Shown here: one piece after another, positions 1-64,000 of the stretch | How positions within the stretch are numbered: the stretch's first letter is position 1 | Layout of the letters: each line of letters starts with the position of its first letter | Source: Macrostomum lignano | Taxonomy: Eukaryota | Length of the DNA stretch: 64,000 bases | Assembly (NCBI GenBank): GCA_002269645.1 | Contig: NIVC01000337.1 | Span: 186,001-250,000 of the forward strand | Reading direction: 5' to 3' | Program-made: the position numbers and the translations under genes | The notes under the pieces: model-generated | What the model saw: only the letters and a program-made list of their open reading frames with translations | Database searches by the model: none | What the model was told of the DNA's origin: nothing

Positions 1-945
1 GCTCCCGAGTGCGTCTTCGGGTGCACTGAGCTTGGCCGGTGGGATGCTCAGCGTCCCCGACTCTGTGTCAATCAGGACGCCCAGGAAAACCGTGCGCCGC
101 GACGGCCCGCTAGACTTTTTTTCGTTGATGGTGAAACCGAGGCTCGTCGCCAGGCTTCTCAAGCTCTCGTAGGCCTCGAAACAGGCCTCGTAGGTGCTCC
201 CGGCCACAGCGAAGTCGTCGAGGTAGCCAACGCAGGTGAACCCGCGCCGTTGCATCATGCGCACCACCGCCTTAGACAGCCTGTTGAAATGGTACACCGA
301 GGCCGCAGCGCCGAAGCTCAGCCGGGTGTCGACCAGGCTCGCTATCGCCGCTAATTGCCATTTGACGCCCAGAGCGTCGAGAGAAAAAGGATGGACACCT
401 ACTGAGCAATACGCCTCCTTGAGATCGATCTTGGCCGTGAAGTCACCGGGATTGAGTTGTAAGCAGAGGCCGCTAACCGTCTCAAACTTAATCTTGTGGT
501 CTGCGATAAAGTGGTTGTTGACCGCACAGCCTTCCGGACGACTGCAGTTGTGGATGATATGGACTCCACCGTCCTCTTTCGGGATGGCACCAAGCGCGGA
601 GATCTTGCACGGACGTCGGCTGACTGACACATACCGCCCGCTGGCGATCTCACGCTGCAATTGCTCTTCCGACCAACGTCTTGTACTCAATGGCGGACGA
701 GTAGTTCCCAACTTCGGAAGGCTTAAAATCTGTTTCAGTAGTGAGCACGAAGCCGTTTTGGACTCCGTCAATTAAAAAAGGCCCGTCGGGGTCGCCGTCC
801 AGCTCCTTCGTCCAGGCATTTGAGTCAAGGGAGCCACTTGGATTGAAATTGATGTCGCGAATGGAGTAAAAACTTGGGATTAAAAGTTGCGGCTGCCAGC
901 TTGCCGGGGCACTGGAGCCGCGGCTATTCGTTTTTTGCCGCGTGT
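1..945 (-). pseudogene. Reverse transcriptase ORF of the DIRS/Ngaro element, frameshifted near 670-680
   Basis: Upstream frame ...WTKELDGDPDGPFLIDGVQNGF...YKTL switches to a second frame EEQLQREIASGRY...KIDLKEAYCSV...YLDDF...FLGVLIDTESG, which stays open to position 1. Confidence 0.85.
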
Positions 946-1907
946 TGCGTCTCGCCGTGGTCCGAGCGCAAGCAGACCCGGCACGCATGAGTGTGCTTGC
1001 AATTCTGGAACTTGCAGCCACCACGGGTGTTGAACTTGAGGCAGACGGGCGCTCCATGAATCACCGGAATCTTCCTGTCCAGGCGAGAACGGGCATGTTG
1101 TGGAGTCTGCTACGGGGCGATGAGGTGCCGTGCCACCAGCGAGAAACTCGGTCGCGCCCAGTCTTGCATGCCCGCCTGCTGCTCTCTTCTGAATGCGTCG
1201 TCGAACCGCATGATCCTGGTGGTGTCATAACCTGCCTCGACCAGCTCACCGATCTGCACGTTGTACTGCAAGTACTGCCGAACGCCTTCCAGGTCGAGCT
1301 GTCCCCTAGAGATCAGGGCGTCGAGGATGCGCGCGTTGCCGACTATCCACTGACCGATTCCCTGCGATTCGGGTTTAGGCTGATTGGCGGTTGCATGCAA
1401 CACCTTTTCCCTACGACTCGCCGGCGCCGTCCGAGGGTCACAACCGCAGAAATCCGTAACGACGAGTGGTGCCGCCCGTAGCCCTGGTTGAGTTACTGAG
1501 GGCTCGAACCCGGGACCTCTGAGCATACTCGGGATATTCATGTCGCTACTACAATCAGAGGGCTCATTAAGAAGCTGATGGTCCACCTCACCTGGTCTAA
1601 ATTGGCCTTCCAGCTGCTGGCGCATTGCTGCCGTCTCCGATTGCAGGCTACTAGCTATCTTCCGCTGGAGCTCTGCTAGGTCCAGCGCCTCCCCTGCCTC
1701 CAGCCGTTGTCGCTGCTGCTGCCGCCGCCCTTCGCTGTCGGTCTCCGCGGAGTTTGATGCCACTTGTTCCCGACGACTAGCTGCTTCGCTCTGGCTCATC
1801 GCAGTGGAGAGTCTACTGACCAGGTCTTTCTTGTAGCCGTGCGTGCTCAGGCCCCTATCTCTCAATTCTTCACGTAGCTAATTTACAGTCATCCTACGCA
1901 AACTCAT
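924..1907 (-). pseudogene. Gag-like ORF1 with N-terminal SAP motif and C-terminal zinc fingers; two premature TAG stops
   Basis: One frame from ATG 1907: MSLRRMTVN*LREELRDRGLSTHGYKKDLVSRL ... RFDDAFRREQ ... LIAP*QTPQ ... CLKFNTRGGCKFQNCKHTHACRVCLRSDHGETQH. Internal stops at 1880-1878 and 1112-1110; terminal stop 926-924. Confidence 0.8.
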
Positions 1908-3549
1908 AGTACCCAGAGTAAGTTGGGCTAGCCAAAAATCGCAAAAGAACGCACGCAAGCTGGCGAGGAGAGATAGGCTGAGGCGGGCACAACGCACGGG
2001 GCTAAAAAAGGCCCCACAGACACCCACCCCCGCCCCGGCGGCGGCACACCCACCCCGGCCAACTACCCCCAAACACGGGCGACGACAAGCCCCCCAGCCC
2101 CGCTAACAGCGATTGGCCAGCCAATCTACACTTAATGTATGTTACTTGCTGAGCTCTCGATCTTTGAGTCTTATTTTAAGAGGTAGAAAACATTTTTATG
2201 TCAAAATTTATTATGGTCTTGTGCGGCCGAGCTATAGCTTCCAAAATTTTCTGCTGCAGACACGAGAATTGAAGTTTGTAAGCAGTAGAGCTCAACAAAC
2301 AAGTAATTACTTACTTTTTCATTACTGGAAGTAACCATTTTCATTAACTATCCCAAACGGCAACAGACGACTTTAAAAATTCTCGAAAGCATGATCGATC
2401 GAGTAACGATCGATTCAATCATTTGAAATGCAAGTATTGCAGGTCAGCTTCCAGTTATGGTGCTTAATTATTTGATGCATATGAATTTTCAGCACCAGAA
2501 AGCAAGGCAAAACAAAGTAAACAAGAGACCCTTCACCTTTAGCTGAACTGCACTAAAGTACATGTAAAGCTACAAGTATGTTAACTAAAATTATAAAATA
2601 AAGATTATCGAAATATTTTTTTTGGTTTTACGTGCTTGATGGACAGTAAATCAGTTTGTGAAGCTTTTGAAGTAGAAATCCTCAGATGTTTGTTTTTCTC
2701 AAGTTAGATTTTAAAAAGTGCTTTTTTAGGAAAATCGGCTGCTGAAAAAATGATCGGAAAATGAATACGTTGAAAAATGACATCTTACTAGAAATTTTAA
2801 AATGACTCACAAATCTCAGTTATGAAATAGCTTTACAATATATGGAGCTAAATTTAATTTCTTTTTTGAGAAAGTTATTTTATCTGCTGACACTACTTTG
2901 TATTTTGTATGCTAGCATTGTTTGTTTAAATTATAATACATATTTATAAAAACTAAATTGTAAACCTAATTATGATGTAGAAAGCAATTATAACATATTA
3001 TCTAACCTATAGAAGCAAAAAACAAAACACAATCTTTTTGGATAATGTTTTTCTATGACTTTTGGTTTTAAACAAAATGATCTAGTCTATATATATATAT
3101 CTAAATATAGCTTATTTAAGATTAGGCTTATTTACTCTAAGCCCTTAAAAATTGTTATGGAAAAAGATAAATAATTAGCTAGGCCTACTTATAATCAAGA
3201 TGAGTTGTGATGGACCAATGTGGCCACAAGGCAAACCTATTTCTTATTGCTTTGTGAAGAGAAGGCTAAGAGGAGGTTAGGGTATATAAATAGAAGCTCT
3301 TTCTCTCGCATCAATTTCCCTTATTTTAAACTCTATGAGTATGATTCTATATCTTATTTGCCAAACTATCTAGTTTAGATAGGCCTAGTTTTTGAATAAC
3401 CAATAAGCAGTCAGTATTTTATTATTGAAAATTAGGCCTATACTTGTTAATTTGGCCCATGGTCAAAGTTACAGTTAAGAAATAAGACATCATAATGGTC
3501 TTTTAAAATCTATAGGCCTATATCTCAGGAGCTAGAATTTTTTTTATTA

Positions 3550-3898
3550 GAGGCAGGGGGGTTGGTGCACCCTGGCGCACTTTATGCGACATAGGCACAC
3601 AACCGGCAAGAGGCATTACTGCCCATTCCACTGACTCCCCTGAGCAGGCATACAAGCGTGCGGATACGTATGCAGGCACACTCTCACACAGGAGTGTACA
3701 GCGGCCCTAACTTTATATTATCGTTAGGCATGTACACTTCATTGCGCCTTGGGGGGTTGGCCCTCAAGGCCGTTAATTGTACGAGCAGAGCCAAGCCGAG
3801 ATTCCAATTCAGTCCCAAATTAATGTAACTGCACTTGGAATCGAGCCTGGGTCGCTGGCACACCAGAGCAGCTACGCTACCGCTGGGCTACGGCCCCC
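3550..3898 (-). mobile_element. tRNA-derived SINE, copy 1 (about 350 bp)
   Basis: Minus strand starts GGGGGCCGTAGCCCAGCGG, with Pol III A box TAGCCCAGCGG (3890-3880) and B box GGCTCGATTCC (3847-3837). The body recurs at 4705-5019. Confidence 0.7.
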
Positions 3899-4413
3899 GT
3901 TAGGAGCTAGAATAGCCAATAGTAATTTAAAGAGGTTAAAAGTTATTTCTCTTTGCAAAAACTGATTTATAGCAATGCCTAGGCTATACTGTGGCCAGTG
4001 GCCACCTTAAACATATGCCCATAGGGTGCCCCTATTAAGTTTGAGTTTTATTTTTTTTATATAGAAAATATACATTATTGTATATTATATATATATATAC
4101 ATGTGTATAATATATATTTATGTTAACATATACCAGCTTAGTAATCTGTGCCCCCCTCTCTATTCAAAATTTTTGGGATTTGTACCTATCAAGATAATGT
4201 TTATTATGTGTTAGAAAATTTTTAGACAATTATTTTTTTTATCAAATTTTTAACTTTATCAATTTTTATTTATTATATATTAATGTCTAAAAATTATTTA
4301 GTAATATAATAAATTGTTTAAGGCTAGTTATGATAAAGAAAGTGCTTATTAAAAAGTAGCACTAAATAATCTAAAGCCAGTTTATATAGTGTATTAGTTT
4401 AATACAAATTTGA

Positions 4414-4446
<33 letters not shown>

Positions 4447-4704
4447 TAGGGTGGTAGTTTAGCAATAAAGACTAGCTGACAACAATTAAACATTTAGAAA
4501 CTAGTCCTAGCTAGCAATTACAAGTTTAAATCTCACTTTTAGACATACAGGTAGAAGCTGATGTTGGGCTTATAATGCTTTCTTAAATAAATTTTTAATA
4601 TAAATATTGTCTTTTTGTTTTGAGGTTATTTATTCTAAGTTTCAAAACAAAATATACATATGTTATATTTTATGCATCACAATATAGCTAACCTATTTTA
4701 GATA

Positions 4705-5019
4705 GAGGCAGGGAGCTATGTGCATCCTAGTGCACTTTAAGCAACATTGTCTTACAAATGGCAATAGGCATTATTGCCCATCCCACTAACTCAGCTGAGC
4801 AGGCACATAAGCACACGGATACATGCATAGGCATACCCACAGACACACACAGAAGTGTACAGTAGCCCTAACTATTTATTGTTATACATGTGCACTTCAC
4901 TGTGCCTTGGGGGTTGGCCTTCAAGGGCATTAATTGCACAAGCAGAGCCAAGCCGAGATTCTAATTTAGCCCCAAATTAATGTGACTGCACTTGGAATCA
5001 AGCCTGGGCTGCTGGCACA
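4705..5019 (-). mobile_element. tRNA-derived SINE, copy 2 (5'-truncated, CpG-decayed)
   Basis: Colinear with 3550-3862 by eye; lacks the A-box end. Confidence 0.7.
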
Positions 5020-5226
5020 TTTAAGTAGAGAGTTGATTGAAATTGTTTTATCGAGACAGACAAAGGCAAAAAATAAGAGTATGCAAGGAATTTAAGTCAA
5101 ATTTTTATGGCCACTCAACTTTAAAATAAAAAAATTGAGCCAAATCGCACTAATTTAAGTAAGCAAGATGGAACAATGCCACATGTGCCTCATACGAGTA
5201 TATTGCATTGATTTCTGTGCATGCAG

Positions 5227-7455
5227 GCCATGAAGAAGAGCCCGGCCGTGAAGGCCGCCCTAATTGATGGCCTGCTGTCAGACTCGGCCACTCACATTCA
5301 CATGCTGCTGCAGAGCCAGGACCGGCAGCTCATGTCAGACACGATGCAGCAGCTGGCTCAGAATCCCAAATCTATTGATGCATTTCTGCGCATCCTGACC
5401 GAGTTAGTTGCCAAGCACCCGCAGTCCGCTAGCCAGGCTTTGCAGTGGCTCAATCGCTTGGTTGAAACCCACTCTGGCTACATCATGTCCTCGCCTGACC
5501 TCATCAATCGGCTGGGACAATTGAGATCGCAGCTGCAGGTATAAAATAAGATTTTTTGTCCATTATATCTTTGAATATCGGATGCAAGCCAAGTGTGGTA
5601 TGCCAATATGCTAGTCCCAATAAACACCCCAGAATAATGATTTTCCCAATAAACACCCCAGAATAATGGCTGTCCCAATCAACACCTCAGAATAATGGTT
5701 GTCCCAATAAACACCCCAGAATAATGGCTGTCCCAATCAACACCCCAGAATAATGGTTGTCCCAATAAACACCCCAGAATAATGGTTGTCCCAATAAACA
5801 CCTCAGAATAATGGTTGTCCCAATCAACACCTCAGAATAATGGTTGTCCCAATCAACACCTCAGAATAATGGTTGTCCCAATCAACACCTCAGAATAATG
5901 GTTGTCCCAATAAACACCCCAGAATAATGGCTGTCCTAATAAACACCTCAGAATAATGGTTGTCCCAATCAACACCTCAGAATAATGGTTGTCCCAATCA
6001 ACACCTCAGAATAATGGTTGTCCCAATAAACACCCCAGAATAATGGCTGTCCTAATAAACACCTCAGAATAATGGTTGTCCCAATAAACATCCCAGAATA
6101 ATGGCTGTCCTAATAAACACCCCAGGGTAATAGGTAGCCCCAAAACACCTTAAAGAACCACTCCAATAGAAAAGCTTTAACAGAATCGCCCGATAAACAA
6201 CCGTAAACAGAATCGCCCGATAAACATCCCTAAACAGAATCGCCCGATAAACACCCCTAAACCGAATCGCTCATATGAATACTCCGGCAATAAAAACCCA
6301 ATTTTAAATGGTCCCAGCCTCCAAAAAAATAATTTCGTTGCCACCCGGTGACAAAACGTGGCAGACACGGCTAGCCAGCATGCAGCGGCTGCTCATGCTC
6401 AAGGGCCGGCTGGACTTGCTGCTCAGCCTGACGGACAATCGGAGAGCAGCGGCGGCCAATGGAACAGACGCCTGCGCCAGGCAGAAGCCGGCCGTGACCC
6501 ACCGCGACAGCGACTCGGAGCTGACGGAGAGCTCCGACGGCGAAGCAGGCGACGGATCCGAGGCCGAGGAACCTGACGACCTGGCCGGACAGCTGCTAGG
6601 CAATGTCGGCTCCTCATCTGGATCGGAGGCTGGACCAGACGATTATCTTGATGACGTGCGTTGATAGGGCTGTTGTCTGGCATGGTGTTTTCATGCTGGG
6701 TAGCTAATTATGCAGATTCTAATCAGAGTAGCTAATTATGCAGATTCTAATCTGGGTAACTAATTATGCAGATTCTAATCTGGGTAGCTAATTATGCAGA
6801 TTCTAATCTGGGTAGCTAATTATGCAGATTCTAATCTGGGTAGCTAATTATGCAGATTATAATCTGGGTAGCTAATTATGCAGATTCTAATCAGAGTAGC
6901 TAATTATGCAGATTCTAATCAGAGTAGCTAATTATGAAGATTCTAATCTGGGTAGCTAATTATGCAGATTCTAATCAGAGTAGCTAATTATGCAGATTCT
7001 AATCTGGGTAGCTAATTATGCAGATTCTAATCAGAGTAGCTAATTATGCAGATTCTAATCAGAGTAGCTAATTATGAAGATTCTAATCTGGGTAGCTAAT
7101 TATGCAGATTCTAATCTGGGTAGCTAATTATGCAGATTCTAATCTGGGTAGCTAATTATGCAGATTCTAATCTGGGTAGCTAGTTATGCAGATTCTAATC
7201 TGGAGCGGCAGCATACTCAAAAAACCTCTCAACTAAAACTCCCAAACTCAACAGGCAGAGGACGGCGACGTCGACATGAGCGACGAGGATGCCAGCGAAG
7301 GCGACGGCGACGGCGAGGAGGGCGAAGGCGGCAGCGAAGACGCTGAAGGCGACTCCGACGACGAGGAGTTCGAGGACGATGAAGAGGGCAGCGGGTTCAG
7401 CAGCGACGAGGCCGCTGGAGGCGGGGCGTCCAAACGGGCCGCGCTGAGCGGCTGA
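5227..7455 (+). CDS. WDR43: WD repeat-containing protein 43 / UTP5, 3' exons (Utp12-type domain plus acidic tail); 5' exons not identified in the window
   Basis: Exons 5227-5538, 6365-6655 and 7255-7455, all phase 0 with AG/GT ends. KHPQSASQALQWLNRLVETHSGYIMSSPDLINRLGQL...TRLASMQRLLMLKGRLDLL resembles the WDR43 C-terminal domain and is followed by a D/E-rich tail ending KRAALSG*. Confidence 0.8.
5614..6130. repeat. Intronic minisatellite, 29-bp unit GTCCCAATAAACACCCCAGAATAATGGTT, about 18 copies
   Basis: Direct periodicity; inside a WDR43 intron. A short 27-bp repeat (3-4 copies) follows at about 6178-6270. Confidence 0.95.
6698..7200. repeat. Intronic minisatellite, 28-bp unit GTAGCTAATTATGCAGATTCTAATCTGG, about 18 copies
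   Basis: Direct periodicity; last WDR43 intron. Confidence 0.95.
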
Positions 7456-7635
7456 GAAGCGTTTTTTCATCTCTGCCTTTTTAAATAACTTTTATGTGCA
7501 TTTTTTAGTAACCATCAAGTATATGAAGCAGTGCACCCACCTTTGCTGACATTTCTGACTAGGGAATTTTGTCCTCTCCCAGCCTCGCTTATTTCGGTTT
7601 ATTTGAAGTTCCATTTGGATTGTAGCCTGCTAAGT

Positions 7636-8345
7636 CACTCTCCAGTGACCTACTCCACTCTCCAGTGACCTACTCCACTCTCCAGTGACCTACTCCACTC
7701 TCCAGTGACCTACTCCACTCTCCAGTGACCTACTCCACTCTCCAGTGACCTACTCTCCACTCCAGTGACCTACTCCACTCTCCACTCTCCAGTGACCTAC
7801 TCCACTCTCCACTCTCCAGTGACCTACTCCACTTTCCAGTGACCTACTCCACTCTCCAGTGACCTACTCCACTCTCCAGTGACCTACTCCACTCTCCAGT
7901 GACCTACTCCACTCTCCAGTAACCTACTCCACTCTCCAGTGACCTACTCTCCACTCCAGTGACCTACTCCACTCTCCACTCTCCAGTGACCTACTCCACT
8001 TTCCAGTGACCTACTCCACTCTCCAGTGACCTTCTCCACTCTCCACTCTCCAGTGATCTACTCCACTCTCCGCTCTCCAGTGACCTACTCCATTCTCCAC
8101 TCCCTAGTGACCTACTCAATTCTCCACTCTCCAGTGACCTACTCCACTCTCCACTCTCCAGTGACCTACTCCACTCTCCGCTCTCCAGTGACCTACTCCA
8201 TTCTCCACTCCCTAGTGACCTACTCCATTCTCCACTCTCCAGTGACCTACTCCACTCTCCACTCTCCAGTGACCTGCTCCATTCTCCACTCTCCAGTGAC
8301 CTGCTCCATTCTCCACTCTCCAGTGACCTACTGGACTACTCTTGA
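7636..8345. repeat. Minisatellite, 20-bp unit CTCCAGTGACCTACTCCACT with 7-bp insertion variants
   Basis: Direct periodicity; lies between WDR43 and NDUFAF3. Confidence 0.95.
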
Positions 8346-8532
8346 GTGACCTACTAGACTACTAGTAGCCTATTAGGCCACTCTCCAGAGGCTTGAGACA
8401 TACCATTCACTCACTCATTATTACCGGACCTTTAGTTATTAAAGTCAGACAGAAGGATCAGCATATATTCCTACTGTTGAGTAGTGCGATCAGCATGTTG
8501 TTCTCTTGAAGCAGCTGCTACATTGAAATCCA

Positions 8533-9972
8533 ATGCGTTTCCAGCAGTGCCTGCAGTCCGCTCGCATGCTGCTCTGCTCTCGCTGCGCCTGCCGGATGCT
8601 GGGGCGACTCAGTCCGACCGGCCGCTCGCTATCAAAAGACACCTCCCAGGAGGTGCCCACTAGCTTCAATGATGACCTAGAAGAGAATAAAACTTCCGTG
8701 ACTATTCTTAATGAGGATAAATCCATGGTCTTCTTTGAGCGATTCGGCCGCTACGGCTTCAAGCTTAGCACGGGGATCTTCGTGCTCGGCCCCGTGCTGG
8801 CATTCCCGAAGTCCGTGTTCAGCTGGAGAGTGTCCGGAACGGGCGATATTGGCCCGGCCAGCCTGTCCGTTCTGCAGGTCCTCTACCCCCGGCCTGACAT
8901 CTTCCTGTTGGGCAAAGGCGACCCGACTGCTAACCTGGATAGCTCGGCTCTGAACACCTGGTTTAGGTATAATTAGCTATGCTCTGGCTTTTTCCTGATT
9001 GGCTGATGCAGATTGCTGTGTGCTGATTGGCTGACGCAGATTGCTGTGTGCTGATTGGCTGATGCAGATTGCTGTGTGCTGATTGGCTGATGCAGATTGC
9101 TGTGTGCTGATTGGCTGATGCAGTTTGTTGTATGCTTATTGGTAGCTGATTGGCTGATAAACTAAGCAGGTAGCTGATTGGCTGATAAACTAAGCAGGTA
9201 TAGCTAATTGGCTAGTAAACTAAGTAGGTAGCTGATTGGCTGATAAACTGAGCAGCTAGCTGATTGGCTAGTAAACTAAGCAGGTAGCTGATTGGCTGGT
9301 AAAGTGAGCAGGTAGCTGATTGGCTGATAAACTAAGCAGGTAGCTGATTAGCTGGTAAACTGAGCAGGTAGCTGATTGGCTGGTAAAGTGAGCAGGTGCT
9401 AACTATCTCATTTGCTGCCGCATCCCGTCTCCAGGGAGCTGCGGATCAACTGGGAGATTCTGCCCACAGAGGAGGCGCTCACCACTTTCAACTTCCTGAA
9501 CTCTGAGGGCCGCCACGTTGCTGGCGCCTTCCTGCCGCCCAGCATGCGCGACATGTACAAGGAGGATCTGCAGGCGCTGGAGGTGGACAAGCGGCGCCGG
9601 GCGAACTACCAGCTGCTGGAATCCACGGGCGGCCACTACCGTAGCGAGCTGCTGGACTCGCCGCCGCAGCAGCCATCCGAGCGGACTTTTCGCGATGCCG
9701 CCGCCTCATCGCTGGACTCGCTGAAGCGCCCGAGCTCGGCTGCGTTCACCGAGTACCAGCGGCGACAGCGGGTGGCCGAGGAGGCCGGCGAGAACTACCA
9801 AACGGCGAGGGCGGCTCAGAGGGCGAAGGCACACGCCCAGCTGCAGACGGACCGGCAGCGGCAGGTTGAAGAGGCCAAGCGCCGCGTGGAAGACGAGCAA
9901 GAGGGCCTGGACGGAGCTGACGGCGACGGCGAGGCCAGAGACGACGGACGTCCTGGTGGACAGAAAAAGTAG
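8533..9972 (+). CDS. NDUFAF3: NADH dehydrogenase 1 alpha subcomplex assembly factor 3 (Mth938 domain), 323 aa
   Basis: Exons 8533-8966 and 9435-9972 (phase-2 intron). Presequence-like N terminus; motifs GPVLAFPKSVFSW, PRPDIFLLGKG, EILPTEEALTTFNFLNSEGRHVAGAFLPP. Confidence 0.88.
8995..9395. repeat. Intronic minisatellite, two related 28-bp units sharing GCTGATTGGCTG
   Basis: Direct periodicity; fills the NDUFAF3 intron. Confidence 0.9.
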
Positions 9973-10204
9973 CTGCATCGACTTTCTGGTAGTATCTTAG
10001 CAAATCTGCAAGCCCAGCATCTCCCAGCAGAACTCTCACCAATCAACTCTGAGCAGTGCAGCTTCTTGACCTCAAATTTCGCATTGTAGTTGTTTTGCTT
10101 AATAATATAATCCACTTCTGATGGCTAGAACTGAAGTTTGAAGTCTGTCGTTTTGCAATTCAATTTGTGAAGAATTCTTGATGATTTCGGCTTTTTGCTT
10201 TTTG

Positions 10205-11075
10205 CTCAGATTCTTGACACACCATTCAGATTCTTGTGAAACCATTCAGATTCTCGTGACACCATTCAGATTCTTGTGACACCATCTAGGCTCTTGTGAC
10301 ACCATTCAGATTCTCGTGACACCATTCAGATTCTTGTGAAACCATTCAGATTCTTGTGAAACCATTCAGATTCTCGTGACACCATTCAGATTCTTGTGAC
10401 AGCATTCAGATTCTCGAGACACCATTCAGATTCTCGTGAAACCATCTAGGCTCTTGTGACACCATTCAGATTCTTGTGAAACCATTCAGATTCTCGTGAC
10501 ACCATTCAGATTCTCGTGACACCATTCAGATTCTTGTGACACCATTCAGATTCTCGTGACACCATTCCGATTCTTGTGACAGCATTCAGATTCTCGAGAC
10601 ACCATTCAGATTCTCGTGAAACCATCTAGGCTCTTGTGACACCATTCAGATTCTCGTGACACCATCTAGGCTCTTGTGACACCATTCAGATTCTCGAGAC
10701 ACTATTCAGGTTCTCGTGACATCATCTAGATTCCCGTAACAACATTCAGATTCCCGTGGTACCATTTAGCTTCTCAACACCATTCAGATTCTCGTGACAA
10801 CATTCAGATTCCCGTGACAACATTTAGCTTCTCAACACCATTCAGATTCTCGTGACAACATTCAGATTCCCGTGGTACCATTTAGCTTCTCAACACCATT
10901 CAGATTCTCGAGACACTATTCAGGTTCTCGTGACATCATCTAGATTCCCGTAACAACATTCAGATTCCCGTGGTACCATTTAGCTTCTCAACACCATTCA
11001 GATTCCCGTGACAACATTCAGATTCCCGTGACAACATTTAGCTTCTCAACACCATTCAGATTCTCGTGACACCAT
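10205..11075. repeat. Minisatellite, 20-bp unit CACCATTCAGATTCT(T/C)GTGA with higher-order blocks
   Basis: Direct periodicity; a block of about 214 bp is duplicated at about 10700 and 10915. Confidence 0.95.
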
Positions 11076-11823
11076 CCAATTTATTCAGGCAGTTATGGAG
11101 TAAGAATTATGTGGATTACTCTAATGGAGTTGTCCTCGCAGTTTCCATACCTATTGCAATAGTCACTCACTCCTGACTGCAGCTGTGCAAGCCCTGTGTG
11201 GTCCCCCAACCCTAATGCGCAAGCAGTGCACACAAATGAACGCAAACACTCGGCGATTTCTCGCAGCGGGTTAATAATTAACAAACGGCATTTGCCTTGC
11301 ATTGTCACGCTTGCTCTGGGAACTCCGGGGCCTCCAATTAACGATTCTACTACTCCGACGATCCCGTTGTCATGGCAACCGTTTCCAGCCGTGATTGAGC
11401 TTAGAATGTGAATATTCTATCGGATAAGCAGAGAGCACATCGGCTTTAACGGGATTGGTTGCCTTGACAACCAGGTGGATTGGATGGATAATCCGATATT
11501 GGTTTAGCATACCGCTGCGTATTGTTTGGCCTATTGGAACTGGGGAGCGGCCATATAACTACACGAGAATACCTGCCTTAATCCTGTTATTAGCCAGCAT
11601 TGAGAGCTGATTGACCCGCTGCTCAATTCTTTCGGTGAGTTCTTTGCGCAGATTTGGAACATTTATAGTTACTTGTACTTGCGTAGCAACTGACTGGAAA
11701 TTGACAGCTCGGCTCGGCCCTTACCTCGAATATTCGTGCTCAGCTGCGAGTGCATGTCGGGGGGAGTCGCTTTTGATATCTGAGAAATCACCTGGGTTGT
11801 CTGAGAAAAGTTAGTAAAAGAAA

Positions 11824-12012
11824 GTGCTGCTAGGGATGTCAGATGAGCCCACTTTGGGTGTCAGGAAGTGCTGCTAGGGATGTCAGATGAGCCACTTTGG
11901 GTGTCAGGAAGTGCTACTTGGGGTGTCAGATGAGCCCACTTAGGGTGTCAGGAAGTGCTACTTAGGGTGTCAGATGAGCCCACTTTGGGTGTCAGGAAGT
12001 GCTACTTAAGGT
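11824..12012. repeat. Minisatellite, 44-bp unit, about 4 copies
   Basis: GTGCTGCTAGGGATGTCAGATGAGCCCACTTTGGGTGTCAGGAA repeated. Confidence 0.85.
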
Positions 12013-12352
12013 ACTAAAGTAGCCCATTCAGGTAGCCCAAGATAGAAATTTTTATGTCAGAAAAACCTATCTCTGGGTGTCATGAGCTATTTAGGGTGTC
12101 AGAGGTCAGGGGGGCTGTCGTTCGATTCACAGCCATTTGGGCCAACCCCCGAGGCACAGAGAGTACATGCCTTACGATTAGAAAGTCGGGGCCGCTGCTA
12201 TTGTGTGAGCGTGTGTACAGTATGAGCGCACAATTGTATATGCTCAGCAGAATGGGCATAATTGTGCTAGGGTGGCTGCAACCCTCCCGCGGATTTTTAT
12301 TTGATCGATCTTCGCCGCATCTCTCGCGCATTCCTTTGGCAGCCAGACGCCA

Positions 12353-13042
12353 ATGCCAGCCGGAGGAGGCCAGAAGCGCCGCCGTCAGCAGCCGCAGTCG
12401 GTGCAGCTCAGCCTGCCGCCGCACCACCAGCATCACCAGCAGCATCATCATCAGCAGCAGAGCCACTTCCGCAGAGAAGAAGCTGGATCAAAGACGCCAA
12501 GCAGCCAGCATCACCTGCAGCTGCCTCATCACCAGCATCAGCAGCAGCAGCCGGCTCGCCAGCTGAGCCTGTCGATGCTCATCGTGCTCAAGCGTCGACT
12601 GCGTGAAGTCCGCGCTCGCCTTCAGGCTCAGGCGGCGGCCAATGCGGTTCTGCATGGTCGCCGGGGCGGCGCCGGTCGCGGCGACAACTCCTACCGGACG
12701 CGGCCGGCCGCGCCAGCCTTCGCATCGCCCGGCGAGCCCGGCCAGGTTCTGCGGCACAGCCTGCACTTCTTTCTGGGCGAGTCGCACTACTGCCAGCGGG
12801 CCAGCGCCAAGCTCATCCGCATGGTCGCCGAGGATGTCAAGCGGCGCCTGAAATTGGCGCTGACCGGCTCGCGCCGCTTCAAACTGGTCGTGACCGCTGG
12901 CCTGGTGCAGAAGGCCCGCCAGGGCGGCCTGGAGGCCTCGCGCTGCCTGCTGGACGCCGGCTGCGATGGCTGCGCCACGGCCAGCCTGGACCGGCCGACC
13001 TTCGTTGCCTCCGCCGCCGCCTATTGGTTCTACTATGAGTAG
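12353..13042 (+). CDS. Tctex-1 domain (dynein light chain Tctex-type) protein with Q/H-rich N terminus; start codon uncertain
   Basis: C-terminal NSYRTRP...AEDVKRRLK...RRFKLVVTAGLVQKARQGGLEASRCLLDAGCDGCAT...AAAYWFYYE* has the TCTEX1D-family pattern (R-Y/F-K-hydrophobic, SRCLWD-like, YYE end). Confidence 0.8.
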   Translation: MPAGGGQKRRRQQPQSVQLSLPPHHQHHQQHHHQQQSHFRREEAGSKTPSSQHHLQLPHHQHQQQQPARQLSLSMLIVLKRRLREVRARLQAQAAANAVLHGRRGGAGRGDNSYRTRPAAPAFASPGEPGQVLRHSLHFFLGESHYCQRASAKLIRMVAEDVKRRLKLALTGSRRFKLVVTAGLVQKARQGGLEASRCLLDAGCDGCATASLDRPTFVASAAAYWFYYE

Positions 13043-13310
13043 CGAGATGCGGCTTGTGTGCATGCAATAGCTGACTCTACTATGAGTAGCGAGATGCGGC
13101 TTGTGTGCATGCAATAGCTGACTCTACTATGAGTAGTGAGATGCGGCTTGTGTGCATGCAATGGCTGACTCTACTATGAGTAGCAAGATGCGGCTTGTGT
13201 GCATGCAATGGCTGACTCTACTATGAGTAGCAAGATGCGGCTTGTGTGCATGCAATGGCTGACTCTACTATGAGTAGCGAGATGCGGCTTGTGTGCATGC
13301 ATTGGCTGAC
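13030..13310. repeat. 47-bp tandem repeat, about 6 copies, whose first unit contains the last codons and stop of the Tctex gene
   Basis: CTACTATGAGTAGCGAGATGCGGCTTGTGTGCATGCAATAGCTGACT repeated; TAC TAT GAG TAG = Y Y E stop. Confidence 0.95.
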
Positions 13311-13454
13311 TGATCCTGAGGTCTTTAATGTACGAATGAAATTAATAATAAAAATATGTTTTTTGATTAAGTTTTCAAGTTACACAGCCAGTCAATTTAT
13401 TTTTAATTTCTTTGTTCATTTTGGCAAAAAATTTCAGATAAAGTACAGTGATAA

Positions 13455-14705
13455 TCAGATTGTGATCACAGAGGGAATCAGATTGTGATCACAGGGGGAA
13501 TCAGATTGTGATCACAGAGGGAATCAGATTGTGATCACAGTGAGAATCAGATTGTGATCACAATGGGAATCAGATTGTGATCACAGAGGGAATCAGATTG
13601 TGATCACAGAGGGAATCAGATTGTGATCACAGGGGGAATCAGATTGTGATCACAGAGGGAATCAGATTGTGATCACAGAGGGAATCAGATTGTGATCACA
13701 GTGAGAATCAGATTGTGATCACAGAGGGAATCAGATTGTGATCACAGTGAGAATCAGATTGTGATCACAGTGATAATCAGATTGTGATCACAGAGGGAAT
13801 CAGATTGTGATCACAAAGTGAATCAGATTGTGATCACAGTGAGAATCAGATTGTGATCACAGAGGGAATCTGATTGTGATCACAGAGGGAATCAGATTGT
13901 GATCACAGAGGGAATCAGATTGTGATCACAGATGGAATCAGATTGTGATCACAGAGGGAATCAGATTGTGATCACAGTGAGAATCAGATTGTGATCACAG
14001 TGATAATCAGATTGTGATCACTGTGAGAACCAAATTGTGATCAGAGTGGGAATCAGATTGTGATCACAGAGTGAATCAGATTGTGATCACAGTGAGAATC
14101 AGATTGTGATCACAGAGGGAATCAGATTGTGATCACAGTGAGAATCAGATTGTGATCACAATGGGAATCAGATTGTGATCACAGAGGGAATCAGATTGTG
14201 ATCACAGAGGGAATCAGATTGTGATCACAGAGGGAATCAGATTGTGATCACAGAGGGAATCAGATTGCGATCACAGAGGGAATCAGATTGTGATCACAAT
14301 GGGAATCAAATTGTGATCACAGTGGGAATCAAATTGTAATCACTGTGAGAATCAGATTGTGATCACAGTAGGAGTCAAATTGTGATCACAGAGAGAATCA
14401 GATTGTGATCACAGTGAGAATCAGATTGTGATCACTGTGAGAACCAAATTGTGATCAAAGTGGGAATCAGATTGTGATCACAGTGGGAATCAAATTGTGA
14501 TCACAGAGGGAATCAGATTGTGATCACAGAGGGAATCAGATTGTGATCACAGAGGGAATCAGATTGTGATCACAGTGAGAATCAGATTGTGATCACAGAG
14601 GGAATCAGATTGTGATCACAGTGAGAATCAAATTGTGATCACAGTGAGAATCAAATTGTGATCACAGTGAGAATCAGATCGTGATCACAGAGGGAATCAG
14701 ATCGT
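13455..14705. repeat. Minisatellite, 23-bp unit GATCACAGAGGGAATCAGATTGT, about 54 copies
   Basis: Direct periodicity; most junctions form the palindrome TGTGATCACA. Confidence 0.95.
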
Positions 14706-14892
14706 GCTCACTCAGGTCATATTTCGCACAATTGTTCTTTCGCTCCTTAGCCCAAGTCTTGAGCATTTTCTTAATACTTGGCAGGCAGCCAGGCTGCAGC
14801 ATGTCTGCACCGTCACAGATAAGGACCTTTGTGGGATTTAGCCCCTTCGAATTCCCGGCAACGCACCGGCTCAGTGCGGAGTGAGTCAGCGA

Positions 14893-14966
14893 GGTCGTGT
14901 AGCTCAGTTGGTTAGAGCGTCGTGCTGATAACGCGAAGGTCGAGGGTTCGAGCCCCTCCCCGACCA
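14893..14966 (+). tRNA. tRNA-Ile with anticodon GAT (possibly a pseudogene)
   Basis: Cloverleaf: D stem GCTC/GAGC, anticodon stem TCGTG/CGCGA with loop CT-GAT-AA (anticodon 14927-14929), T stem GAGGG/CCCTC with TTCGAGC loop. Acceptor stem has one T:C mismatch; discriminator A; T-run terminator from about 14969. Confidence 0.85.
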
Positions 14967-15173
14967 GATTTTTTTTATTTTTCTTCCTCTAATAGTGCTT
15001 GAGCAAAAGGAGCAAGGCAGATAAAAAGTTGACAAAATACAAAATGCAGAGGAAACAAATTTTCTATCTAAAAAACAAAAAAGAAAAGTGAAAATTTTCT
15101 CAGGGTACAAGCAAAGTTTCTAGAAGTATGCTGAAGCGATTTAAACTTCAAGAAAATTTTCAGTTTTTAAAGT

Positions 15174-18100
15174 TCAGGCAAACTGCAGGCTGTCCGCCAC
15201 GCCCTTGTAGGCAATTCGCTCCGGGAATCTCGACTGTCTCTGGAAGATTTGAGGCGACTCAATCAGGACGGTAGCGTCTCACTCTCGCGCCACGACCCCT
15301 GGTCCCGCATCCATTGGGGGGCTCGTGTGCCAAAGCCAGTACATGCCTGAGGATCAGTCAACTCCCAGCCTCTCACCCTGTACGCTGAGCTGCCGAAGTC
15401 TCCGTAGTCTGCGAGATTCACCGAGCAGCCTCGGTGGTTGCGGAAGTCAGCCGAATTGGCGCCGCGGATGGCGCGCCGACCGCCGGCGCCGATAAAGCAG
15501 AAATCGGCGGCCTCCCTGGCTGCCCGGTCATTCTCCGCTTTCTGCCAAGAATTTGTTTCGGTTAATATAAATCAAACCGTTTTCTCTACTGATAGTAGCG
15601 TGATTTGCTTGAAATTTGAACTACTGGGAGATTCGCGTCTGTGAAAGATTTCTACTGGGGGAGATTTCTACTGGGGGAGACTTCTACTGGGAAGATTTCC
15701 ATTAGGGAGATTCCTATTAGGGGAAATTTCTACTGGGGAGATTTCTACTGGGGAGATTTCTACAGGGGAGATTTCTACTGGGGAGATTTCTACGGGGAGA
15801 TTTCTACAGGGGAGATTTCTACTGGGGAGATTTCTACGGAGAGATTTCTACTGGGGAGATTTCTATAAGGGAAATTTCCATTGGGGAGATTTCCATTGGG
15901 GAGATTTCCATTGGGGAGATTTCCATTGGGGAGATTTATACTAGGAGACTTCTATTGGGGAGATTTCCTTTGAGGAGATTTCTACTGGGGAGATTTCTAC
16001 GGGGAGATTTCTACAGGGGAGATTTCTATAAGGGAGATTTCCATTGGAGAGATTTCCATTGGGGAGATTTCTACTAGGAGACTTCTATTGGGGAGATTTC
16101 CATTGGAGAGATTTCCATTGGGGAGATTTCTATTGGGGAGATTTCTATTGGGGAGGTTTCTATTGGGGAGATTTCTATTAGGGAGATTTCCATTGGGGAG
16201 GTTTCTATTGGGGAGATTTCTATTAGGGAGATTTCCATTGGGGAGATTTCTACTAGGAGACTTCTATTGGGGAGATTTCTATTAGGGAGATTTCCATTGT
16301 GGAGATTTCTATTGGGGAAATATCTATTGAGGAGATTTCTATTTGGGAGATTTCCATTAAGAAGATTTCCATTGGGGAGATTTCTACTGGGGATTTGTAC
16401 GGGGGATATTTCTTCGTTTGTCAGAGTCGGACAAGCAAAGGGGACTCACAATGCGGGATGAAAATTTAGAGTGCATAAAAAGCAAAACACATCAAGTGAA
16501 TCCGCAAACCCGGGATGCCAGCAGTCCAAAGTCCTCTCCTGAGTAGTCGCTCCGACTCGCTCCCCCGGCCGCTGGCGCCCGCGACCCTCCGATGCGAGGC
16601 AGCGGCGCCGAGTCCCCCATCGGAGGCTGGATGTAGGGCCGGGGGTACGAGTCCAGGCGGAAGTCCTTCCGGTAGGTGCTGCTGAGGGCGGCGCCGTGCG
16701 AGGCCGCCTCTGCGGGCTGGGCGGTTTTGAGCAAGGAAAAAGCGTTAGAAACAAACTGCTTTGCCACTTCCTGCATGCCTGAGGCTGAAACCATGACTGG
16801 CTCGAGTCTACAGAGTACAGAGTGTTATTTTTTAGTTTTCTCTTGACTACGACTGACTGACCTGCCAGCTTGACCTCTTCAAATCGCCAACGCTGGGCTT
16901 GGCAGCCGCTGGCAGCTTAGCCGCGACGGCCGGCTGCTGCGAGTCGGATTCCAGGAAGCGCCTGGCGTCGTACACGTTGCGAATCTGCGTCACGGCGACG
17001 TCGCGACCGAACGCGTCGGCGAATGTGGTGCTTCTGGAATGGTTGGGGAGGGGGAGAGGCTGGATAAGTTCAGCTGCTGCATTGGCTGGCGCCCCTTGAT
17101 GCTGGCGCCACTTGGTGCTGGCGCCACTTGGTGCTGGCGCCACTTGGTGCTGGCGCCACTTGGTGCTGGCGCCACTTGGTGCTGGCGCCACTTGGTGCTG
17201 GCGCCACTTGGTGCTGGCGCCCCTTGATGCTGGCGCCACTTGGTGCTGGCGCCACTTGGTGCTGGCGCCACTTGGTGCTGGCGCCACTTGGTGCTGGCGC
17301 CACTTGGTGCTGGCGCCACTTGGTGCTGGCGCCACTTGGTGCTGGCGCCACTTGGTGCTGGCGCCACTTGGTGCTGGCGCCACTTGGTGCTGGCGCCACT
17401 TGGTGCTGGCGCCACTTGGTGCTGGCGCCACTTGGTGCTGGCGCCACTTGGTGCTGGCGCCACTTGGTGCTGGCGCCACTTGGTGCTGGCGCCACTTGGT
17501 GCTGGCGCCACTTGGTGCTGGCGCCACTTGGTGCTGGCGCCACTTGGTGCTGGCGCCACTTGGTGCTGGCGCCCATCGCCCATCGATGGCGCCCATCGCC
17601 CATCGATGGCGCCCATCGCCCATCGATGGCGCCCATCACAAAGTGTACGAGATCCCCCAATAAAAAATTCGGGATATTGAAACGCCTCCGTCGAATAAAC
17701 AACAAAACAACCAATGGGAAAGGAGAAGCAGAAACTCACGTGACTGGCATGGCTGAAGCGGCTTCGCTCCGATCGCCAAAGTGCGTCTCCAGCTGCTCTC
17801 GCCTCCGCCTGCGCGCCACATCCGGTTGAAAGTCGGCTGGCAGCAGCGGCGGCGGCGGGTGCCGGCCCAGCTGCTCCTCAGCGTCGCCGTCCCGCAGTCC
17901 GCCCTTCATCAGGCTGGCAACCACGGTGGGAGTCCAGTGCGAGTGCCAGGGCGCGGTCGGGAGGTCGTCGGACGGCCGGGTGGCGCTCGGCCTGGGGTAT
18001 CTCTGGCTGCTCATGGCGCCCGCGAGCTGCAGCAGGGGCGCGCGGTTCGAGAAGCGAAATCGTTTTTTTAGGTTTTAAGAGAATCAGGTAAAGTGTGGAG

Positions 18101-19050
18101 AAAATTTCAATCGATTCTCACCTTCGGCAGGTTGGAAAGACTCGATAAGTTCGACTTTTTATTTGCGGAATTGTCCCCGGGATTGAAGATGTGACTTTTG
18201 TACAGATCGGCTTCGATGCCAGCCTGCGGGATGTTGGGCTGCGTCTCAGACTTGCCATGGCAACTGCAACCAGCGCAAACAGATTCAGCAGAAATTTAAA
18301 GCTGGAAGCGACAACCCCTACCATACCACAATGAGACAGTGAGTCCACGGCAGGTAAACCTCGCCAGATCTTGCAATGAAAATCTTACCGAATTCTGTGA
18401 AGGGTGGCCCCTGTAGCAATCCGTGAATTCCGACTGCCAAAGCTCGGCTCCCTGTTCCCAGTGACTGTTCGCTGCGCAGCAGTGATGATGCTTCAGCTGC
18501 CGCTCGGCTGAGGACCACTGGCTGGATGAGGCGGAGGCTGTCTCTGTTGCGAGCTCGCTTGGTGGGCAAACTGCGAACTTCAATGATGATTGGTTGGGTG
18601 ACGCAGGCTGGGAACTCAAGACTTTACATGTACACTCGAAAGCAATCAGCAGACAATGGGCTCACGAAAGGGATCTGATGCCAAATTAAGCGACGGAATG
18701 GAGACAAAAGCGACTTATCGAGGATAAAGGGAAACTTGGTGTCTTAAAAAACTTTTGAGGGCCGTTTTTGCAAGAAAAAAATGTGGGATTTTACGTCGCT
18801 TTTCCATTTTTGGAAACTGTAGCCGAGTCTATAATAGAAGTCCCTTCGTGCCCTCACTGTGGATATTTATTTCACTAATCATTAATCAGCTCACCTGGCG
18901 CTCCGGGCAATGCGCCTCCTTCGGATCCAGCAGCCGCAGGTAGCTACCAGTTCTGCTCTGCTGTAGCTGTTTAACGCGCTCGCCCTCCAGTTTCCGTGGG
19001 AACGCGGCCAGCTCAGCCGAGTGGCTCTGCTCCTCCGCAATTGTCTGCAT
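15174..19050 (-). CDS. Uncharacterised 466-aa protein with repeated S/T-T-Y/F-x-x-D/A-F motifs, probably a ciliary microtubule-inner protein (SAXO/TEX45-like)
   Basis: Eight exons with consistent phases and GT/AG ends: 19050-18895, 18607-18389, 18250-18122, 18026-17740, 17033-16862, 16716-16510, 15541-15377, 15239-15174. Recurrent motifs WQSEFTDCY, STTFADAF, STYRKDF, ANSADFRNH, GSSAYR. Family assignment is inference; the exon 3 acceptor (AAG) is the weakest site. Confidence 0.6.
15645..16395. repeat. Intronic minisatellite, 15-bp unit GGGGAGATTTC(T/C)A(C/T)T, about 50 copies
   Basis: Direct periodicity. Confidence 0.95.
17097..17637. repeat. Intronic minisatellite, 16-bp unit GGTGCTGGCGCCACTT (about 30 copies), then a 20-bp unit x3
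   Basis: Direct periodicity; source of several spurious ORFs. Confidence 0.95.
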
Positions 19051-20574
19051 TTAAATTATTGCGCTCCCAGCCGCTTCCTGCACCCCCTCCAGAGCAGCCG
19101 CGGTTCCCCTACTGCCTCTAGTAGGAAGATCTCTTTCAAGTGAGTTTGTCTCTCCTCACCGCTCTCTCTCTCTCTCTCTCTTGAGCTGAATCCCGATTTG
19201 ACAAGCGAATGAAAGCAACTGTATTGGGTGGCACTACGGTCTATTGTTATATTTGTTGCGGAATGCCCATACGCTACAGTTGAGAGATGCAGGGGTTTTA
19301 TGCGGATGTGACTGTTGCCTTGTTCCCCCGGGACAAGGGGAGGCTGAGTTGGTGGGTGGGACAGGGGGAGGCCAAAACGAGAGCAAGGACCACTAGTAGG
19401 AACACTTCGTTATAGTCTAGTAGTCCTTGAACGAGAGTTGATGAGGCTGTCAATTGAGCAGCTGCGCTGGGGGGGGGGTTACGCTAACCTGATCAATAAT
19501 ATACGTGGGAGAATACAGATCTAGACAAGACAGGATTTCTTCTGCACATGGGGAAATTCTCCCACATGGCCCACAGTTGCCTAAAAGGCGGATCCATCCG
19601 AGAAACAAGGCGAAAAACACTTTTTAATTAATAATTAATGAGGCCAACTCACGAACGCATGCTTGCTAACCATATAGGCCCACACAGGCTTAAAAGATTT
19701 GCACTCTGCAGATTCTGCAAACCCCCAGACAGTGGCAATCTAATTAATTGATTAACTATATATTACTTTTATGCTTACTGAGAAGTACTTTAAGCTACAA
19801 TTGTTCTAAGAATGCACCCAAGAACAAGAAGGATCTGCAACTTTATAGTGCTTTTAATTTTTTTCTCGGTGAAACACTGTGTTTATTTAGTAGTATACAC
19901 ATAAAATAGAAATTGGTACAGGTGAAAAAATAATATTTTACAGATCTCTGTGCGAGATTATCAAAAAGTTATAAAAGCTTACAAGTATAAGTATCCGTTG
20001 ATTTTAATAGCAAATATTAGAACGTTCAAGTCTTACTATATACAGCAAGCCGGAAACTTGATTATGAGTTCGAGTATGATTGCACTTCTATATTTACAGC
20101 GAATGATAAGACAAAAATGAAATTTATTACTGTAAGGAAATGCGCCATCTTAAAGTGCGGGATGTCTGTCTGTGAAGTCGAACTACACGTATGCATCTAA
20201 ACACCATTTTTCAATACTTCTGTTGGGCTTTAAAATCTAGAAAATGTCCTTATCATGCTACTTAGCGAGTGTTACAAATTAAGTAATAAGTAGTATGATG
20301 TTGATTATCAAAATTACAATCAGAAATGATATGGGAAAAAATATTGCTTTTAGAGATGTTGTTCGCGTTCTTGTGGATTGGACACACGTGGCTTTGACGC
20401 TTGCAAACTCTTCTTCAGCAAATTCTTGACGAACTGAAATTGGGAAACAGAAAAAAAGCAATATGAGTGTCTTCTGTTTAATAGCTGGGGACAGCAGAAA
20501 TGGGGTTGTCAAAAATGTTATATTGGTTTCATGCATAGGAGGGGGACAATACGTAACTTGTCCCCTCCCTGTCT

Positions 20575-21205
20575 CTGTAGGCTGTAATTTGCCCCCTGTC
20601 TGTGCAGTGTAGGCTGTAATCTGACTGTAATCTATCTAGGCTGTAATCTGACTGTAATCTATCTAGGCTGTAATCTGATTGTAATCTATCTAGGCTGTAA
20701 TCTGACTGTAATCTATCTAGGCTGTAATCTGATTGTAATCTATCTAGGCTGTAATCTGACTGTAATCTATCTAGGCTGTAATCTGACTGTAATCTATCTA
20801 GGCTGTAATCTGACTGTAATCTATCTAGGCTGTAATCTGACTGTAATCTATCTAGGCTGCAATCTGACTGCAATCTATCTAGGCTGTAATCTGATTGTAA
20901 TCTATCTAGGCTGTAATCTGACTGTAATCTATCTAGGCTGTAATCTGACTGTAATCTATCTAGGCTGTAATCTGACTGTAATCTATCTAGGCTGCAATCT
21001 GACTGCAATCTATCTAGGCTGTAATCTGACTGTAATCTATCTAGGCTGTAATCTGACTGTAATCTATCTAGGCTGCAATCTGACTGCAATCTATCTAGGC
21101 TGTAATCTATCTAGGCTGTAATCTGACTGTTCTATCTAGGCTGCAATCTGACTGTAATCTATAGGCTGTAATCTATAGGCTGTAATCTGACTGTAATCTG
21201 TAGGC
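20575..21205. repeat. Minisatellite, 27-bp unit TAGGCTGTAATCTGACTGTAATCTATC, about 23 copies
   Basis: Direct periodicity. Confidence 0.95.
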
Positions 21206-21328
21206 CTAGACTGTTTAGATTTTTAAAAAACACCGGAAAATCAATCGTTATGTATCAACCCTCTCCTACCTGTAGCACAGCCTCAATTGTATTAAGACGC
21301 CAACATCAAAATTGCTCAAGCCTACAGG

Positions 21329-21883
21329 CTACAGCTGCACAACGCAGGTGTAAGGCGAGCCTTCGGCCGCGGTCGCGGTGCCCAGTCGGCACGCCCTGGC
21401 ACGCCAATACGGCCGGCAGATGATGGTGAAGATGACGCAGGCGGTGATGAGCAGTATGACGCCCAGAATCAGCATGAAGATTGCGCACGGTCTGACCCAC
21501 TGGTGCTGCTGCTGCAGCTGCTGGTCCAAGGTGAAGGCGCCGCCAATGACAATGAGGCAGGTGGAGCCGGGGAACACGAGCAGGATGGAGAGCACGCACA
21601 GCATCAGGCTGTTGCCGCTCTCGTTAGTGAGGAAATCGTCAACCGTGTCCATGGGGCCAAGCCGGGCCCGCTGGCGCGACTCCCCCAGCGCCTTCTTGGC
21701 CTTGGCCCGGCCGCCTACTCGACCTCCTTGACCGCCGCCGCTGCCGCAGCTGCTGCTGACTTGTTGAAAATCGCGTCGACTTGCGCCACCGGCGTAGGCA
21801 TCGCTGTCCATTGTGCGCGGATGCGGGTAGCTGTACTTTGAGGACGAGGCTCGGTCCCATTGCTCGGATTGGTAATGCTGCAT
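21329..21883 (-). CDS. Uncharacterised 184-aa membrane protein with two predicted TM helices
   Basis: GC-rich ORF from a real ATG; hydrophobic segments LMLCVLSILLVFPGSTCLIVIGGAF and CAIFMLILGVILLITACVIFTIIC, followed by a basic RPYWRAR stretch. Confidence 0.65.
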   Translation of the reverse strand: MQHYQSEQWDRASSSKYSYPHPRTMDSDAYAGGASRRDFQQVSSSCGSGGGQGGRVGGRAKAKKALGESRQRARLGPMDTVDDFLTNESGNSLMLCVLSILLVFPGSTCLIVIGGAFTLDQQLQQQHQWVRPCAIFMLILGVILLITACVIFTIICRPYWRARACRLGTATAAEGSPYTCVVQL

Positions 21884-24800
21884 CGCTCAGGTCTAATATA
21901 GTGTGGCGATGCAGTGCAGATCTCCAGTCGGTGTGGGTAGAATTACACGGCTTGTTGCCTGGCTATTCAATGTGGAATCTGGAAGTTATCTGGAAGATTT
22001 CTGCGGGCCTGCTAACCCTAAATCTCTTCGTCTTTATAACAATCTTTACTTTGCTATTTAGGTTGATAGAAGACTAGGCCAAGGCAAAATATACGGGCTG
22101 TAATCTATTTCAATACGAAAATCGCAACCGACAGTCTGGGCCGGAGCCTCGCTCGACACGCGCGCTTTTCGCTTTTTTATTAGCTCGTATTAACGGGAGC
22201 GGCGAGACTAGGAATATAATAGAAACAGGGACAAGGCGGATTAGGCACGACTGGGGCTGGGGCAGGATAGGCAATGACTTTTAATTTCAGTTAGAGGAGG
22301 AGGCCGGGCGCCCTGAGTTTGGGGGGTGGGGCTGTCGCCTCTCTTTAGGCCCCGCTCTTGTCTGGCCAATAAAGAGCCAACACCCCTGCAATTACGAACC
22401 CACCACCTCAACAAACCTTGCTAAGGAGAAAGGGGGGCTGGCTGGGCATCCAGTAAAACATGTGTTAAAAGGGAAGGTGGAATGGCCGGAGGGGGTTTAG
22501 TCAAACTTTCGCCCCCCCACCCTGAAATAACTGCGACACCCCCAGTGGGCCGAGCACCCACCAGTCCCGCCAACTCATCGTGTAGGGAGGGGGTTTGTTT
22601 GGGGTTTTCCTTTGCTTCATTGCTCCAGGCGGACCAGCCCGGGCCACGGGCCAGTTCGTTTCCGAAAAATAGCTTGGCAAGAATAGATAGGCGGAGAAGC
22701 CATGCTGTCTGCACAGAATTCTCGATAATTTCGGAATAGCCGAACCAATGTTGACAATCTTGGTCTCATTTTAAAGCTGAATAAATTCTTCACAACTGAC
22801 ACGAGTTTCGTTGGAAACTTTTAACTTTATTTGTTGAAATTTATAACTTTTTTGTTTAAATTAAGTCCGCTTTTAAATGACGTCAATTTCCGTGAAGTTG
22901 GCTGACAGCACAGGAACCGTTCTTTTAGTTTAAACTTTAAACGCGTCCAAATTGTGTTCAGTGTGTATATTTTGTTCGTTTCAGTTTTCTCTTTAAATTA
23001 AGTGGAGAGAGGCTTCTGCTCGTTTTATTGAGGGGCGAAAATTTACTCTTTGCTAATAATAAGCTAGCGTAAAAAGGGACCGTCCCCTCCCAGCCGGAGC
23101 TCGTACAGACAAAAATTGAGAGTTTAAGGACCGAGAGTTGAGGCAAGACCCCCAAGTCAAACCAACGCCCCCCCCCCACACACACACTGTTGCCCCACTC
23201 CAATCCTCTTCTCCCACTTGAGTTAAAAATTCTTGGAATTATTTGATCAAAGATCTGCCCCCCCGTGCACCCAGCCCGTTCATGCATCGAGCGGGCGGGG
23301 GGGGGGGGCTGCCTGAGTCTACATTGAAATCAACCGAACGAACTGACTAATAACGGAACAAGGCGGGTAGAGCAGACCCCCGACCCGTGTTTAGTTGGTC
23401 CACAGTGCACAAACATTACCGGTCTGGGGCTGTCTGTGGGGGGTCCAGCTAATTTCGTACCGCAGAGAGAAATATGGGCATACCTTTCACTTCAGCCTAT
23501 GCCCAAAGTTTGCCAACCTGTCAAAAAAGCCCAACTCAACCATCAAGAGGTTTGCTTTTGGTGGTTTGGTGGTGACATATCACTTTCAAAAATGGCATGC
23601 GTAATTTAGGGTGCGGTTTGTGCATTCGAGATCCGAGAATTAATAGCTTAGTATAACTGAAAGTTGAGATTTTAATTACATAAACTTTTCGATTAAATAG
23701 AAATAATAAAACAGCGAAGTTTTTAAAACTTTGACTCATTTTTAGTCGTTTCTGGTTGTTAGGTTGATGAATTCAAATTAGATTTAAACTGACGCATTTC
23801 CTAGAAACTAACGACGACCCTACACTTTCTATATTAATTTCGAATTCTATATATATTCAACGGAAATCGCAAAGTAAATTTTTATCCGGATTGCTTCTAA
23901 GCTTTCAAGTACTTTGCAATTAAGGCTCTGAAACGGTACATTTCAAACCATAGGTGCATGGGTTTCTGCTCGATTTTTTACGACTGAAAGTAAAAGCGGA
24001 ATCCATTCCAAAATGCGCCCCCTCTCCAAAGCCGAGCTACTTCTTTTTCATTGCCCCCACATGAATTTGCGCAGCGCGTCCGTCTGAAATTTGAATTCTG
24101 CAGCCAGCAAAAACTATCTTTGCGCGCGGCAAAATCCATAATCCACGACCCCAAGTCTCAGATTCGGGTCGGTTCCATGCGGCCGAGAGAAGCGCATTGA
24201 GGTGGGGGTTTATAGAAATCGAACACTCCGTGGGTAGCAACACCTGATGCAATATTGTCTGCGGGCAAGTGGCATCATTTTCCTTTTTAGCTTTCACTTC
24301 TGTTATATTGTACGGATGACGGAAAAGATCAAAATCGACCTTACAGACGCTTCGGTAGTTGCACCTGTGTGCACCTTACTGCCTTCCTTTGCCTGGATTC
24401 AACCAGGTAGGTATAAACTATAAATGCATGTAGAAGCTTGTAAATAGTTCCATTATCTTCTTAAAAGCATTAAAACTGCAGATCTGCAGCAGTTCATGAC
24501 CAGCGGTTACTATAGTACTACTATAGTACTACTTATGTCTGCTCTGAAATGTCAGCACCAAGTTTCCTAATGGGTAATTCTTGAGAAAAATAACTTGTCA
24601 ATCAAAGTGATTGCGTGGGCAATTGTCGAGCTGTGATTGTCGAGATAGAATCAGTTGTGACTGAATTTTGTCTATTATATAGTTTATCAAATACCTGACG
24701 GATCAGACTGCAGGATTATGCCTGACTCACCTAGGCCAGGCAGTTCCTATATCACAGAGTCATCATATCAGCATCCCGAAACGCATGCTGCAGCTTCAGC

Positions 24801-25469
24801 CCCCCTTCCATGCAGCACCTGCACCCTGCCATGACAGCGGGCATGGTAACCTAGCATCGATGTCAAGTATTTGCTTCAACTCTCTAAGGAATTCGAGCAT
24901 CTATACAATAATTTTCGTCGATTTTGGTATTGAAGCATAAACAATAATTTTTCGAATGCATATACCGGTATATATATGGTGAGTCAGCCTTGGCCCCGCG
25001 TGCGTGTCTGCCATGCAGTGCCTGACCCGTCAGTGTGCAGCACCTGCGTTGTCATTCGACACTGCGCAGAATACTGGAAGAATTGTGAATTTCGCAGCGA
25101 GCAAACATTCACCAGAGTCAGTATTGTGCGCGCAGTTTAGTGAGGGCAAGGAAATATATGAAATAATTAATCCTAATTAAATCTCCTTTATGAGCTAGGG
25201 CAGCAGGTCACGCTTTTCAAGTCCAAGATTTAAGACCCCACTGAGCTCGTGATTGTAGCGCGTGATCAACACAATGGGAGACCAGTGGGGCTCACATTTG
25301 TTATTAACTTCTTAGAAATCATTGTAAAAATTTAATGTAGTGAAGAAATTTATTAAAACATTTCTTTCTGATTTATTGAGGTTTTGAAAAAAAAACCTGA
25401 AAGACACTGCAGGAATTGAAGACTGCAGACTGCAGGAATACTACCTTCGACATTGTAGAGCGAACCGAC

Positions 25470-25982
25470 CTGTCACTGTAGGGTGACCCCTCCTGTCACT
25501 GTAAAATGACCCTTCCTGTCATTGCAGGATGACCCCCTCCATTCCGCTGTAGGATGACCCCCTCCATTCCACTGTAGGATGACCCCCTCCATTCCGCTGT
25601 AGGATGACCCCCTCTATTCCACTGTAGGGTGACCCCCTCCATTCCACTGTAGGGTGACCCCCTCCATTCCACTGTAGGGTGACCCCCTCCATTCCACTGT
25701 AGGGTGACCCCCTCCATTCCACTGTAGGGTGACCCCCTCCATTCCACTGTAGGGTGACCCCCTCCATTCCACTGTAGGGTGACCCCTCCATTCCACTGTA
25801 GGGTGACTTCCTCCATTCCACTGTAGGGTGACCCCCTCCATTCCACTGTAGGGTGACCCCCTCATTCCACTGTAGGGTGACCCCCTCCATTCCACTGTAG
25901 GGTGACCCCTCCATTCCACTGTAGGGTGACCCCCTCCATTCCACTGTAGGGTGACCCCCTCCATTCCACTGTAGGGTGACCT
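25470..25982. repeat. Minisatellite, 25-bp unit CCATTCCACTGTAGGGTGACCCCCT, about 20 copies
   Basis: Direct periodicity. Confidence 0.95.
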
Positions 25983-26921
25983 GCCTGCCACTTTGACACG
26001 ATCGGCTTGCATTCTCAGCGTTCAATGCTCATAAGCACACGTGACACGACAAGACAGTTTGGGAGTTCTGTATACATTGTACTTATTTCCGGGTACCTGC
26101 ATTTCCCTCTTTTTAGTCTCTAATCACGCGCTGCATGGTTTCTGCATCGAGGCGAGTGAGCAGTTCGTCAATCAGCCAGGTGTCTCGTTACCACAGAGCG
26201 ATCGGAGAGAATTTGAAGCCGAATTTGCTACGAGCGCACTGCAGAGATTATGGACTGAGATGCCGTCCCATCTGCTTTCCCTTTCCCCCGCAGATCTCGT
26301 GTTGCGCAGGGATGACGGCCTGAAGGAGGGGAGGACAACTTCCTTTCTGTTTTATGGCTGTGAAAGGAATTGTGAAAGCTGCTCTCGAGAGCGGGACGCT
26401 GTCGGGGACTCAAAGCAGAAGCTGCGGACGCAAAACGAGCGAAAGATTATGAAGAAGAAGAAGCAGACAGAAAGACAGGCAGACTGCAGACGGGTGCGTG
26501 GATAGAAGGAAGAGGAGACGCGGGTGGGCAACTCGAGGAAATCGCGAGGCTTCTATCCTAGCTTTGAAAGCCGCATCTGCACTCGCATGCAGTGTTTCTA
26601 GTAGGTACACAGGCGGGCCTTCTCAGCTCAAGGTGGAAAGTGCGGCCCTCCTAGCTCTGTGCGAGGCCGTATGCGCGCTAAGCTGACAAAGGCAGCCCGA
26701 AGGGGAGCCCTGATTTTAGTTCTTACTCTGATGCTGAGTCCTGCCCTGCACTGTGAGGCTCTATTTCACTCCCACGGCTCGCTTATTAAATGTAGTCTTT
26801 ATGTTGTACAGTTGCTGCAGGGCAGCGGGGTCAATCTTGAGCAAAACAACACAAGTTTTCAGCAGTTTATATGGTCTGGACTTTCGTAAAGTTATAAAAG
26901 CTTAAGGTAAAAGAGAGAGAG

Positions 26922-28437
26922 GGAGATTATGAAACAGCGAGATTATGAAGCAGGGAGATTATGAAACAGGGAGATTTAGAAAAAGAGAAATTATGAAACA
27001 GCAAGATTATTAAACAGGAAGATTATGAAGCAGGGAGATTATGAAACGGGGAGATTATGAAACAGCTGGAGATTGTGAAGCAGGGAGATTATGAAACAGG
27101 GAGATTAAGAAACAGGGAGATTATGAAACAGGGAGATTAAGAAAAAGCTGGAGATTATGAAACAGGAAGATTGTGAAACAGGGAGATTGTGAAACAGGGA
27201 GATTCTGAAACAGGGAGATTATGAAACAGGGAGATTATGAAACAGGGAGATTCTGAAACAGGAAGATTATGAAATAGGGAGATTATGAAACATAGAGATT
27301 ATGAAACAGGGAGATTATGAAACAAGGAGATTATGAAACAGGGAGATTCTGAAACAGGAGATTATGAAACAGGGAAATTAAGAAACAGGAGATTATGAAA
27401 CAGGGAGATTAAGAAACAGGAGATTATGAAACAGGGAGATTAAGAAACAGGAGATTATGAAACAGGGAGATTAAGAAAAAGCTGGAGATTATGAAACAGG
27501 AAGATTGTGAAACAGGGAGATTGTGAAACAGGGAGATTCTGAAACAGGGAGATTATGAAACAGGGAGATTATGAAACAGGGAGATTCTGAAACAGGAAGA
27601 TTATGAAATAGGGAGATTATGAAACATAGAGATTATGAAACAGGGAGATTATGAAACAAGGAGATTATGAAACAGGGAGATTCTGAAACAGGAGATTATG
27701 AAACAGGGAAATTAAGAAACAGGAGATTATGAAACAGGGAGATTAAGAAACAGGAGATTATGAAACAGGGAGATTAAGAAACAGGAGATTATGAAACAGG
27801 GAGATTAAGAAAAAGCTGGAGATTATGAAACAGGAAGATTGTGAAACAGGGAGATTGTGAAACAGGGAGATTCTGAAACAGGGAGATTATGAAACAGGGA
27901 GATTATGAAACAGGGAGATTCTGAAACAGGGAGATTATGAAATAGGGAGATTATGAAACATAGAGATTATGAAACAGGGAGATTATGAAACAAGGAGATT
28001 ATGAAACAGGGAGATTAAGAAACAGGAGATTATGAAACAGGGAGATTCTGAAACAGGGAGATTATGAAATAGGGAGATTATGAAACATAGAGATTATGAA
28101 ACAGGGAGATTATGAAACAAGGAGATTATGAAACAGGGAGATTAAGAAACAGGAGATTATGAAACAGAGAGATTAAGAAACAGGAGATTATGAAACAGGG
28201 AGATTAATAAACAGGAGATTGTGAAACAGGGAGATTAAGAAACAGGGAGATTATAAAACAGAGAGATTAAGAAACAGGAGATTGTGAAACAGAGAGATTA
28301 AGAAACAGGAGATTATGAAACAGAGAGATTAAGAAACAGGGAGATTATGAAACAGAGAGATTAAGAAACAGGGAGATTATGAAACAGAGAGATTAAGAAA
28401 CAGGAGATTATGAATCAGGGAGATTATGAAACAGGGA
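26922..28437. repeat. Minisatellite, 15/16-bp unit (G)GGAGATTATGAAACA with a 334-bp higher-order repeat
   Basis: The marker variant GAAAAAGCTGG recurs with its GCTGG at 27147, 27481 and 27815. Confidence 0.95.
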
Positions 28438-28869
28438 GGAATATTACGAGCTGGAGGCAGATCAAGAAGAAAGCCAACGAAGTAAGATACTGAGGGAAAG
28501 AAGCAGTTGGGCAAATCCTTTTCCAACCAAGCGAAAGTGAAAAGAGTTTTATCTTCGAATTAAAAGTTGCGAGCCAGCCTTAACGAAGTTCGAACCGGTT
28601 GTATCAAAATTGTCTCCACTTTCCTGTCGATTTTGCGTTTTAAAATTCGTTTCGACACGAACTGGGCCCGAGCGAGCAGTCATCGGGCTTTGCGAAAGTA
28701 CCGATCTCTGCTTTTTATTGCCAGCAGGCTGCGCGCATCTTTTATTCTCCTTTCTTGACTTCTGCTTTCGCTTGCTTCCGCTAACTGGGTGCGTTGCTTG
28801 CTTGTGCAGCATCGTGCTTGGCATAATTTCAGCAGTGCCTCAGTGACTCATTCTGTATCACCCCGACTG

Positions 28870-30365
28870 AGGTGTTAATCCTGTGATACAGGTATTTATC
28901 GTGTGATTTAGGTGTTAATCCTGTGATTCAGGTGTTGATCCTGTGATTCAGGTGTTGATCCTGTGATTCAGGTGTTAATCATGTGATTCAGGTGTTAATC
29001 TTGTGATTCAGGTGCTAATCCTGTGATTCAGGTGTTGATCCTGTGATTCAGGTGTTAACTCTGTGATTCAGGTGCTAATCCTGTGATTCAGGTGTTAATT
29101 TATTCTGTGATTCAAGTGTTAACTCTGTGATTCAGGTGCTAATCCTGTGATTCAGGTGTTAATCCATTCTGTGATTCAAGTGTTAACTCTGTGATTCAGG
29201 TGCTAATCCTGTGATTCAGGTGTTGATCCTGTGATTCAGGTGTTAATCCTGTGATTCAGGTGTTGATCCTGTGATTCAGGTGTTAATCCATTCTGCGATT
29301 CAAGTGTTAATCCTGTGATTCAGGTGTTAATCCTGTGATTCAGGTGTTAATCTTGTGATTCAGGTGCTAATCCTGTGATTCAGGTGCTAATCCTGTGATT
29401 CAAGTGTTAATTCTGTGATTCAGGTGCTAATCCTGTGATTCAGGTGTTGATCCTGTGATTCAGGTGTTAATCCTGTGATTCAGGTGTTGATCCTGTGATT
29501 CAGGTGTTAATCCATTCTGCGATTCAAGTGTTAATCCTGTGATTCAGGTGTTGATCCTGTGATTCAGGTGTTAATCCATTCTGCGATTCAAGTGTTAATC
29601 CTGTGATTCAGGTGTTAATCTTGTGATTCAGGTGCTAATCCTGTGATTCAGGTGTTAATCCATTCTGTGATTCAAGTGTTAATTCTGTGGTTCAGGTGCT
29701 AATCCTGTGATTCAGGTGTTGATCCTGTGATTCAGGTGTTAATCCTGTGATTCAGGTGCTAATCCTGTGGTTCAGGTGCTAATCCTGTGATTCAGGTGTT
29801 GATCCTGTGATTCAGGTGTTGATCCTGTGGTTCAGGTGTTAATCTTGTGGTTCAGGTGCTAATCCTGTGATTCAGGTGTTAATCCTGTGATTCAGGTGCT
29901 AATCCTGTGGTTCAGGTGCTAATCCTGTGATTCAAGTGTTAATCCATTCTGTGATTCAATTGTTAATTCTGTGATTCAGGTGTTAATCCATTCTGTGATT
30001 CAAGTGTTAATCCTGTGATTCAGGTGTTAATCCATTCTGTGATTCAATTGTTAATTCTGTGATTCAGGTGTTAATCCATTCTGTGATTCAAGTGTTAATC
30101 CTGTGATTCAGGTGTTAATCCTGTGATTCAGGTGCTAATCCATTCTGTGATTCAGGTGTTAATCCTGTGATTCAGGTGCTAATCCATTCTGTGATTCAGG
30201 TGTTAATCCTGTGATTCAGGTGTTGATTCTGTGATTCAGGTGTTAATCCATTCTGCGATTCAAGTGTTAATCCTGTGATTCAGGTGTTGATCCTGTGATT
30301 CAGGTGTTGATCCTGTGATTCAGGTGTTAATCCTGTGATTCAGGTGTTAATCTTGTGATTCAGGT
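28870..30365. repeat. Minisatellite, 20-bp unit GTGATTCAGGTGTTAATCCT with 24-bp variants
   Basis: Direct periodicity. Confidence 0.95.
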
Positions 30366-30744
30366 GTACAGTACATTCATTTTAAAGTTCATCGTGAATT
30401 CTATCCACTCAACGGAAGTGTTTGTACCATCATGGAATGTCATTAAAGGCCACCCTGAAATTATGAAATCGCTTTGTCTGGAAGCAGAAATCTTCATCAA
30501 TCAATTTCACTTAAATCTTAATGGCCTGCACTGCCTGCAGATCAGGTTGTAACGCAATTTTATCTGAATTAAAAAATGCATTAAACTGCTTTTGTTTAAC
30601 TGCCACTTGAACCCTTTTTTGTCTGTACGATTTTTATGGATTTACTACTGCTTGATAGTAGTATGTGAAAGTAGTATTTTCACCTTTTATTGACTTTTTT
30701 AATTAAAAGATGTCAGGACATCGTGGTGGCAGATGACAATTGAA

Positions 30745-31215
30745 CCTGGGGTATCAGATGGCAAGACTCTGGGGTGTCAGATGTCGAGACTCTGGGGTGT
30801 CAGATGGAAAGACTCTGGGGTGTCAGATGGAAAGACTCTGGGGTGTCAGATGGAAAGACTCTGAGGTGTTAGATGGCAGGACTCTGGGGTGTGAGATGGC
30901 AAGACTCTGGGGTGTGAGATGTCGAGACTCTGGGGTGTGAGATGGCAAGACTCTGGGGTGTGAGATGTCGAGACTCTGGGGTGTGAGATGTCGAGACTCT
31001 GGGGTGTGAGATGCCAAGACTCTGAGGTGTGAGATGGCGAGACTCTGGGGTGTGAGATGTCGAGACTCTGGGGTGTGAGATGCCAAGACCCTGGGGTGTG
31101 AGATGGCGAGACTCTGGGGTGTGAGATGTCGAGACTCTGGGGTGTGAGATGCCAAGACCCTGGGGTGTGAGATGGCAAGACCCTGGGGTGTGACATGGCA
31201 GGACTCTGGGTGTCA
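30745..31215. repeat. Minisatellite, 23-bp unit GAGACTCTGGGGTGTGAGATGTC, about 20 copies
   Basis: Direct periodicity. Confidence 0.95.
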
Positions 31216-31574
31216 AATATGGGGGCATCGGGGAGGCCATCTCAGCAGTCTCAGCTCCAGAGTACATATAGTATTACATCTCCATTACAAATATGCGTTG
31301 AGCGGCATGCACAATTGCTGTTGTTAGTGCTCAGTTTTTTCATAACTAAATGGAACACAAGCCACTCTAGAAATGAAGCAAATTGAATTGCGCAGACTGT
31401 CAAGCAAGCCCACAGAAGAGTGTGGAAATTTACCTCAGCGACCCGACTGATTGATAAACTGCATGCAGGTGCAGAGACCGAAGGTGAAATTTTGAGTACG
31501 AATCCAATACCTGAGTTGGACTCGAAAGATAAGGTAAAAAGCAGAAAAAATACTAAAGAAGACGGCAGAGAATA

Positions 31575-32735
31575 GGCTGTATAGAATAGACGGTACAAAA
31601 TGGACAGTACAGAATGGACAGTACAGAATTGACAGTACAGTATAGACGGTACAAAATGGACAGTACAGAATGGACAGTACAGAATTGACAGTACAGTATA
31701 GACGGTACAAAATGGACAGTACAGAATGGACAGTACAGAATTGACAGTACAGTATAGACGGTACAAAATGGACAGTACAGAATGGACAGTACAGAATTGA
31801 CAGTACAGTATAGACGGTACAAAATGGACAGTACAGAATGGACAGTACAGAATTGACAGTACAGTATAGACGGTACAAAATGGACAGTACAGAATGGACA
31901 GTACAGAATGGACAGTACGAAATGGACAGTAAAGAATGGACAGTACAGAAGGGACAGTACAAAATGGACAGTACAGAATGGACAGTACAGAAGGGACAGT
32001 ACAAAATGGACAGTACAGAATGGACAGTACAGAAGGGACAGTACAAAATGGACAGTACAGAATGGACAGTACAGAATTGACAGTACAGAATGGACAGTAC
32101 AGAATGGACAGTACAGAATTGACAGTACAGAATGGACAGTAAAGAATTGACAGTGGACAGTACAGAATGGACAGTACAGAATGGACAGTACAGAATGGAC
32201 AGTACAGAATTGACAGTACAGAATTGACAGTACAGAATTGACAGTACAGAATTGACAGTACAGAATAGGCTGTACAGAATTGACAGTACAGAATGGACAG
32301 TACAGAATTGACAGTACAGAATGGACAGTACAGAATAGGCTGTACAGAATTGACAGTACAGAATGGACAGTACAGAATGGACAGTGCGGAATAGACAGTA
32401 CAGAATGGACAGTACAGAATGGACAGTACAGAATAGACAGTACAGAATTGACAGTACAGAATGGACAGTACAGAATTGACAGTACAGAATGGACAGTACA
32501 GAATGGACAGTACAGAATTGACAGTACAGAATTGACGGTACAGAATTGACAGTACAGAATTGACAGTACAGAATGGACAGTACAGAATGGACAGTACAGA
32601 ATGGACAGTACAGAATGGAGAGTACAGAATTGACAGTACAGAATTGACAGTACAGAATGGACAGTACAGAATGGACAGTACAGAATGGACAGTACAGAAT
32701 TGACAGTACAGAATGGACAGTACAGTATATACAGT
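31575..32735. repeat. Minisatellite, 14-bp unit GACAGTACAGAAT(G/T), about 80 copies
   Basis: Direct periodicity; 56-bp higher-order blocks at the left end. Confidence 0.95.
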
Positions 32736-33089
32736 ACAGAACAGTCAGCCCGAAATGCAGTTAACCATTAAATTTAGTCGTTCAACCAGCCAACTTCAAG
32801 AGCAACCAGAAGACATGCAAATAACCAGCCATTATCTCTCTTGTGCATGTATACATTTTTCACATGTACATTGCCTACACTGTCCATTATCTTTCTCTCC
32901 AAGCGGTGTACATTCAAGCCTGCCTGCCCTGTTTGCAAGTGTAATAGGCAAGTACTTTGCTGTTAAGGCGCTGGCAGGCTCCTAAAACTATCTGTGTTAA
33001 TAAGACCTGGTAGCTTGAAGACACTGAAAAAAGCAAAATTTAACGGCTGTGATTTTCTGTCCTTGAACTTCGGCAAATTATCGAAAGCA

Positions 33090-36000
33090 ATGGAAAAATT
33101 TCTTGGAAAATGGAAGTCCACTAAGGTGGAGAACTTTGACAACTTCATGAAGGCGATGGGTGCGTTACTATACTCATTTTGAGAAGCTGTTTCCAGCAAA
33201 AGTACACCAGATAGGAGGCTTTTAGCAAAATGATATTTCTCCATATTAGATAAACATGTCGGAAGGTAGAGAGAAGTAGACAATGATCGGGAGAGACGGA
33301 CGGACGAAGATGGAGGAAAACTAGACATTGAGAGAAGCAGACAGATTGAGAGAAGTAGACACGAATTGAGAGAGGTAAACAGAGATTTATAGAAGTAGAC
33401 AAAAATTAAGAGAAGATAAGAATTGGGAGAGGTAGACACGGATTGAGCGGTAGACATGTTTTGAGAGAAGTAGACACGAATTGAGAGAAGTAGACACGGA
33501 TTGAGCGGTAGACATGTTTTGAGAGAAGTAGATACGAATTGAGAGAGGTAGACACGGATTGAGAGAAGTAGACACGGATTGAGAGAGGTAGACACGGATT
33601 GAGAGAAGTAGACACGGATTGAGCGGTAGACATGTTTTGAGAGAAGTAGATACGGATTGAGAGAGGTAGACACGGATTGAGAGAAGTAGACACGAATTGA
33701 GAGAGGTAGACACGGATTGAGAGGTAGACATGTTTTGAGAGAAGTAGACACGAATTGAGAGAAGTAGACACGGATTGAGCGGTAGACATGTTTTGAGAGA
33801 AGTAGATACGGATTGAGAGAGGTAGACACGGATTGAGAGAAGTAGACACGGATTGAGCGGTAGACATGTTTTGAGAGAAGTAGATACGAATTGAGAGAGG
33901 TAAACAGAGATTTATAGAAGTAGACAAAAATTAAGAGAAGATAAGAATTGGGAGAGGTAGACACGGATTGAGAGGTAGACATGTTTTGAGAGAAGTAGAC
34001 ACGAATTGAGAGAAGTAGACACGGATTGAGCGGTAGACATGTTTTGAGAGAAGTAGATACGGATTGAGAGAGGTAGACACGGATTGAGAGAAGTAGACAC
34101 GGATTGAGCGGTAGACATGTTTTGAGAGAAGTAGATACGGATTGAGAGAGGTAGACACGGATTGAGAGAAGTAGACACGAATTGAGAGAGGTAGACACGG
34201 ATTGAGAGGTAGACATGTTTTGAGAGAAGTAGATACGGATTGAGAGAGGTAGACACGGATTGAGAGAAGTAGACACGGATTGAGCGGTAGACATGTTTTG
34301 AGAGAAGTAGATACGAATTGAGAGAGGTAAACAGAGATTTATAGAAGTAGACAAAAATTAAGAGAAGATAAGAATTGGGAGAGGTAGACACGGATTGAGC
34401 GGTAGACATGTTTTGAGAGAAGTAGACACGAATTGAGAGAAGTAGACACGGATTGAGCGGTAGACATGTTTTGAGAGAAGTAGATACGGATTGAGAGAGG
34501 TAGACACGGATTGAGAGAAGTAGACACGGATTGAGCGGTAGACATGTTTTGAGAGAAGTAGATACGGATTGAGAGAGGTAGACACGGATTGAGAGAAGTA
34601 GACACGAATTGAGAGAGGTAGACACGGATTGAGAGGTAGACATGTTTTGAGAGAAGTAGACACGAATTGAGAGAAGTAGACACGGATTGAGCGGTAGACA
34701 TGTTTTGAGAGAAGTAGATACGGATTGAGAGAGGTAGACACGGATTGAGAGAAGTAGACACGGATTGAGCGGTAGACATGTTTTGAGAGAAGTAGATACG
34801 GATTGAGAGAGGTAGACACGGATTGAGAGTAGACACGAACTGAGAGAGGTAAACACATTTATAGAAGTAGACAAAAATTAGGAGGAGTAGATAAGAATTG
34901 GGAGAGGTAGACACGGATTGAGCGGTAGACATGGATTGAGAGAAGTAGATACGGATTGAGAGATACGAATTGAGAAGTGAATGGTTAAGACTGCCACAAA
35001 TTGAGGCAACCTAGACCAAATCAATGGCCACCGTAACCTACTTGAAGTAGTCACTTAAGAGTAGAAATTATTTTGCAGATGTCGGCTTTATTTTGCGCAA
35101 AGCGGCCGCCATGGCAACCGTCTACCTGGACTACCAGAAAGCGGACGACGGCACCTGGATCATCGATTGGCAGCTCGCCTTCAAGAAAGGTCAAATCCGA
35201 TTCCAACTGGGACAGGAGATCGACGCTGTGTTGCCCGACGATAGGAGCGTTAGGGTGAGTTGCAGCAGTCCATCAGATTATAAATGCGCGCATGCTGGCT
35301 CCGCATTTGTGATTTGTTCCTCCTGTTTGGCTAGACTAGCAATCCATTCTACTCCTGCATCCATGATAGGCTAGATTAGCAATCCATTCTACTCCTGCAT
35401 CCATGATAGGCTAGACTAGCAATCCATTCTACTCCTGCATCCATGATAGGCTAGACTAGCAATCCATTCTACTCCTGCATCCATGATAGGCTAGATTAGC
35501 AATCCATTCTACTCCTGCATCCATGATAGGCTAGATTAGCAATCCATTCTACTCCTGCATCCATGATAGGCTAGATTAACAATCTATTCTACTCCTGCAT
35601 CCATGATAGGCTAGATTAGCAATCCATTCTATTCCTGCATCCATGATAGGCTAGATTAACAATCTATTCTACTCCTGCATCCATGATAGGCTAGATTAGC
35701 AATCCATTCTACTCCTGCATCCATGATAGGCTAGATTAGCAATCCATTCTATTCCTGCATCCATGATAGGCTAGATTAGCAATCCATTCTACTCCTGCAT
35801 CCATGATAGGCTAGATTAACAATCTATTCTACTCCTGCATCCATGATAGGCTAGATTAGCAATCCATTCTATTCCTGCATCCATGATAGGCTAGATTAGC
35901 AATCCATTCTATTCCTGCATCAATGATAGGCTAGATTAGCAATCTATTCTACTCCTGCATCCATGATAGGCTAGATTAGCAATCCATTCTATTCCTGCAT

Positions 36001-38186
36001 CCATGATAGGCTAGATTAGCAATCCATTCTATTCCTGCATCCATGATAGGCTAGATTAACAATCCATTCTACTCCTGCATCCATGATAGGCTAGATTAGC
36101 AATCCATTCTATTCCTGCATCCATGATAGGCTAGATTAGCAATCCATTCTATTCCTGCATCCATGATAGGCTAGATTAGCAATCCATTCTATTCCTGCAT
36201 CCATGATAGGCTAGGCTAGATTAGCAATCCATTCTACTCCTGCACCCATGATAGGCTAGATTAGCAATCTATTCTACTCCTGCATCCATGATAGGCTAGA
36301 TTAGCAATCCATTCTACTCCTGCATCCATGATAGGCTAGACTAGCAATCCATTCTACTCCTGCATCCATGATAGGCTAGATTAGCAATCCATTCTATTCC
36401 TGCACCCATGATAGGCTAGATTAGCAATCCATTCTATTCCTGCATCCATGATAGGCTAGGCTAGATTAGCAATCCATTCTATTCCTGCATCCATGATAGG
36501 CTAGATTAGCAATCCATTCTATTCCTGCACCCATGATAGGCTAGATTAGCAATCCATTCTATTCCTGCATCCATGATAGGCTAGGCTAGATTAGCAATCC
36601 ATTCTATTCCTGCACCCATGATAGGCTAGATTAGCAATCCATTCTATTCCTGCATCCATGATAGGCTAGGCTAGATTAGCAATCCATTCTATTCCTGCAT
36701 CCATGATAGGCTAGATTAGCAATCCATTCTATTCCTGCATCCATGATAGGCTAGATTAGCAATCCATTCTATTCCTGCACCCATGATAGGCTAGATTAGC
36801 AATCCATTGTATTCCTGCATCCATGATACGCTAGATTAGCAATCCATTCTATTCCTGCATCCATGATAGGCTAGATTAGCAATCCATTCTACTCCTGCAT
36901 CCATGATAGGCTAGATTAGCAATCCATTCTATTCCTGCATCCAAGACTGGCAAGATTAGCAATCCATTCTACTCCTTCCTTAACCGCCATCTGCCAGCTG
37001 GTGCCGGACTTCGACCCAGCCACCGGGCGGTACTCGGAGCTGCAGAAGGGGAAGCCGCACGACGTGAAAGTAGAGCGGTGGATCACCGAAGATGGAGAAA
37101 TGCAGGAGGTGAGGCAGCGCATTGAATGATGCAGGTGGTTTCAGTGCATGCGGGTTCAAATTTGCGCTCCACTTCAACTTCAACTGGTCGTTGAACTAAT
37201 AGCAACTGAGGATCTGGGAGGCTGGCCCAGCAAATGAGGATCTGGGAGGCTGGGCCAGCAACTGAGGATCTGGGAGGCTGTGGCCCAGCAACTAAGGATC
37301 TGGAAGGCTGGCCCAGCAACTGAGGATCTGGGAGGCTGGCCCAGCAACTGAGGATCTGGGAGAGCAGTAGTGGTCAGCAAATGAGGATCTGGGAGGCTGG
37401 CCCAGCAACTGAGGATTGGGAGGCTGTGGCCCAGCAACTGAGGATCTGGGAGGCTGGCCCAGCAACTGAGGATCTGGGAGGCTGGCCCAGCAACTGAGGA
37501 TCTGGGAGGCTGTGGCCCAGCAACTGAGGATCTGGGAGGCTAGCCCAGCAACTGAGGATCTGGGAGGCTGGCCCAGCAATTAAGGATCTGGGAGGCTGTG
37601 GCCCAGCAGTTGAGGATCTGGAAGGCTGGCCCAGCAACTGAGGATCTGGAAGGCTGGCCCAGCAACTGAGGATCTGGGAGGCTGGCCCAGCAACTGAGGA
37701 TCTGGGAGGCTGGCCCAACAACTGAGGATCTGGGAGGCTGTGGCCCAGCAACTGAGGATCTGGAAGGCTGGCCCAGCAATTAAGGCTCTAGGAGGCTGGC
37801 CCAGCAACTCAGGATCTGGGAGGCTGGCTTAGCAACTGAGGATCTGGGAGGCTGGCCCAGCAACTGAGGATCTGGGAGGCTGGCCCAGCAACTGAGGATC
37901 TGGGAGGCTGGCCCAGCAACTGAGGATCTGGGAGGCTGGCCCAGCAATTAAGGATCTGGGAGGCTGGCCCAGCAACTGAGGATCTGGGAGGCTGGCCCAG
38001 CAACTGAGGATCTGGGAGGCTGGCCCAGCAACTGAGGATCTGGGAGGCTGGTATCACGGATTACTCAATCTTGATCTCGCCGAGCCAAAGTACCTGCTCA
38101 CAAACAATCACAATTGGCCTCTATTTCAGCTGGTGAAAATCATCGACAAGGACGTTCAATACACCAGAGTCTATGAACGATATTAG
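33090..38186 (+). CDS. FABP: Fatty acid-binding protein (FABP/iLBP family), 137 aa
   Basis: Exons 33090-33159, 35079-35254, 36998-37108 and 38130-38186, with the family intron phases 1,0,0. [31 protein letters not shown]...[18 protein letters not shown]...TRVYERY*; C-terminal R-x-Y ligand motif retained. Confidence 0.9.
33330..34975. repeat. FABP intron 1 purine-rich minisatellite (GAGAGAAGTAGACACGGATT and GAGCGGTAGACATGTTTT units, higher-order blocks)
   Basis: Direct periodicity; source of the long minus-strand S/L-rich ORFs. Confidence 0.95.
35330..36970. repeat. FABP intron 2 minisatellite, 40-bp unit CTAGATTAGCAATCCATTCTATTCCTGCATCCATGATAGG, about 41 copies
   Basis: Direct periodicity. 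Confidence 0.95.
37200..38050. repeat. FABP intron 3 minisatellite, 28-bp unit CTGGGAGGCTGGCCCAGCAACTGAGGAT, about 30 copies
   Basis: Direct periodicity. Confidence 0.95.
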
Positions 38187-38607
38187 CGAGCCCGTGAGCG
38201 ACTTTGCTGCCGAGAACCTGTCACCTTCTGTCTGTCTGTCAATCAATTTGCAATCGCACCACACCAAAACATTTTTAACGACCCAAATTCAAGAACTAAT
38301 AAATTCCATCGCCATTTCTAAGAAATATACAAATAAGGGAATTAGAAACATGTCACGTGACAACTGATTGAGCTCATACTCTAATGCTACTACTCGGAAG
38401 CATATATAACCATAATGTTCTCTACATTTTTTCGTTTACTAGCAGCGAAATAAGCATATAGGCATAATAATTCAATATAAATCATCGTAGAAACGACACT
38501 GGCAGTCCAAGCCAGTGCTTTATTATCGTTATAACAAACTGCTCAGTGCAGTTTGCGCTCAGAACGGTGGTCTGCCTGAGGCAGCTCCGCAGCCAGCTAG
38601 CTCCAAC

Positions 38608-38680
38608 TCAGTAGAAGAACTTGTAGATGAAGAAGGCCGCCACCGCCAGGCCGATGGGAACCAGCAAGCCGATCACGGAG
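38608..38680 (-). pseudogene. Duplicated copy of the cytochrome b5 terminal (tail-anchor) exon
   Basis: Same [23 protein letters not shown] exon as 41660-41588, with its acceptor intact. Confidence 0.8.
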
Positions 38681-38724
38681 CTGCCGGGTGGCGGGTAGGT
38701 GACAGAGTGATGTACATACAGAAT

Positions 38725-41707
38725 GTAGACACGGATTGAGCGGTAGACATGTTTTGAGAGAAGTAGACACGGATTGAGAGAAGTAGACACGGATTGAGCG
38801 GTAGACATGTTTTGAGAGAAGTAGATACGGATTGAGAGAGGTAGACACGGATTGAGAGAAGTAGACACGGATTGAGCGGTAGACATGTTTTGAGAGAAGT
38901 AGATACGGATTGAGAGAGGTAGACACGGATTGAGAGAAGTAGACACGAATTGAGAGAGGTAGACACGGATTGAGAGAAGTAGACACGGATTGAGCGGTAG
39001 ACATGTTTTGAGAGAAGTAGATACGGATTGAGAGAAGTAGACACGGATTGAGAGTAGACACGAACTGAGAGAGGTAAACACATTTATAGAAGTAGACAAA
39101 AATTAGGAGGAGTAGATAAGAATTGGGAGAGGTAGACGCGGATTGAGCGGTAGACATGGATTGAGAGAAGTAGATACGGATTGAGAGATACGAATTGAGA
39201 AGTGAATAGTTAAGACTGCCACAAATTGAGGCCACCGTAACCTACTTGAAGTAGTCACTTAAGAGTAGAAATTATTTTGCAGATGTCGGCTTTATTTTGC
39301 GCAAAGCGGCCGCCATGGCAACCGTCTACCTGGACTACCAGAAAGCGGACGACGGCACCTGGATCATCGATTGGCAGCTCGCCTTCAAGAAAGGTCAAAT
39401 CCGATTCCAACTGGGACAGGAGATCGACGCTGTGATGCCCGACGATAGGAGCGTTAGGGTGAGTTGCAGCAGTCCATCAAAGTACTAATCCGCGCATGCT
39501 GGCTCCGCATTTGTGATTTGTTCCTCCTGTTTGGCTAGACTAGCAATCCATTCTACTCCTGCATCCATGATAGGCTAGATTAGCAATCCATTCTATTCCT
39601 GCATCCATGATAGGCTAGATTAGCAATCCATTCTATTCCTGCATCCATGATAGGCTAGATTAGCAATCCATTCTACTCCTGCATCCATGATAGGCTAGAC
39701 TAGCAATCCATTCTACTCCTGCATCCATGATAGGCTAGATTAGCAATCCATTCTATTCCTGCACCCAAGATAGGCTAGATTAGCAATCCATTCTATTCCT
39801 GCATCCATGATAGGCTAGATTAGCAATCCATTCTATTCCTGCATCCATGATAGGCTAGATTAGCAATCCATTCTATTCCTGCACCCATGATAGGCTAGAT
39901 TAGCAATCCATTCTATTCCTGCATCCATGATAGGCTAGGCTAGATTAGCAATCCATTCTATTCCTGCACCCATGATAGGCTAGATTAGCAATCCATTCTA
40001 TTCCTGCATCCATGATAGGCTAGGCTAGATTAGCAATCCATTCTATTCCTGCATCCATGATAGGCTAGATTAGCAATCCATTCTATTCCTGCATCCATGA
40101 TAGGCTAGATTAGCAATCCATTCTATTCCTGCACCCATGATAGGCTAGATTAGCAATCCATTGTATTCCTGCATCCATGATACGCTAGATTAGCAATCCA
40201 TTCTATTCCTGCATCCATGATAGGCTAGATTAGCAATCCATTCTACTCCTGCATCCATGATAGGCTAGATTAGCAATCCATTCTATTCCTGCATCCAAGA
40301 CTGGCAAGATTAGCAATCCATTCTACTCCTTCCTTAACCGCCATCTGCCAGCTGGTGCCGGACTTCGACCCAGCCACCGGGTGGTACTCGGAGCTGCAGA
40401 AGGGGAAGCCGCACGACGTGAAAGTAGAGCGGTGGATCACCGAAGATGGAGAAATGCAGGAGGTGAGGCAGCGCATTGAATGATGCAGGTGGTTTCAGTG
40501 CATGCGGGTTCAAATTTGCGCTCCACTTCAACTTCAACTGGTCGTTGAACTAATAGCAACTGAGGATCTGGGAGGCTGGCCCAGCAACTGAGGATCTGGG
40601 AGGCTGGCCCAGCAACTGAGGATCTGGAAGGCTGGCCCAGCAACTGAGGATCTGGAAGGCTGGCCCAGCAACTGAGGATCTGGGAGGCTGGCCCAGCAAC
40701 TGAGGATTGGGAGGCTGTGGCCCAGCAACTGAGGATCTGGAAGGCTGGCCCAGCAATTAAGGCTCTAGGAGGCTGGCCCAGCAACTCAGGATCTGGGAGG
40801 CTGGCTTAGCAACTGAGGATCTGGGAGGCTGGCCCAGCAACTGAGGATCTGGGAGGCTGGCCCAGCAACTGAGGATCTGGGAGGCTAGCCCAGCAACTGA
40901 GGATCTGGGAGGCTGGCCCAGCAATTAAGGATCTGGGAGGCTGGCCCAGCAACTGATGATCTGGAAGCTGGCCCAGCAACTGAGGATCTGGGAGGCTGGC
41001 CCAGCAACTGGGGATCTGGGAGGCTGGTATCACGGATTACTCAATCTTGATCTCGCCGAGCCAAAGTACCTGCTCACAAACAATCACAATTGGCCTCCAT
41101 TTCAGCTGGTGAAAATCATCGACAAGGACGTTCAATACACCAGAGTCTATGTACGATATTAGCGAGCCCGTGAGCGACTTTGCTGCCAAGAACCTGTCAC
41201 CTTCTGTCTGTCTGTGAATCAATTTACAATCGCACCGCACCATAACATTTTTAACGACCCAAATTCAAGAACTAATAAATTCCATCGCCATTTCTAATAA
41301 ATATACAAATAAGGGAATTAGAAACATGTCACGTGACAACTGATTGAGCTCATACTCTAATGCTACTAATCGGAAGCATACATAACCATAATGTTCTCTA
41401 CATTTTTTCGTTTACTAGCAGCGAAATAAGCATATAGGCATAATAATTCAATATAAATCATCGTAGAAACGACACTGGCAGTCCAAGCCAGTGCTTTATT
41501 ATCGTTATAAAAAACTGCTCAGTGCGGTTGGCGCTCAGAACGGCGGTCTGCCTGAGGCAGCTCCGCAGCCAGCCAGCCAGCTCCAACTCAGTAGAAGAAC
41601 TTGTAGATGAAGAAGGCCGCCACCGCCAGGCCGATGGGAACCAGCAAGCCGATCACGGAGCTGCCGGGTGGCGGGTAGGTGACAGAGTGATGTACATACA
41701 GAATGTA
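38725..41707. repeat. Second unit of a tandem segmental duplication (first unit about 34500-38727)
   Basis: Near-identical unique sequences in the same order; junction CAGAAT-GTA-GACACGG with 3-bp GTA microhomology. Its internal arrays (38725-39195, 39533-40330, 40555-41025) are shorter than in unit 1. Confidence 0.9.
39283..41162 (+). pseudogene. Second copy of FABP exons 2-4 without its own exon 1 (pseudogene or alternative 3' cassette)
   Basis: Exons 39283-39458, 40352-40462 and 41106-41162 with intact splice sites; differ from copy 1 by L>M, R>W and E>V. Confidence 0.8.
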
Positions 41708-44700
41708 AACTCATGTAAAATGTGCACTCACACAGAAAGTGCACTTATAGAAAATGTGCACTCACACAGAATGTGCACTCACACAGAATGTGCACTCACA
41801 CAGAATGTGCACTCACACAGAATGTGCACTTATAGAAAATGTGCACTCACACAGAATGTGCACTCACACAGAATGTGCACTCACACAGAATGTGCACTCA
41901 CACAGAATGTGCACTCACACAGAATGTGCACTCACACAGAATGTGCACTCACACAGAATGTGCACTCACACAGAATGTGCACTCACACAGAATGTGCACT
42001 CACACAGAATGTGCACTCACACAGAATGTGCACTCACACAGAATGTGCACTCACACAGAATGTGCACTCACACAGAATGTGCACTCACACAGAATGTGCA
42101 CTTACACCGCTCAATCCCAGTCCTCCTTCAACTCACCCGGGGCCCGAAGATTTGCCGGCAGACTCTGAGCTCGGCTTGCTTGGCTTCGGCTCCTTCTCCA
42201 CCACCTCGCCGATCAGGTACTTGGCCATGAGCTCCCGGGCGTCCGTCGAGTGGCCGACGTCTTCGAACGGCTCGGTCGCGTAGCCGCCCGCCTGCTCCAG
42301 CAGGACCTCCTCGCCGCCAGGGTGCTGCGGAGTGTTTTAGTCAGCGATTGTGATAGTAAATTATGATCATGTGCGCACAGCGGCTGGGACCTGCGGTCTG
42401 GGGTGGTGATGGCCCAGCAACCGAGGATCTGACAGACTTGCCTAGCAACTGAGGATTGGGAGGCTGTGGCCCAGCAACTGAGGATCTGGAAGGCTGGCCC
42501 AGCAACTGAGGATCTGGGAGGCTGTGGCCCAGCAACTGAGGATCTGGGAGAGCAGTAGTGGTCAGCAAATGAGGATCTGGGAGGCTGGCCCAGCAACTGA
42601 GGATTGGGAGGCTGTGGCCCAGCAACTGAGGATCTGGGAGGCTGGCCCAGCAACTGAGGATCTGGGAGGCTGGCCCAGCAACTGAGGATCTGGGAGAGCA
42701 GTAGTGGTCAGCAAATGAGGATCTGGGAGGCTGGCCCAGCAACTGAGGATTGGGAGGCTGTGGCCCAGCAACTGAGGATCTGGGAGGCTGGCCCAGCAAC
42801 TGAGGATCTGGGAGGCTGGCCCAGCAACTGAGGATCTGGGAGAGCAGTAGTGGTCAGCAAATGAGGATCTGGGAGGCTGGCCCAGCAACTGAGGATCTGG
42901 GAGGCTGTGGCCCAGCAAAGGCCGTAGATAGGTCAGCACAAAAGGCTGCAGAGAAAATGCCAGGACTGACCAGTAAGCACAGGAGAGACAGACAGAGAGA
43001 ATGAGCGGCCAAACAAGCGGACAATGAAATTTCGTTTGAAGGGCAGTCGCCTTTCGTTTTTTAACACTCTTTCCACGAGGACACTGAAGGTCATATGAAT
43101 GGAACTGGCCTGTTAACAGTACTGCACAATTAGTTTTGCTGTGTACTTGTAGATTCAAGTACAGCTCATATGCAGGGTACAGATGGAAACTCTACAGTAG
43201 CACTGAGCTCTGTTACAAATATGCATGTCCCTAATTCACTTCATAACAAAGCTTTAACAAGATCTGTGGCATAGATAGAGTTAGTGGAATGGCCAAGTTA
43301 TTGCTTTTATAAGGGATTCTTCTTGGGGATCATGGCTTTGGGATTATATGACAGATAAAATAAATAGAACTTATTCATTTTTGTTTATCTAAAGACCTAT
43401 TCATGCCTAAAATATAATGGCAGTAGCGTAGCTAGGGGGGATATAGGAATATATCCCCTCCCCCATTTTGATGATTTATAGGAAACGAAAATGAGGTTTT
43501 AAAAAAAGCAAAATAAAGCAGCTTTGACTTAGCAAAATTGCCTAAAATTGGCCTATTTAACTCGTATATTACTAATAAAATGTTTTAAATGATATTTCCA
43601 CAAATTCCTAGTTCCTAAAATGCTCTAGTCAGGATAGATATCTGATAGCTTCATTCTGATTTTAACAAAGTAAAGTTTTTTAGCCAATTTTATTATTTTT
43701 TAAATGCATATTTTAAGCAAAAATGCAAAAAAACTATTTTATTAGTCTGTAATTTTGTCCCTAAAAGTTATCCCCCCTTTTGAAAATCTTAGCTACACCA
43801 TTGTATAATGGTCACTGATCTTTACTTATACTTATAAATTTTTTATAGTTGGAAGAATTTAAAAATTAAATATTATAAGATCCATTTAGAAATCAATATT
43901 GATATCTTTGCATAAATAATCATAAACAAAGATCTATTAGTATAATCTAAAAATTCTAGTAATTTGGTTCAAAGCAATCAATAATGACTTTAAACTAGTT
44001 AAATTAAAATACAATAATTACTTTACTTTTAATTACTTTTAATTTTATTAGACTAGGCTTTACTAGTTTCTATGCGCTTTCTAAGTAGCAATAAATTATT
44101 GCATAGATAGAAGTTACAAATATTTAAAAATAAAATATGGAGACATAATAAAAAAGATATTATACTATACAATTAAAACTTAATGCAGCATATTAAGCAG
44201 TTGTATAAATTGATTAATCTTTATAATTATGTTTTATAAATCTTTTCCAAGCCAGAATCTAGACTAACATTTCTAATATTAATTGATTATTTATTAATTA
44301 GAAAAGATGTATTTTATTAATTGGTAGGCCTATACAATGTAGTTCTCTAGATAGATAGATATTTTTATCCAAATTGACTTAGATTTCTGATTGCAAAATA
44401 GTATAGTATAGATCAGGACAAATCAACTGCTTTTAGAAAAAAGTAACATTGCATACTACTTCAAATCAAATTGATTGCTTTTAATAATTAATGGTATAAA
44501 ACTAATCAGTAATCACTAAGAATCAGTTACAAGAGATAAAACTGATTAATGTAGCATTATGAGATAATTTTATACAACTCTTCATAATAGCAGTCTTGAA
44601 GTGAGTTAAGCTTTTGTGTTTCTGCACATTTTATCAAGCCAAGAAAGAAATCCAAAGGATGACTTTAATGACTGCCCTTATTACTATCTTTAACTACTAC

Positions 44701-44932
44701 TAGGTCTACCCTGTTGTTGGCTTTTACTTTGTAAATCTAAAGTTCTTACTCTAGAAGTAATAAATTTTTTACTAGCTTGCACTCAATGAAAATCTATATT
44801 ATGGCGCAGCTCACTTACCTCTTCAAGAAACTTCGTGACATCATACACTTTGTCGTTGATCACCAGCCAACAGCTTTCTGATGATTTGTGGGCAGCAATT
44901 TCTTGCATTGAGATCTGACGCAGTGAAGACAT
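41588..44932 (-). CDS. CYB5: Cytochrome b5, tail-anchored, 124 aa
   Basis: Exons 44932-44819, 42324-42137 and 41660-41588. [18 protein letters not shown]|[31 protein letters not shown] contains both heme-ligand His motifs (HPGG, GHS); C-terminal TM anchor. Confidence 0.95.
41718..42105. repeat. CYB5 intron 2 minisatellite, 17-bp unit GAATGTGCACTCACACA, about 22 copies
   Basis: Direct periodicity. Confidence 0.95.
42410..42920. repeat. CYB5 intron 1 minisatellite, same 28-bp family as FABP intron 3
   Basis: CTGGGAGGCTGGCCCAGCAACTGAGGAT units plus the shared variant CTGGGAGAGCAGTAGTGGTCAGCAAATGAGGAT. Confidence 0.95.
43421..43803. mobile_element. hAT-superfamily non-autonomous element (MITE), 383 bp
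   Basis: Imperfect TIRs CAGTAGCGTAGCTAG / CAATGGTGTAGCTAAG (reverse complement of the right end), flanked by an exact 8-bp TSD TATAATGG (43413-43420 and 43804-43811). Confidence 0.8.
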
Positions 44933-45390
44933 AGTGGTAAATTCAGTTAAACCTTATGAAACAGAATTCAATAGCAAATCGACAGTTGTGAAAAAGTAAA
45001 TCAGTGCAGCTTGCTGCCGTGCTCGAGCAGATTAGTGTGATTAGTTTGCATTCGAAGAAAATAGTAATTTAAATCAATGGTTTATTTTCATTTGCGTGGT
45101 AGAGTCCGTTTATTACAAAAAGATACAGAGTTCTCTTTAGAAGAAATAAAATTGGCATTATCAAATTTGGTTTGTTTATTTCCGACGTGTTTTCACTATA
45201 TTAGTTATCTTCAGGGAAGCAAGTCTATTTAGATTATTATTGAATAAATTATTCAAGTCAGACTGGCACCGATCAATAATCTTAAAGTGATCGATCTGCT
45301 CACTGTCACAAAATTGTTTGCAAACCTAACCTGCTGATGATCCCGAATAGCAGATCGTTTTAACCTAATGCTCCTTTACCTTAAGTGCAG

Positions 45391-46195
45391 TGGCGGTGCA
45401 GGCGGGGGCAGTTCTATCAGAGCCTGTCCGACGTGCCCTACGCCAAGAAGTCCTTGGAGGTGAAAAGCGATGTGCGCAGCAGCAGGAAGGCCATGTTCAG
45501 GTGCGGTTCTGTTGGCTGATGCTGGCTTGTCTTTCATCCACGCCATTGTCCGCGCGGGTTTCAGTCCCGCACTCTCACCCATTCTCCCTCTATCTCGCTC
45601 ATCTCGCCATCTTAATTACCCATAGGCTGTCGGACGAGTCGGGCTAGCTGCAGTACTCGCTGGTCTCCGAGGGCAACTGCCCCAGATCCATGATCAATGA
45701 GGATGTAAGTGTGACTTAATTTCTCAGCTATTTTATGAGTAGTGTTGGTTGCAGATGATCACAGAATTGACCATTCCCAGGATGTGTACATCATCGACAC
45801 GGGCGTGGAAATTGTATCGTATGCGTCGGCGCTAGGGCCTCGGACGCCGAGAAGATGAACGTGCTGCAGTATGGTCATGTGAGTGACTGCTCGAGTTTGA
45901 GATGGCTGTTGTGAAGTTAGATTGTGCGGTTGGGGGGGGGGGGGGTGGGGGCTGTGGGCGCTCATTTCGCCGACCCCTGAGCTCTGTGCCTTTGGAGTTC
46001 AAATTCAGAGAGTTAGATGCATTACCCGCTGAGCTAATCTGCACCCCAGAGTTTAAGATGATCCGGGCTCTCTACTAACACCTGGTCCATTTCGAATCGC
46101 AGGACTACCTGAAGACCACGCAGCACCCGCTGATTCCGATGACGGCCTGCCGCGGCAACAAGAAGAACCCGCAGATGGAGAAGGTCATGGACTGA
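45391..46195 (+). pseudogene. Gelsolin-family fragment (last domain only), 5'-truncated and disabled
   Basis: Exons 45391-45500, 45626-45704, 45781-45878 and 46103-46195: RKAMFRLSDESG*LQYSLVSEG...DVYIIDTG...EKMNVLQYGH DYLKTTQHPLIP...EKVMD*. In-frame TAG at 45645-45647; the third exon (98 nt) has a frameshift; only about 460 bp separate it from the CYB5 ATG, with no room for upstream exons. Confidence 0.75.
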
Positions 46196-47588
46196 TCGCT
46201 AACTATAATCCTACTAATAGTAATAACAAGAACAAGACTGCTCGCTTCCTATGCGAACCCAGCAGCGCTAATCCGTACCCGTAGCTGAACAGCTGCCTGC
46301 ATTTAAAGCTTAAATGCACCGTCTGTTTAGTACTTATGACATTTAATCCGCTGAATATCTTCTGATTATAGTTAAACATTCAGATTTAGTAATATAGATT
46401 TAACCCTACGTGTACTTTATTATAATGATCAGCTGACAGCAGGTCTCACTAAACTTTTCAGTCGGTTTTCAATCCTCTGCAATCAGCAATTTCAAACAAT
46501 TTTATAATCTTGTTTATTAGCTCTTATTAAATAATCTGGAAACATTAATAAACACGTGGTGCGAGTTAATTACCGCATAAAATACCACTGCTGAAGGATT
46601 TTATATTTGTCACCTGCTGTGTTTGGTTAGAAATTGATTTTCAATTTCAAGGACCAAGGACAGTGGTCATTGGGACACCATTTCTGCAAAATGCATTGGC
46701 TCACATTCTCGAGTTCTCCTTCTCTTTCGAGATCCGAGGCTCGCATCTCCCTGGCGCATTTTCTACCTGACTTGGGCCTTCAAATAAATATGATTATTTC
46801 GAGGTGTTGTCAACTGTGCTCCTTGCTGCTGAATTGTAGTGTAATTTTTAACTACTAAACTCCTCAAGGATCTGTCAGGACTCGAGCTGACGTTCTCACA
46901 TCCATCTGGAAGTCTGAAGAAGATGCCTGTCACAGTCTCAAAATTCAAATGATGATGAGACACTTCCAAGCCACATCATGATGTCTGCTTCCAGCCTTTT
47001 TCCCGGAACAGCTTAAAGTCACGAACTGTTTCATTCGAGACTGCACTTTATTGGAGTTCTTCAAACACGAATCACCTGGTCAGTGTGACCCGATCTCCAG
47101 CGGTGTGCGTGTGCCCAGCTAGAAGCCCCTGGATATCTGTTCATGCCATCATGCGTCAGTCTTCCCCGAATTGATCGGGAAGGTGTAAACTTTTTTTGGG
47201 ATTATAAGCGCCAAATTTCGTTAAGTCACGCCAAACGGAATGCCGATCGCGCCGATGTCTCTGATCGAAGGGCTCCGTCTAGTAAAGAAATACTCTCTCT
47301 CCTACTGCTGGGACTCGTTTTTCATCTTCAAAATTTCATTTCTGTCAAAGCCTCAAAGATTTGTGCTCGCTAAAAATAGCTTGTTTTGCGCCAGCTAGCA
47401 TTGAAAATTAGGCAGTATACATGTAGTTAAATGACGTAAACTGTTTGTTTGCACTCGATAGCAATGACTACTATTAGCTGAGAACTGAGTCAAAAATATT
47501 TCATTACCACGCTAATTGTTACTGCGTCAATTATTATGACGCCATTAAACAGCAGGTGATACAATATTTCTCTTTGGAGTTTAAATAC

Positions 47589-47595
47589 TATAAAA
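47589..47595 (+). promoter_or_regulatory. TATA box of the repeat-protein gene
   Basis: TATAAAA about 75 bp upstream of ATG 47669. Confidence 0.55.
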
Positions 47596-47668
47596 GCAAC
47601 CAGCTCTAAGCTACAATTCGCCACTTTACACTCTCAGAAAATCTCCAACCGCATTCTCCAACTCTGCA

Positions 47669-50605
47669 ATGGTACTCAGACAGCCCGCCATGCTAAGCTG
47701 TTTTCTAGCCGTCATCGCTTGCTACATCATTACTACTACAGCCGACTGCGAGGAAGTCAGCAATGCGAATAGGGTAATAATCAGGTATCCACCATCTAGA
47801 TGGATCAGGTACGGAGGCAATGCCGAGAGCATGTCGAGAAGGATCAGGATCGGAGGCAACGCCAAGAGCATGTCGAGAAGGATCAGGATCGGAGGCAACG
47901 CCAAGAGCATGTCGAGAAGGATCAGGATCGGAGGAAACGCCAAGAGCACGTCGAGAAGGATCAGGATCGGAGGAAACGCCAAGAGCATGTCGAGAAGGAT
48001 CAGGATCGGAGGCAACGCCAAGAGCATGTCGAGAAGGATCAGGATCGGAGGCAACGCCAAGAGCATGTCGAGAAGGATCAGGATCGGAGGCAACGCCAAG
48101 AGCATGTCGAGAAGGATCAGGATCGGAGGCAACGCCAAGAGCATGTCGAGAAGGATCAGGATCGGAGGCAACGCCAAGAGCATGTCGAGAAGGATCAGGA
48201 TCGGAGGCAACGCCAAGAGCATGTCTAGAAGGATCAGGATCGGAGGCAACGCCAAGAGCATGTCGAGAAGGATCAGGATCGGAGGCAACGCCAAGAGCAT
48301 GTCGAGAAGGATCAGGATCGGAGGCAACGCCAAGAGCATGTCGAGAAGGATCAGGATCGGAGGAAACGCCAAGAGCATGTCTAGAAGGATCAGGATCGGA
48401 GGAAACGCCAAGAGCATGTCTAGAAGGATCAGGATCGGAGGCAACGCCAAGAGCATGTCTAGAAGGATCAGGATCGGAGGCAACGCCAAGAGCATGTCGA
48501 GAATAATCAGGATCGGAGGCAACGCCAAGAGCATGTCGAGAATAATCAGGATCGGAGGCAACGCCAAGAGCACGTCGAGAAGGATCAGGATCGGAGGCAA
48601 CGCCAAGAGCATGTCGAGAAGGATCAGGATCGGAGGCAACGCCAAGAGCATGTCTAGAAGGATCAGGATCGGAGGAAACGCCAAGAGCATGTCGAGAAGG
48701 ATCAGGATCGGAGGAAACGCCAAGAGCATGTCGAGAAGGATCAGGATCGGAGGCAACGCCAAGAGCATGTCGAGAAGGATTAGGATCGGAGGCAACGCCA
48801 AGAGCATGTCGAGAAGGATCAGGATCGGAGGAAACGCCAAGAGCATGTCGAGAAGGATCAGGATCGGAGGCAACGCCAAGAGCATGTCTAGAAGGATCAG
48901 GATCGGAGGCAACGCCAAGAGCATGTCGAGAAGGATCAGGATCGGAGGCAACGCCAAGAGCATGTCGAGAAGGATCAGGATCGGAGGCAACGCCAAGAGC
49001 ATGTCGAGAAGAATCAGGATCGGAGGCAATGCCAAGAGCATGTCTAGAAGGATCAGGATCGGAGGCAACGCCAAGAGCATGTCTAGAAGGATCAGGATCG
49101 GAGGCAACGCCAAGAGCATGTCTAGAAGGATCAGGATCGGAGGAAACGCCAAGAGCATGTCGAGAAGGATCAGGATCGGAGGCAACGCCAAGAGCATGTC
49201 GAGAAGGATCAGGATCGGAGGCAACGCCAAGAGCATGTCGAGAAGGATCAGGATCGGAGGCAACGCCAAGAGCATGTCTAGAAGGATCAGGATCGGAGGC
49301 AACGCCAAGAGCATGTCGAGAAGGATTAGGATCGGAGGCAACGCCAAGAGCATGTCTAGAAGGATCAGGATCGGAGGCAACGCCAAGAGCATGTCTAGAA
49401 GGATCAGGATCGGAGGCAACGCCAAGAGCATGTCTAGAAGGATCAGGATCGGAGGCAACGCCAAGAGCATGTCGAGAAGGATCAGGATCGGAGGAAACGC
49501 CAAGAGCATGTCTAGAAGGATCAGGATCGGAGGCAACGCCAAGAGCATGTCGAGAAGGATCAGGATCGGAGGCAACGCCAAGAGCATGTCTAGAAGGATC
49601 AGGATCGGAGGAAACGCCAAGAGCATGTCGAGAAGGATCAGGATCGGAGGCAACGCCAAGAGCACGTCGAGAAGGATCAGGATCGGAGGAAACGCCAAGA
49701 GCATGTCGAGAAGGATCAGGATCGGAGGCAACGCCAAGAGCATGTCGAGAAGGATCAGGATCGGAGGCAACGCCAAGAGCATGTCGAGAAGGATCAGGAT
49801 CGGAGGAAACGCCAAGAGCATGTCGAGAAGGATCAGGATCGGAGGCAACGCCAAGAGCATGTCGAGAAGGATCAGGATCGGAGGCAACGCCAAGAGCATG
49901 TCGAGAAGGATCAGGATCGGAGGCAACGCCAAGAGCATGTCTAGAAGGATCAGGATCGGAGGCAACGCCAAGAGCATGTCGAGAAGGATCAGGATCGGAG
50001 GCAACGCCAAGAGCATGTCTAGAAGGATCAGGATCGGAGGCAACGCCAAGAGCATGTCTAGAAGGATCAGGATCGGAGGCAACGCCAAGAGCATGTCTAG
50101 AAGGATCAGGATCGGAGCCAACGCCAAGAGCATGTCGAGAAGGATCAGGATCGGAGGCAACGCCAAGAGCATGTCGAGAAGGATCAGGATCGGAGGCAAC
50201 GCCAAGAGCATGTCTAGAAGGATCAGGATCGGAGGAAACGCCAAGAGCATGTCGAGAAGGATCAGGATCGGAGGCAACGCCAAGAGCATGTCGAGAAGGA
50301 TCAGGATCGGAGGCAACGCCAAGAGCATGTCTAGAAGGATCAGGATCGGAGGCAACGCCAAGAGCATGTCGAGAAGGATCAGGATCGGAGGAAACGCCAA
50401 GAGCATGTCTAGAAGGATCAGGATCGGAGGAAACGCCAAGAGCATGTCTAGAAGGATCAGGATCGGAGGCAACGCCAAAAGCATGTCTAGAAGGATCAGG
50501 ATCGGAGGCAACGCCAAGAGCATGTCTAGAAGGATCAGGATCGGAGGAAACGCCAAGAGCATGTCGAGAAGGATCAGGATCGGAGGCAACGCCAAGGGCA
50601 TCTGA
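47669..50605 (+). CDS. Secreted cationic tandem-repeat protein / putative polyprotein precursor, 978 aa, 71 x (RRIRIGGNAKSMS) plus one degenerate unit
   Basis: Single exon; ATG, signal-peptide-like MLSCFLAVIACYIITTTADC, short unique pro-region, 39-bp in-frame units and stop. Most variant positions are synonymous in this frame (GGC/GGA, TCG/TCT, ATC/ATT, AAC/AAT, AGG/AGA, AAG/AAA). TATA upstream and AATAAA downstream. Confidence 0.85.
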   Translation: MVLRQPAMLSCFLAVIACYIITTTADCEEVSNANRVIIRYPPSRWIRYGGNAESMSRRIRIGGNAKSMSRRIRIGGNAKSMSRRIRIGGNAKSTSRRIRIGGNAKSMSRRIRIGGNAKSMSRRIRIGGNAKSMSRRIRIGGNAKSMSRRIRIGGNAKSMSRRIRIGGNAKSMSRRIRIGGNAKSMSRRIRIGGNAKSMSRRIRIGGNAKSMSRRIRIGGNAKSMSRRIRIGGNAKSMSRRIRIGGNAKSMSRRIRIGGNAKSMSRRIRIGGNAKSMSRIIRIGGNAKSMSRIIRIGGNAKSTSRRIRIGGNAKSMSRRIRIGGNAKSMSRRIRIGGNAKSMSRRIRIGGNAKSMSRRIRIGGNAKSMSRRIRIGGNAKSMSRRIRIGGNAKSMSRRIRIGGNAKSMSRRIRIGGNAKSMSRRIRIGGNAKSMSRRIRIGGNAKSMSRRIRIGGNAKSMSRRIRIGGNAKSMSRRIRIGGNAKSMSRRIRIGGNAKSMSRRIRIGGNAKSMSRRIRIGGNAKSMSRRIRIGGNAKSMSRRIRIGGNAKSMSRRIRIGGNAKSMSRRIRIGGNAKSMSRRIRIGGNAKSMSRRIRIGGNAKSMSRRIRIGGNAKSMSRRIRIGGNAKSMSRRIRIGGNAKSMSRRIRIGGNAKSMSRRIRIGGNAKSTSRRIRIGGNAKSMSRRIRIGGNAKSMSRRIRIGGNAKSMSRRIRIGGNAKSMSRRIRIGGNAKSMSRRIRIGGNAKSMSRRIRIGGNAKSMSRRIRIGGNAKSMSRRIRIGGNAKSMSRRIRIGGNAKSMSRRIRIGGNAKSMSRRIRIGANAKSMSRRIRIGGNAKSMSRRIRIGGNAKSMSRRIRIGGNAKSMSRRIRIGGNAKSMSRRIRIGGNAKSMSRRIRIGGNAKSMSRRIRIGGNAKSMSRRIRIGGNAKSMSRRIRIGGNAKSMSRRIRIGGNAKSMSRRIRIGGNAKSMSRRIRIGGNAKGI

Positions 50606-50714
50606 GGTTGTAGCAGTTTGTGAAATTTCTGCAATCCATGAATTTTCGACTTGCGATCTGTTTTAACTCTAACTTGTTTTTGAGGCACTAATTTGGTTTT
50701 GGTTTTATTCTTTT

Positions 50715-50720
50715 AATAAA
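50715..50720 (+). terminator. Polyadenylation signal of the repeat-protein gene
   Basis: AATAAA about 110 bp after the stop, in an AT-rich 3' UTR. Confidence 0.5.
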
Positions 50721-52707
50721 ACACGTAATATTTTATCTGTAGGAGACGCTACAGTTAATGTTACTGTTTTTTAAGTCTCTTTTTCATTTTTTCTAGGACA
50801 CTAATTCTTCCATAATATACAAGGCGTCCTGATAGAGTCCTGATTGGATGGAAAAAGTTTAGATTAATGATTTATGATGCTTGTGAACAATCGCTTTAGA
50901 AAATTAGAAAGTTTTTCAGGATTAAAGTACATCGTTGTTGTCCAACTCTCATCCAGTTTTGTGTAATCCAACTCAATACTGCATTTTCAACACATAAACC
51001 CACAAGGTGATTAATTTAAGCCATGACTAAGGGTGATAGGCTAGATTAAAAACCAATGTCGGCTATGATCTTCTACATGCCTCTCGCAACTCGCGATAGC
51101 CAAGAACCGGCTCTTTGAGTTTGTTTGACTGCTTCAGCAGCCAGCGTTAACAACTGAGTATAGGATTTCACCCTAGTAGCAACTCAGTTGATGGAGAGAT
51201 TTAAAGCAGTGCGAATACGTGAACCTCTCGCACAGACTGAAATAAATTCCTGTTGTAATTATTTTATTACTTGTTGGTTCGAAATTTCTCAATTAGCGAC
51301 TGCAGCTGTTAGCGACACACATTGGGCCTCGACCTTCGAAAAATGACTGATAGGAGACTGAAAACAATTATTGATCGCCCAGGCATTGCGGCTACTTCTG
51401 TCAAGCGCAAGCAGACAGTTGGACGGTAATGAAGTGATGTATTTTCGGCCCTAAAGTTTCTATACAGCTTTGAATGTATTAGCAACTGATGGATATGCTC
51501 CAATAAAAGCTAAGGATTGCGTTTGCAGTCAATAGGAAGTTGTAATGTCTATGGAAGCGTCTTTCAATGCGAAAGACTGAGAAAAGGACGTATAAACAAA
51601 CCCTTATCAAACCAAGCAAGAAGCCGCGCCTAATCTCTTCTCTCCTCCCTTTGCTCGCTCGCCCTTGCTCACTCTTGTACTTGTATCAAATAATCTCCGA
51701 CCTGTGTAGACAATCTTCAACGACAACCGAACTTCGGGGAGTCAACAGATTTTCGACTTATGGTTAATTCGTAACAAGGGACAACCCTCCCCTTTGTAAA
51801 TCAGATCGAACTATTTATTCGCTCAGACAACAGAACCTTAGTGTACAAAAGTGTGTTTTCATTTTTTAATGTAAGGGAAATGTTCTGCTCAACAGAACAA
51901 GTAAGTTTGTGAACGACATCTGTGGATGGGGCGCGTGGATGGATTTGAGTCTGCAAATGTATTCGCCAGTTTTGGGAGCGCAAAAAATGATTTTAATATT
52001 AATGTTTTACCACTTGTGGTAGGCTTTTTTTCCATATAATGATTTTTTCTAAATGTTAAAACAAGAATCATAAAACGCCAATACCATACGGTTACATGTA
52101 TTTTAATGGGATCATTTGGATTGCGTTGATTTTAGTTACTTTGTAGGTGGCTTTGTCATTGAAAACCTTTGTTTGCAACGAATCTGTTTACATTTTTTGC
52201 TGATAATTATCCTGGAGTATTCGTTCATTTGCAGGAAATTAATGAGCGTTACGAGTGCCGCAGCTTCATCAGGAACTCAATTTGGCACCACAAGGGCATC
52301 CATTTTGGCGCCCAAGGCACTAAATACGAACGCATGTATATTATTGGCGTTCTGAAGCAAAATTATTGATTTTCATAACGGGTCACGGGTCCATAGCTTT
52401 GATTTGGGGGGGGGGGACATGTCTCCACTTGTCCGGTTTCCACGCCGAGTTACACTCATTACAGTCAAATGAGACCAAGCTGTCCGCATGCATCATGCTA
52501 AATCTTCAGACTCCAGTGTTCCCTGGCCTGACTGACTGATGCCAGTAAGCGCGGGCCATTAGGCCGAGAATGACCAAATTTAGAGCCGCTTTCAGTATAT
52601 TTTCTCCCTAGCCAAATTCTTGTAACAAACTGTAGCTTTCGATCAATAAAATAACTATAACTCATCTTGATCGTGCTTTATAGCTTGCGTGCATGGTCTT
52701 GTTGTTG

Positions 52708-52812
52708 TGAAGTTTCGAGCTTGTGAAGTTGCGAGCTTGTGAAGTTTCGAGCTTGTGAAGTTGCGAGCTTGTGAAGTTTCAAGCTTGTGAAGTTGCGAGC
52801 TTGTGAAGTTGG
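52708..52812. repeat. Short minisatellite, 16-bp unit TTGTGAAGTT(T/G)CGAGC, about 6 copies
   Basis: Direct periodicity. Confidence 0.85.
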
Positions 52813-53861
52813 CCTAAGCAAAAATTGTTTTGTACTGAAAGATTTTCGTTCGTCTGTTCCAAATGTATCGTACTACATGAGTTCCATTTTTAGCGCGAAC
52901 GGCTAATGCTGCATATCCTGAAGGAATGGTACATGGATTGCTCTTGATTTGCTTCAAATTTAACAAACATTTCATTCTAAAACTATTGTTATTTGAAGTC
53001 ATTATCACGAGTGAAATATGGCTCTTATTCATGAGCTGCTTTCAGAGTTGCAGTTGATAGAATGCGGTGCAAAAATAATTAGGCTCAAGAATGATTACAG
53101 CGACTACAGAAATACAGCGTAATTGCCTGCAATTTAAGTGAGATGAGATTGAGAATCGCACCACAGTCGAACCACTGTAACACTGAGCTCAGAGACTGTT
53201 GAGACAGCTTCTCTCTCAAGTTTCATTTGCAATTAAATTTGTACCTTTCAAGTGTCAATCGTGCTCAAACTGTCATAACAGGCAAACAGTCATTGTGCGA
53301 CAACCGCTGTGACCTTCGGGCTCCAAATGCTTTCTACACTGCGCGCCTCTCATCGTTTGTAAAGCCACGCGAAATGCAAATTTCAGCTCATGGGCCTCGT
53401 CTGAGGACTTGGCGGTGTGGCAATCAACGAAGCCTGCAGTTGCAGCGCGTGCTCAAAGCTACGCAAAACTCAGTTTGAGCACTCAGTATACTATAAGCTA
53501 CTCTTTGCAACAAAAATAGACTGCTGCATCGTTGTATTAATTTTGAGTGTAACTCAGAGTCCATACACCGATGTATATATATATGCTATAAATATGCTGT
53601 TCTCAACTTCAAATAGATCTGGCGTATCTGTAGCACATAGTCTGAAGTTTTTTTTCAAGTTACAGGAAATGTCGGGCAATAGCCATTTTGACGAGACTCG
53701 TAAGTTCAGGCCGAAATTTGTTTAACTTCGTATCTGATTGTGTGTCTAAAAAATTCCATAAGTGCATATAATACGCTCGGAAGTGTAGTACGAGCGACTT
53801 CATAAAAAAACGGATTATTCTATGAGCACCGGTCAGGTGCACTTTTGAAGACTAGTTCCTA

Positions 53862-54462
53862 TGAAGAACCATTTGGTGTTCCGATGAAGAACCATTTTGG
53901 TGTTCCTGTGAATAACAATTTTGGTGTTCCTGTGAAGAACCATTTTGGTGTTCCTGTGAATAACAATTTTGGTGTTCCTGTGAAGAACCATTTTGGTGTT
54001 CCTGTGAAGAACAATTTTGGTGTTCCTGTGAAGAACCATTTTGGTGTTCCTGTGAAGAACCATTTTGGTGTTCCTGTGAAGAACAATTTTGGTGTTCCTG
54101 TGAAGAACCATTTTGGTGTTCCTGTGAATAACCATTTTGGTGTTCCTGTGAAGAACAATTTTGGTGTTCCTGTGAAGAACCATTTTGGTGTTCCTGTGAA
54201 GAACCATTTTGGTGTTCCTGTGAAGAACCATTTTGGTGTTCTTGTGAATAACCATTTTGGTGTTCTTGTGAAGAACCATTTTGGTGTTCCTGTGAATAAC
54301 CATTTTGGTGTTCTTGTGAATAACCATTTTGGTGTTCCTGTGAAGAACCATTTTGGTGTTCCTGTGAATAACCATTTTGGTGTTCTTGTGAAGAACCATT
54401 TTGGTGTTCCTGTGAAGAACCATTTTGGTGTTCCTGTGAATAACCATTTTGGTGTTTCTGTG
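53862..54462. repeat. Minisatellite, 24-bp unit TTTTGGTGTTCCTGTGAAGAACCA, about 25 copies
   Basis: Direct periodicity; possibly inside intron 1 of the EF-hand gene. Confidence 0.95.
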
Positions 54463-54695
54463 AAAAGTTCGTTGGTTGCTACTACATGTCATGGTTATTT
54501 AGAAGCATATGTTACTTTATCAAGGTACAACCAAGAAACGACATTGGATAAGCTTAATTATGAATTTTTAAACCGCACGTACTCAGCTACGCGTGTGCAT
54601 TCAATAAAATTATTGAAATAACTTTTCAATCATTTTTCAATGCCAATTCCGTCATTCATTTCATTAAAACAATTATCCCCAACAACCCGTCGACG

Positions 54696-55990
54696 ATGCC
54701 AGAGGTGCGAAAAGTGTTCCGCGCCATCGACAAGACCGGCAGAGGCGGCATCACCGTGCAGGAGCTCTGCCAGGTGATGAAGAGAATCGGCGAGGACGTC
54801 ACGGAGGCTGATGCTAGGAATATTGTTGGCCAGGCAGATACCAAAGGTAACTGGATCTGTTTCTGTCTGTCTCTTATTAATTAAATAAGCCATCTCGGAC
54901 CCAGCACATGCTACGTAGCTTTATGAGAAAGTAACGGATTGCATGCTAACACGACATGCTCAAAATGTAGGTTAGCGATCTCGCTAATGTGTTCGCATCG
55001 CATCGCAAGCGAAATTGAGCCTTCAGATAAAATGTCCAAAAAACGCGAGTCCTACGTCCTGGTAGAAAGGGAACTTCTAGTGGTCCTTGTAGATGAAAAT
55101 GCCACCTCCAACCGCGTACATACTGGCGTCGCGTAATCATCTGAAGTTTCAGAAGATGGTTAATCTAATTATTGCTATCTGCATATCTGCGCATTTCAGG
55201 ATCCGGCATGATAACGGAGGATGACTTCATCAGCTACATGCAGTCGAGATCAGCTGACTTCAATCAGCTGTTGCGAGACGCATTTCAAGCCATGGACATC
55301 AAAAAGACCGGCTTCCTAACGCATGTATGTAGGGATGCCCAATTTAAACTGCTTTGCTTCCACAGAGATTGCAGCCACCCAGCTCATCATTTTTACCTTG
55401 CTTTCAGTCCCAACTGCGCGCCGGATTCGCCAAAGCAGGGATGAAGCTATCGGCGGAGGAGCTCAAACAGATGCTGTCGGTTGTGGATGCGGACAATACG
55501 GGAAAGATCAGTTGGGAGGGTGAGAAATAAAACTTCTAGTATTGCAGCTCTTTAAAAATCAAGTTTAAGGGGACTAAGAAAGGTGAAACTTGTCCGGGTG
55601 AAGTTTGATGCAATTGTGTCTATTTGAGTTGGTCAATGTTGGTTTAGCCCGTGACGTATATAGTGAGTGTCGGTTGGAGTAGAAATGGAGGGACGGGGTA
55701 TGGCGTGAGGTGGGTGTCGATTGGGGTAGGAATGGAGGGACACGGCGTGAGGTGGGTGTCGATTGGGGTAGGAATGGAGGGACGCGGTATGGCGTGAGGT
55801 GGGTGTCGATTGGGGTAGAAATGGAGGGACGCGGTATGGCGTGAGGTGGGTGCCGATTGGAATGGGGTTTGGTGTAGATAGGTGGTGGGCGTTAACTGAG
55901 GTAGAAATCTGACAAAGCAAAAAAAATTGTAGGTGAACATCTGTGTGAACTTATTTTGAAATTACAGAGTTTCTCAAGGTCACCCAGTGA
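54696..55990 (+). CDS. Calmodulin-like four-EF-hand protein, about 136 aa
   Basis: Exons 54696-54846, 55200-55324, 55408-55519 and 55968-55990; loops DKTGRGGITVQE, DTKGSGMITEDD, DIKKTGFLTHSQ, DADNTGKISWEE. An alternative start is a micro-exon ATGAGCACCG (53822-53831) spliced to AG at about 54703. Confidence 0.85.
55670..55860. repeat. Intronic minisatellite, about 47-bp unit, about 4 copies
   Basis: GGTATGGCGTGAGGTGGGTGTCGATTGGGGTAGGAATGGAGGGAC repeated. Confidence 0.85.
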
Positions 55991-56615
55991 ACGGACTGCA
56001 TGGCCGCTTTGGTACAGACAGAAAGACAAAAGCTTGGAACCGCTGCAAATGACAGGCTGAAGTACAATGCACTCCGTTGAATGCATGCTGCATGTATGCA
56101 TTAAATGTACACGTATAATCCTTACACTACTGACATCAATTGATTGATTTGTGAGAAAAAATTTTCTCTGTAATAGCTGTTCAAAAGTCTTTGTTTTGTT
56201 TTGACTTTATTTGCCCAAAGGCTCCCACTGTCTCTTAATAATTTCAATAAAAATAAAGTACAAAAGCCACCACGAAGTCTCCACTTGATATTTGGCGATG
56301 AGCAGAAAGTAAAAAAATGCTAAACCAGCAGCAGCAGCAGCACTAACAGGTGCGTGCCTGTACATCCAAAGTCTACTGAGACTAATAGGTGCGAGGTCCT
56401 GAGCATGTAAAATTTATCCAGCAGTCAAGTCAGTGTGACACTGCTCTGAAAATGTGGCATTACAAGACTGTGCAGTGAATACAAACTAATGAAATCTATG
56501 GGGTTTCACAACAGACTACTTAAAGTAGAGAAGCTATGAAAATGATAGGCCTATGTAGGGCTGGTGTGGTTGCCATGGTTACAATATGGTGTAGTTCTAA
56601 TTAAGAACCATGGCG

Positions 56616-57011
56616 TCATTTGCTAATGGTGAAATCGGCAAAGGGGCAGTCGGTGCTGGGGCCCTCATCCGTGAACACGGCCTTGTCAATGCGGCTCTTA
56701 GGGCTGCCTTTGGTTCTCAGCCAGCGCTTGAACTCCTCCAGCTGCGGCGCGGGCCCGCAAGCCTCGCCGAGCACCGTTCCGTGCTCCGTGTTGAGCACGT
56801 AGCCGACCAGACCAAGCCGGCGCGCCTCCCGCTCAGTGTGCTTGCGAAAGAAGACGCCCTGCACTTTGCCGTGGATTTCGAATTTCACATGGTGCAGCGG
56901 GCCGTCCAATTTTGTGACTGGCGCGGCGGCTGCGGCTGGGGGGCGCGAGGCGCGGGCAGCACGCGGCACCGGGACAGATCTGGCGGCGCCTGACTTGCCT
57001 ACAGCGGACAT
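56616..57011 (-). CDS. ACYP: Acylphosphatase, 131 aa, with an Ala/Pro-rich N-terminal extension
   Basis: VKFEIHGKVQGVFFRKHT...GLVGYVLNTEHGTVLGEACG...GSPKSRID: signature GxVQGVxFR and catalytic Asn are present. Confidence 0.92.
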   Translation of the reverse strand: MSAVGKSGAARSVPVPRAARASRPPAAAAAPVTKLDGPLHHVKFEIHGKVQGVFFRKHTEREARRLGLVGYVLNTEHGTVLGEACGPAPQLEEFKRWLRTKGSPKSRIDKAVFTDEGPSTDCPFADFTISK

Positions 57012-57808
57012 CTTGGAAGACTGGAACGTGGGATGAAGAGTCAAGAAATCTACAGATTGTTTATTAATAAATTTTAAAACAATATTAAATTCACAAACTC
57101 ATGAATTACTATTAGTAGCGCGAATGAATTTTAAGAGCTTCAAAACAAAATTATCAAGCCAAAAATATCTGTTTGATTTAGTACTGAAAAGGTGGGACTG
57201 AAAATTAACACTAACCTTACAAATAGCAAACACAAATGTACTAAAATTTTGTAAGGGGCATCAATATATTTGCCTACTGCTAAGTGACTTTGAAGACTAT
57301 TTTTTATTGTAATTAAATTTGTAAGAACTTATATTAATTTGTGAATTGATAGTATACAAAATCCAAAGTATAAAGTATATAAAGTGTTATTAATAGTATT
57401 ATTAATTATAATAAGCCAAATACTATACATAGTAGGCAAAAAACAACTAATCATATCAATCTCTGTGTAGGCTTAGTAAACAGTAACAATAGTTACTGAC
57501 AAGAGAATAATGAAAAATTTAAAGTAAGAAAGAGTAAAAAAGTAAAATTAATAAAAAAATTTTTTTAAGCATATAGAAGTTGCTATACTTTTTTTAATGA
57601 GAATAAACTGTATTTTGTATAGAAATAAAAAAACTTGTTTAGACTTTGCTGATGATTATTGCAAGTTTTAATTTGTTTGTAATTTGTTTGTAATTGTTAC
57701 TTAATTGTGATTGATTTTGATAAATTGATTTATAGAATAAAATAAGAAATTATTTTTTAAGAGTAGTATACAAAAGGAGTTATTGACAAAAGAGAAAACA
57801 ATAGTGGC

Positions 57809-58218
57809 CATTGGCATAAAAAGGGGGGCTGAGAGGATAGGTTCCCATTTTGAAAGGGAGAGGCAATCCAAAGTATAAAGTACTTGGCCCTACAATTTTC
57901 TAGCAAATTTTGATGTCTTTTACTTAAACTTTCTTAAATTTTCCTAAATTAAATTGTTACATATTTTTTAAACCATTCAAGTATTTGCTACCTTTATATC
58001 TTACAAGGGAGCTTGTAATTAAAATAAGGATTCAATTAGGTTAGATCCAGGATCTGGGATCTGTTGGATCAGTAATTAATTGATAATAACAAATGAGTAA
58101 TGATCATGGTGTCAGAATGATGGGACCAAGGGGGGGGGATGGCCCCCTTCTAAAAGTGGGGGGGGGGGTATATTAATGGTACCTGACCCCCACTTTTATA
58201 AACACTCCAGCACCTATG
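57809..58218. mobile_element. Candidate decayed hAT-type MITE
   Basis: Ends CATTGGCATA and (reverse complement) CATAGGTGCT; flanks ATAGTGGC (57801-57808) and ATAGTGGT (58219-58226), a 7/8 TSD match. Confidence 0.4.
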
Positions 58219-59517
58219 ATAGTGGTTAACTAACAGATTGAGCCACAGATTGAGTACCAATCCTAACCAGCATTTATGTAACCAACAAAAAGTATATCTA
58301 TTATGATCGTTTAATACTTTTTCGAGAGTGCAAAACTACAGAATTTAAGAGTATAGCAGAACAAGAGAAATTTAAAAAATTAGCCTGTCTATATATTAAG
58401 ATAAATAGTTTTCTGGTCGGCCCTTTTTAATTCACTTTCCGCTAACTAAAACTAAGGTTTTGGAAAAGTCATATTTTTGTGTACAGTCCCAGTATAAATT
58501 TTTTTGCTCTTAAGCTAATAAAAATAATGTGCTAGAAAAATAAATTAGAGCACCTTCTTTCGGTAAGCTTTTAACACTATATTTTATTTTAAAGCACGTT
58601 AGAGTAAAATCTATTTGTTTTACCGCATAAATAATCTTCCAGGTGGTTAAAGATGATGGAAAGTGCGCCGATTTATTTATCTTCATAATTATTCCTACTA
58701 TTAAATACAATTAATTTAGTTATTATCGCATAAAATTATTGTGCTCTAGAACTGCAGTCGCGACGTAAAGTACTCCAAAATTACTGTATTAATTTCGACC
58801 TATATTAATTTTCACTGTATTGTTATTGAAAATACTAAGCTACTTAAAGTTTACCCTGGTTAGTCATCTAAGTCATCCTTAAATCGACTTTGGAGATCCA
58901 TTAACAATAAGCCGGGGTCAAAGAATGTTTGAAATGCCCTACATACGTATTCCACAAAAGTTCTTACACATGTACACTCGTTCTCGTTATTTTTTCAAGG
59001 ACCACTGTATATAGCTATATAAGTGGTCCTTGATTTTTTTACCATGCACATGGCCTTTACTACAAAAAAAAGTTTAGTGGCCACTACAACCAAAACATAC
59101 ATGTGTATAGAGTGTGACCAAACGATTGTTTAAAAAGAGAATTACGATACTTAAGTCGTCCTTGAGAGTGGCAACAAGCCCTTGCTAAGGAAGAATAAAT
59201 GGTTAGTTATTTTATTTTACGGCGTGGACAACATTTACGACTTTTGGAGTAGCAATACATATTACGTGTACAACATACGTATATGCGTAAAATAAAAGTA
59301 CACTCTGTACATGTATAAATGAAGTACCACTTATTGAACTACTTCATAATCTTAAGTTTAAATACTTCCATAAACGTACATGAAAGTAAACTCATTGTAC
59401 ACGTAAAATACAGAAAGAATCACCCTGCAATGTCACCTACCCTTGAGAAGAATTAGGACCGGCTAAACCTCGTAATTCTAAAGTACAAAAATGCAGATTT
59501 TTCGTTGTAAATTACTT

Positions 59518-63002
<3,485 letters not shown>

Positions 63003-63479
63003 ATTAAAATGAATTCGATTCTTGGCCCATCTGCAGTCCCTTCGCGTGTCTATAAAATATGATCCCCCGAAACTGGAATGGACAGCGACGCTCTCTCATT
63101 GGCTGCAAGTTGATTTGCTTGAGGACCAATCAGATTCAATGAAATTCGATAAAAATTTATCTATAGGAATAACAGGCCTTTTGTTGCGCGCGCGCAAGCA
63201 AATTGGGAAGAATGGCTGATAGACAAAATTGGCTGTCTTTATCCAATGTTTTCATCTCTAACAGTGGGGGCTCGGGCTGTGCGGGCTGACAGGCAGTTCA
63301 AGATTTTGCCTTTGGGTGGTCTTTGTTTCTATGCGTGCCCAGCGCGGCTGAGAGATCCTTATCGAGTATGCAGAGCCGCTGAATTCATCCAGTAATCTGG
63401 GATGATGAAGCGCTGGTCCAGTAAGCTCGATGTCAATAGTGGATGAGAGAGCAGAAATCGGAGAGAGCGGAGATCAGAG

Positions 63480-63493
63480 CGAGAGAGGGAGAG

Positions 63494-63540
<47 letters not shown>

Positions 63541-64000
63541 AGGTAGAGAGCGGAGATCAGGGAGAGAGCGGAGATCGGGGAGAGAGCGGAGATCGGGGAG
63601 AGAGTGGAGATCAGGTAGAGAGTGGAGATCAGGGAGAGAGCGGAGATCAGGGAGAGAGCGGAGATCAGGGAGAGAGCGGAGATCGGGGAGAGAGCGGAGA
63701 TCGGGGAGAGAGTGGAGATCAGGTAGAGAGTGGAGATCAGGGAGAGAGCGGAGATCAGGGAGAGAGTGGAGATCGGGGAGAGAGTGGAGATCGGGTAGAG
63801 AGCGGAGATCGGGGAGAGAGCGGAGATCAGGGAGAGAGTGGAGATCGGGGAGAGAGCGGAGATCAGGGAGAGAGTGGAGATCAGGGAGAGAGAGTGGAGA
63901 TCAGGGGAGAGAGCGGAGATCAGGGAGAGAGTGGAGATCGGGGAGAGAGCGGAGATCAGGGGAGAGAGCGGAGATCAGGGGAGAGAGTGGAGATCAGGGG
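63480..64000. repeat. (GA)n followed by an 18-bp minisatellite GGGAGAGAG(C/T)GGAGATC(A/G), running off the window end
   Basis: Direct periodicity. Confidence 0.95.

What the first reader, a model, noticed from the sequence alone, without database searches (positions are those of the whole stretch)
47669..50605. Secreted polyprotein of about 72 near-identical cationic 13-mers with RR processing sites
Seen: a single-exon 978-aa ORF with a TATA box, signal-peptide-like N terminus, short pro-region, one degenerate unit (IRYGGNAESMS) and 71 units of RRIRIGGNAKSMS. The canonical repeats contain no acidic residue and carry +4 per unit. Established: dibasic RR is the prohormone-convertase/furin-type site used in neuropeptide and antimicrobial-peptide precursors; K/R-rich repeat proteins also occur in flatworm adhesives (Mlig-ap1, a different sequence). 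Inference: either a precursor releasing about 70 copies of IRIGGNAKSMS (no Gly-basic amidation signal, so not a classical amidated neuropeptide) or an uncleaved polycationic glue, mucus or antimicrobial polymer. I do not recognise the family.
Basis: partly seen in the sequence, partly recalled or inferred. Interest (0 to 1): 0.8.

Follow-up and report, generated by a model that had tools for sequence, protein, structure and literature searches.

The report
Unannotated flatworm gene: secreted polycationic 13-mer repeats
A 2.9-kb stretch of the flatworm Macrostomum lignano genome looks like a real but unannotated, lineage-restricted gene for a secreted, extremely positively charged protein made of 71 copies of one 13-residue unit; there is no expression data, and it is unresolved whether the protein is cut into about 70 peptides or works as one long polycation.

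Summary
ORF 47669-50605 (+) encodes 978 aa: a signal-peptide-like N terminus, an 18-aa unique stretch, one degenerate unit and 71 units of RRIRIGGNAKSMS, exactly 39 nt apart. The window is Macrostomum lignano. Minisatellites fill 38% of it, and 11 of 33 arrays have an open frame, so an ORF alone proves nothing. What sets this array apart:

- 6 of 9 variable columns are synonymous in this frame (P about 0.004-0.025). Control arrays show no such excess.
- The four synonymous unit types make up 61 of 70 units. Replacement variants stay at 1-3 copies.
- TATAAAA lies 74 nt upstream, there is no upstream ATG, the Kozak context is purine -3/G +4, and AATAAA lies 110 nt past the stop.

No expression data could be reached. 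The only relative is a second M. lignano copy buried in a chimeric gene model. I estimate about 0.75-0.8 that this is a real gene for a secreted 105-kDa polycation (+282 net charge).

RR processing is not supported: Ile follows every basic site, there are no acidic spacers and no amidation Gly, and the protein is five times longer than flatworm prohormones. I favour an intact polyanion-binding polymer (0.47) over a 70-copy peptide precursor (0.27) or a chance ORF (0.2).

The parts
47589..47595 (+). TATAAAA box, 74 nt upstream of the ATG
   Evidence: There are only 10 TATAAAA on the + strand of the 64-kb window (0.14 per kb per strand). The chance of one falling in a 70-bp promoter-proximal window is about 1%.
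47596..47668 (+). Putative core promoter/5' UTR. It contains no upstream ATG. An AG at 47636-47637 was used as a splice acceptor by the chimeric gene model P0001. Start context is gcaATGg (G at -3, G at +4).
   Evidence: Sequence read. P0001 reads this stretch in frame as SKSPTAFSNSA.
47669..47743 (+). Start codon and signal-peptide-like segment, residues 1-25 (MVLRQPAMLSCFLAVIACYIITTTA). It has a 14-residue uncharged hydrophobic core. Small residues at -3/-1 allow cleavage after Ala25 (TTA|DC) or Ala17.
   Evidence: Heuristic: 5 of 101 window ORFs pass and 11 of 557 (2%) ORFs from shuffled sequence pass. SignalP was not available.
47744..47797 (+). Unique region, residues 26-43 (DCEEVSNANRVIIRYPPS). 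It holds three of the four acidic residues and the only Cys. Its 3' half is a strongly decayed partial unit.
   Evidence: Residues 26-47 are identical in the second copy, P0001.
47798..47836 (+). Degenerate first unit, RWIRYGGNAESMS (5 nt differences from the consensus unit)
47837..50566 (+). 70 full 39-nt units, consensus AGAAGGATCAGGATCGGAGGCAACGCCAAGAGCATGTCG = RRIRIGGNAKSMS, with no indel
   Evidence: Nine columns vary, and 6 of them are synonymous in this frame. Four synonymous unit types make up 61 of 70 units.
50567..50605 (+). Terminal unit RRIRIGGNAKGI plus the TGA stop (50603-50605) at the array edge
50715..50720 (+). AATAAA polyadenylation-signal hexamer, 110 nt after the stop
   Evidence: Density is 0.85 per kb per strand, so this is weak evidence alone (about 23% chance within 300 nt).

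Best explanation
This is an unannotated, lineage-restricted, single-exon protein-coding gene of Macrostomum lignano. It was built by expansion of a 39-bp (13-codon) minisatellite inside a small secretory gene.

The product enters the secretory pathway through an N-terminal signal peptide. It is a polypeptide of about 105 kDa with net charge about +282, made of 71 RRIRIGGNAKSMS units. Its composition is R 23%; I, G and S 15% each; D+E 4 of 953 residues.

Most likely it is released largely intact, or only coarsely trimmed, from a gland cell and acts as a polycation. The regularly spaced Arg/Lys side chains would bind polyanions (sulfated or carboxylated glycans of mucus, glycocalyx, egg or adhesive secretions, or microbial surfaces). 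The alternating R-I-R-I strand-like segment and the GGN turn would give each unit an amphipathic character that could promote self-association.

Shown here: the sequence anatomy, the frame-specific pattern of variation, and the absence of relatives outside M. lignano. Inferred: transcription, secretion, lack of processing, and polyanion binding.
For: Species: an exact look-up of the window's Tctex-1 ORF hits M. lignano contig NIVC01001238.1, which is collinear with and 95-96% identical to the window. The neighbouring EF-hand protein matches M. lignano A0A1I8IXT4.

Coding, not just an open frame:
- 6 of 9 variable columns are synonymous in frame +0, against 0.21 expected. P = 0.004, or 0.025 if a transition bias raises the expectation to 0.30.
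- The two variants that have spread (25 and 16 of 70 units) are both synonymous. Replacement variants are found in 1-3 units.
- Other period-multiple-of-3 arrays with open frames in the same window show no synonymous excess.
- The other two + frames acquire stops.
- Frame +0 has the best fit to local codon usage, and its GC3 of 0.85 compares with 0.49-0.81 in local exons.

Gene signals independent of the array: TATAAAA at -74, no upstream ATG, a Kozak-like start context, a signal-peptide-like N terminus, and AATAAA at +110. The joint chance is about 6e-6 per array frame. The antisense ORF has no TATA box and no poly(A) signal.

A second copy exists with ATG, hydrophobic core (F>L, I>L, an in-frame 1-codon deletion) and units preserved.

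Intact polymer rather than precursor:
- Ile occupies P1' at both candidate basic sites (sequence). An Arg-Arg site followed by an aliphatic residue is reported as unprocessed (PMC9552230).
- There are no acidic spacers.
- Length is 978 aa.
- M. lignano already uses an extremely cationic secreted repeat protein, Mlig-ap1, whose Lys/Arg repeats bind anionic sugars (PMC6410801).
- AF2 gives 10-residue strands plus 3-residue turns with period 13 at pLDDT 85.7, against pLDDT 45 for a shifted frame of the same DNA.
Against: - No transcript, peptide or in situ evidence could be reached.
- The exact 978-aa and 971-aa products are absent from the 15-billion-protein collection and from the gene index that does hold annotated M. 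lignano genes. Searches with the N terminus found nothing there.
- The only database relative, P0001, is a junk chimeric ab initio model that also reads antisense exons of cytochrome b5 and acylphosphatase. It proves a second genomic copy, not expression.
- Between the two copies the 56-residue N-terminal region has 6 substitutions plus a 1-codon deletion. That is about what 4-5% neutral divergence would give. Tctex-1 has 0 of 229 residues changed between the homeologous loci.
- The synonymous-excess test rests on only 9 variable columns.
- With perhaps 10^5 arrays genome-wide, a chance look-alike somewhere is not impossible.
- The AF2 model is of a kind known to be hallucinated for perfect repeats, with stacked uncompensated charges (PMC11795689). 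It has no significant PDB match; the best is E = 0.17.
- Nothing tested here shows polyanion binding.
Confidence: 0.47

Rival explanations
1. Polyprotein precursor. The secreted pro-protein is cleaved at every basic site by a kexin/furin-type convertase, either after RR (then carboxypeptidase trimming gives about 70 copies of IRIGGNAKSMS, +2) or after RRIR (giving IGGNAKSMSRRI(R), +3/+4). The products would act as a mass-produced signalling, pheromone-like or antimicrobial peptide.
For: - There is a perfectly periodic dibasic RR, and RRIR fits the minimal R-x-x-R furin motif, in every unit behind a signal-peptide-like start.
- Selection appears to act on the whole 13-residue sequence rather than only on composition, as expected if each unit is a discrete bioactive product.
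- Subtilisin-like convertases cleave at Lys-Arg/Arg-Arg, and furin at R-x-K/R-R (PMC3061863).
- Multi-copy peptide precursors are a well-known design (my own knowledge: FMRFamide/Antho-RFamide precursors, apidaecin, antifreeze glycopeptide polyproteins).
Against: - Ile is the P1' residue at both candidate sites, and an aliphatic +1 residue is reported to prevent Arg-Arg processing (PMC9552230 citing Veenstra 2000). Beta-branched P1' residues being disfavoured by convertases is from my own knowledge and was not tested.
- There is no Gly-basic amidation signal.
- There are no acidic spacers or anionic pro-piece to neutralise +282, which cationic-peptide precursors usually carry (own knowledge).
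- 978 aa compares with the <200 aa operational limit for planarian prohormones (PMC2953531).
- Seventy copies would exceed any precursor I know of.
- After RR removal the peptide keeps only +2 and has no amphipathic helix, which makes it a weak antimicrobial candidate.
Confidence: 0.27
2. Non-coding minisatellite. One of the very many tandem arrays of this genome happens to have a period divisible by three, a stop-free unit, and fortuitous flanking ATG, hydrophobic codons, TATA-like and AATAAA-like words. No protein is made.
For: - 38% of the window is tandem arrays, and 11 of 33 have open frames. This array is itself open in three frames, including a 988-aa antisense ORF.
- No annotation, and no homologue outside M. 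lignano.
- N-terminal divergence between the two copies is near the neutral level.
- The antisense frame also shows 5 of 9 synonymous variants (P = 0.06). Third-position clustering alone is only P about 0.04.
Against: - Synonymous excess occurs only in this frame and only in this array.
- The spread variants are synonymous and the replacement variants are rare.
- The independent gene signals have a joint chance of about 6e-6 per array frame, or about 1e-4 per window.
- The stop codon sits exactly at the array edge, and the first ATG after the TATA box opens the frame.
- Short-read transcriptomes are known to fail on such repeats in Macrostomum, which explains the missing annotation (PMC8621496).
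Confidence: 0.2
3. The antisense ORF is the gene: 47722..50688 (-), 988 aa from GTG or 959 aa from ATG 50601, with repeat DMLLALPPILILL, encoding a hydrophobic repeat protein.
For: It is stop-free through the whole array. GC3 is 0.85 and 5 of 9 variants are synonymous.
Against: - The high-frequency C21A variant is a Leu/Phe replacement in this frame (16 units), and 22 of 54 variant copies are replacements.
- There is no TATA box upstream and no poly(A) hexamer downstream on the minus strand.
- It has no Pfam match.
- A mirror ORF with high GC3 is expected opposite a codon-biased sense frame.
Confidence: 0.03

Closest known systems
Mlig-ap1, the cohesive protein of the M. lignano temporary adhesive (Wunderer et al. 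2019, PMC6410801; PMC8621496)
   Same: It comes from the same species and is secreted. It has very long, extremely cationic tandem low-complexity regions and no homologues outside the lineage. It acts through electrostatic binding of anionic sugars. It is hard to assemble from short reads and hard to see by tryptic mass spectrometry.
   Different: Mlig-ap1 is more than 5,000 aa, with GRK/KR-rich regions (for example SRKPRRKNRKSRKP, pI >14) flanking a core of C-type lectin, vWD/C8/TIL and 17 EGF domains. The present protein has no such domain, a different unit, lower charge density (4 of 13), 31% hydrophobic residues and one Cys. No sequence similarity was detected in any search.
Mussel foot protein 1 type tandem-repeat structural polycations (about 75-80 decapeptide repeats AKPSYPPTYK; own knowledge, not tested here)
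   Same: A signal peptide is followed almost only by about 70-80 copies of one short basic unit. The protein is secreted intact as a surface-active polymer.
   Different: The Mfp-1 mechanism depends on Tyr-to-DOPA and Pro hydroxylation. The unit here has no Tyr or Pro. There is no homology.
Multi-copy peptide precursors: flatworm prohormones (PMC2953531), FMRFamide/Antho-RFamide precursors, apidaecin and Baramicin antimicrobial polyproteins (the last four from own knowledge)
   Same: A signal peptide is followed by iterated identical short units, each bounded by basic residues.
   Different: Those precursors use KR/RR or RxRR sites with permissive P1' residues. They usually carry Gly for amidation and/or acidic spacers, have 2-40 copies, and flatworm ones are <200 aa. 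Here P1' is Ile, there are no spacers or Gly-basic signal, and there are 71 copies in 978 aa.
Beta-arc/beta-solenoid repeat proteins with a GGN-type turn (curli CsgA, FapC, phage fibre repeats such as TASITVGGNADSS in P0003)
   Same: A 13-residue period with x-I-x-[IV]-G-G-N-A. The HMMER hits P0002-P0051 share this pattern (E 5e-16 to 1e-3). AF2 predicts stacked strands, and the weak Foldseek hits are solenoids and FapC.
   Different: The hits are heterogeneous (nucleoporin FG repeats, LysM proteins, translations of other minisatellites), so the scores are repeat-amplified convergence rather than homology. A +4 uncompensated charge per 13 residues makes a stable solenoid implausible without counter-ions. 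AF2 is known to over-predict such folds (PMC11795689).

Membership tests
Flatworm neuropeptide/peptide-hormone prohormone (operational criteria of Collins et al. 2010, PMC2953531) | N-terminal signal sequence | tested here: met
   It passes a heuristic for an uncharged hydrophobic core plus small residues at -3/-1, with a 2% false-positive rate in shuffles. SignalP was not run.
Flatworm neuropeptide/peptide-hormone prohormone (operational criteria of Collins et al. 2010, PMC2953531) | Basic cleavage sites flanking the predicted peptides, in a context convertases accept | tested here: inconclusive
   RR is present in 69 of 71 units (two units have RI). P1' is Ile at RR|I and at RRIR|I, and an aliphatic +1 residue is reported to block Arg-Arg processing (PMC9552230). 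Flatworm convertase specificity was not tested.
Flatworm neuropeptide/peptide-hormone prohormone (operational criteria of Collins et al. 2010, PMC2953531) | Precursor shorter than 200 aa | tested here: not met
   978 aa.
Flatworm neuropeptide/peptide-hormone prohormone (operational criteria of Collins et al. 2010, PMC2953531) | Peptides confirmed by cDNA and mass spectrometry; neuronal expression | not testable with these tools
   No transcriptome, peptidome or in situ data were available. The peptide string is not found in 8.3 million papers.
Mlig-ap1-like flatworm adhesive proteins | Core of C-type lectin, vWD/C8/TIL and EGF domains between the KR/GRK-rich regions (PMC6410801, PMC8621496) | tested here: not met
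   Pfam gives no domain, only a sub-threshold Pcf11 RFEGP repeat hit (35.6 bits against a cut-off of 43).
Mlig-ap1-like flatworm adhesive proteins | Extremely cationic Lys/Arg-rich tandem low-complexity region in a secreted protein | tested here: met
   K+R 286 and D+E 4 in 953 residues. The unit sequence and charge density differ from GRK/SRKPRRKNRKSRKP.
Mlig-ap1-like flatworm adhesive proteins | Expression in adhesive gland cells, presence in footprints, non-adhesive RNAi phenotype | not testable with these tools
   These need experiments.
Cationic antimicrobial-peptide polyprotein (apidaecin/Baramicin type) | Tandem peptide units separated by processed basic or furin sites together with anionic spacers or a pro-piece | tested here: not met
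   There are no acidic residues anywhere in the 71 units. The only D/E residues are D26, E28, E29 and E53.
Cationic antimicrobial-peptide polyprotein (apidaecin/Baramicin type) | Infection-inducible expression and antimicrobial activity of the released unit | not testable with these tools
   These need experiments.
Neutral (non-coding) minisatellite | Unit variants distributed without regard to any reading frame | tested here: not met
   6 of 9 variable columns are synonymous in frame +0 (P 0.004-0.025), and the spread variants are all synonymous. Control arrays show no excess. The sample is small.
Beta-solenoid / functional-amyloid repeat proteins | Stable stacked beta-arc fold with a compensated core | tested here: inconclusive
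   AF2 single-sequence pLDDT is 85.7 with period-13 strands, against 45 for the shifted-frame control. There is no significant PDB match, and AF2 is known to hallucinate such folds on perfect repeats (PMC11795689).

The most novel reading that the evidence does not exclude
The gene is the most highly iterated peptide precursor described so far. A single exon would yield about 70 identical copies of a non-amidated 11-13-residue peptide (IRIGGNAKSMS or IGGNAKSMSRRI) that a free-living flatworm releases in bulk, for example as a waterborne or seminal signal or as a surface antimicrobial. It would be processed at basic sites despite Ile at P1'. It would also be a case of a bioactive-peptide gene born and amplified from a genomic minisatellite.
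Probability: 0.25. Interest if true: 0.75.

Novelty: new member of a known kind. Interest (0 to 1): 0.42.

Why it matters
If the gene is expressed, it adds a 105-kDa, +282-charged secreted protein to the toolkit of a model flatworm whose only characterised polycation, Mlig-ap1, is central to reversible underwater adhesion. It would be a candidate for glue, mucus, egg or ejaculate chemistry, or for surface defence.

The gene is invisible to the usual pipelines, so similar genes may be systematically missed in repeat-rich genomes:
- Repeat masking removes the array before gene prediction.
- Short-read transcript assembly fails on such repeats.
- Tryptic proteomics would yield only IGGNAK, SMSR and IR.

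It also gives a clean example for asking how minisatellite expansion creates coding sequence. In the same 64 kb there are 32 other arrays that show no coding signature and one that does.

Tried and rejected
1. Homology searches.
- Word-indexed searches of 5.8 billion proteins, with the N terminus plus 6 units and with the N terminus alone, found nothing.
- An exhaustive HMMER scan found one true relative, P0001. The other 50 hits are repeat-amplified look-alikes: nucleoporin FG repeats, LysM proteins and other minisatellite translations.
- Pfam and PDB sequence searches were negative.

2. Exact look-ups. The 978-aa ORF, the Met8 start, the antisense ORF and the frame +1 ORF are not on record.

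3. Reaching the homeologous array in NIVC01001238.1.
- The Tctex-1 look-up gives only +/-10 kb and shows no called gene downstream.
- The acylphosphatase ORF, P0001 and P0052 are not in the contig index.
- The DNA-level paralogue comparison therefore could not be done.

4. A metagenome scan for the unit gave 0 hits.

5. A literature search for the peptide gave 0 papers. Searches on M. lignano antimicrobial peptides and neuropeptide precursors found nothing matching.

6. P0001 as expression evidence was rejected. It strings together upstream-gene exons, the 5' UTR, frame-shifted array patches, the EF-hand gene, and antisense exons of cytochrome b5 and acylphosphatase.

7. The AF2 beta-structure as evidence of a fold is kept only as a hint (PMC11795689).

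8. The antisense ORF as the gene was rejected.

9. Higher-order repeat structure: there is none. Autocorrelation of unit types is flat at 0.15-0.32.


Full report
**What is there**

The ORF at 47669..50605 (+) exists as described and encodes 978 aa. Tandem Repeats Finder reports a single array at 47798-50601 with period 39, 71.9 copies, 97% matches and no indels. A 30-nt core of the unit occurs 71 times, always exactly 39 nt apart, and nowhere else in the window.

The protein reads as follows:
- MVLRQPAMLSCFLAVIACYIITTTA (signal-peptide-like)
- DCEEVSNANRVIIRYPPS (unique stretch)
- RWIRYGGNAESMS (decayed unit)
- 70 full units and a terminal RRIRIGGNAKGI followed by TGA

Sixty-five of the 71 units translate to exactly RRIRIGGNAKSMS. 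If the signal peptide is cleaved after Ala25, the remaining product would be 953 aa and 104.6 kDa, with 286 K+R against 4 D+E, one Cys, two Tyr and one Trp.

**Where it comes from**

The window's Tctex-1 ORF is found, residue for residue, in Macrostomum lignano assembly GCA_002269645.1, contig NIVC01001238.1.
- That contig is not the window itself. It is a collinear copy, 95-96% identical in unique sequence and 83-93% identical in the shared minisatellites. It could be a homeolog or an allele.
- Tctex-1 differs at three synonymous sites only between the two copies.
- The EF-hand gene downstream matches M. lignano A0A1I8IXT4.

The array gene sits in a roughly 7-kb gap. Upstream is a + strand gene that ends at 46195. 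Downstream is the EF-hand gene, whose first exon lies near 53690.

**Why the ORF alone means little**

The window holds 33 tandem arrays covering 38% of its bases. Eleven of them have at least one stop-free frame. The 39-mer array is open in three frames, including a 988-aa antisense ORF. The real question is therefore whether this is a gene or one more minisatellite.

**Evidence that frame +0 is under selection**

- Nine columns of the 39-nt unit vary among the 70 full units. Six of these variants are synonymous in frame +0, where 21% would be expected. This gives P = 0.004, or 0.025 if a transition bias raises the expectation to 30%.
- The two variants that have spread through the array, G39T in 25 units and C21A in 16, are both synonymous. 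They occur in all four combinations, which together make 61 of 70 units.
- Replacement variants (M>T, R>I, G>A) sit in one to three units.
- In frames +1 and +2 the same variants are nearly all replacements and create stops.
- In the antisense frame the common C21A variant is a Leu/Phe replacement.
- Control arrays in the same window with periods 24, 27 and 18 and open frames show no synonymous excess.
- Frame +0 fits local codon usage best. Its GC3 is 0.85, against 0.49-0.81 in eight neighbouring exons.

**Independent gene signals**

- TATAAAA lies at 47589-47595. It is one of ten on this strand in 64 kb.
- No ATG lies between it and the start codon.
- The start context is gcaATGg.
- The N terminus passes a signal-peptide heuristic that 2% of ORFs from shuffled sequence pass.
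- AATAAA lies 110 nt after the stop.

Multiplying rough chance rates gives about 6e-6 per array frame, or about 1e-4 for the whole window. That is small even if a genome-wide look-elsewhere effect is allowed for. The antisense ORF has neither a TATA box nor a poly(A) hexamer.

**Relatives**

- Nothing turned up in word-indexed searches, Pfam, PDB sequences, a JGI metagenome scan or the literature.
- The exhaustive HMMER scan found one true relative, P0001 (UniParc UPI0007A11E81; E = 6e-210).
- P0001 is a chimeric model of a second M. lignano copy of this locus. It joins upstream exons, the 5' UTR read in frame from the AG at 47636-47637, the array with frame-shifted patches, the EF-hand gene, and antisense exons of cytochrome b5 and acylphosphatase. 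It is not expression evidence.
- P0001 does show a second copy whose start is MVLGQPILSCLLAVLACYIITTTADCEEVSNANRVIIRYPPSRWIRIGGNAKSMS. The ATG, the hydrophobic core and the frame are kept, the one indel is one codon long, and residues 26-47 are identical.
- Against constraint, the six substitutions plus one deletion in 56 residues are about what neutral divergence of 4-5% would produce.
- The other 50 HMMER hits share only a 13-residue period with an I-x-[IV]-G-G-N-like motif and come from unrelated proteins.

**Missing annotation**

Neither this ORF nor obvious variants are in the collections. This is weak negative evidence. Macrostomum workers report that short-read transcriptomes cannot assemble such repeats, and that Lys/Arg-rich proteins escape tryptic mass spectrometry (PMC8621496, PMC6410801). 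Trypsin would reduce this protein to IGGNAK, SMSR and IR.

**Mechanism**

*The precursor reading.* Its attraction is the periodic RR, together with RRIR, a minimal furin motif. Several points count against it:
- Ile follows both candidate sites, and an aliphatic +1 residue is reported to prevent Arg-Arg processing (PMC9552230).
- There is no amidation Gly and no acidic spacer.
- The protein is five times longer than the limit used to define planarian prohormones (PMC2953531).

*The polymer reading.* It has a precedent in the same animal. Mlig-ap1 is a secreted protein whose Lys/Arg repeats bind anionic sugars and provide cohesion, and polyanions or polycations in the water disturb attachment or release (PMC6410801). 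The present protein shares the principle but not the sequence, the domains or the charge density.

*Structure prediction.* AF2 without an alignment predicts ten-residue strands and three-residue GGN turns with period 13 at pLDDT 85.7. A shifted frame of the same DNA gives pLDDT 45. However, AF2 is known to invent confident solenoids for perfect repeats (PMC11795689). Foldseek finds nothing significant. Stacking +4 per 13 residues without counter-ions is physically doubtful. I treat the model only as a hint that the R-I-R-I segment is strand-prone.

**Verdict**

- About 0.75-0.8 that this is a real gene for a secreted polycationic repeat protein.
- Within that, an intact or coarsely processed polyanion-binding polymer is favoured (0.47 overall) over a 70-copy peptide precursor (0.27).
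- A chance ORF in a minisatellite remains at about 0.2.
- The antisense ORF is at about 0.03.

It belongs to no known family. As a kind (an orphan, secreted, tandem-repeat protein) it is familiar.

Noticed in passing
window 1-64000: Thirty-three tandem arrays with periods from 4 to 58 nt cover 38% of the window. Several lie inside introns of conserved genes. The 28-mers at 8995-9397 are in the DUF498/NDUFAF3 gene. The 24-mer at 53855-54464 is in intron 1 of the EF-hand gene. The 17-mer at 41719-42107 lies just past cytochrome b5 exon 2.
   Followed up: partly
window 33327-38051, 38720-41027 and 42410-42918: There is a segmental duplication inside the window. The same succession of arrays recurs: a 20/58/78-mer GAGAGAAGTAGACACGGATT family, a 40-mer GGCTAGATTAGCAATCC..., and a 28-mer AGCAACTGAGGATCTGGGAGGCTGGCCC. 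Exon-like segments of an upstream gene map to both copies (36998-37114 and 40352-40468; 38491-38697 and 41467-41577).
   Followed up: partly
window 3901-22550 versus L002 (NIVC01001238.1:197699-218388): The window is not the GenBank contig that carries the identical Tctex-1 protein. It is a collinear copy, 95-96% identical in unique DNA and 83-93% identical in the shared arrays. This fits the duplicated M. lignano genome or a different haplotype or assembly. The homeologous array gene should lie about 35 kb from Tctex-1 on that contig.
   Followed up: partly
P0001 (UniParc UPI0007A11E81), mapping to window 36998-62966: A public 1137-aa M. lignano protein model is a chimera of at least five loci. 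It includes antisense translations of cytochrome b5 exon 2 (42214-42321) and of the acylphosphatase gene (56715-57030), and frame-shifted patches of the 39-mer array.
   Followed up: yes
window 56616-57011 (-), 54696-55520 (+), 44819-44932 and 42172-42327 (-), 59518-59922 (-), 12353-13042 (+), 8533-9972 (+): The neighbouring genes are ordinary: acylphosphatase, an EF-hand/calmodulin-like protein, cytochrome b5, a sulfotransferase-like exon, the Tctex-1 dynein light chain, and DUF498/NDUFAF3. Their exons have GC3 of 0.49-0.81, well above the roughly 45% GC of the flanks.
   Followed up: partly
window 14893-14966 (+): A tRNA-Ile (anticodon GAT) gene lies immediately after a 23-mer array (Rfam 66.8 bits; ARAGORN agrees).
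   Followed up: no
window 60402-61297: A (CTGT)n microsatellite of 224 copies. A (GA)n-rich stretch lies at 61904-62109 and an 18-mer GAGAGAGCGGAGATCAGG array runs to the window end.
   Followed up: no
P0004 (321 aa, unknown eukaryote-like source): Another database protein carries a 13-residue repeat, ICRNIRIGSGSET, resembling RRIRIGGNAKSMS in its IRIG core. It is probably a translated minisatellite from another organism and not a homologue, but its origin was not checked.
   Followed up: no
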